Part shown: positions 1 through 64,000 of the stretch, piece after piece
How positions within the stretch are numbered: position 1 is the stretch's first letter
How the letters are laid out: each line of letters begins with the position of its first letter
NCBI GenBank assembly: GCA_002269645.1
Contig: NIVC01002665.1
Span: 1-64,000 of the forward strand
Length of the DNA stretch: 64,000 bases
From: Macrostomum lignano
Lineage: Eukaryota
Direction of reading: 5' to 3'
Notes under the pieces: generated by a model
What the model saw: only the letters and a program-made list of their open reading frames with translations
What the model was told of the DNA's origin: nothing
The model's database searches: none
Position numbers and translations under genes: made by a program

Positions 1-730
1 AGAGAGAGAGAGAGGACTCATAGAAGAGAGTCAAGGGAGACAGAGGAAAGCAGAGAGACGGGAGAAGGGAGCGAGATCCCGGCCGCATGCAGCACAACGC
101 CACCCATCTCAGCGTGAGCTACAACACCACGGCGGACGCTCTGGGCATGCAGAATGCGACAGCGTGTTTGTGGTCCGCGCCAGCCCAACCTGCGCGCCAA
201 CGTGGAGTCGCAGCTGGGCGCGGCCAGGCGCCGGTCGGGTCGGTTAATCGGCCTGGCAGACCCTGAATCCTTGGAATCGACGATGCCGGCTCGGAAGACA
301 GCAACGAGGACGAAAGCAACGACTTCGACATCTCTGAAGACTCCGAGATATTCGTGTCCTCTGACGATATACCGGGGCCGCAGGGGCTGCCGCTGGACTC
401 CGCGCCAATGCTTGATTTAAGCTTTCAGTCTTTCAGTCGAAACGGAAATCTGAATTTCAGAAGGCCATGTATAGGAATTATTAGTTATTGACTTTTTCTG
501 CCCACTGCAAGCTTAAGATATTCAGAATTTGGCATTTAGTTTTGATAGCCAGATCTAGCTATAGAGAAGTTTATTTAATCATAAATACAAACGTTCACTA
601 AGGAGTTTATTCAGCTGCATAGATGTCTACTATCAGTGGCATTAATAAGCAGATTTTTATAAAATAAAACCATAAAAAGTAGTTTCAAGGTCTTCAATAG
701 TGCCCTCAAAACAGTGCCATTGGTCTGACT

Positions 731-935
731 CTCGCGCCTGCACGATCCCAGGGGGGGGGCTTGTGTCCACGAAAATCGGCCGAGGGGGTTGCCGTGCAAT
801 TCACAGTCCCATGAGAGCCGAACCTTAAGACACAGAGTGTACATGCCTGACGAATTAGATAGTCAGGGCCGCTGTTCACCCTGTGTGAGCTGTGTATGAG
901 TGCGTTGCCTGCGTACAGCATTGGTGTGCTTGTGT
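731..935 (+). mobile_element. Degenerate copy of tRNA-derived SINE family B (body fragment; a further piece at about 1410-1460)
   Basis: 830-920 matches the reverse complement of 34836-34920 and resembles 55035-55110 (GTGTACATGCCTGAC...TAGTCAGGGCCGCTGTTCACCCTGTGTGAG). 1410-1460 (GATTGTGGGACAACCGGTCGCCGAAG) resembles the 3' body of the 34.8-kb copy. Ends approximate. Confidence 0.55.
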
Positions 936-1547
936 GTGCTCAAGAATCAGAAAAATAGGTATAATTTTTTATCTATAAATGGTTGCAAATCTCATAAAAA
1001 TCGGCTGAGCCATTATTCTCTGAAATCGTTTACGCTCACATAGATAGATACCGACAAACTATTTTTAGTATAGTGGACTAGCAATCTGCGCCCCCCGTTG
1101 GGGAGGCAGCAAAGAAATAAATTTTGAATAAACTGCATGTTATGTATTCGGACATTTTACAGTCACTATTGTTGGTTTCTTAAGGAAAATGATGCTGAAG
1201 GCAAAAAAAGCATCCACCATCGAAGCCTGCTTTCTATAGCCTAAGATAGTAGTACACACTTTGCGCTTTGGCTTAACCCTAACTCTCCCTTTGATGCTTG
1301 CTTGGCCTATCAACAACTCCCAATTGACCCTTGGCATCTCAGCAACCTCCTCCATGAGCCACAGCAGTTCAGCGATTCCCCCGTGAGCGAAAGGAATATT
1401 CGTCTCTCTGCTGATTGTGGGACAACCGGTCGCCGAAGGTCGCCACCCGCAGTCTTTTTGCGAATATTGCCTGCAGAATAACTGCACAACTCGAAGGAAG
1501 AGTCAGTAGTAACTATCCTTTATTTTCAGTGAAACATATATCCAGTA

Positions 1548-2950
1548 TATCCAGTGAGGTGCTATGGATCCAGTAAGGCGCCAGTAGATTCAGTGAGGCG
1601 CCAGTAGATCCAGTGAGGTGCTAATGGATCCAGTGAGGCGCCAGTAGATTCAGTGAGGCGCCAGTAGATCCAGTGAGGTGCTAATGGATCCAGTGAGGCG
1701 CCAGTAGATTCAGTGAGGCGCCAGTAGATTCAGTGAGGCGTCAGTAGATCAGTGAGGTGCTAATGGATCCCAGTGAGGCGCCAGTAGATTCAGTGAGGCG
1801 TCAGTAGATCCAGTGAGGTGCTAATGGATCCAGTAAGGCGCCAGTAGATTCAGTGAGGCGCCAGTAGATCCAGTGAGGTGCTAATGGATCCAGTGAGGCG
1901 CCAGTAGATTCAGTGAGGCGTCAGTAGATCCAGTGAGGTGTTAATGGATCCAGTAAGGCGCCAGTAGATTCAGTGAGGCGCCAGTAGATCCAGTGAGGTG
2001 CTAATGGATCCAGTGAGGCGCCAGTAGATTCAGTGAGGCGCCAGTAGATCCAGTGAGGTGCTAATGGATCCAGTGAGGCGCCAGTAGATTCAGTGAGGCG
2101 CCAGTGAATCCAGTGAGGCGCCAGTAGATCCAGTGACGCCAGTAGATCCAGTGAGGCGCCAGTGAATCCAGTGAGGCGCCAGTGAATCCTGTGATGCCAG
2201 TAAATCCTGTGATGTGCCAGTAAATCTAGTGAGGCGCCAGGAAATCCAGTGAGGCGCCAGTGAATCCAGTGAGGCGCCAGTGAATCCTGTGATGTGCCAG
2301 TAAATCCTGTGTGATGCCAGTAAATCTAGTGAGGCGCCAGGAAATCCAGTGAGGCGCCAGTGAATCTAGTGAGGCGCGTAGTGAATCCTGTGAGGCGCCA
2401 GGAAATCCAGTGGCGCCAGTGAATCCAGTGAGGCGCCAGTGAATCCAGTGAGGCGCCAGTGAATCTAGTGAGGCGTCAGTGAATCCTGTGAGGCGCCAGT
2501 ATATCCAGTGAGGCGCCAGTGAATCCAGTGAGGCGCCAGTATATCCAGTGAGGCGCCAGTGAATCCAGTGAGGCGCCAGTGAATCCAGTGAGGCGCCAGT
2601 GAATCCAGTGAGGCGCCAGTGAAATCCAGTGAGGCGCCCAGTAATCCAGTGAGGCGCCAGTGAATCCAGTGAGGCGCCAGTGAATCCAGTGAGGCGCCAG
2701 TGAATCCAGTGAGGCGCCAGTGAATCCAGTGAGGCGTCAGTGAATCCTATGAGGCGCCAGTGAATTCTGTGATGTGCCAGTGAATCCTGTGAGGCGCCAG
2801 TGAATCCAATGAGGCGTCAGTAAATCCTGTGAGGCGCCAGAGAATCTAGTGAGGCGCCAGTGAATTCAGTGAGGCGCCAGTGAATCCAGTGAGGCGTCAG
2901 TGAATCCTGTGAGGCGCCAGTGAATCCAGTGAGGCGCCAGTGAATCCTGT
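1548..2950. repeat. Minisatellite, 20-bp unit CCAGTGAGGCGCCAGTGAAT, with a 61-bp higher-order trimer in its 5' half
   Basis: Tandem units read directly from the sequence. Confidence 0.95.
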
Positions 2951-3699
2951 GATAATTTATCACACTAGAAAAGGCTGGCTATTTGACTTAAAAGCCCCGC
3001 TGTAGAGCCGGCCAGTTCAATAAAAAGTGAAACCTGAGTAGCAGCTGATAGACTAGGATATGGCTAAGGATAGAAGCGGAGAGACTGGGTTGAGAGAGAG
3101 GGGAGACAGAAGCTCGGAGTCCTGCAGCAAGCACTCCAGCTGATGGGCGGGCGAGTATTGGACGCGCCAATGGGCGTGTAATCAGGAGTGCGCGGCCCAG
3201 CACTTATAATTACTTAGGGCACTGGTCCGCTTTCAGCCGGAGGAAAAGTTTTAGATGGAAAAGAGAGAGAAGGCCTCGTCTCGTCTTTGCGCTGCGGAGA
3301 AACACTGAAGAAATTTAGCAGTATAAAAAAAGCCCCGGGCTACCTCTGTATCGAGTAGAAAACACAAGGAAAGAGAAATAAGAACGGATATTTAAGTGCC
3401 ACCGTGGATTTCCCTTCTCTATTCCTCTAAAAGAAGATTGCGGTGTTGACCCTAATGCAACTGGCAGTCAGTAGAGTGATTAAATTGCTTGACGAACAGC
3501 AGGCAGTGACGAACTCGGAATTTCTCGGGACAGCACGGCTCAGCCAAGCTCATGGAGCTCAACTTGTCCAGGCTTGAGAACACCGCCAGCAGTTAGCAGC
3601 AATGGAAGCGGAAATGGAAACTTCCGGTGAGTTCCGTGTAGAAAATATTGGGCTAATACTTAGAAGAAGACACTTGGGATCTGACGGTTTACTCAAGGA

Positions 3700-4015
3700 G
3701 AATGAGCAGGTTACGCAGAGAGAGTAGAGCAGGTTACTCAGAGAGTATGAGCAGGTTACTCAGAGAGTATGAGCAGGTTACTCAGAGAGTATGAGCAGGT
3801 TACCAGAGAGTATGAGCAGGTTACTCAGAGAGTATGAGCAGGTTACTCAGAGAGTATGAGCAGGTTACTCAGAGAGTATGAGCAGTTTACTCAGAGAGTA
3901 TGAGAAGGTTACTCAGAGAGTATGAGCAGGTTACTCAGAGAGTATGAGAAGGTTACTCAGAGATTATGAGCAGGTTAGTCAGAGTATGAGCAGTTTACTC
4001 AAAGATTATGAACGA
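3700..4015. repeat. Minisatellite, 22-bp unit TGAGCAGGTTACTCAGAGAGTA
   Basis: About 14 tandem copies. Confidence 0.95.
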
Positions 4016-4285
4016 TGCATTTTTGTGTCCAAAGCAGCCCTCAGATAATCATATTGAATCAGCAGTTGAGAATAATTCCACAGGACTATCCATCCATTTC
4101 GATCGATTCAACTAGCTCAAGGATTAACCTGTCAAGTGACTCATCAGTCTAATTGGTCTCAGCAGGATTGCTCTCCGGGTGCCTGCCGAGTGAGGAAGCG
4201 CTCCAGAAAATCCGCTCCAGAACTAATTGAATTTGTGCTCCCAGACTCAAATTCAGGTCCCCAATACTTTAGGAATTGCAGACAC

Positions 4286-7305
<3,020 letters not shown>

Positions 7306-7759
7306 TTAGTTTCGTCAATCGGACTCCACAAAAGAGGCGCTATTCAATGTCCGAGGAGTGCCTTGCGAGCATTCCAAACGCTCTGCCGCAATCAATTAAC
7401 ATGGGTTTGCGTCCCCGAGTCCATCGAGGCGAGCCCGGTCTTGACTCAATCTGGCCCGAATCGGTTGATTAGGTTAGCTAATTAATGGAGAAAAGTACAG
7501 AGTTCTCGGGCACTTAGCATCAATCAATTAGGGCGCTGCCGCTTCAGTAAGTACTGGGCATGAACAGCTGAAGCAGAAGACCGCTGCACTCGCTAATGGT
7601 GCAAATTTCGTTGCAAGATGCATCGGCTAGCTAGGAGGCCTTCAGTTTCTGAGAACTAAGCTGGAAATTTCTCAGCTAAGCTTATTATTTTGCCAATGTA
7701 GCAAGTCGACGCTTGATCTGACATCAGCGATATCCATTAACATCAACTAACACCCTGAT

Positions 7760-8330
7760 ATTCGCTGACATCTACTGACATCCGCTCACATCCACAAACA
7801 TCCGTTGACATCCACTTACATTTGCTGAAATTCACTGGCATCTGCTGACATCCGCTGACATCCGCTGACATTTGCTGACATCAACTGGCATCTGCTGACA
7901 TCCGCTGACATCAACTAACATCTACTGACATCCATTGACATCACTGACATTTATTGACATTTACTGATATTCACTGACATTCACTGACATTCACTTACAT
8001 CTACTGACATTCGCTGGCATTCACTAACATTCACAGACATTCACTGACATTTGCTGACATTCACTGACATTCACTAACATTCACTGACATTCGCTGACAT
8101 TCACTGACAGTCACTGACATTCACTAACATTCACTGACATTCACTAACATTCACAGACATTCGCTGACATTCACTGACATTCACTAACATTCACTGACAT
8201 TCACTAACATTCGCTGGCATTCACTAACATTCACAGACATTCACTGACATTCACTGACATTCACTAACATTCACTAACATTCACTGACATTCGCTGACAT
8301 TCACTGACATTCACTAACATTCACTGGCAC
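7760..8330. repeat. 10-bp minisatellite CTGACATTCA
   Basis: Direct reading. Confidence 0.95.
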
Positions 8331-8995
8331 CCTCCGACATCCCTCGATTAGTTATAAAAAGCTTTAAACTTTCAAACTGACTGTATTTCTACGGTACAGT
8401 AAGATTTTACAGGGTCACATTGCCTTCAATCGGCATTCCCAAAAAACACGTTTTCTATTCCGCCTGTGGACTTTCCGAACCAGCTTGCTGTAAGCCTCTT
8501 TAAACAGTCACATTTGGCGCACGCAGTTTTCAACCGTAATTAGACAGGACTGTCGCCTTGAGAAACAAAAGCGCCGAATGGCGAACTGTCACCCCTTAAC
8601 ACCCTCCTCTCCTGAGAACACGGAAGGCCCAGCAGAAAGTGTCCAACAGTTAATTAAAGAACATGACGGCTTCCAGTAGCTGTAGCCATACATTTAAAGT
8701 TTAAATAAATACTTACCTAAGTCAGAAGTACTTTTATGATAATGATGTACTTCTTATTATCCGATTTTCATATTTTCTAACAAGCATTAAAATAATAAAA
8801 TAGCTGATATTATCACTTATCATGTTTCTGACTAGATATCAGCTGTGATTAAGCCAGTTGCACTGATTCAGCAGGCTATCACGTGGCAGTACTGCCAGTA
8901 GCAATGTGTGAGAGATGCATGCATGCATATCGCATAAATCAGGGGTGGGCATAGCCAGAATCTTTCATACTGACGAATGGCTGTGCCTTTTAAGT

Positions 8996-9560
8996 AAGGC
9001 GCCATTTCATTCAAGTAGGCGTCAGATTCATTTGAGTAGGCGCGAGATTCATTAGAGTAAGGCGCCAAATTCATTAGAGTAGGCGCCAGATTCATTTGAG
9101 TAGGCGCCAGATTCATTTGAGTAGGCACCAGATTCATTTGAGTAGGCGCCAGATTCATTTGAGTAGGCACCAAATTCATTTGAGTAGGCGCCAGATTCAC
9201 TTGAGTAGGCGCCAGATTCATTTGAGTAGGCGCCAGATTCATTTGAGTAGGCACCAAATTCATTTGAGTAGGCGCCAGATTCATTTGAGTAGGCGCCAGA
9301 TTCATTTGAGTAGGCGCCAGATTCATTTGAGTAGGCACCAGATTCATTTAAGTAAGGCGCCATTTCATTTGAGTTGGCGCCAGATTCATTTGAGTAGGCG
9401 CCAGATTCATTTGAGTTGGCGCCAGATTCATTTGAGTAGGCGCGAGATTCATTTGAGTAGGCGCCAGATTCATTTGAGTAAGGCGCGAGATTCATTTGAG
9501 TAGGCGCCAGATTCATTTGAGTAGGCGCGAGATTCATTTGAGTAGGCGAAATTTTATTTG
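8996..9560. repeat. 21-bp minisatellite GCGCCAGATTCATTTGAGTAG
   Basis: About 26 tandem copies. Confidence 0.95.
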
Positions 9561-9714
9561 AGTTGACGCCAGCATCAGTGGCGCCAGCAGAAATAGCGAT
9601 TACAATCGATATTACATGTATACCAAAGTTTATAATTGCGTGTTAAATTACGGATGGTTCCAATGAACTGGTTCTAACATCCAGCAACATTTGCGGCTCT
9701 AAAATATTCCGCAG

Positions 9715-10020
9715 ACTCGGCAGCAGCGTCGAGCACCTCAGCGCCAGCCACACCCAGTTGACTATTGATGACAGTTCGGACACTTTCTCGGACAGCCTGA
9801 GATCAAAGCTGCCGCCGCCTCCGCCGCCGCCGCAGCCGCTCAGGCAGAGCCGCAGCGCCGGCTCCATGGCGTCAGTGCTCAGCCCGGAGATGAAGCTGCG
9901 GATGCAGCAGCTGCTGAGAAAGAATGCCGGCGTGCTCAAGCAGGACTCGAGCTCGCTGATTCAGGCCGCTCGGATCCCCGAACCGGAGCCTCTCAGTGTC
10001 TCCTGTCAGGAGCTCGACAG
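9715..10020 (+). CDS. Candidate internal coding exon of an unidentified gene (LGSSVEHLSASHTQLTIDDSSDTFSDSLRSKLPPPPPPPQPLRQSRSAGSMASVLSPEMKLRMQQLLRKNAG...)
   Basis: Acceptor TTCCGCAG ends at 9714; donor AG|GTGGGT at 10021; 306 nt, phase 2/2, GC-rich and stop-free. No homology recognised. Confidence 0.6.
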
Positions 10021-10027
10021 GTGGGTG

Positions 10028-10740
10028 TTGCAGCCAGTTCTGTGAGTTTGCAGTTTGTCCTGTGAATCTGCAGCCAGTTCTGTGAATCTGCAGCCAGTTC
10101 TGTGAATCTGCAGCCAGTTCTGTGAATCTGCAGCCAGTTCTGTGAATCTGCAGCCAGTTCTGTGAGTTTGTAGTTTGTCCTGTGAATCTGCAGCCAGTTC
10201 TGTGAATCTGCAGCCAGTTCTGTGAGTTTGCAGTTTGTCCTGTGAATCTTCAGCCTGTTCTGTGAATCTGCAGCCTGTTCTGTGAATCTGCAGCCTGTTC
10301 TGTGAATCTGCAGCCTGTTCTGTGAATCTGCAGCCAGTTCTGTGAATCTGCAGCCTGTTCTGTGAATCTGCAGCCAGTTCTGTGAATCTGCAGCCTGTTC
10401 TGTGAATCTGCAGCCTGTTCTGTGAATCTGCAGCCAGTTCTGTGAATCTGCAGCCTGTTCTGTGAATCTGCAGCCTGTTCTGTGAATCTGCAGCCTGTTC
10501 TGTGAATCTGCAGCCTGTTCTGTGAATCTGCAGCCTGTTCTGTGAGTTTGCAGTCTGTCCTGTGAATCTTCAGCCTGTTCTGTGAATCTGCAGCCAGTTC
10601 TGTGAATCTGCAGCCTGTTCTGTGAATCTGCAGCTTGTTCTGTGAATCTGCAGCCTGCTCTGGGAATCTGCAGCCTGTTCTGGGAATCTGCAGCCTGTTC
10701 TGTGAATCTGCAGTCTGTTCTGTGGATCTGCAGCCTGTTT
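10028..10740. repeat. 20-bp minisatellite TGCAGCCTGTTCTGTGAATC
   Basis: Direct reading; starts a few bases after the 10021 donor. Confidence 0.95.
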
Positions 10741-11167
10741 TCTCAACCATCCGCCGCATGCCCGCACTGTATTACTGTCAGCGATCGGGGGGCTGGACAA
10801 TCGATTTTTGTATTCTTAGCCAATGCTTAACGAAATCAACAAATGAACTGAGTGCCAGCCTCCGCAGCGGTGCATCATCAGCCAACGCCACTTAAGGTTG
10901 AAAGAAAAGGCTGATGAGTTCACTTTTTGCTAATTACCGACATAAAAAAGGCTCTGAATTTATGAGTTCGACTGCACTCAGTCTAATGAGACGCAGAAGT
11001 GCCACCTGTTCGGCGGATAATTAGTGCTGCAAGTTCGGTCACTCAGTTTTGAGTCTCTGCTACTCTACTTCATCGGATGTTCTACTTTACCTTGGAAATT
11101 CTACTTTAGAAAAAATAAAGGACAGTCTGGTAACGCTGTTCTTGGAATTAGGTTCTTTGATCCAGAA

Positions 11168-11945
<778 letters not shown>

Positions 11946-12034
11946 GTGTGCCTTACAGACCGTCGGTCATCCCAACAGATTATCCCCATACTAACAGACT
12001 CTTCTCTCAATTCCCATACAAATAGTTTTTAAAG

Positions 12035-12263
12035 CAGCTGCCTCCAAAAATCTCAGAGCTGCGGAGTGGCAGGTCCGCCTCCCCGCCCGCCCGCAGGGAG
12101 ATATTTGCGGATTCCGCGGGCAGGATTGGGTGGTTGTCAGGCGATCCCCAGAAGCAGCCCCCGGGGCTGAGTATCCAAGACAGATAAAGCTGGATAAAGT
12201 CTGCCCGGACGGCGTCATCTATCATGTCCTGATCGAACTTCCCCCAACCCCCCATCGGGCCAG
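12035..12263 (+). CDS. Candidate coding exon (ASKNLRAAEWQVRLPARPQGDICGFRGQDWVVVRRSPEAAPGAEYPRQIKLDKVCPDGVIYHVLIELPPTPHRA)
   Basis: Open GC-rich frame between TTTTTAAAG and AG|GTCGGA. Protein-like composition, but phases were not reconciled with neighbouring exons. Confidence 0.35.
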
Positions 12264-12789
12264 GTCGGATAAAAGTGCATAGCCACCGCCGAGCCGCCAG
12301 AATGTGTCGCATACTCGTATTTCTGCACGAGCAAAACTGAGGATTGAAATTCACGAGAATGAATGGGCGATTTTTTGGTATAGATTGCCAGAGGCAAATT
12401 TCCAGGTCGGGTGTATATCTAGGTTAATGCTCTTTGCGCGCCCTCGGTTGGCGCACAGCTGAAGGCGACGGTTGAGGCTGTAAAGTCGCACCTGCAAAAT
12501 CTGTCTGTTCATATAATTGGGAATCGCGCAGTGGGAAAGGGATCAAAAGGCTCGGGGTTCGGTGCCAATGGCAACTGCTGAGGCTGCCCAGCCTGCCAGT
12601 AAACAGATAAAAGTTCGGGAAGAAAACAACGGGAAATGGGGGTTCAGTAGCTGCCAGCCAGATGGCGCACATGCCCGAGGATTGCCGCTCTGCTGCTTGG
12701 AATCGGGAGGAGGTGGCGCCGGGCGCCTGGACTCCACTGGCGCCGAGGAGCGTTCAGAAGGCGGCGGACACGCTTGGGTGAGTGCTCTG

Positions 12790-14310
12790 GGTGTCACAAG
12801 ACTGGCCAGTGCCTCAAATGGCGGTGTGTCACAAGACTGGCCAGTGCCTCAAATGGCGGGTGTGTCACAAGACTGGTCAGTGCCTCAAATGGCGGCGTGT
12901 CACAAGAGGGTCAGCCAGTGCCTCAAATGGTGGTGTGTCACAAGAGGGTCAGCCAGTGCCTCAAATGGCGGCGTGTCACAAGAGGATCAGTCAGTGCCTC
13001 AAATGGTGGTGTGTCACAAGAGGATCAGTCAGTGCCTCAAATGGTGGTTTGTCACAAGAGGGTCAGCCAGTGCCTCAAATGGCGGTGTGTCACAAGAGGA
13101 TCAGTCAGTGCCTCAAATGGTGGTGTGTCACAAGAGGATCAGTCAGTGCCTCAAATGGTGGTGTGTCACAAGAGGGTCAGCCAGTGCCTCAAATGGCGGT
13201 GTGTCACAAGAGGATCAGTCAGTGCCTCAAATGGCAGTGTGTCACAAGAGGGTCAGTCAGTGCCTCAAATGGTGGTGTGTCACAAGAGGGCCAGTGCCTC
13301 AAATGGCGGGTGTGTCACAAGAGGACTGGCGAGTGCCTCAAATGGCGATGTGTCACAAGAGAGTCAGCCAGTGCCTCAAATGGCGGGTGTGTCACAAGAG
13401 GACTGGCGAGTGCCTCAAATGGCGATGTGTCACAAGAGAGTCAGCCAGTGCCTCAAATGGCGGCGTGTCACAAGAGGATCAGTCAGTGCCTCAAATGGCG
13501 GGTGTGTCACAAGAGGATCAGTCAGTGCCTCAAATGGTGGTGTGTCACAAGAGGATCAGTCAGTGCCTCAAATGGTGGTGTGTCACAAGAGGGTCAGCCA
13601 GTGCCTCAAATGGCGGTGTGTCACAAGAGGATCAGTCAGTGCCTCAAATGGCAGTGTGTCACAAGAGGGTCAGTCAGTGCCTCAAATGGTGGTGTGTCAC
13701 AAGAGGGCCAGTGCCTCAAATGGCGGGTGTGTCACAAGAGGACTGGCGAGTGCCTCAAATGGCGATGTGTCACAAGAGAGTCAGCCAGTGCCTCAAATGG
13801 CGGGTGTGTCACAAGAGGACTGGCGAGTGCCTCAAATGGCGATGTGTCACAAGAGAGTCAGCCAGTGCCTCAAATGGCGGCGTGTCACAAGAGGATCAGT
13901 CAGTGCCTCAAATGGCGGGTGTGTCACAAGAGGACTGGCGAGTGCCTCAAATAACGGTGTGTCACAAGAGGGTCAGTCAGTGCCTCAAATGGTGGTGTGT
14001 CACAAGAGGGTCAGCCAGTGCCTCAAATGGCGGGTGTGTCACAAGAGGGTCAGCCAGTGCCTCAAATGGCGGGTGTGTCACAAGAGGATCAGCCAGTGCC
14101 TCAAATGGCGGGTGTGTCACAAGAGGATCAGCCAGTGCCTCAAATGGCGGGTGTGTCACAAGAGGATCAGCCAGTGCCTCAAATGGCGGGTGTGTCACAA
14201 GAGGATCAGCCAGTGCCTCAAATGGCGGTGTGTCACAAGAGGGTCAGCCAGTGCCTCAAATGGCGGGTGTCACAAGAGGATCAGCCAGTGCCTCAAATGG
14301 CGGGTGTCTC
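12790..14310. repeat. 34-39-bp minisatellite GTGTCACAAGAGGGTCAGCCAGTGCCTCAAATGGCGGT with a 417-bp internal higher-order duplication
   Basis: Direct reading; the diagnostic short unit GAGGGCCAGTG recurs at about 13290 and 13707. Confidence 0.95.
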
Positions 14311-14633
14311 AGAGGGATCTATAGATTGCCTAAATTTGCGGGTGTATTATTAGTATGAACAACACAGAGAAGGCTGAGCAGTCTGCTCATGCATATTTAA
14401 TTCAGTAGGAGCTCGATGTGGCCGCCGAATCTGGCTCATTACAGCATCGCATAGGAATAATTTTTTTTCGAATAATGCGACAAGCAACACGGGAAACAGC
14501 TATACTTTGTGGAACTCATCCCATCAGTCTAGTATACTCGGCAACAACTGCAAAGGGGATCGGGGGAAGGCAGGCTCAGTGAAGCATGTGGGTCCTTCTC
14601 CGGCAAGCACATTCCCACCCCCTCCCCTACCCT

Positions 14634-15132
14634 GCTGGCTGGCTGGCTGGCTGGCTGGATGGAAGGCTGGCTGGATGGAAGGCTGGCTGGCTGGCTGGCT
14701 GGATGGAAGGCTGGCTGGCTGGCTGGCTGGATGGAAGGCTGGCTGGATGGATGGCTGGCTGGATGGAAGGCTGGCTGGATGGAAGGCTGGCTGGATGGAT
14801 GGCTGGCTGGCTGGCTGGCTGGATGGAAGGCTGGCTGGATGGAAGGCTGGCTGGATGGAAGGCTGGCTGGATGGAAGGCTGGCTGGATGGATGGCTGGCT
14901 GGCTGGCTGGCTGGATGGAAGGCTGGCTGGATGGATGGCTGGCTGGCTGGCTGGCTGGATGGAAGGCTGGCTGGCTGGCTGGCTGGATGGAAGGCTGGCT
15001 GGATGGAAGGCTGGCTGGATGGAAGGCTGGCTGGATGGAAGGCTGGCTGGATGGATGGCTGGCTGGCTGGCTGGCTGGCTGGATGGAAGGCTGGCTGGAT
15101 GGATGGCTGGCTGGCTGGCTGGCTGGATGGAA

Positions 15133-15170
<38 letters not shown>

Positions 15171-15475
15171 ATGGAAGGCTGGCTGGATGGATGGCTGGCT
15201 GGATGGAAGGCTGGCTGGATGGATGGCTGGATGGATGGCTGGCTGGCTGGCTGGCTGGATGGCTGGCTGGATGGCTGGATGGATGGCTGGCTGGATGGCT
15301 GGCTGGATGGCTGGCTGGATGGCTGGCTGGATGGCTGGCTGGATGGCTGGCTGGATGGCTGGCTGGATGGCTGGCTGGATGGCTGGCTGGATGGCTGGCT
15401 GGATGGCTGGCTGGATGGCTGGCTGGATGGCTGGATGGATGGCTGGCTGGATGGCTGGCTGGATGGAAGGCTGGC
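14634..15475. repeat. Compound (GGCT)/(GGAT)/(GGAA) tetranucleotide microsatellite
   Basis: Direct reading. Confidence 0.97.
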
Positions 15476-15722
15476 TGCTCCTCCCAACAAATTAGCGAAG
15501 TTGATTTGGCCTCCCCACCCCCCCCCCGCCAGACGTGTGCCACGCCACTCGCTCGCCCGGCTCAGATTGGGCTGAGATGGAGTTGGGCCGGGAGCTCGGC
15601 ATAAAAGCAACTCAATACTTTTTCTAGCCTCGCTTAATAGAATTCGAAGTTCGAGGCCGCAGGAGGAGAGAAAGTGAAGGGATACAAAAGAAGAAAATAG
15701 AAAAAAGACAAGATCCTCCAAG

Positions 15723-15891
15723 TAGGCTCTAGCAGCTCAATCGGAAAAAAAGTAATGAGCAGCAAGGGAGACGGCGGTGGCTCCGGCAGCGGTGGCGGTA
15801 GTCGGTGCCAGCCGAAAGACTGGGTGGAGTTGAGCAAACCGCTTCTGTTCTCTGCCGGCTTCTGCGACACCCGGCAACTGCAGGAGAACAG
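15723..15891 (+). CDS. Candidate coding exon (GSSSSIGKKVMSSKGDGGGSGSGGGSRCQPKDWVELSKPLLFSAGFCDTRQLQENR)
   Basis: Open frame ending AAC AG|GTCAGA (phase 2), compatible with the exon at 19675. The 5' boundary is uncertain (weak acceptor, possible homopolymer frameshift near 15701). Confidence 0.35.
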
Positions 15892-15944
15892 GTCAGAACA
15901 ATGAGCACTGCGAATTAGATAGTGGATTTTTCTTGCTTTTAGTT

Positions 15945-16920
15945 GCGTCTCAAATGGCTGGTGTCCAGGATTGGAGTGACTCAACTGGCTGGTGTGTCAC
16001 AGGATTGGAGTGACTCAACTGGCTGGTGTGTCACAGGATTGGAGTGCCTCAAATGGCTGGTGTGTCACAGGATTGGAGTGCCTCAAATGGCTGGTGTGTC
16101 ACAGGATTGGAGTGCCTCAACTGGCTGCATGGTGTGTCACAGGATTGGAGTGCCTCAACTGGCTGCATGGTGTGTCACAGGGTTGGAGTGCCTCAACTGG
16201 CTGGTGTGTCACAGGATTGGAGTGACTCAACTGGCTGGTGTGTCACAGGATTGGAGTGCCTCAAATGGCTGGTGTGTCACAGGATTGGAGTGCCTCAAAT
16301 GGCTGGTGTGTCACAGGATTGGAGTGCCTCAAATGGCTGGTGTGTCACAGGATTGGAGTGCCTCAAATGGCTGGTGTGTCACAGGATTGGAGTGCCTCAA
16401 ATGGCTGGTGTGTCACAGGATTGGAGTGCCTCAAATGGCTGGTGTGTCACAGGATTGGAGTGCCTCAACTGGCTGCATGGTGTGTCACAGGATTGGAGTG
16501 CCTCAACTGGCTGCATGGTGTGTCACAGGGTTGGAGTGCCTCAACTGGCTGCATGGTGTGTCACAGGATTGGAGTGACTCAACTGGCTGGTGTGTCACAG
16601 GATTGGAGTGACTCAACTGGCTGATGTGTCACAGGATTGGAGTGCCTCAACTGGCTGCATGGTGTGTCACAGGATTGGAGTGCCTCAACTGGCTGGTGTT
16701 TCACAGGATTGGAGTGACTCAACTGGCTGGTGTGTCACAGGATTGGAGTGCCTCAAATGGCTGGTGTGTCACAGGATTGAAGTGCCTCAAATGGCTGGTA
16801 TGTCACAGGATTGGAGTGCCTACCTCAACTGGCTGATGTGTCACAGGATTGGAGTGCCTCAACTGGCTGCATGGTGTGTCACAGGATTGGAGTGCCTCAA
16901 CTGGCTGGTGTGTCACAGGA
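15945..16920. repeat. 34-38-bp minisatellite GTGTCACAGGATTGGAGTGCCTCAAATGGCTGGT
   Basis: Direct reading; shares GTGTCACA and GTGCCTCAAATGGC with the 12790-14310 array. Confidence 0.95.
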
Positions 16921-18889
16921 TTTGGCCCTGTAAAAACCATATAAATTTGTTGTAATTAGCTTCCTTCAGCTCTTCATTTCACACCACTTCCAAGTTCTTC
17001 TAGTCTAGAAATCTTTGGCGGCAAAGTGGTTGCTAGTCAAGTAGTCCTTGAAAGTCAGACCTGATTACTGATCTTGAGCTGATGGAGTTGCCTACGCTGT
17101 CTCAATCGCGATTGAGAAAGTTCACTCTGAATTGGAACTGAATTAACTAAACATAATTTCTGGGCACCTTTTTAGCGCAGCAACGAAAGTGGACGATTGT
17201 GGGACTTTAAAGCTATTGAACTCCTGTCAATATGGTACCGTATAGCATCATTATAGTAACTTTATAATGGTTTTATTATTGCAATAGGTAACACTCATTG
17301 CAATGTTTACTGCGCAGCATACAGTATGCTCAATGCATATAAGTTCAGTGTCAAGGTAAGGGCCTACTCCCACAAGCGGATGCTGATAAAGCAGGATGCA
17401 GCTGGCTGCTGCTTCTAAACGAAGAAGACCTGCGGGCTTATCAGTTGGAGAGCGCCCTCCCCCCCTTTTTAGGCGGGCTTCTTTCCTGACGTGAGGCGAG
17501 GCGGAAGAGGCGAAACAAAACTCGAGGGCGTTCAAAGGCCAGGCCACCCATGACTTTGGTTTAGCAACCTGGGATATCCACCCAGCCCTACTGCTCTTAA
17601 TTGGGCTAACATGGCCGAATCACGCAGCCCGAACAAATCCCTACTCTGCGCCTTCCTTCACCTTGTCAGGTCTCCAACTATTCAAGTAAAGTATATGTTA
17701 ACCCCTGAGGAGCATCTTAATGATATTTACCACAGACAGTCTCAGTGCTCGCTGGTAGTGCACTGAATCAATTGGCTTTTGGCCATAGACATCCTCAGCG
17801 AGCGGCTGCCGCAAGGAGTTCTATTATTATGTCAGGTGTTTCAATCTCGTTTCAACAGGCGTCTGTATAGGGTTCGTTTAACATGGATTTTTAGGTTTTC
17901 ATCGGCTGTGAAACAAATCATGGTTGCATCGGTTTTTATTATTATACAAGCACCAAACTTTTATGGCTGTCTTACTGCCGCATTCAAACTCCAAAGGAAT
18001 GTCACAACGACTCACAATTTGCTTGTAAATTTAAGTCTATCTATCTATTGTACCTGTGGCCTTTTTGCCTCACGGGCCAACAACAATGCAGTGCTAGTTT
18101 ATAGCTCTAGACCTATATATTTAAGATCCACTAACTGAGCGGTAGAGAAGTCATGAAAAGTGGTTGATACAACGAACTGTCTATGGCCAAACCTCTATCA
18201 ACTGCCCGGACATTTCTAATGTTATTTATGAATGAAATTTATAGAAAGCAAAAAATTCTTTGATGAAAAGTGGAATGGGGGGCTTTGTCCCTACCAGCCC
18301 CATTCCGGAATGTGCAGAGCAACGACTTTAACTCCACCCCATTCCCAATGGTGCGGTATTGATTATATATGTCTATGGTAAAAACTTAGAAAAGACAAAT
18401 ATTCCCTGCTATATGTTTATTTCAGCGTCAAAAAAGATGATGTGATTTTAAAGCGCTAAATCTTGCGTTCAACAATCTTTTCACTCTGCCTGGTCAACTG
18501 CCTGCTTCTATAGGCTACCGGCAGCTGTACTTTTATCATAGCGGATAGGGGCGAGTTTAATCAGTCCACCAAAATCTTCTCAAACTGCCATCATTCTTAT
18601 CTCCTAGCTTGGCCGCAGCCGTACCAGCAGCAATAATATGCTGCCGCAGCTGGGCAGAATCCTTGCAAAGCTTCAACTTGGCTCGCCTGAGCAAAATCAA
18701 TCTTATTCAAAATCTTCTTATAGAATCGAATTATTCGAAGCGACAGTCTGCTCGGTATAGCAGCAAATTGGATGCAACTTGAGCGGTTGCGGAGGTGACT
18801 GTAGAGGCTACAGGATTGATTGAATTACAGTTAAAGTAAGCCTATATTTAAGGAGTACTCAGGTTGGAGGCGAGCCATCAAAATAAAAG

Positions 18890-19610
18890 GGGCGCCTCTC
18901 AGGATGAGTAGAGGGAGAAGGATAGAGGGAGGGGCGCTATCGGGATAAATGGAAAGGCGCCATTAGGATAGAGGAAAAGGCGCCATCAGGATAGAGGAAA
19001 AGGCGCCATCAGAAAAGAGGAAAAGGCGCCATCAGGATGGAGCGAAAACGCCATCAGGATAGAGAGAAAGGCGCCATCAGGATAGAGGGAAAGGCGCCAT
19101 CAGGATAGAGGGAAAGGCGCCATCAGGATAGAGGGAAAGACGCCATCAGGATGGAGCGAAAACGCCATCAGGATAGAGGGAAAGGCGCCATCAGGATAGA
19201 GGGAAAGGCGCCATCAGGATAGAGGGAAAGGCGCCATCAGGATAGAGGGAAAGACGCCATCAGGATAGAGGAAAAGGCGCCATCAGGATATAGGGAAAGG
19301 CGCCATCAGAATAGAGGAAAGGCGCCATCAGGATAGAGAGAGAGTGGCGCCATGGATAGAGGAAAAAGCGTCATCAGGATAGAGGAAAAAGCGCCATCAG
19401 GATAGAGGGAAAGGCGCCATCAGGATAGAGGGAAAGGCGCCATCAGGATAGAGGGAGGAGCGCCAATAGGATAGAGGGAGGAGCGCCATCAGGATAGAGG
19501 GAGGGGCACCATCAGGATAGAGGGAGGGGTGCCATCAGGATAGAGGGAGGAGCGCCATCAGGATAGAGGGAGGAGCGCCATTAGGATAGACAGAGGGGCG
19601 CCATCAGGAA
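18890..19610. repeat. 23-bp minisatellite GGCGCCATCAGGATAGAGGGAAA
   Basis: Direct reading. Confidence 0.95.
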
Positions 19611-19674
19611 AGTATCAGAAAGCAGTTAAGAATCAGCCTTTTCATCGTCAATCCATTCCCCAACCCCGCGGCAG

Positions 19675-19871
19675 ATTCTCGGCCGTGGCCATCGAGATGC
19701 TGCGGGAACAGGAGGACCGCGACCTGCATCCGTACGGCCGGGGCGGCCGCTTCGAGGGCGTGCTGTACTCTCGCCGGGTTAAAGTGCAAGTGGACCACGC
19801 CAAATTCCTGGCTTGGATAGTGTTTGCCGGGTTCATCCTGCTCACTTCTGGAGCAATCATCATTCTGGCCG
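19675..19871 (+). CDS. Candidate coding exon with a transmembrane helix (FSAVAIEMLREQEDRDLHPYGRGGRFEGVLYSRRVKVQVDHAKFLAWIVFAGFILLTSGAIIILA)
   Basis: Pyrimidine tract plus GCAG acceptor ending at 19674; phase 2/1; hydrophobic run FLAWIVFAGFILLTSGAIIILA; donor GTTCGT is weak. Confidence 0.55.
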
Positions 19872-20334
19872 GTTCGTGTTGCCATGCGATTTTAAGGCGC
19901 TAATTGATTTTTTCGAAAATCACACGATATCCCAGTATCCATGGAGACAATTCGAGCAGCCTTTGCAGAGCCCCAATAGCCATGCACTTTTCCTAATAAG
20001 TTCTGGTAAACAGACCAACCTTTTGGGCCAAGTTGAGTTTTTTAGCTTGATAGAGTGCTGAGTGCATGCTTTTGAGCATGACAGGTGCAATAAATCTCCT
20101 CTACCGCAGTTCGCCCGAATTACCAAACAAGAGCTAATCTAGCTCGTACAATAGTTTGCATTAGAGTTACCATGAGATCAGGCCGCACAGACAAGCGCGT
20201 GTGCTCATTCATGGCTCCAGAAAGTTAATGCAAAAGTTCCCCGTGAATAAGAACACACATGTACTTCCATATTTCCTATCTCAAGGCAGAAATTACTGAA
20301 CTAGCAACCTACAGTTTGAATCACCAGGCCAGCA

Positions 20335-20750
20335 GCACCAAGCTGGCAACCCTCAGGGTTAACAGCAACCCCTAGCTGGCAACCCTCAGGACTATCAGCA
20401 ACCCCTCCGCTGGCAACCCTCAGGGCTAGCAGCAACCCCTAGCTGGCAACCCTCAGGACTAGCAGCAACCCCTAGCTGGCAACCCTCTGGGTTAGCAGCA
20501 ACCCCTAGCTGGCAACCCTCAGGACTATCAGCAACCCCTCCGCTGGCAACCCTCAGGGCTAGCAGCAACCCCTAGCTGGCAACCCTCAGGACTAGCAGCA
20601 ACCCCTAGCTGGCAACCCTCTGGGTTAGCAGCAACCCCTAGCTGGCAACCCTCAGGACTAGCAGCAACCCCTAGCTGGCAACCCTCAGGACTAGCAGCAA
20701 CCCCTCCGCTGGCAACCCTCAGGACTAGCAGCAACCCCTCCGCTGGCAAA
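20335..20750. repeat. 33-bp minisatellite GCTGGCAACCCTCAGGACTAGCAGCAACCCCTA
   Basis: Direct reading. Confidence 0.95.
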
Positions 20751-20823
20751 CCTTTGTACAAGCATTCAGTGTTATTTATCTATTTAACTTGGCCAAAGCT
20801 CGATGGGCGCATTAAAATTGCAG

Positions 20824-20930
20824 AGATGGAGCGAAGGCAGAAGACCCTACAGCACCAACAACTGCTGGCCTCCGTGACTCAGACGCCGGCCCTGTTGGCA
20901 ACAGCGGGAAACGGGAGCGGAGCGCCATAG
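20824..20930 (+). CDS. Candidate terminal coding exon (EMERRQKTLQHQQLLASVTQTPALLATAGNGSGAP*)
   Basis: TTGCAG acceptor; phase 1 matches the 19871 donor; TAG at 20928-20930; AATAAA at about 21064. Confidence 0.45.
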
Positions 20931-21366
20931 CAACAGGGGGCAGTTGCAATTCGAAAGCCGCCACCGGTCAGTAAAAATGTCGCCCAAAATTTACGCTGTA
21001 TGTACATGCGTATAAATTGTCCCTGGATAATGTATATAATAATGTACAGTCGGTTAATACAAAAATAAACGGCTAAACATTTGTTTTCGATCAAATTTAA
21101 TCAACTAAACAATAATGGTACGTTTACAGCTTGCATATTTTCACAAAACTAACCGGCATCAGCGATTAGGAGAAGAAAAACTGCAACAGTTGCAGGCTTG
21201 TCTTTTATTCGAGATTTAGAAAACTCGTAAAAAAACACAAATATAAACAAACATTTCAACTGACAAATCAACTGACACTCTAGCTAATTAGAGCGGTAGA
21301 TGTTTTACAGGCGCGAAAATTCGAAAAAATGCTGAGCGTCTAGTGCCAGTATGCTGTTAGGGTGTT

Positions 21367-21700
21367 TGGCTACCGACCAGCTTGGCTACCTACCAGCTTG
21401 GCTACCAACCAGCTTGGCTACCTACCAGCTTGGCTATCTACCTACCAGCTTGGCTACCTACCAGCTTGGCTACCTACCAGCTTGGCTACCTACCAGCTTG
21501 GCTATCTACCTACCAGCTTGGCTACCTACCAGCTTGGCTATCTACCAGCTTGGCTACCTACCAGCTTGGCTACCTACCAGCTTGGCTACCTACCAGCTTG
21601 GCTACCTACCAGCTTGGCTACCTACCAGCTTGGCTACCTACCAGCTTGGCTACCTACCAGCTTGGCTATCTACCAGCTAGGCTTCCTACCAGCTTAGCTT
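21367..21700. repeat. 16-bp minisatellite TACCAGCTTGGCTACC
   Basis: Direct reading. Confidence 0.95.
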
Positions 21701-21799
21701 GTAAACGTAAAAATATGAAGAACTCCAACACATTAAAATCGAGAGCCTATACCCCAGAATTACAGCTAATAAGCTGGCAGACTCTCCAGTTTAAAGTTG

Positions 21800-22516
21800 T
21801 CAATACAAGCCTTCGACTGGCCGGCTGCCGTACAGCAGACGCCAGGACGACGGCAGAGGCCGTCCAGGTACCGGCGCCAGGCCCGGCTGTCCGAGAATGG
21901 CGGCCACAGCTTCGGCCAACTGTCCGGCGTGTCCGGAATTGTCGCCCTCGGAGCAGAACAGGCAGGCCAAAGCCGTGCCAGTCGGGCGCGAGTCGGCGGC
22001 CAGCCGGCGGAACAGCGGCCCGGCCAGGCCGACGCCGGAGAGGCGACGCTCCGGCTCTAGCGACTCGAACTCGAGACCTTCTGGCGCGGGATTCGGCCAA
22101 CCGGGCGAGCCGGCCAAGCCAAGCGACGGGCAGCTGGGCTCCCGCCTAGACGAGTCCCATGCGCTGGCTAGCAGCAGCACGCGGGCGAAGCCGCACTCGG
22201 CGATGAGGTTGCAGGCCTCGTCAAGGAAGCGCCGCCTTCGACAGGCCAGCACGGGGGAGCGCAGCTGCAGCACAACGATGCGGCGCTGCTCGCTCTCCCA
22301 CAGTTCGGCGGCTGTGCAGGGCGGCCCGCCGAACGGGCCGGGGCCGCACACCGGGGTCAGCGAGGCGCTGTGCCAGTAGCCCACCGAGTACAGCCGGCCG
22401 GAGCTGATGATCAGGTCGGCAGCCAGCTGGCCAACGTTGCCGACTGACACGCTAGGCAGCACGCAGGTGTAGTCGGACCATTTGCCCGGCCCGATGGACT
22501 TGTCTGACAGCACCAG
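21800..22516 (-). CDS. PSMG2: Proteasome assembly chaperone 2 (PAC2); single exon with no ATG of its own
   Basis: Family motifs PSVSVGNVGQLAADLII, VLQLRSP, LFCSEGDN and C-terminal PSSWRLLYG. The ORF starts right after acceptor CCGCCCGCAG (22517). There is an in-frame TAG 8 codons upstream and no Met in the whole ORF. Confidence 0.9.
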   Translation of the reverse strand: MVLSDKSIGPGKWSDYTCVLPSVSVGNVGQLAADLIISSGRLYSVGYWHSASLTPVCGPGPFGGPPCTAAELWESEQRRIVVLQLRSPVLACRRRRFLDEACNLIAECGFARVLLLASAWDSSRREPSCPSLGLAGSPGWPNPAPEGLEFESLEPERRLSGVGLAGPLFRRLAADSRPTGTALACLFCSEGDNSGHAGQLAEAVAAILGQPGLAPVPGRPLPSSWRLLYGSRPVEGLY

Positions 22517-22534
22517 CTGCGGGCGGGCGGCGAC

Positions 22535-22668
22535 AAGCTAACAGCTGACCCTACTGAATAGCAACAAGCAAACAGCTGACCCTACAGCATAGGAACAAGC
22601 AAACAGCTGACCCTACAGCATAGGAACAAGCAAACAGCTGACCCTACAGCATAGGAACAAGCTAACAG
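22535..22668. repeat. About 31-bp tandem repeat, about 4 copies (AAGCAAACAGCTGACCCTACAGCATAGGAAC), between CWC22 and PSMG2
   Basis: Direct reading. Confidence 0.9.
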
Positions 22669-22873
22669 TCCCGCTTTATAATACGCTCGTAAAAAATCAT
22701 GAATATACATAGAAAACATTCAATAATTGGAAACGCAACGAAGTTGGTGCAAAGGCGGCACAATTGAAGCCACGTGTATTTAGCCGGGCAAATTTATAAC
22801 AACATGAATATGAATTTAATTTACAAGCACATTACCAGTTATGAAGCGGTGCTAAACATAGTAGGCAGTTCTT

Positions 22874-22879
22874 TTTATT
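22874..22879 (-). promoter_or_regulatory. Putative poly(A) signal of CWC22
   Basis: AATAAA on the minus strand about 17 nt after the CWC22 stop. Confidence 0.55.
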
Positions 22880-22895
22880 AAAAAATGAAATCAGC

Positions 22896-25800
22896 CTATC
22901 GGCGACTTCCTCGTTCGCTTCGATCGCCGACAAGGCGAACTTCGCTACGGATCTGCGTCCCTCGGCGATTATCGCCGTTCCTATTATCATCGACAGGTCG
23001 CCGACGCTCGACTGAGTTGCGACGGGATCGATCGTGGCTGTGGTCTCCGACATCCCGACGATGCTGATCGTTGTTGTCGCGCTTGTCCGAGGCTCGCCGA
23101 CTATCTCGACTGTCGCGACTTGGCCGACGAGATTCATCGCCGTCGTCACGTTCATAGTCGCGGTCTCGATCGCGACCGCTGCCTCGCCGCCTCTCCGACT
23201 GCTTATCAACAGCCGCGTCCGACTGTCGGCTGTGTGGGATTAGAAAAAAGTACAGGTGGGTTATTGCTGCTTGTATAACCTACTGGCGAGTAGCGAGAAT
23301 AGCACATCAAGCTTTAATAGTACGAGTATCTAATAATAATAATTGATTACACCTTCCTTTATGGCCAGATGTGCAACCGACAGCTCAACCGCAGCTATTG
23401 CGCGGCGCATCTGAAGGCTGCCTACGGCTGTTCAGTCCAAGGACTGGGGGGTCGCCACACACCCCCTCAATTACCCCAGCTAATGCTGGCACCCATTTTA
23501 CAGCTGGGTGAACTGAAGCAATGCAGATTTAAGTGTCTTGCTCAAGGACACAAATAGTTTCGATTGGGATCGGGAATCGAACCCCGACCTTTGTAATGAG
23601 TCCGACGCTCTAACCACTAGGCTAAAACCCCCTATAATAGTGCACTTTAAATAGTGTACTAATGATAAAACTAAAACGAAAGTTGAATCTAAGTAAAGGA
23701 TATTTCCATAAGATTTACACCAGAATTAGGGACAAGTCCGGGCCGCTGCACATTCTGTGTGAGTGTGGGGATATATATAGTTAACAGCTTACCCATGCCG
23801 CTGCCTGCCTTCATCAGTAGGTGCCGCAGCCTCTTTCGGCTCCTGCTTGATTGATCGGCTGGCCCGTCCGCTACTCCGCTTCCGTCTAGCTGACGCCTCA
23901 TCATCCGAGTCTGAGTCAGAATCAGAGGACGATGACGAAGACGAACTGCTACTAGAAGAGGAAGACTCTGAGGAATCAGACTCCTCAGCCTTGGGCTTTG
24001 GTGCAGTCTCGTACCACTGGCGCAGCGGCAGGGTGACTCCGTTGAGGCCGATGCTCTTGAAGTAGTTAATCGAGAAGCGGGTATTGCGCGGATGATCCCG
24101 CGGGAACAGGCCCTCGAAGAATGCCTGCAGAGTGCAGTCGGCGAAGCGCTGGGAGAGCCTCTCCAAGCCCATGTGCTCGGCCAGGTCTTGGAACAGGATC
24201 TTCAGAAATATCCTACTAGAAGACGTTGTGCCCTGCTCAGTGAGCTGCACGCACTGCATCACGCCCCACGAGATTGAGTCAGTGTGCAACAGGTGAGCAA
24301 AGAATCTGGCCACATTGCGCAGCTTCATCGTCTCCAGCCTGTGAATAGTATTATACTGCTCAGTGAAGATCCTCTCATAGTGCTGCACGTAGGCTCTGTC
24401 TAATTGGCAGAATCTCTGCGCCATCAATCCGTAGAATTTCTCGTAGGTGCGCAGCTGGGCGCAGCAGTCCAGAATCATGCTGGCCAGTTCGGCATCCTCG
24501 CCAGGCCGCAGCTGGATGCGCCGGAGCTTGTGGGCCGCCTCCTCGTAGTCTAGGCTGCTCTGCACAGTCAGGTAGATGGTCTTGCGCAGCTGCACTAGCT
24601 GGGCCTGGGTCTGGTCGATGGCCGGCTTAGCCGCCGCCGCCTCCGTATCTGCGCCTTCGCCGGCTTCGTTGTCGTCTTCGCTTTCGCTGCCGTCGCTGCT
24701 GTCGCTGCCACTGTCGCTGCTACTGTCGTCTCCGTCGCCGAGCAGCTCCCGTTGGATAGCCTTGTATTCGTCCTCGTGGGTGAGATAGTCCGGATCGTAG
24801 CGGAATACATTCAGCGCCTGCTCAGTGTCGTGCTCATCCTCCAGGCTGAGCAGGTGAGTCACCTGGTCCTCCTCTTCCACTAGGTCTAGGGCCTCCTGGA
24901 TTGATGGGTACTGCTTGAACTCGTCCTGGCGGACCTGCGAGATTAGAAATTAAAAAACAGTTGATGCTGAAATCACTACTGACATATCATTACAATAGTA
25001 ATAACAATAGGGCAGAATTATAATGATAACTTAAATGATTTATACGATGCAAACTTGTTCATTTTTGCATACACTTGTCTCATACTACAATTGCACATTT
25101 TGTTTAGATGGCTACTTTTAGATTGTCTATATGGTTTGTACTACTTGCTTTCTTCACCCCAAGAGTAGGCTCAATGCGTATTTTTTTTGCCCTGCGACTG
25201 TCATACAGAGAGTGCGAATGAGCATTCTGGGTGATATTCTGTGTAATCAGCTACCTATATCAAAAACAGGTGGCATCGGGACTGAAGACACTCAGAACCG
25301 GTAAGACAGACAACACCGGTGCAAAAAGACACGACTTTACTAAAAGGTTCAAGGCACCATTGCTGAGACAAAGAGAGCCGATACTAGAAGATAAATAGCA
25401 CCGGTACGAGCGTACTAAAATATGAGTTGCATGGTCGCATCGAATGAAAGAAAAATACCATAGTATCAGTAGTGAAAGACAGGTAACACCGGAACCCCGC
25501 CCCTATAATATAAAGACACCGGGACAGGTACTAGAACCGGTACTAAATATCACCCATCACAGGTACTAAAAGACAAGGTAGCACTGATGCACAGCGAGCC
25601 TCACCTGAAACAGAGTCTCAATCATGTACTGGACTCGCTTATCCAACGCGGCCTCGTGCAAGATGCCCCGCAGCTGATCGAAGATCATGCGCAGTCCTCT
25701 TGGTGCAGTCTCCAACAGTCTGGCGCCGACCTCCTTAAGGAAGCCGACTGCAATCTCAACGGAGCCGTCCGTCGGCCTGTTGAGCAGCAAGGCTAGAATT

Positions 25801-26342
25801 TCCAGAGCCAGAACCTCGTGAGCAACTCGCTGGTTGATGAGGTGAGCCAGAAAAGTGCAAGAATTCAAACAAGTCTCTTTATTGTTTCGCCGAAAAGCCT
25901 TTTTCAACTCCTGTATGAGGCGTTTCAAGGCTAGTTCGCCAATCTGCGGAAATCTAGTATTGACAACGGCCACTAGGCCGGCAAAGACGGGCGTGAACAC
26001 AGGTGAGGTGGCCTGATTGGTCATCAGAGACCGGATGAACAAGCCCCGGCCTCTGACCAGATTCTCCGATAGTAATTGGCGAACAATATTAGGCAGATTG
26101 GTCACATTAGTCATGTTAATTAGGCTATTAAGAGTTTTCTTAAGCGCCTCCCAGGCCACCCGCTGGTATTGCTCGCTAGACTTGTCGGACATTGAGGCCT
26201 GCATTGCGCGCAGTTTAGCTGGAGGTATATAGGCCCCGCCAGTTCGGGTCAGCAGGTCATCGTTTGCTCGTTTGCGACTGGACCCCTCGGCTGGCGCCTC
26301 TGACGGGGCCGGCTGCTCCACGGGTGCTGATTCTGCAGACAT
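22896..26342 (-). CDS. CWC22: Pre-mRNA splicing factor CWC22 (MIF4G + MA3 domains, R/D/S-rich tail), 737 aa
   Basis: join(complement 26342..25605, 24934..23793, 23229..22896) = 2214 nt with GT-AG introns in phases 0 and 2. Motifs [77 protein letters not shown]. Confidence 0.95.
23331..23630 (-). mobile_element. tRNA-derived SINE family A with MIR-like CORE domain, in CWC22 intron 2
   Basis: Minus strand: A-box TAGCCTAGTGG, B-box GGTTCGATTCC, then TGTGTCCTTGAGCAAGACACTT...CTTCAGTTCACCCAGCTGTAAAATGGG and an (ATT)n tail. Second copy at 53433-53783. Confidence 0.85.
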
Positions 26343-29300
26343 CCGGGCTGTTTGGTGTTGCTGGAATCGTTTTGTTTGAAATTTTAAGCAGAATCACACT
26401 GCTATTTGGCATCTTTGGGTTCAAATTGGAACCCTTTACATTGTTTAACCTCTTTGAGCCATAGAAGTTGTAAAAGTTTGTATGCCTACAAATTACTCAA
26501 ATTTGAAAATCGATAGAAAAGTCCTAAAGTCTCAATAATTATAACTCCAATAATCATGAACTTCCAGCTTGGAAAATCTGGGTGCCAATTTGGCATCTGG
26601 GATTCACATTGAGGATACCAACATTAAAATTGACATGTATAGGCACACAATATAACAGAAAATGTAGACTAAAGGAGAGGTCAATGTCATTTCATGAGCC
26701 AACTATAACACAAGAAACCTAGGGCTCTAGAGACAAACTAAAAATTGGCATTTAAAACACATTTTAGCTTATATTGTTATATCTATAAATAAGCCTGACC
26801 TATTGCAAGATAGCAAGGTTTGATTAAGACCAATTTTGTAACATATCCAAGGCTATGCATAGCTGTTACAGGGCAGAGACTTTAAGGAGCCACAATTCTT
26901 ATCCTATAATTTTATAACAGCTCAAAGCTATTACCCTATGACCCAAGGTGAAATTGGAATTTGATATTAGATAATATCAATGACAAATAATAAAAGGTTA
27001 AAATTAAAAATATATAGAAACAGGCACAATGCTAGAAATGATTGTATGATGCTATGCTATTATCAAAGCAATATTCTATTATATATTTTGTACTTAAAGT
27101 AAAATTCCTTTTGGTATCATCTATATATACTGTGATATGAATATTTTACTAATCTAGCTAAAACTAACATTCTAATTGTAAGCAAAGATAAATATATTGG
27201 TACCAAATAAATGTATTTTTCATAAGTAGGATAACATACCAAATAAACCTTATAAGCATCGACTATATTATTTATATTAATATTTTAAACCTTCAAGCAA
27301 CACATAGATTGATAGATACAAAGGTATTTATTTCTATTATACTACCTATATGTATCTAGTCAATTTGTTGATTACCAATTTAACTGTTACTAGTTTATTT
27401 CCAAAATAGCTAAATGAGCATTTCATCTGTAGCAAACAAAATCTAAAAATTAAGGGCAAGTTTTTTAAAAATTTGTTTTTTGGCAATTTGAAAGCAATAA
27501 AGTTATAAAGTAAATTTAGTTGAGTTTTAAAAAGTTAGAAACATCTATAAAAGCACAAATTATTCACATATAGCCTTATTTTTGATGATTTGTAAAAATG
27601 GTAAATTAAATTATGACTAAAATGACTAATAAAAATGATAGAAAGGCTGTAATGTATTTATTAACTTTAAGTATCTTATATTACATTCTATAATGCAACA
27701 ACATATTTAACTTCTTTTTAAGGGTCTATCTATTTATCACTTTCAATACCATTGAGAATATGTATTTTGTAGAGTTCAGTTGCAAAAAATACTATATTCA
27801 ACATAGTTTATTATTTAAGCATGCAAATTCCCATAAGGATCAGAAAATTGCATTTTACCTAGCTTCTACTAATGCAATTTAGAAAATTCTTTTTCTTGTG
27901 CATATACGCCACAATGATATATATTTAAGCCTAATTTCATTGTTCTTTGTTGCTTAATAAATACAGTAAGCATCTTATTTGGAAGCAGATTTGGTTTATT
28001 CTTTTTTCTTACATTTTTAGACTTTGCCCTATTAGTATTATGTTGCTTTTTTGATTGCACTTTTAAAAATAGAACATTTTATATAAATAATAGTAAAACA
28101 ACACTTAATAAATAATTATAATGGCAAAATTTTTATACTTAGTGCAAACTAGCAATCTAGAGCCTTTCCTTTGGGGCACCTAATAAGAAGTAACAAAAAT
28201 TATTTAAATAAATCCATCTAACTAAAGCACATTTTTGTAAGAATAATTTTTTTTTCTATATTATAAATCACCTAATTCAAGTAAATTGCCACAGACAAAG
28301 AAGTTTACTATGAATCTCTTTTTTTAAATTAACAAAGACAAAATAAAGCCAAGTGTATATACACACTATTATCTTAGGAGTCATGCATACCAACTGTGCA
28401 CATCTAATGTTAGATATACAAGGCCAATGCAAGCCTAGATTTTTGGGCATATACTACATAATCCAGAATGTGACATTAGATATAGGCCTATACATTTCAA
28501 TATTAGGCCTAGTAACCAGTTTAACATTGGTAAAGAGTAAACAATATGGCCAAGAAAGTTATACATATAGTCTATAGACCTTCACTTTATGAATATGGTA
28601 ATAGCTAGGCCTATCATAATCATAGTTGCAAGCAGAAAACTATCTTGCTAATCTTAATTGATAAAATTTCAGCCTTGCTGAAATAGTAAAGCATTGTTTT
28701 ACTTAATTTTTGTTTTTTATTATAGAGCTACCATTTTTTATATTGTAGGCCCCTATTTGTCTCTTACCAAAATAACTACAAATTGATATTATGAGGTGTA
28801 TCATGTCACTAAATGACCTCTCACTAAATCTTTCATTTTTTACCAAAGGCAAAGTGTGTCTATCAATATCATTGAAACAACTATTTAAGTATTTTTAAAT
28901 AAAATACCTGTCACCAAATGACCTAAACAATATAAGACCAAGATGGACACACCCCAAGATGGCCACAACATTGAATCTCTTTGGCTCTGCTCTCTTTTTA
29001 TCCTTAATTAGCAACATAATAGCTATTTTTATATTATTTGTTATGGCAGTTATGTTTAATCAATCATATTCATAAATACTGATGAAATAGACCTAATAGA
29101 TTTGAAACTAATTACCTATAATATAAAAACTTTAATCTTTTTCAGTGTTTATGCCAATTTATTCCCTATCATTACATTTATCAAATCTATCACTATATAT
29201 ATAGTATCTGTTTATTAAGAAACCATTGCTACTAGTAATGCTATACACAAATTAAGATGAATATACAACAAGGCAAGGTATTTATTTTGTGTTAGGCTAC

Positions 29301-41323: not shown

Positions 41324-43506
41324 ATGACTGAGCAGGATGAGCCACAACATGATGAGTACGGCCTGAGAGATGATCAGCTAGCAGCAATGGAGGAGTTAGA
41401 CAGGCTGCAGACAATCAGCGCTGATGATTGGACTGGTGTGTCAAGCTCTCTTTTTGCCACTATGTGTCCTACTTTCAAAATTTCCTTTGATTTGATGCGA
41501 TTATTAATGCCTAAATAAATAAAAATTCCAGAGGAAGCCGACGATGAATTTCTAAAGGCTTTGCAAGGTGAGCTGAAATACGATTTACTTGAATTTGCTT
41601 CAAGGCAACTTCAAAGTTCCAGAAGATAAAGCTGAAGAACTCCATGCTGGATGTAGAGGGCAGTCAGTTTTTGGAGAATTTAATTGGCCTGAAAAATACG
41701 TTTCAAAATCGACCACCGGTGCCCTTCGCAGAGCCCGGCCCCGACTACGAGGATACCCTGGCCCGGCTCGACCAGCTCAATGCCGAACTGGAGCGTGAAC
41801 CGTCGCCAGAGGAATCCGCGGCCAGGCCGTCACGGGTTCGATTCAGCGCCGAGCTCGTCCAGGTCGCCCCGTCGCCGTCACCACCGACGCAGCTACCGGC
41901 CGAGGACGAGGCCGATTCAGACGATTCGCCGCCTCAGACGCCACCCGAGCAGCGGCCGGAGACCGACAGCGACGACGCTGAGAAATCGACGCCGGATCGC
42001 CAGCAACCAGTGGAGACGGACGGCGGCGGCGACCAGCCGGGCTCAGGGAAGGTGCTTATAGTCAGCGACGGTGGCCAGTACAAGTACGTCGATAGGCGAG
42101 AGGTGGAAGCCGATCAAATCGACAGCGACAGCGACGAAGATCTGGAGCTGAGCGGCCGCGACAGCGAAAGCAACGGGGAGCCGAGCGGCGGTGGCGGCGG
42201 TCCACGCGGCCGGCCGAGCTCGGCGCCGCGGCAGCAACGGCGCGACTCAAACGGCCGCTCGTCAGTCAACGGCAACGGCCGGCCGGGCAGCGCGCGTAGC
42301 AACGGTTGCCAGGACGAGCGGGAGCGGGACAACGAGCTGGCATTCCAGGCCTGGCTGCGGGCCAAGCGGCAGCAGCAGCGGCGGGAGCGGCGAGAGCGGG
42401 AGCGCCGCGAGGAGGCCGAGGCGCGTGAGCGCGCGCAGCGTCAAGACAATGGCGCCGGCTTTGATGCTTGGCTGCGCGCCAAAAGTGAGCAGCAGAAAGA
42501 CGAGAAGGAGCGCCAAGAGGCGGAGCGGCGGCAGCGGCAGCAGGAAGAGCAGGAGCAGCAAGAGCGCCAGCGGAATGGCAAGCCGAGCTTCGAAGACTGG
42601 CTGCAGAGCAAGCGGAAGCAGCAGAAGAAGGAGAAGAAATACCAAGAGATGGAGCGCGAGGAGATGATTGAGCACTCTGAGACGCGCACTTCAAGGCAGT
42701 GCCGGAGGGCTTTCAAGCTGTAAGTGAATTTATTTTATTGCACTTCGAAATTCTTTCCAGAACAAGCATTTGCTAATCCTTAATCCAATGTGACAGGTGC
42801 AAGAGCAGAGAGTACTGACCCAGCTTTGATCCACCAGCCCATGTTGGACAGGTTGCAGCTAAAATTCACTTAGTGAAGCTTAGAAACACTGAGCCGCGTT
42901 AATTCTTGCTGACAGAGTTTTTTAGCTTGCCTACCAATGGGTTCAAATATGTGCCTCAATCCAATGCATAATTGATCTCTGAAGGAGACCCTACCCGGCC
43001 TCCAGCTTCAGGGATGCGTCGTTCAATTTTATTTAGGACAAAATCGATAAGAAATACTCAATGCGACTACTAACAGTAGAAGAGTTGGTTTCTTAATTCA
43101 ATTAAGCGCAAGTATACGTAATACGCAGAGAATGCTGGCATCGGTTTCAGTGACGAGTTGTCAATGTGGGGTGATTTCGGTGTAGAAAACTAAGCACAAA
43201 ACTGTATTTTCTTTTTGCTGTCTGGTAATTTCCTGGTTTGCATTTTCTTACTCGCAAGCGGCTGGCTGTGAACAAAAATTTGAATCATTTAGAGCCATTG
43301 GACTGTACTCATTCAAAACCCGTTAATTCTCTGCCAGGTGGCTCCGTCGCAAGGAAGAGCAGAAACTATACGAGGAGATGTGCGAGCGACAGCGGGCCCG
43401 CGTGACCCAGCTGGCCATGCGCCGGTCAAGGAAGTCGCAGGCTCTGGCCAATGCTCTACTTGTAGCCAGCTCCTACAAGTACATGGACTACTATGGGTAC
43501 CGCTGA
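41324..43506 (+). CDS. CCDC181: CCDC181-like coiled-coil protein, about 434 aa
   Basis: join(41324..41435, 41532..41567, 41732..42719, 43338..43506), phases 1,1,2. Repeated F-x-x-W-L motifs (AFQAWLRAK, FDAWLRAK, FEDWLQSK, AFKLWLRRK) resemble the CCDC181 C-terminus as I recall it. The 5' exons are less certain. Confidence 0.7.
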
Positions 43507-43770
43507 TTCCCCAGCTCCTACAAGTACATGGACTACTATGGGTACCGCTGATTCCTCAGCTCCTACAAGTACATGGACTACTATGGGTACCGCTGATTCC
43601 TCAGCTCCTACAAGTACATGGACTACTATGGGTACCGCTGATTCCTCAGCTCCTACAAGTACATGGACTACTATGGGTACCGCTGATTCCTCAGCTCCTA
43701 CAAGTACATGAACTACTATGGGTACCGCTGATTCCCCAGATCCTACAAGTACACGAAGTACTATAGGAAA
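43467..43770 (+). repeat. 45-bp tandem repeat made of the last CCDC181 codons plus the stop codon (6 full copies, 1 degenerate)
   Basis: Unit CAGCTCCTACAAGTACATGGACTACTATGGGTACCGCTGATTCC(C/T). Confidence 0.95.
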
Positions 43771-44890
43771 AGCTGATTCCCTGAATTGGTACCGCTAATT
43801 TTCTATGGCAGCCCGTGAACTCCCAGTTCTCACTTTAGGTCAACTGCACCAGATCGATTGATGCTGCACTCAAAAATCCTGAAATTTTTGCCAAAGACTT
43901 GCTTTCTCTGCACAAACTGCATTGGCGAGAGAAGGAATTTTTCAGGTTTTTAGCACTGCGATATCTCACCTTCTTGACTCCCGGACATGTCCGAGGCGCA
44001 CTCACAAGTTTATAGAGGAAAAAGCTAGAGCAAAGTTTCATTGCAGAGCGGCAATGCTCAAACTTCAGCTTGATAAACTTGTGACTGCATCTCACGGACA
44101 AAATGCATGCTTGCTTTATTGGCAATTCGGAAGTCCAGAAGGTGTTTTATCTTCAATAAAGAAGTAAAAACCTGCAAAATTTCAATCCTGCAACGAAATT
44201 TGCACGGTTCGCCCATGTCCATATTCTCACTGTTCGCTGTTTGCTAAATGTTTAAAATTTTCGCGTAATTTATTTGTTTTGGCAATGATAACTGCTATAA
44301 AATATTAGCTAGTGAACTTAGATAGTTCGTACTGCTCTCCTTAGCTGCGTATCGTCTATTTTTATTATCTCAATAATTACTACATATTTTATACAAGAAT
44401 AATAAAGGCCTACTAGCAGCCTGAGCTATATACTAAGCCCGCTTCCCAATTACTTGAACTTATCTATGATAAATCAATTTACTTATATTTGTTGTTAACC
44501 GAATCTCCTAGCAGCAGCTATATCTGTTCTTCCTTCGTGGTTTGCTTTTTTACCCGTTTAAATCCAAGTTTTTCTGCGTCAGCTCATTTATAAATAATTT
44601 TAGCTGCCGTAGTATGTTTTCTATGTGTACCGTTTGTAAAACGACATTTTAAAAAAATTGAAGAGAAAAGAAGAAAATGATTTTTTTATTGTTAATTTTG
44701 GCATTACTGAACATTTGTTTGAAATTCCCATGGAGCTGCCTCATCTGAGCTTGGGTGTGTACTCGTACAGATGTAAACTAGTGAATGAAGACGCTGTCGT
44801 CTTCAAAGGTGGGACGATGGGTATATATTGTGTCCATTATTGTTTATGGCTATGACATCTATTTATTTAACCTAAATTGAGAGCTAAAAA

Positions 44891-47480
44891 GCCCCCCCCC
44901 ACGCCCCTGGCATTAGTTAGTCTAGTGGTATAGTGGGGGGCTGGCCGCCCCCACGCCCCTGGCATTAGTTAGTCTAGTGGTAAAGTGGGGGCTGGCCGCC
45001 CCCACGCCCCTGGCATTAGTTATTCTAAGTGGTATACTGGGGGCTGGCCGCCCCCACGCCCCTGGCATTAGTTAGTCTAGTGGTATAGTGGGGGCTGGCC
45101 GCCCCCACGCCCCTGGCATTAGTTAGTCTAGTGGTATAGTGGGGGGCTGGCCGCCCCCCACGTCACTGGCATTAGTTAATCTAGTGGTATAGTGGTATAG
45201 TGGGGGGCTAGCCGCCCCCACGCCCCTGGCATTAGTTAGTCTAGTGGTATAGTGGGGGGCTGGCCGCCCCCACGCCCCTGGCATTTATTAGTCTAGTGGT
45301 ATAGTGGGGGGCTGGCCGCCCCCCACGCCCCTGGCATTAGTTAGTCTAGTGGTATAGTGGGGGGCTAGCCGCCCCCCCCCACGCCCCTGGCATTAGTTAG
45401 TCTAGTGGTATAGTGGGGGGCTGGCCGCCCCCCACGCCCCTGGCATTAGTTAGTCTAGTGGTATAGTGGTATAGTGGGGGGCTAGCCGCCCCCACGCCCT
45501 GGCATTAGTTAGTCTAGTGGTATAGTGGTATAGTGGGGGGCTGGCCGCCCCCACGCCCCTGCTATTAGTTAGTCTAGTGGTATAGTGGGGGGCTAGCCGC
45601 CCCCCACGCCCCTGGCATTAGTTAGTCTAGTGGTATAGTAGGGGGCTGGCCGCCCCCACGCCCCTGGCATTAGTTAGTCTAGTGGTATAGTGGGGGCTGG
45701 CCGCCCCCCACGCCCCTGGCATTAGTTAGTCTACGTGGTATAGTGGGGGGCTGGCCGCCCCCCACGCCCCTGGCATTAGTTAGTCTAGTGGTATAGTGGT
45801 ATAGTGGGGGCTGGCCGCCCCCCACGCCCCTGGCATTAGTTAGTCTAGTGGTATAGTAGGGGGCTGGCCGCCCCCCACGCCCCTGGCATTAGTTAGTCTA
45901 GTGGTATAGTGGGGGGCTCGCCGCACCCCACGCCCCTGGCATTAGTTAGTCTAGTAGTATAGTGGGGGCTGGCCGCCCCCACGCCCCTGGCATTAGTTAG
46001 TCTAAGTGGTATAGTGGGGGCTGGCCGCCCCCACGCCCCTGGCATTAGTTAGTCTAGTGGTATAGTGGTATATTGGGGGCTGGCCGCCCCCACGCCCCTG
46101 GCATTAGTTAGTCTAGTGGTATAGTAGGGGGCTGGCCGCCCCCACACCCCTGGCATTAGTTAGTCTAGTGGTATAGTGGGGGCTGGCCGCCCCCACGCCC
46201 CTGGCATTTATTAGTCTAGTGGTATAGTGGGGGGCTGGCCGCCCCCACGCCCCTGGCATTTATTAGTCTAGTGGTATAGTGGGGGCTGGCTGCCCCCACG
46301 CCCCTGGCATTTATTAGTCTAGTGGTATAGTAGGGGGCTCGCCACCCCCACGCCCCTGGCATTAGTTAGTCTAGTGGTATAGTGGGGGGCTCGCCGCCCC
46401 CACGCCCCTGGCATTAGTTAGTCTAGTAGTATAGTGGGGGGCTGGCCGCCCCACGCCCCTGGCATTAGTTAGTCTAAGTGGTATAGTGGGGGGCTGGCCG
46501 CCCCCACGCCCCTGGCATTAGTTAGTCTAGTGGTATAGTGGTATATTGGGGGGCTGGCCGCCCCCCACGCCCCTGGCATTAGTTAGTCTAAGTGGTATAG
46601 TGGGGGGCTGGCCGCCCCCCACGCCCCTGGCATTAGTTAGTCTAGTGGTATAGTGGTATATTGGGGGCTGGCCGCCCCCACGCCCCTGGCATTAGTTAGT
46701 CTAGTGGTATAGTAGGGGGCTGGCCGCCCCCACGCCCCTGGCATTTATTAGTCTAGTGGTATAGTGGGGGGCTGGCCGCCCCCCACGCCCCTGGCATTTA
46801 TTAGTCTAGTGGTATAGTAGGGGGCTCGCCGCCCCCATGCCCCTGGCATTAGTTAGTCTAGTGGTATAGTGGGAGGCTGGCCGCCCCCCACGCCTCTGGC
46901 ATTTATTAGTCTAGTGGTATAGTGGGGGGCTCGCCGCACCCCACGCCCCTGGCATTAGTTAGTCTAGTAGTATAGTGGGGGGCTGGCCGCCCCCCACGCC
47001 CCTGGCATTAGTTAGTCTAGTGGTATAGTGGGGGCTAGCCGCCCCCACGCCCCTGGCATTAGTTAGTCTAGTGGTATAGTGGTATAGTGGGGGCTGGCCG
47101 CCCCCACGCCCCTGGCATTAGTTAGTCTAGTGGTATAGTGGGGGGCTGGCCGCCCCCCACGCCCCTGGCATTAGTTAGTCTTGTGGTATAGTGGGGGGCT
47201 GGCCGCCCCCCACGCCCCTGGCATTAGTTAGTCTAGTGGTTTAGTGGTATAGTGGGGGGCTAGCCGCCCCCCACGCCCCTGGCATTAGTTAGTCTAGTGG
47301 TATAGTGGGGGGCTGGCCGCCCCCCACGCCCCTGGCATTAGTTAGTCTAGTGGTATAGTGGGGGGCTGGCCGCCCCCCACGCCCCTGGCATTAGTTAGTC
47401 TAAGTGGTATAGTGGGGGGCTGGCCGCCCCCCACGCCCCTGGCATTAGTTAGTCTAGTGGTAAAGGGGGGCTGGCTCCCC
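44891..47480. repeat. About 52-bp satellite, roughly 49 copies, each with a G/C hairpin and a CTAG
   Basis: Unit GGGGG(G)CTGGCCGCCCCC(C)ACGCCCCTGGCATTAGTTAGTCTAGTGGTATAGT. Confidence 0.95.
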
Positions 47481-47791
47481 CACCGCTCCACCACCCCTCG
47501 AGAACTTTTCCCACATCTAAACACGTCTTTGTAATATGTTACAACTATATTCTAGCCTTCAAACGACCAGACATCAAATACTTGCTTGCCGACATGTATC
47601 GTAATATACTTTTTGCACTAACAATCATATGTGCCGCACTAAAAGATTCTCTGTTACTCTTTAAATACGTATAAAAAGAAAAATAAATTTAAATAAATGT
47701 AATTTAATTGTATAAAAAACATAATAGTTAGAGAAATAAAAATACTAAAAATCTGTTTGCTCTAAAAGAACTTTAAACTAAGAAATTTTTT

Positions 47792-47858
47792 GGATCTCTT
47801 GGGAATCGAACCCTGCGGGACTCAGTTATATGGAAACTGACTCTGCCACTGAGCCACA
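47792..47858 (-). pseudogene. tRNA-like relic or SINE head
   Basis: A-box TGGCTCAGTGG, B-box GGTTCGATTCC, D arm and anticodon arm (CAGTT-TCCATAT-AACTG) form; the acceptor stem does not pair. Confidence 0.5.
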
Positions 47859-49531
47859 AATTGCTTACTAAGTTGGCCTATAGTACACGTATTTTATATC
47901 GAATATCGCTAATAACAGCCATTTCTACCATTTTTGCTGCTTTTTCATACATTTCTGCTCGTTGCATCGCAACACTTCTACCTAAAAATACGAGTCGCAT
48001 GTCGTTACAGAGATAACATCAAGGCGCATTCATCCAATGCATTTTCAAATTATGTCAACAAATTTTTCGGCTGCTAGGCGCCAAAATATTAATTTTCACC
48101 TGTTCTGACAGGTAATCAAACAGGTATTAAGACCTGTTAACCTAAGAATCAGTTTTCAAAACTGATTTAGCTGCATAATGCATCCATAGTGCTGTTTTTA
48201 GACACCAAACTTGAGTCTCTAGGTCTCGCCAATGCAGAGTTATTAGCAAAAGTATGCTCAAAATTTGCCCGAAAATGGCCTACTCAAAATTTGGAGCCAA
48301 TTTTCTCAAAAATACGAATTTTCCAGCCATATTGGCGTATGACCGGTGAAACTTTAGCTATTCGACTAAACAATATTGAAAATGCAGAAAAATCGGTGCG
48401 CAAAATTTCTTATTTTTCCACTCCAAAGTTTGTACCCCCAAATGGGCCGTTTTTCACTTAACAGGTAAAAAGTACCTGTTAACAGGGGTTTTTTCAGGAG
48501 TGTCTTATGTCATTCAAAAGGGCATCCGATGGGCTACAATTTGACACTACACTCGAAAAAATTCGCCCCATTTTAAAAAATTTTTCCTAACAACGTCTGA
48601 TTTTCTGCAGAGCCCCCGGCCTCTTTTTTCCCCGGTTTCCGGGTCACTGCTCCGCACAGGTAGGTCCAAATGCTTAGAAAATTCAGGAAAACAAATTTTC
48701 ATATGTTTGACACATTGTGTTAAAGTCTCAACACCGTAGCATAAAACACTTTCTTATTTTTTGGGACTACTTTTAAAAAACGTGACCCAATTTTTCGAAA
48801 ATGTCGTTTTTAGGCACTCTTTGGCACCTGGGCAGGTTATTGATGGCCCAATCGGCCAAATCTCGATGTTTCCGATTAAAAGACATCTATTTGAGTTATT
48901 TGGTATGCAAAACAGCAAAAATAAAGTTTTCCATCTCGACGCCATAGGCCTCACAAAAGTGCACTAAAAATTTGTACTTTTAAACAGCAGATAGGCAGCC
49001 ATGTGAAAAGTACATTTTAGCCCTAAAAACTATAGCGCATCAAACAGCCCCAGGTGTTATTGACGCTATGAGGCAGCTCAAAGGCCGCGCTATCGCGCGT
49101 CCTTTTCGCTGCGGTAAGGCAAAGTTGAAAAAAATGCCAAATTTTCGACCTCAAAAAACACGTTTTTTGTACTTTTAGCCTAGACGTTAAGGTACAATCA
49201 AAAAATCCATTTCGGATCATTGTAGCGTTTGAATGCCCGCGCTTACTGAGCCCACTCGCTAAGCGCTGCCATAATTTCCTGCCGCTGTAATTAAGATCAA
49301 AGTTTTTGAAAAAGTTGAAAAAACGCAGTTTTTGGTTGCCATGGCAACCAAAACGCGTCGCTATGGCAACCAAACACTGCGGCTCTGGTAGCCCCAAGTC
49401 TTTGACGCATTTTGGCAAAAACCGTTTGTAAATTGGTCGTACCGTTTTTTATTGGCAGCGTTTAAAAGTTGAAAAATGTCATTTTAGTGTATGACATATG
49501 GCCCACATCTTATCAGGGACGATTTCGCAAA

Positions 49532-49590
49532 AGTAAGCAGTATAGAAAAAAATTCTCGCTTCGCTCGCCTTTTTTTCTATACTACTTACT
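49532..49590. other. 21-bp inverted repeat (1 mismatch) with loop TTCTCGCTTCGCTCGCC
   Basis: AGTAAGCAGTATAGAAAAAAA at 49532-49552 and TTTTTTTCTATACTACTTACT at 49570-49590. Confidence 0.85.
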
Positions 49591-49599
49591 GGCTCCATC

Positions 49600-49758
49600 A
49601 TCCCACAACTAGGATGTACAAGCCGTGTCTTGAGGTTTAAAAGTCTGCTAAGGACTCCAGAGCCATCACTGCCTTAAAATTAACTCAGTTACACCAGGAA
49701 TCGAGCCCAGGTCCTCCTGGATAAGAGAACGATGCGATACCGTTGTGCCACAGCGTCC
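49600..49758 (-). mobile_element. Short tRNA-derived SINE related to family B
   Basis: Minus strand A-box TGGCACAACGG and B-box GGCTCGATTCC; body AACCTCAAGACAC...TGTACAT resembles family B. Confidence 0.55.
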
Positions 49759-50379
49759 TCCTCGCACTCAGCAGCATGCATTCGATTTTATGATTATCAG
49801 ATCAGCGCTGAAATGCTAATCTGCGACGCGACAAAAACCGCTGGCCAGAAACAGAGCAGACGCAGGCCGAGACCCCCATTATCACTGCATTGTTTCAGCT
49901 CAGAGATTGGCCTCTGTCATTTCCTGTCCAGATTTCTTATCATTTATGGTTGGCTTTAGCACGACCGCTATTTACATTGCTTGTTCTGCAATATGTTGAT
50001 AGCATTTGGAACAATGGACGCATTGTAAACAGAGTCTGATTATTATCAAGTGCAATTTTATTTGGCAAGAGTAAATATTGTGACAAAAATTGCAATGAAT
50101 CAAAGAGGGTCTTCAATTTGGGAGCCACTTGGTTGTTTTAGGAGGCAACGCTTAAGAATAGTAGAATACGAGCGTAACTACGCTCATGTGCGTTTTTAGA
50201 CAAGATTTTTGAATGCACTCAGAATAAATAAATTCACCAATTGTTCTCCATCTGCAAGCCTTACGCCCCACAGCATTTGATTGTCTTGGTTAGATCGGAA
50301 CCCACGGTTAAATATAGAGCAGGTAGGGATGCCGCCTACCAACCAGAAACTCCTGTCTTCATCAGGTGGTTTGCTTCGG

Positions 50380-51686
50380 TCAGAGCGGCGGCAGCTGCGG
50401 GTCGATGCCCTGGCCCAGCTGGAAGGTCTCTTCGAAGCGCCTGCGCATGTGCTCCCCGGTCTTCACCGGCGGGAAGCTGTCCGGGTCTCCTAGCAACGGT
50501 CGGACAGTGAAATCGTCGTCACAGTGCGTGAAGTACACCAGGCTGTAGCGAGGCTGGGAGCGCAGCTTCGGGTCAGTCGGTGCCAGCACTCGGTGTCTGG
50601 CGGAGTGCAGCCGACCGCCAGTCCAGCGCTGCATGAGGTCGCCGATGTTCACCAGGACGCGACCAGGACGCGGGTTCGCGTCAAGGTAGCGACCAGTCCT
50701 GGACAGCACCTGACGAGGACAATGGCAAATGTTTCAGACACAGAAAGCGTCAAACAAGTGAAGCAGCATGGAAGCTCACCTGCAGTCCGGGCTGCGAGTC
50801 GCAGAACACCAGCGTGATGCAACCGTAGTCGGTGTGCTCTCCGCATCGGTCGCCGCTGGCGGACCCATTGGTATCGGTGGACAGCGGCGGGTAGTGCAGC
50901 ATGCGCAGCTGGCTTGTGTTCGCCGGCGTGGGGAATCCCACGAAGGCGTCGGCCAGCTGGTCAGGAGGGCTGAGGCCGAGGCCCCCGCCGATCAGACGCA
51001 TCAGGCGCAGCGTCAGGTCCTGCGAGGAGCGTCAATAAGAGTTACTGAGGTGATGGGTGGCTGGATGCTGATCAGACGCTGGCGTCCTGCACTCGGTTTT
51101 AGGAGCGCCTTGTGACGCTGCTCCTCTGTTTTAAGTTCAGACTTTTGAGCAGCAAATTTTTGTTATTGTCGGTAGCAGCTCTGAGCTACTTAATGATGCA
51201 GAGTAGGTGAGAAACGTCTGAGGGTCTGTGCACTGCTTAAGCTGCAATTCCGATGCGTCAGACTCAACTTACCTGAGCCGCGCTGATGAGGTCCAGCGAA
51301 GCCTTCCGGAACGACTCCGAGGGCCAGACGGTGTCGTCACAGGTGTGGCACACGTCCAGCACCTCCTTCTCGTCTGGCGGAGCGTCGAGGCTGAACCGCT
51401 CGACGGGAGGCTCGTCCTGGTCACCGGTGCTGGCCCAGTGAGGCGGGATGTAGCCGCAGGTCGACTTGCGCCAGTCACGACGGTGCCGCAGCTTCTCGGA
51501 CAGCGGACGCTCGAAGAAGCCGGCCGACTCGGTGAAGGCGGACGCCACCGTCTCCTGCGGGACGCCGTGGCCGACCGCGTAGCAGAAGCCGACTGTGGTG
51601 AGCGCCGACACCAGCTGCTCAGCAACCACGGCCTCCGACTGCTGCGACATGTCGATCTCGGGAATCTCCTCAGTTTCAGCTGGCAT
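50380..51686 (-). CDS. 2-oxoglutarate/Fe(II) dioxygenase, IPNS-like (DIOX_N + 2OG-FeII_Oxy), copy A, 327 aa
   Basis: join(complement 51686..51273, 51019..50780, 50709..50380), all phase 0. Motifs GFCYAVGHGV, LRMLHYPP, GEHTDYG (HxD), VNIGDLMQRWT, HRV and RYS (RxS). Confidence 0.92.
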
Positions 51687-52954
51687 TTCGTTGCGATTCG
51701 CAAGTCTGTGGGTTAATCGGGTGTTCCGCGTGTCTGCTTGTGCGGGGCCGCTTTGCACTGGGCTCTGCTTTTGTACGCGGAGGGGAGGCCTTGCTGCTTG
51801 GCGGTGCAGGGAGGGAGCGGAGAGTCTGCCGTCAATGGCCCGGATTAGTCAATGGCTATGCAGACAGTGACGGAATAGACTGCGGTGACGGAGTTGCATT
51901 GCACACCTGTCCTATAGCGGGTGAATAATGGATGCACTCCAGCTGTACAACAGCGCTGCTTCGGCGTCCTTCCCTCGATCTTCTCTACTCCAGCCAGTTT
52001 CTTCTTGTTCTTATCGGTCCTTCAAGCATGCGCGAGTGACATTCCACTCCCTCCTCTCTATGCGACAGTTCTCCGTCTCTTTTACTGACAAAAATAGAAC
52101 GGCAAATGAGCTAATTCAAGCTCTGGTTGTTCCGTCGTGTGTCTTCATTGATTTTTAGGAACCTTTTATATCTTCGAACCTTTCATATGCCCGGCAAGCC
52201 TAAACCTAACCCTAACCATAGCCTTAATCCCAACTGAGATATGAAGTTTCGGATATGAAGTTTTGTTGATATGAAATTTCAATATGAAGTCTTGAAACAC
52301 ACGAGTCTGAACGCTAAAAGTAATTCTAGTTGATTTAGCTGAGAGCATATAAAGCATGTACAAGCTAAACTGCAAACTGTTTTTATGCGTATACGAGGTA
52401 AATTTAAAATGGAAGAGTCTTTTTTTCCATTGATGCCAAATAATTCGATGGTGACAGAAATAAGCTGTGCGCTCAGACAAAAGAAGGTCATACGCCAAGT
52501 ACAGATGCTGTTCTGTAGAATTCAGGCTTGTCCGCCCCATGCACTGCAAAATATTATCAGGGGCTAAGGCTTTTGTCAAGGCTTTAAGAAATTTTTATTT
52601 AAAAAAATATAATGATGCCGAGTATATTCATGGGTAACAAGAAGCAGTTTACCTAAAGAAAATTCGCAACTTTAACAAAATTTACTTTTTGGAAGAAAAT
52701 GAGGCAAATCTGAAAATACCTAATGGTAACACACGGTAATCATTGAGAATAATGTTACGCTAATTTATGCATAAAGATGAATTGTTTCATTGCATCTACT
52801 AAATTAACGCGACAAAAGGACAGAAATATTCAAACACTATTAGTGCATGTGGGAATATTGAATTTCTGGGTACCAAACAGCATTCTAATTGGTATTGAGT
52901 GGAAATCAACAGTTCAAGGAACGGCAGCATTTCCATCGTTGGCTTCGGCCCTGG

Positions 52955-53707
52955 TCAGAGCGGCGGCAGCTGCGGGTCGATGCCCTGGCCCAGCAGGAAG
53001 GTCTCTTCGAAGCGCCTGCGCATGTGCTCACCGGTCTTCACCGGCGGGAAGCTGTCCGGGTCTCCTAGCAACGGTCGGACAATGTGCTCGTCGTCGCACT
53101 GCGTGAAGTACACCAGGCTGTAGCGAGGCTGGGAGCGCAGCTTCGGGTCAGTCGGTGCCAGCACTCGGTGTCTGGCGGAGTGCAGCCGACCGCCAGTCCA
53201 GCGCTGCATGAGGTCGCCGATGTTCACCAGGACGCGACCAGGACGCGGGTTCGCGTCAAGGTAGCGACCAGACCTGGACAGCACCTGACAGGTGAGGATG
53301 GTGGTGTTTTTGCTAGGTTCACGATCATGCGAATTCTCTGCCTGAATTCACGCGTGAATTCACGATCATATAATACAATTGCCATTCACACAGTTGCATG
53401 GTAACTGCATATCAAAAGCTTATTTTTCTTGTAGGTTTTCTAGTCGTTAGAGCGTCGAACTCACGACTTGAAGGTCGGGGGTTCGATTTCCGATCCCACT
53501 CGGAACAATTTGTGTCCTTAAGCAAGATACTTCCGCCTGCATTGCTTCAGTTCACCCAGCTGTAAAATGGGTGCCAGCATTAGCTGGGGTAATTGAGGGT
53601 GCATGTGGCGACGCCCCAGTCCTTGGACAATAGCTGCGGCTGAGCTGTCGGTTGCACATCTGCCCATTAGGGCAGTTGTAATCAGTTATTATTATTATTA
53701 TTATTAC

Positions 53708-53738
<31 letters not shown>

Positions 53739-54742
53739 GTTATTATTACTATTATTATTAGTACTATTATTATTATTATTATCATAAATACAGGGGTACA
53801 TCTGTTCCCTAAGATTTTGTCCGCGTTGCCCCCCTAATACTTAGTCCTAACAAAGAGATTTAGGGGACAAAAAGAGATAATAAAGAGATTGTTCAATTAC
53901 TAAGCATGTGTCAGGAGACATCGAACATCAGACATCAAACTGCTCGAATATCAGGCGCTCAGGACGTGAGTTGTTTATTATTGATAGTAAAAACAGCAAC
54001 TTCTCACCTGCAGTCCGGGCTGCGAGTCGCAGAACACCAGAGTGATGATTCCATAGTCAGTGTGCTCTCCGCACCTGTCTCCAAAGACTGTGCCGTCAGT
54101 CACCGGTGGCAGCGGCGGGTAGTGCAGCATGCGCAGCTCGCTGGTGTTGCCGGGCGTGGCGAATCCCGCGAAGGCGTCGGCCAGCTGGTCGGGAGGGCTG
54201 AGGCCGAGGCCCCGGCCGATCAGACGCACAAGGCGCAGCGTCAGGTCCTGCGGGGATCGTCGGGAAAATAGCTGCAGCTGAGTAGTGAATAACGGGGAAT
54301 AATGGTGACTGTATCAGACTCAACTTACCTGAGCCGCGCTGATGAGGTCCAGCGAAGCCTTCCGGAACGACTCCGAGGGCCAGACGGTGTCGTCACAGGT
54401 GTGGCACACGTCCAGCACCTCCTTCTCGTCTGGCGGAGCGTCGAGGCTGAACCGCTCGACGGGAGGCTCGTCCGGGTCGCTGGTGCTGGCCCAGTGAGGC
54501 GGGATGTAGCCGCAGGTCGACTTGCGCCAGTCACGACGGTGCCGCAGCTTCTCGGACAGCGGACGCTCGAAGAAGCCGGCCGACTCGGTGAAGGCGGACG
54601 CCACCGTCTCCTGCGGGACGCCGTGGCCGACCGCGTAGCAGAAGCCGACTGTGGTGAGCGCCGACACCAGCTGCTCAGCAACCACGGCCTCCGACTGCTG
54701 CGACATGTCGATCTCGGGAATCTCCTCAGTTTCAGCTGGCAT
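52955..54742 (-). CDS. 2-oxoglutarate/Fe(II) dioxygenase, IPNS-like, copy B, 327 aa
   Basis: join(complement 54742..54329, 54247..54008, 53284..52955); same exon sizes (414/240/330) and catalytic motifs as copy A. Confidence 0.92.
53433..53783 (+). mobile_element. tRNA-derived CORE-type SINE family A, in intron 2 of dioxygenase copy B, with a long (ATT)n tail
   Basis: Matches the reverse complement of 23331-23630, apart from a deletion of about 35 bp; tail 53686-53783. Confidence 0.85.
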
Positions 54743-54877
54743 TACACTGCGATTCGCAAGTCTGTGGGTTAATCGGGTGTTCCGCGTGTCTGCTTGTGCA
54801 GGGCCGCTGTTAAAAAGGCTGAGAAAGAGAGGGAATGTTTGGTTAGCTGGATAGAAGGGTAGAGAATGGCCGGCATT

Positions 54878-55240
54878 CAGGGGGCCGTAGCCCAGCGGTA
54901 GCGCAGCTGCTCTGGTGTGCCGCGACCCAGGCTCGATTCCAAGTGCAGCCACATTAATTTGGGGCTGGATTGGAATCTTGGCTTGGCTCGCTTGTGCAAT
55001 TAACGGCCTTGAGAGCCAACCCCCCCAAGGCGCAGTGAAGTGTACATGCCTAACAATTGATAAAGTTAGGGCCGCTGTACACTCCTGTGTGAGTGTGTGC
55101 CTGCGTAACGTATCCGCGCGCTTGTATGCCTGCTCAGGGGAGTCGGCGGAATGGGCAGTAATGCCTCTCGCCGGTTGTGTGCCTATGACGCTTAAATTGC
55201 GCCAGGGTGCACACAACCCCCCTGCCTCTAATAAAAATAA
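54878..55240 (+). mobile_element. Full-length tRNA-derived SINE family B with 13-bp TSD
   Basis: A-box TAGCCCAGCGG, B-box GGCTCGATTCC, A-rich end TAATAAAAATAA; TSD AATGGCCGGCATT at 54865-54877 and 55241-55253. Confidence 0.85.
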
Positions 55241-57179
55241 AATGGCCGGCATTTGACACTGCCTGAATCAACAGATGTACATGAGTCTCCTTGCTCGGGA
55301 TAAATGTGCGTAGTGACTTGGTGTTTACTCAGTTTTCAACACCTCAACGCTAGAGCCACCGAAGCATATTGTTTCTTATCTTAATAGTTTGCGAAATTTT
55401 TGATACTCGTCTTATCTTATCGTCTTACTGCTGCTTGACTTGTAAACTTGCATTGCTTAAATCAAGTTTGCAAATTTATGACGCATTTAAGGGCCGGTTC
55501 ATAACATTATTGACAATAGCTGACTCAATGTACAGTTGGTTTGGACACATTTTAAAACTGATTTGAGCAATCTTTGGCCTAACAAGCGGAGCTAACGAGT
55601 ATTATATTATGTTATACTGTGTGTTGGAATCGTTGGATCAGCATGATCTACGAGTACTTTAACATGCGAAAGTTGACTCTTTGAGGTTGTTGACATGTTC
55701 CGTCATCCCTGTACTGTTTTTTATAGTTAGGTTTCAAATTTTGGGTCAAAGGCCTCGTACTAACTACAAGGAGGCTTTTCATATTACCGATTCCAGAATC
55801 AGAATCGGTTCGGATCTTCCAAGAAAAACAGCAGTATAACTATTTAATTCTGTTGAATGTTTGACTGCCTTAACAGTCGCACTTTGCACAATTTTTCACT
55901 TTCTTCTTGGCGATTGTCATTCAATAATAAAAACTTTATAGCACGTATCTCCCTCTAGTTATGGAGACAAAAAGTTATACTTCACAAATTGGTTCTGGTT
56001 CTGGACAAGCAATATGAAAAGGCCCAAGGTAAGCGTGGCTTTTGAAAAGATTACCGCCTGAACTATGAAGGAAATATCTTTATATCTGATATTACTAATT
56101 TAAGTAGTATGCTTAGGAATATTTTTGTGTAGAAAATAAATAACATATATACTCGTACATACGATTGTGACGTTTTATGCTATTTTGTGTCAATTCAATT
56201 AATAACTTGCATTGTTTCTCAAATAAACGACAGTTGTAGCATTGACACCAACTCCATGCACCGTTTTCTGAAGTACATTTGCCTTATATTTCTGGTTGTC
56301 TCTTCCATGCATATGTTTGCTAGACACTAAAGTGCCATTCAGACACGGCAAGGTAAATACTGAATTTAAGTGCTGGACAAAACAATAGTTCGATTGAATT
56401 GACCAATTAGCACACACTATGGCTAATCAATTCATTAGCGAATGACTACTGATGAACGCGAGACTGTAATGCCTCCTCGACAGACGATACTCGTAAAAAG
56501 TACTCTCTAGCTTTATAAAGCAAGGCTTTGTGCTTTTCGAGAGGTCTTTGGCACTTTAGCATCTGTTTCTGTGCGAGCAGCGAGCGGCAGCCAGAACTGG
56601 CTTTTCGTTGTTAGGCTTCGGTGGTTCTGAGAGGCATGTTTACTGTGGCAACACGCAACTGCCAATGCTGTCTGTTTAACCGGCCCGCGGTGTTTGCACT
56701 AGTTGCCATGCAGAATCTATGGCCTAGAGAGAAAATGCTCTCTCTTGTCTCGTCACTCTCTCTCGCTCCCTGTCTCTCTTTCTCTTCCGTTCTCGTCTCT
56801 CAGTTTCACCCTCTGGGTGGTAAGTCGTGCTCTCGCTCTCGGTTTTTCTGTTTGCCTTCAAGCACCTAAGCTGTGGGGAGCCGAGAGCTCAAGTGTGGCT
56901 CGGCAAAGTTGGCGAGAATTTTCGACCTAAACAACCGAGAGTTTTGTGTCTTCCTGTTCCTGAATTTCTGCTTAGATTGCAATTATGTTGCCGCAGAGTT
57001 GATAGTCAACAACAACAAAAAAGAAATACGCTGTCAGTTGGGGTCTTAAAATAGGAGCAGCAGGGCGCGGATTCCGGGCACCTTCCTGCACCAAATTATG
57101 TTGTTTGCCAGCTGGAGTCGCCGATGGCGCAACAGGTCGCTTGGGCCGACAGACGGACTGTCTTGCAGAGTCGCAGAGT

Positions 57180-57408
57180 TGAGAGTTAACTACTGTTGCA
57201 AGGTTAAGAGTTAGCTACTGTTGCAGAGTTAGCTACTGTTGCAGAGTTAGCTACTGTTGCAGAGTTAGCTACTGTTGCAGAGTTAGCTACTGTTGCAGAG
57301 TTAGCTACTGTTGCAGAGTTAGCTACTGTTGCAGAGTTAGCTACTGTTGCAGAGTTAGCTACTGTTGCAGAGTTAGCTACTGTTGCAGAGTTAGCTACTG
57401 TTGCAGAA
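57180..57408. repeat. 18-bp minisatellite AGAGTTAGCTACTGTTGC
   Basis: About 12 copies. Confidence 0.95.
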
Positions 57409-58874
57409 ATGAGTTCTCTTGAAGCAGGGAGAAGTTGCTGTCCTTGTCTCGAACTTAAAACTGGCTGTCAAACAGAACACTCGAACGACATTGAGGAGTC
57501 TCTGTGTCTCTAAGGAGTCTTCTGATTTGGTTGACTTCCACGCTGGTCTATCAGATTTTCAGAGAAAAATTTTTGTTCTACCCCTGGAGCCTGTTGCAGC
57601 CAGCACCAGTTAGTTTTGAATTATTTAAGCCGGTGCTGTCTGTTTTGAATTCAATTTCTCTTTGCAAGCACGACAGGAAGGAAGGAAGCGGCCCCTTCCC
57701 AAGCTTACATAGCGACATGATTTGTGCTTAGCAGCCGCATAAAGGAGTCTGTCTGCTCCATCAGCTGAGACAGCTTCCATGCTTCCATTGCCGGCGTTGG
57801 TTCAACATATTGGCAGGCTTTACTTTCCCTCCAATTTTGGCTGAGAAAACAGAGCCAGACTGTTTGCATAATGCTTATTCCTTACTTGCTCTGCAGCTGT
57901 ACCAATTATTAATTTTAACTACGACTAAAGCTTGGCACACCTTCACTACTGTATTCAAAGCAAGAGTTTGTAAGGATTAGAATTTGACCCAACAAAAACT
58001 TTGCTGCGCCGGAACGGAGCAACGCAGGCACACGGAATTCAAAACTTTTTGCTGCAAACTTTCTTAATCAATAATCAAGTCGCCAGCCCTCTGGAACGTC
58101 GAGATATTCAATGATTCTGCCAGAAGGTCGACAGCACTGCGCCTCAGTGCAGCCTTGCCAAGCCTCCAACTTTCATCAGCACGACGACCACATGCGTCTG
58201 CATCAGCTCTAACTTCGTTGGTCACTGGCCTTCACCCAGGCGGAGCTTCTGGACGTTCAACAGATGACACCAAGAGGCCATGGACATTTCTCTATTCACC
58301 ATTAGACTAAGAACTGACCTCACCATGCAATTTCTTTTTTTCCATCAATTCGGTTTATTTCACGAACATTATACTCAAATTGCCCAAATTGCTGGCAGTT
58401 AAAACCAGATTTATTTCTGTTGTCTATGGCTTTCTATGGTGTGCCTGTATAAAATATTTGCCACTCTGGCCACGCTGCCACGCTGACGGCCGCGCACCAA
58501 TTTGAATGAAGTAAAGAGTAGTTGATTTAGATCGTGCACTCATAATCCGAGCACCCTCCCCCCCCCCCCTCTAAAGGAAGCCAATCTATCGAGGTAGCAG
58601 CAATGAGACTCTGTCGGGCTGGCTGTATGCCTCATCATGCAAGGAACGTCCTTAAAAGCAAACAGCCTAACAAAAGGTAGAAATATAGTCAACGGAAACG
58701 TATAGAATCAATAGTAGAAGCTGCAGGTGTATTGTGCGATAAGACAATAGCAGAAAATTTCGTTTTTAATTCTAGTCGGATAATTTTTCCCTTTTTATCC
58801 TAAAATAGTAAATTTCCTAGGCATTGTTTGAAAATTTAAGAGCAATATGGCTCTTAGTGATAGTCCATGTTGGT

Positions 58875-59015
58875 CTATCAGTTAGTCTATGGCATTAGAA
58901 ATTAGCATTATCAGTTAGTCTATGGCATTAGCAATTAGCATTATCAGTTAGTCTATGGCATTAGCAATTAGCATTATCAGTTAGTCTATGGCATTAGCAA
59001 TTAGCATTATCAGTT
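58875..59015. repeat. 33-bp tandem repeat TATCAGTTAGTCTATGGCATTAGCAATTAGCAT, 3-4 copies
   Basis: Direct reading. Confidence 0.9.
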
Positions 59016-60987
59016 ATCATAGCAGTATCGCGTCTCTATTCTGCAGTCGAGACCCGTCCACATACCTGTTTACTATAGGTGTGAATTAGCAGTACCTTCA
59101 GTTTCGTAAATTTTCGACCCAGCACGCGACCCGCTGCGTTACAGTAAGGCTAATTTGTTTTATTAATTAGATTCGGCAGCTAAAGCTCGAATAGCTACTG
59201 CAAAATCGCAAACCCCGCGTGAGGCCTGTCTGAGAGGGGAGAGACAAATAAGTATGCGAGGGTGACGTCAAGAGCGCAGACTCGAAGCTCCAGAGACAAC
59301 AAAAAAGGCGATGATGTAGGAGCAAAAGATAAAGCTTACGTGTCAATTGTGACTGGTTGCACTAGGCACTACTGGCTTAGTCGAGCCCAGCCGCCACTTG
59401 GGCAGGTCTCGCAGTGCTGCAGCACTTTTTGCCCGCTAGCATCACTCTTCTAGTGAGTTCTGAATTGCTGCGAGACGCGAGTCACAAGCGACCCGCGTGA
59501 ATAGACTGCCTGCCTGCCTATTCCCGATTGAACTATAAATGCCCTTGTTATGCCTACTTTGGCTGCTCTGCCAGAGCTTGAAACAGAAATTAAAAGACTG
59601 TTCAGCTCCATGCAGACAAAAAGGCTGAAAATTAGCAGCTAAAAGCAGGCATTGCTCGATTGAGTCTTTTTTAGCTGTCAATCTACTGCGTCGGGTGGGA
59701 AATTTTCTATAACATTAAAAGTAGCCTTTCTTACACTTGCTCAAAACTGACTGCAGGGAATGCGAAATAGGGCTGCATGGAGCAGTGAGAAAGAGCTCAG
59801 CTGTTCCCATGCTATGCGTCCTACCTCTTTGACGCCTCCACGCGCACAAAAAGTCCTCAGGCATGTAGCTTAAGACCATTGAACTCCAGCAACCTAAGCA
59901 CCCGCATTGGGGCTTGGTATGGTGGCTTTTCTCTATTCTCTCATTCTCTATAGTATCTTCAGAATATAAAGACTCAATTTTTTGCTTAGACACACTTGAA
60001 GTGCTGCATGCGGGGTTGAATTTCAATTTGAAGCGGTTCATTCATCATCCGAGATGCACAGACGCTGGGTGTTATGGAACGCTAGGCGTTACTATGCGAG
60101 CTAAAAACCTTAAATTATGACCAAGAGTTAAAGCTGAAAAGGAATTTCGTCTGGTCATTGAGCACTGTTCTGACCAGGAAGATCGGTCGCTTCATTCCGG
60201 AGAAGCGTGCAAGCGACGTGGCTTTGCAAAGTTTATTAAAGAGCCTCAGTGAAAAAAGTGCAAAAATAGTTGGGGATCCGGGATACACTAATTTCATATC
60301 TGAATAAGTACGGCTTCTGTAGCCTTGAGGAATTCTGCAGAAAGCACAGGAACAGCGGAAAATAATCAGGCAATTATAGCCGTCTTCTGTCAGCGTAGAA
60401 GCAATAGAAATGCAAAACACGCAGAAACGAACCAGTTTTTATGCAACACATGGAAGAACGGATTTTTTCATTTCAAGTATTCTTTCGCAAAAAGTCTGTT
60501 CAAGTATACAAGGCTTAAGTGCAAGAAAATGTATTAAAGTATGCATCTTTTAGTTTTCGATGTCCTTAGTCGATGCCTACTCAGTCTCCGACTTCCGGGC
60601 CTCCACACCGAATTCATCTTCTTTTTTACCCTGTTCTTGCCTCAATCTTAATGCATTAATTCTCGCACAAAAAATCCAGATCGATGCATCCATTCCCGCT
60701 TCTCAATCTGCTTAATTTTTGAAAAAGAGCAGTTCACCCACAAAAAAAGCGGTAGGCATCGCTATTCATATTACTATGTAACATAGTAAGACACTACATT
60801 GTACTCGCGGGAATCATTGCGACTAAAGCGTGCACTCTTAGCCTAAAGTACAGCTACTATTGATATAACATTGCTACACTGGGTGCAGCGGATTAGCAAA
60901 ATAAAATAACTATACTGTAACGCACCTGGCTACTGAGTGGGCAAAAAAGTAACTTATAAAGTGAAAAATAGCAGTCCAATTTCGTGC

Positions 60988-63318
60988 TCAGACGAAAGAA
61001 CCGCGCACTGGCGGCCAGATCTCCTCAGCGTCGCACACTGCCGCCGACTCGATGATGCGGCCCTCGTCCAACTCGCGCTGTCTGTGCTTGAGCAGCCGCT
61101 GCACTTCCTTCACAACAAACCGTTCGGAAGCCTTGACGTCCCGACAGGCGCTCTCGGTGGCTCGGTTGAACGGGAAAGCCAAGCGGAAGGCGCCGAACTG
61201 CTTCGGCGGTCGCTTCCAGTGCCGCGTGATCGGCAGGTCTCCGTAGGGACTACTCCGCGCCTTCCACTCAGCTTCTTGACGAAGTCGCTCCTGCTCGCCA
61301 GTGTCCAAAGCCTCCTGCACGTCCTGCTCCTGCTCTTGCTGCTTTTGCCGATGCTTGTCGCCGCTGCTGCCGATCCGGCCGCTGCTGCGCAAGCGCCTTG
61401 CACTCTGAGGGACTCGGCGGGGTCCGCTGCCACCAAAGCCGCGCTGAGCCCCCACCCTCCTGGTCGCCTTGACCGAGTCCGAATCCGCCTCCGATTCGGC
61501 CGTCTCCGACTCCGTGTCGGCCGGCTCGCGCAGCGCGTGCGGATCCCGCTCAGTCAGGAGGCGCAGCCGGGACTCCTTGGCCAGAGGCGGCCGCTTAAAT
61601 GAGGCCAGAGGCGGCTTCGATGCCGCCCCCGGCGGTAGCGACGGAGTGAGCGAACTGAGACGCTGCTGGTTCTGCTGGCTACGCAGCAGGGCGGCTCTGT
61701 TGATGCGGACCGGCTGGCCGAGACTCTTTCGCCTAACGAGCTGCTGCTGCTTCTGCTGCTGCTGCTGCTGCTGGTCTTCCGTCTCGTCGACAGTGGAATC
61801 CGGCGCCACGCTGCTGGAACTTTCACCCTCATCTGGCGACGCTGGGGTTAGAATCGATGGCAAGTTCGGAATCGACCGGGACAGGCGCTGCATTTGTTGG
61901 TGCAGCTGCTGCTCCGACAGCTGCTTTTGGCGCGCTGATTTCTGCCGACTCCGTAGAAATTCCTCGAAGCCGCCGTAGGAGGACGCGTTGCGGCTGAGAC
62001 CCGGAATCGAGGCCTGCGATGACTCCGATGGGGCCTGCGTCAATTCCTCAATGGACTCAAGAAGACTGCAGCGGGACTCGCTGGCCCGCAGGCTGTCCGT
62101 GCGGGTGACGCCCCGAGACAGGTTGCCGCCCGACCGCTGTCTGCGCAGTGACTTTGCCGAGCTGTTGCCGCTGGCGATGCCGCTGTCCACGCTTTGCAGG
62201 CTGAGCCGCTTCTCCTTGCCGGCCGCCTGCCGGCCGCCACGGCTCTGCAGTTTGTCGGATTCAGTGAAGCACAGCAGGTCGAACACGCCGTTAAGCATCT
62301 CGCGCTTCACCTGAGCGTCCGCTGAACAGTCGATATTTAGAGCCGGACTGAAGTTTACTTCCAACAGCCAGGGTTTCAGCGCCGCATCCAGCAAGATGTC
62401 AAAGCCGTACAGCTCGTAGCAGTTGCCAGTGGATACGGTGGCCGATTTCGCCTGGGCCATCAGTGCGAGCACAATGATAGCCGTGACGCGCGCAAATATC
62501 AGACGGTCATTAACACCTTGACTGTACAGATAGTTTCTTAGATTGCTGAGACTCCATTTGCAGCCCTCGCCGATGCCCATCTTGGCGGAATCGTAGGACG
62601 GTCCGCTGACATTGATACTGGTATTGGTGATGTGGCTGTACACGTTACACAGGTTCTTTAGGTCGTACTTCTCTGTACCGAAGCGGACCAGACCCTCTCT
62701 GCAGATATAGACTATCAAAGGCTTGAATGAGACCACGACTGCGTAGAGTCGGAGGTCGAACTTGTACCCGCCGATGAGGTACGGGTTGGCAATGTACTCC
62801 TGTACGACTGACTTTTCGCTGTATCGCAGCTCGCCGATGTCGTTAAACACGAAGATGCCTCGGCCGCGGCTGAGGTCAGCCGGCTTAAATATCCAATAGT
62901 TGGCGGCTTTCTTCTCGCGATTCTCCGCGAACTTCTGCTGAAATTGTCGCTCTTCCCGGGGCATCAGGTACGTGCTGGGCACAAAGTCTATGGTCGCTTT
63001 GCCGAAGGTGCCCTGCAGAATTTTCATCTCTCGATGGAGGCCATCCTTCGTGGTGATCAGCGAGGTGCTCCCCATCTGGTGATGATTCAGCCGCTGCCAG
63101 CTCTGCAGCTTCTCGAAGTCCGAGGCGCGGAAGCGGCCGATCTTCCACCAGAGATTCCAGTCGTTGGGCCCGTGCTCGCTCGGGTCGAACTCCACCCAGT
63201 TGCGATCCTCGCAGACCTCGCGGACAATGTCCGGCACGCCGGCGCCCTCCGTCTGGAATCGGACAATTATGCGGCGCGCCTCGCTCTCCGTCGGCTCGGC
63301 AACAGACTGGTGCAACAT
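60988..63318 (-). CDS. TTLL2: Tubulin-tyrosine ligase-like protein, TTLL2-like (probable polyglutamylase), 776 aa, uninterrupted CDS
   Basis: TTL motifs WIFKPADLSRGRGI, QEYIANPYLIGGYKFDLRLY, GLVRFGTEKYDL, HITNTSIN, YELYGFDILLD, PWLLEVNFSPAL. The LSRGRGI and GCKWSL context is most like TTLL2 as I recall it. Long low-complexity Q/S/R C-terminal half. Confidence 0.85.
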   Translation of the reverse strand: MLHQSVAEPTESEARRIIVRFQTEGAGVPDIVREVCEDRNWVEFDPSEHGPNDWNLWWKIGRFRASDFEKLQSWQRLNHHQMGSTSLITTKDGLHREMKILQGTFGKATIDFVPSTYLMPREERQFQQKFAENREKKAANYWIFKPADLSRGRGIFVFNDIGELRYSEKSVVQEYIANPYLIGGYKFDLRLYAVVVSFKPLIVYICREGLVRFGTEKYDLKNLCNVYSHITNTSINVSGPSYDSAKMGIGEGCKWSLSNLRNYLYSQGVNDRLIFARVTAIIVLALMAQAKSATVSTGNCYELYGFDILLDAALKPWLLEVNFSPALNIDCSADAQVKREMLNGVFDLLCFTESDKLQSRGGRQAAGKEKRLSLQSVDSGIASGNSSAKSLRRQRSGGNLSRGVTRTDSLRASESRCSLLESIEELTQAPSESSQASIPGLSRNASSYGGFEEFLRSRQKSARQKQLSEQQLHQQMQRLSRSIPNLPSILTPASPDEGESSSSVAPDSTVDETEDQQQQQQQKQQQLVRRKSLGQPVRINRAALLRSQQNQQRLSSLTPSLPPGAASKPPLASFKRPPLAKESRLRLLTERDPHALREPADTESETAESEADSDSVKATRRVGAQRGFGGSGPRRVPQSARRLRSSGRIGSSGDKHRQKQQEQEQDVQEALDTGEQERLRQEAEWKARSSPYGDLPITRHWKRPPKQFGAFRLAFPFNRATESACRDVKASERFVVKEVQRLLKHRQRELDEGRIIESAAVCDAEEIWPPVRGSFV

Positions 63319-63353
63319 CGCGCTAGGACGTCGGCGCCTGGTTGCATCCGAAT

Positions 63354-63828
63354 CTGAGCAAGGGAAAGAATCCAGCCTGACTTTGGGTTAGCCTGCACTT
63401 GAAGTCAAACTGTTCTGGAACACGGTCCCAGAATGCATACTAAAACATTAAGTGCTTATCTCGTATAACATATCTGATACATTCTTACATTTCTCAGAAA
63501 ATGTGACATTCGAACATTTCTAAGAAACAAAGAGTCCAGTCTATTCACTTCTAGCGGTCCTGGGTTTAAATATCCTGTCAAAATTTTGATGTACATTCTA
63601 ACTTTGTTAATAAAATTTGCGCATTTTTCTTAAACATTTGATTTTTCATTGCGTCTCGTATATTAGAAGTCTTTCAAACTGGAATATTATTATTCCCACA
63701 CAGCCATTGAATAAAATGAGGCTCGGTTGAAGTCTGTGATGCCATTGGAAGTTTTTTTCGCTTGTCTAATCGTCTACTGCAAAAGCTGTTTTCGGAGAGA
63801 TAACAGGTTCCAAACTAATGAAACTCAC
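63354..63828 (-). other. Probable 5' UTR intron of the TTLL2-like gene
   Basis: Donor AG|GTGAGT at 63828 and acceptor TTTCCCTTGCTCAG ending at 63354; the upstream exon has TAA in the joining frame, so it is non-coding. Confidence 0.5.
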
Positions 63829-64000
63829 CTTATGGCTGCTCTTTTCTATAGGCGTTTTTAGATGGCTCAGCTACTGAATTTGGCAGTGTGTACTTCGGCT
63901 AATGTTGCTGTGCGATATGGCAATAATTACTCAACAGACCGCAGTAGCTGAACACAGTTGAGCACAGGCCACTCAGCGAGCAACGTACGATCGAGTCACT

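What the first reader, a model, noticed from the sequence alone, without database searches (positions are those of the whole stretch)
21800..22896. Methionine-free PSMG2 ORF behind CWC22: candidate operon where the spliced leader donates the start codon
Seen: the 238-codon PSMG2 ORF has no Met. It begins in phase 0 immediately after a CAG acceptor (22517), with an in-frame TAG 8 codons upstream. CWC22 ends on the same strand only 379 bp away, with AATAAA at 22874-22879. I found no convincing ATG exon with a phase-0 donor in the gap. Established: flatworm spliced leaders end in AUG, which can serve as the initiator, and SL trans-splicing resolves polycistronic transcripts. Inference: SL-AUG + CTG GTG CTG gives MLVLSDKSIGPGKWSDYTCVLPSVSVGNVGQL. 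This places the conserved PxVSVGN about 22 residues from the N-terminus, close to vertebrate PSMG2 as I recall it. A core proteasome chaperone would then depend on trans-splicing to be translated, co-transcribed with a spliceosomal factor.
Basis: partly seen in the sequence, partly recalled or inferred. Interest (0 to 1): 0.82.

Follow-up and report, generated by a model that had tools for sequence, protein, structure and literature searches.

The report
Start-codon-less PSMG2 gene completed by trans-splicing
In the flatworm Macrostomum lignano, the proteasome-assembly chaperone gene PSMG2 has no ATG and most likely gets its start codon from the spliced leader RNA, a mechanism already known in flatworms, so this is a clean example and not a discovery.

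Summary
The window is Macrostomum lignano scaffold NIVC01002665.1. On the minus strand, a 238-codon PAC2/PSMG2 ORF (22516-21803, stop 21802-21800) contains no ATG. It starts in phase 0 right after a pyrimidine-tract CAG acceptor (22519-17), with an in-frame TAG 8 codons upstream. It lies 379 nt downstream of CWC22, whose AATAAA is at 22879-74.

- The M. lignano spliced leader ends in ATG (literature).
- Adding one Met makes the N-terminus match orthologues without a gap (MLVLSD.. against MFVPSD../MFISLD.., with the conserved Pro at residue 22).
- The gap has no consensus donor.
- All three assembly copies keep the structure under purifying selection.
- GenBank annotates all three as 5'-partial, starting within 3 nt of the acceptor.

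The operon reading meets the published M. lignano criterion (same strand, under 1 kb after subtracting repeats). Co-transcription is not shown, and a promoter in the gap is not excluded. No RNA-level data could be reached.

Use of the SL AUG as initiator has been known since Cheng et al. 2006, and Macrostomum authors acknowledge it. This is a new member of a known kind, of low to moderate interest.

The parts
26361..26366 (-). TTCCAG trans-splice acceptor in front of CWC22. It matches the published [T/C]TNCAG motif.
   Evidence: One search shows the sequence. The GenBank CDS of CWC22 starts at this acceptor or 3 nt after it in all three copies. The motif is from PMC8629364.
25605..26360 (-). 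CWC22 exon 1 (MIF4G domain). The genomic ATG is at 26342-26340. An SL AUG would be in frame 7 codons before it, with no intervening stop.
   Evidence: The donor is GTGAGG.
23793..24934 (-). CWC22 exon 2 (MA3 domain plus an acidic/Ser-rich tail).
   Evidence: MA3, E 1.6e-24. Splice reconstruction reproduced the annotated product lengths of 742/743/744 aa.
22896..23229 (-). CWC22 exon 3 (Arg/Asp/Ser-rich C-terminus), including the stop TAG at 22898-22896.
22874..22879 (-). AATAAA poly(A) signal of CWC22, starting 17 nt after its stop codon.
22517..22895 (-). 379-nt intercistronic gap or outron. It is 41% GC and has no GT[AG]AG donor. It contains two TATAAA strings, starting at 22798 and 22680.
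22533..22668 (-). 31-bp minisatellite inside the gap. There are 4.4 copies here, about 7 in L001 and about 19 in L002, so the gap is 379/471/843 nt (stop to acceptor) in the three copies.
22538..22540 (-). In-frame TAG, 8 codons upstream of the first PSMG2 codon. It closes the frame upstream.
22517..22534 (-). Predicted SL trans-splice acceptor: the C-rich pyrimidine tract GTCGCCGCCCGCCCGCAG, with CAG at 22519-22517.
   Evidence: It is identical in L001, L002 and L003. The annotated 5'-partial CDS starts at 22513.
21800..22516 (-). PSMG2 / PAC2 single-exon ORF: 238 codons with no ATG, followed by stop TGA at 21802-21800. The predicted protein is the SL-encoded Met plus these 238 residues (239 aa).
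22648..22719 (-). The only formal alternative: a 24-codon ATG 'exon' (MFSMYIHDFLRAYYKAGLLACSYA) ending at a phase-0 GT (GCT|GTAGGG). Considered and rejected.
   Evidence: It is 33% GC against 70% in the CDS. The GT lies in the first unit of the minisatellite. It has no counterpart in orthologues.
21204..21799 (-). Probable PSMG2 3'UTR. It contains a 16-bp minisatellite (21699-21366). The first AATAAA is at 21209-21204. This part is tentative.

Best explanation
This is the Macrostomum lignano PSMG2 (proteasome assembly chaperone 2, PAC2) gene, a single coding exon with no initiation codon of its own.

Proposed mechanism. The primary transcript is most likely a CWC22-PSMG2 polycistronic precursor; otherwise it starts in the 379-nt gap. 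It is cut at the CAG acceptor (22519-22517). The 35-nt spliced leader, which ends in ...UUGCAUG, is trans-spliced onto C22516. The leader's 3'-terminal AUG then sits in frame directly before CUG GUG CUG. It serves as the initiator and gives MLVLSDKSIGPGKWSDYTCVLPSVSVGN... (239 aa). The ORF has no other in-frame AUG, so translating a full-length protein depends entirely on trans-splicing. CWC22, 379 nt upstream, is cleaved and polyadenylated after its AATAAA, and it appears to be trans-spliced itself at a TTCCAG acceptor.

Shown: the gene anatomy, the reading phase, the fit to orthologues, conservation in three copies, and the host's AUG-terminated SL (from the literature).

Inferred: the SL junction at this site, initiation at the SL AUG, and co-transcription.

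My confidence is about 0.85 for the SL-AUG start and about 0.6 for a true operon.
For: 1. The species is M. lignano. The window is identical to NIVC01002665.1 of GCA_002269645.1.
2. The M. lignano SL ends in ATG (PMC8629364). The authors of the Macrostomum genome papers describe that final ATG as a translation start codon (PMC10468722).
3. The ORF is a real PAC2 protein above the Pfam cut-off. It has 682 homologues at E<=1e-3.
4. With one added Met, the N-terminus aligns without a gap to orthologues. MLVLSDKSIGPGKWSDYTCVLPSVSVGN aligns with MFISLDPSLSGDKWEEYTLLIPCVSVGN (P0139) and with MFVPSDQR... (P0007). The commonest orthologue start is MFV. The conserved Pro is at residue 22, against a median of 21. 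The genome therefore encodes the protein from residue 2 onward.
5. There is an in-frame TAG 8 codons upstream and no ATG in the ORF.
6. The gap has no GT[AG]AG donor. An acceptor with no upstream donor is the stated requirement for trans-splicing (PMC8629364).
7. All three copies in the assembly keep CWC22->PSMG2, the identical acceptor and an ATG-free ORF. The window and L001 differ at 7 synonymous and 3 non-synonymous sites, including a synonymous CTG->TTG change in the very first codon.
8. GenBank's RNA-seq-guided models cut transcripts at mapped SL sites (TBONE; PMC5730564). They label all three proteins 'partial' and start them 3 nt after the acceptor. CWC22 models show the same 0-3 nt jitter at their own acceptor.
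9. The gap is 379 nt, or about 243 nt without the minisatellite. This is inside the published 1-kb repeat-adjusted operon threshold.
Against: - No transcript, SL-junction read, TSS or proteomic evidence could be reached.
- The acceptor hexamer is CCGCAG. It matches the enriched trans-splice motif [T/C]TNCAG at only 5 of its 6 positions: C replaces T at -5.
- The annotated CDS begins at the second codon (GTG) and not the first, so the mapped 5' end is 1-3 nt off the predicted junction.
- The AG of the upstream in-frame TAG (22539-22538) is also a phase-0 acceptor candidate. It would give MLVAARPQLVLSD...
- Two TATAAA strings in the gap (starting at 22798 and 22680) leave room for an independent promoter.
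- The minisatellite varies from 4 to 19 copies, which shows that the spacing is unconstrained.
- About 60% of trans-spliced M. lignano genes are not in operons.
Confidence: 0.8

Rival explanations
1. The start codon comes from the SL, but there is no operon. PSMG2 has its own promoter inside the 379-nt gap, for example at one of the two TATAAA strings. It makes a short outron that is removed by SL trans-splicing. CWC22 is simply a close neighbour.
For: TATAAA strings start at 22798 and 22680 in an AT-rich gap. Most trans-spliced M. lignano genes (about 60%) are not in operons. The gap length varies freely (379/471/843 nt) through minisatellite expansion. The two named PSMG2 copies carry transcriptional-unit names with different prefixes (Mlig003375g1 and Mlig018665g2), so at least one copy was not joined to CWC22 in a single assembled unit.
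Against: A TATAAA string in 41%-GC sequence is weak evidence. The pair meets the published operon criterion (same strand, downstream gene at an acceptor, under 1 kb after subtracting repeats). The 'g2' suffix of one copy is compatible with a second gene in a unit. The authors state that assembled units often break in repeat-rich intercistronic regions.
Confidence: 0.3
2. A cis-spliced 5' exon supplies the ATG. The exon runs from ATG 22719 (or 22710) to 22648. Its donor is GCT|GTAGGG at 22647, and it is spliced in phase 0 to the CAG acceptor. This would add 24 residues (MFSMYIHDFLRAYYKAGLLACSYA).
For: It is the only combination of an ATG, an open frame and a phase-0 GT in the gap. The segment is present in all copies.
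Against: - GTAGGG does not match the species' GT[G/A]AG donor motif.
- The same GT recurs in every minisatellite unit, in changing phases.
- The exon is 33% GC, against 70% GC (GC3 82%) in the CDS.
- It would put the conserved Pro at residue 45, whereas orthologues have it at a median of 21. Without this exon the N-terminus already matches orthologues residue for residue.
- An RNA-seq-guided annotation would then have produced a complete CDS and not a 5'-partial one.
Confidence: 0.04
3. Non-AUG initiation. Translation starts at the CUG (22516) or GUG (22513) of a transcript that is not trans-spliced, or ribosomes ignore the SL AUG.
For: CUG and GUG are the best near-cognate start codons, and both stand at the very start of the ORF.
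Against: An unspliced leader would carry nine upstream ATGs and an in-frame TAG. Starting at CUG or GUG gives MVLSD.. or MLSD.., which is 1-2 residues shorter than the gap-free fit obtained with SL-Met. The SL AUG would be the first AUG on the trans-spliced mRNA.
Confidence: 0.04
4. The gene is a 5'-truncated pseudogene or an annotation/assembly artefact and makes no protein.
For: GenBank labels the product 'partial'.
Against: Three independent copies keep a 238-codon open frame. Substitutions are 7 synonymous to 3 non-synonymous. All 32 invariant family columns are present. The truncation would have to remove exactly one codon. M. lignano needs a PSMG2, and no other copy type was found.
Confidence: 0.02

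Closest known systems
[quoted passage not shown]
   Same: The SL ends in AUG, the acceptor is in phase with the ORF, and there is no genomic initiator. [quoted passage not shown]
   Different: The species differs: a free-living macrostomorph, not a trematode. The gene is PSMG2. The ORF has no AUG at all, so there is no downstream fallback. Here the SL junction is inferred and not sequenced.
M. lignano SL-resolved operons (Ustyantsev & Berezikov 2021, PMC8629364; transcriptional units of Wudarski et al. 2017, PMC5730564)
   Same: Two same-strand genes, with the downstream one starting at an acceptor. The intercistronic distance is under 1 kb after subtracting repeats. The intercistronic region is inflated by a repeat, exactly as those authors describe. 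Both are conserved housekeeping genes, which is typical of trans-spliced genes.
   Different: After subtracting the repeat the distance is about 243 nt, longer than the modal distance of about 100 bp. No precursor transcript was examined here.
slORFs (SL-created ORFs) in nematodes, Oikopleura and trypanosomes (slORFfinder, PMC9851317)
   Same: The leader supplies the start codon of the translated ORF.
   Different: Those mostly use near-cognate NUG codons inside the SL and create novel or alternative ORFs. Here a canonical AUG completes an ancient conserved protein.
PSMG2 / PAC2 proteasome assembly chaperone (Pfam PF09754)
   Same: Full-length PAC2 architecture, with the invariant P.VSVGNVGQL, SEGDN and P.SW motifs.
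   Different: It is divergent: 39% identity or less to anything outside M. lignano. It is shortened in the middle region, 70% GC and Met-free.

Membership tests
SL-AUG-initiated flatworm mRNA (Cheng et al. 2006 class) | The host has a spliced leader whose last three bases are AUG. | tested here: met
   The species was identified as M. lignano. The published SL is CGGTCTCTTACTGCGAAGACTCAATTTATTGCATG (PMC8629364; PMC10468722). No SL RNA gene lies in the window itself, and none is expected there.
SL-AUG-initiated flatworm mRNA (Cheng et al. 2006 class) | A 3' splice acceptor lies immediately upstream of the ORF, in phase 0, with no matching cis donor upstream. | tested here: met
   CAG at 22519-22517 is followed by CTG GTG CTG in frame. 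The 379-nt gap has no GT[AG]AG. The hexamer CCGCAG matches [T/C]TNCAG except at position -5.
SL-AUG-initiated flatworm mRNA (Cheng et al. 2006 class) | No genomic in-frame AUG can give the conserved N-terminus. | tested here: met
   There are zero ATG codons among the 238 codons in all three copies, and an in-frame TAG 8 codons upstream.
SL-AUG-initiated flatworm mRNA (Cheng et al. 2006 class) | The predicted SL-Met protein has an N-terminus matching its orthologues. | tested here: met
   The alignment to P0139 and P0007 is gap-free. The conserved Pro is at residue 22, against a median of 21.
SL-AUG-initiated flatworm mRNA (Cheng et al. 2006 class) | cDNA or RNA-seq reads show the SL joined at this acceptor. 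| not testable with these tools
   No transcript contigs are on record, and the held supplements contain nothing. The only indirect evidence is that RNA-seq-guided GenBank models start 3 nt after the acceptor and are flagged 5'-partial.
SL-AUG-initiated flatworm mRNA (Cheng et al. 2006 class) | Translation actually initiates at the SL AUG. | not testable with these tools
   This needs ribosome profiling, N-terminal proteomics or a reporter assay.
SL-resolved operon (M. lignano criterion, PMC8629364) | Adjacent genes in the same orientation, with no opposite-strand gene between them. | tested here: met
   CWC22 and PSMG2 are both on the minus strand. The gap is 379 nt and holds no credible ORF. 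The arrangement is the same in L001 and L002.
SL-resolved operon (M. lignano criterion, PMC8629364) | Repeat-adjusted intergenic distance below 1 kb. | tested here: met
   379 nt minus the 136-nt minisatellite is about 243 nt. The other copies have gaps of 471 and 843 nt (stop to acceptor) before subtraction.
SL-resolved operon (M. lignano criterion, PMC8629364) | The downstream gene is SL trans-spliced. | tested here: inconclusive
   This is inferred from the anatomy and the annotation. No junction reads were available.
SL-resolved operon (M. lignano criterion, PMC8629364) | A polycistronic precursor transcript exists and there is no internal promoter. | not testable with these tools
   This needs RNA-seq, long-read and RAMPAGE tracks. 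Two TATAAA strings are present in the gap.
PSMG2 / PAC2 (PF09754) | A Pfam PAC2 match above the gathering score, plus the conserved family motifs. | tested here: met
   40.4 bits against a cut-off of 25.8. All 32 invariant columns of the 12-sequence alignment are present, including P22, VSVGNVGQL, SEGDN and P.SW.
CWC22 (upstream gene) | An MIF4G domain followed by an MA3 domain. | tested here: met
   PF02854 at E 3.2e-17 and PF02847 at E 1.6e-24. It is 50-57% identical to animal CWC22 proteins.

The most novel reading that the evidence does not exclude
PSMG2 is an obligately SL-dependent gene. It has no AUG anywhere in its ORF, so trans-splicing acts as an all-or-none licence for its translation. 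It is also transcribed in one unit with the spliceosome factor CWC22. Output of a proteasome-assembly chaperone would then be mechanistically coupled to splicing capacity, for example in neoblasts, where 85% of specific genes are trans-spliced. On this reading, complete loss of genomic start codons would be a selected regulatory state and not a neutral consequence of having an AUG-terminated leader.
Probability: 0.1. Interest if true: 0.5.

Novelty: new member of a known kind. Interest (0 to 1): 0.25.

Why it matters
The locus is an unusually clean case: a conserved single-exon housekeeping gene whose genome copy begins at residue 2 and contains no AUG at all. This has three uses.

1. It explains why GenBank lists all three M. 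lignano PSMG2 proteins as 'partial'. It shows how such models should be repaired, by prepending the SL Met.
2. It offers a compact natural test-bed in a transgenic flatworm model. The cassette (acceptor plus ATG-less ORF) could be used to study SL-AUG initiation and to build trans-splicing-dependent reporters.
3. It illustrates how minisatellites inflate intercistronic spacers.

It does not change what is known about trans-splicing or proteasome assembly.

Tried and rejected
- Transcript evidence. Exact look-ups of the SL-Met protein (239 aa) and of the 238-aa ORF found no transcript contig. The 90% cluster holds only the three GenBank genome-derived proteins.
- Published per-gene tables. The gene ids, PSMG2 and CWC22 do not occur in the held supplements of PMC5816591 or PMC5730564, and PMC8629364 has no held supplement. 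No paper mentions Mlig003375 or Mlig018665, or PSMG2 together with trans-splicing.
- Naming of the upstream CWC22 models, to see whether one is Mlig018665g1. The reconstructed 742/743/744-aa products have the annotated lengths but are not in the protein collection. The CWC22 homology search returned no M. lignano entry. The 'g2' suffix therefore stays a hint only.
- Orthologues from other Macrostomum species or other flatworms, to test whether the ATG-less start and the synteny are conserved. The word-indexed search and the exhaustive search found nothing above 39-42% identity outside M. lignano.
- Cheng et al. 2006 itself is not held. Its content is cited through three papers that summarise it.
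- An SL RNA gene in the window: none. Rfam families: none. tRNAs: none.
- Rejected readings: the cis-spliced ATG exon 22719-22648, non-AUG initiation, and a pseudogene. See the rival explanations.
- The bacterial-type promoter/terminator scan was not used, because it is irrelevant to a metazoan.


Full report
**Where the window comes from.** The PSMG2 ORF is 99-100% identical to three GenBank proteins of Macrostomum lignano, all named 'hypothetical protein BOX15_Mlig..., partial'. One of the three loci (L003, NIVC01002665.1, assembly GCA_002269645.1 = Mlig_3_7) is base-for-base identical to window 28513..15800. Window coordinates therefore equal scaffold coordinates. The other two loci (L001, L002) are paralogous or allelic copies, as expected for this partly duplicated genome (PMC8629364).

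**Checking the observation.** All features are on the minus strand.
- The ORF 22516..21803 is 238 sense codons with no ATG. Its stop is TGA at 21802-21800.
- It is directly preceded by GTCGCCGCCCGCCCGCAG, with CAG at 22519-22517. An in-frame TAG at 22540-22538 lies eight codons before the first CTG.
- The ORF is a real PAC2/PSMG2. It matches Pfam PF09754 at 40.4 bits against a cut-off of 25.8. It matches animal PSMG2 at E 1e-24 to 1e-20. An exhaustive search found 682 homologues at E<=1e-3.
- The upstream gene is CWC22, with MIF4G and MA3 domains (50-57% identity to animal CWC22). I reconstructed its three exons as 26360-25605, 24934-23793 and 23229-22896. This reproduced the annotated product lengths. 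Its stop TAG is at 22898-22896, so the gap is 379 nt. AATAAA is at 22879-22874.
- A Met-free PSMG2 is uncommon. 151 full-length homologues average 4.3 internal Met, and only 3 have none. The expected probability of no Met in 238 residues is about 0.018.

**Is the N-terminus complete apart from the Met?** This is the most informative test available without RNA data. Prefixing one Met gives MLVLSDKSIGPGKWSDYTCVLPSVSVGN. It aligns without any gap to the closest outside relative, MFISLDPSLSGDKWEEYTLLIPCVSVGN (P0139). It also aligns to MFVPSDQR... (P0007) and to the family consensus MFV.... 'MFV' is the commonest start among 151 homologues. The conserved proline of P.VSVGN falls at residue 22, against a family median of 21 and quartiles of 20-24. 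The genome therefore encodes the protein from residue 2 onward. Exactly one codon, the initiator, is missing.

**Where can the initiator come from?**
- The M. lignano spliced leader is a single 35-nt sequence, CGGTCTCTTACTGCGAAGACTCAATTTATTGCATG, which ends in ATG (PMC8629364).
- Flatworm SL AUGs can serve as the initiator methionine. Cheng et al. 2006 established this for S. mansoni. The SL AUG was in frame in 28% of trans-spliced cDNAs, and more than 40 cDNAs required it (summarised in PMC9851317; also PMC12582326, and PMC5832876).
- Trans-splicing the SL to C22516 gives AUG CUG GUG CUG... in frame.
- The gap has no GT[AG]AG donor. An acceptor with no upstream donor in cis is the condition for trans-splicing (PMC8629364).

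**Indirect transcript evidence.** The GenBank models derive from an RNA-seq-guided assembly. In that assembly, transcriptional units were cut at mapped SL sites and ORFs were called with TransDecoder (PMC5730564). A 5'-partial ORF can be called only if the transcript model begins downstream of the in-frame TAG, that is, within 22537-22513. All three copies are 5'-partial and start at GTG 22513, 3 nt after the acceptor. The CWC22 models show the same 0-3 nt offset. They start exactly at their TTCCAG acceptor in L001 and L002, and one codon later in the window copy. The offset therefore looks like boundary jitter and not a different site. This points to an mRNA 5' end at the acceptor, but it is not a junction read.

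**Conservation.** The three copies share the CWC22->PSMG2 arrangement, an identical acceptor tract and an ATG-free ORF. The window and L001 differ at 10 CDS positions, 7 synonymous and 3 non-synonymous. One of the synonymous changes is CTG->TTG in the first codon after the acceptor. This argues for a translated, constrained gene and against a pseudogene.

**Alternatives in the gap.** I enumerated every ATG between the CWC22 stop and the acceptor, with every downstream GT.
- Only the ORF opening at ATG 22719 (or 22710) reaches phase-0 GTs. The best of these is GCT|GTAGGG at 22647.
- It does not match the species' donor motif GT[G/A]AG.
- It lies in the first unit of a minisatellite whose every unit repeats it in a different phase.
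- It would add 24 AT-rich residues: 33% GC, against 70% GC and 82% GC3 in the CDS.
- It would destroy the residue-for-residue N-terminal fit.
- The AG of the upstream TAG (22539-22538) is a second in-phase acceptor candidate, giving MLVAARPQLVLSD.... It is not favoured by the annotation or by the orthologue alignment.
- Non-AUG initiation at CUG or GUG on an unspliced leader would have to pass nine upstream ATGs. It also gives a poorer N-terminal fit.

**The operon claim.**
- Published M. lignano criteria call two adjacent same-strand genes an operon when the downstream one is trans-spliced and the repeat-adjusted distance is under 1 kb. The mode is about 100 bp. The authors note that repeats inflate intercistronic distances (PMC8629364).
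- Here the gap is 379 nt, of which 136 nt is a 31-bp minisatellite (22533-22668, 4.4 copies). The minisatellite expands to about 7 and about 19 copies in L001 and L002. The repeat-adjusted distance is therefore about 243 nt.
- CWC22 has an AATAAA starting 17 nt after its stop. It appears to be trans-spliced itself at TTCCAG (26366-26361). The SL AUG would be in frame 7 codons ahead of its genomic ATG, so CWC22 may also start at the SL AUG as [12 protein letters not shown]....
- The locus thus qualifies as a predicted two-gene operon.
- Co-transcription is not shown. The gap contains two TATAAA strings. About 60% of trans-spliced genes in this species are monocistronic. The two named PSMG2 copies carry different transcriptional-unit prefixes (Mlig003375g1, Mlig018665g2). 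That is compatible both with a broken assembly across the repeat and with separate units.
- I put the operon at about 0.6 and the SL-AUG start at about 0.85.

**Comparison with what is known, and novelty.** Mechanistically this is a member of the class defined by Cheng et al. 2006, inside an SL-resolved operon of the kind catalogued for M. lignano. I found no paper linking PSMG2 to trans-splicing or naming these gene ids. The specific case therefore appears undescribed, and GenBank simply lists the proteins as partial. Two things are mildly notable. The ORF has no AUG at all, so there is no fallback initiation. And the genome copy begins exactly at residue 2 of a universally conserved protein. 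Pairing with a spliceosome factor is probably incidental, because conserved housekeeping genes dominate the trans-spliced and operonic sets.

**Verdict.** It is a new member of a known kind, with interest about 0.25.

**What I could not do.** No M. lignano transcript, SL-read, RAMPAGE or proteomic data are reachable with these tools. No orthologue closer than about 40% identity is available to test conservation of the ATG-less start or of the synteny.

Noticed in passing
window 26340-26366 (minus strand): CWC22 itself starts at a TTCCAG acceptor. The SL AUG would be in frame 7 codons upstream of its genomic ATG (26342), with no stop between, so CWC22 may be made as [12 protein letters not shown].... 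GenBank models for it are also 5'-partial.
   Followed up: partly
window 22533-22668; L001 and L002 equivalents: A 31-bp minisatellite lies in the CWC22-PSMG2 spacer. It has 4.4 copies here, about 7 in L001 and about 19 in L002, so the spacer is 379, 471 or 843 nt. Each unit carries CAG and TAG acceptor-like and GT donor-like strings.
   Followed up: yes
window 21366-21699 and 21204-21209: A 16-bp minisatellite (about 20 copies) begins about 100 nt after the PSMG2 stop. The first AATAAA downstream is about 590 nt after the stop. The 3'UTR therefore probably contains the repeat, or a non-canonical poly(A) signal is used.
   Followed up: no
window about 23400-23600 (minus strand, CWC22 intron 2): The sequence has a tRNA-like B-box (GGTTCGATTCCCGATCC), suggesting a tRNA-derived SINE. 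ARAGORN calls no tRNA, and Rfam finds nothing at gathering threshold.
   Followed up: partly
window 4279-7305 and 11168-11944: A 3-kb (CAGA)n microsatellite (189 x 16 bp) and a 0.8-kb (GTCT)n array lie about 4 kb apart. They are the same repeat on opposite strands. They explain the extreme AT skew (+0.83 and -0.51) and the spurious 840-885-aa ORFs open in all three frames.
   Followed up: partly
window 3689-4011, 7755-8326, 8989-9548, 10029-10739, 20330-20753: Five more minisatellite arrays (periods 22, 10, 21, 20 and 33 bp) show how repeat-dense this M. lignano scaffold is.
   Followed up: no
window 26400-30000: A roughly 3.5-kb AT-rich block (33% GC, against about 50% elsewhere) lies immediately upstream of the CWC22 acceptor. 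It is a candidate outron/promoter region or an AT-rich transposon.
   Followed up: no
window 60988-63318 (-), 54320-55252 (-), 41644-42723 (+): Other protein-coding pieces were seen: a tubulin-tyrosine-ligase-family ORF (PF03133, E 5e-68), a 2OG-dioxygenase N-terminal domain (PF14226, E 3e-18) and a weak CCDC34-like match below the Pfam cut-off.
   Followed up: no
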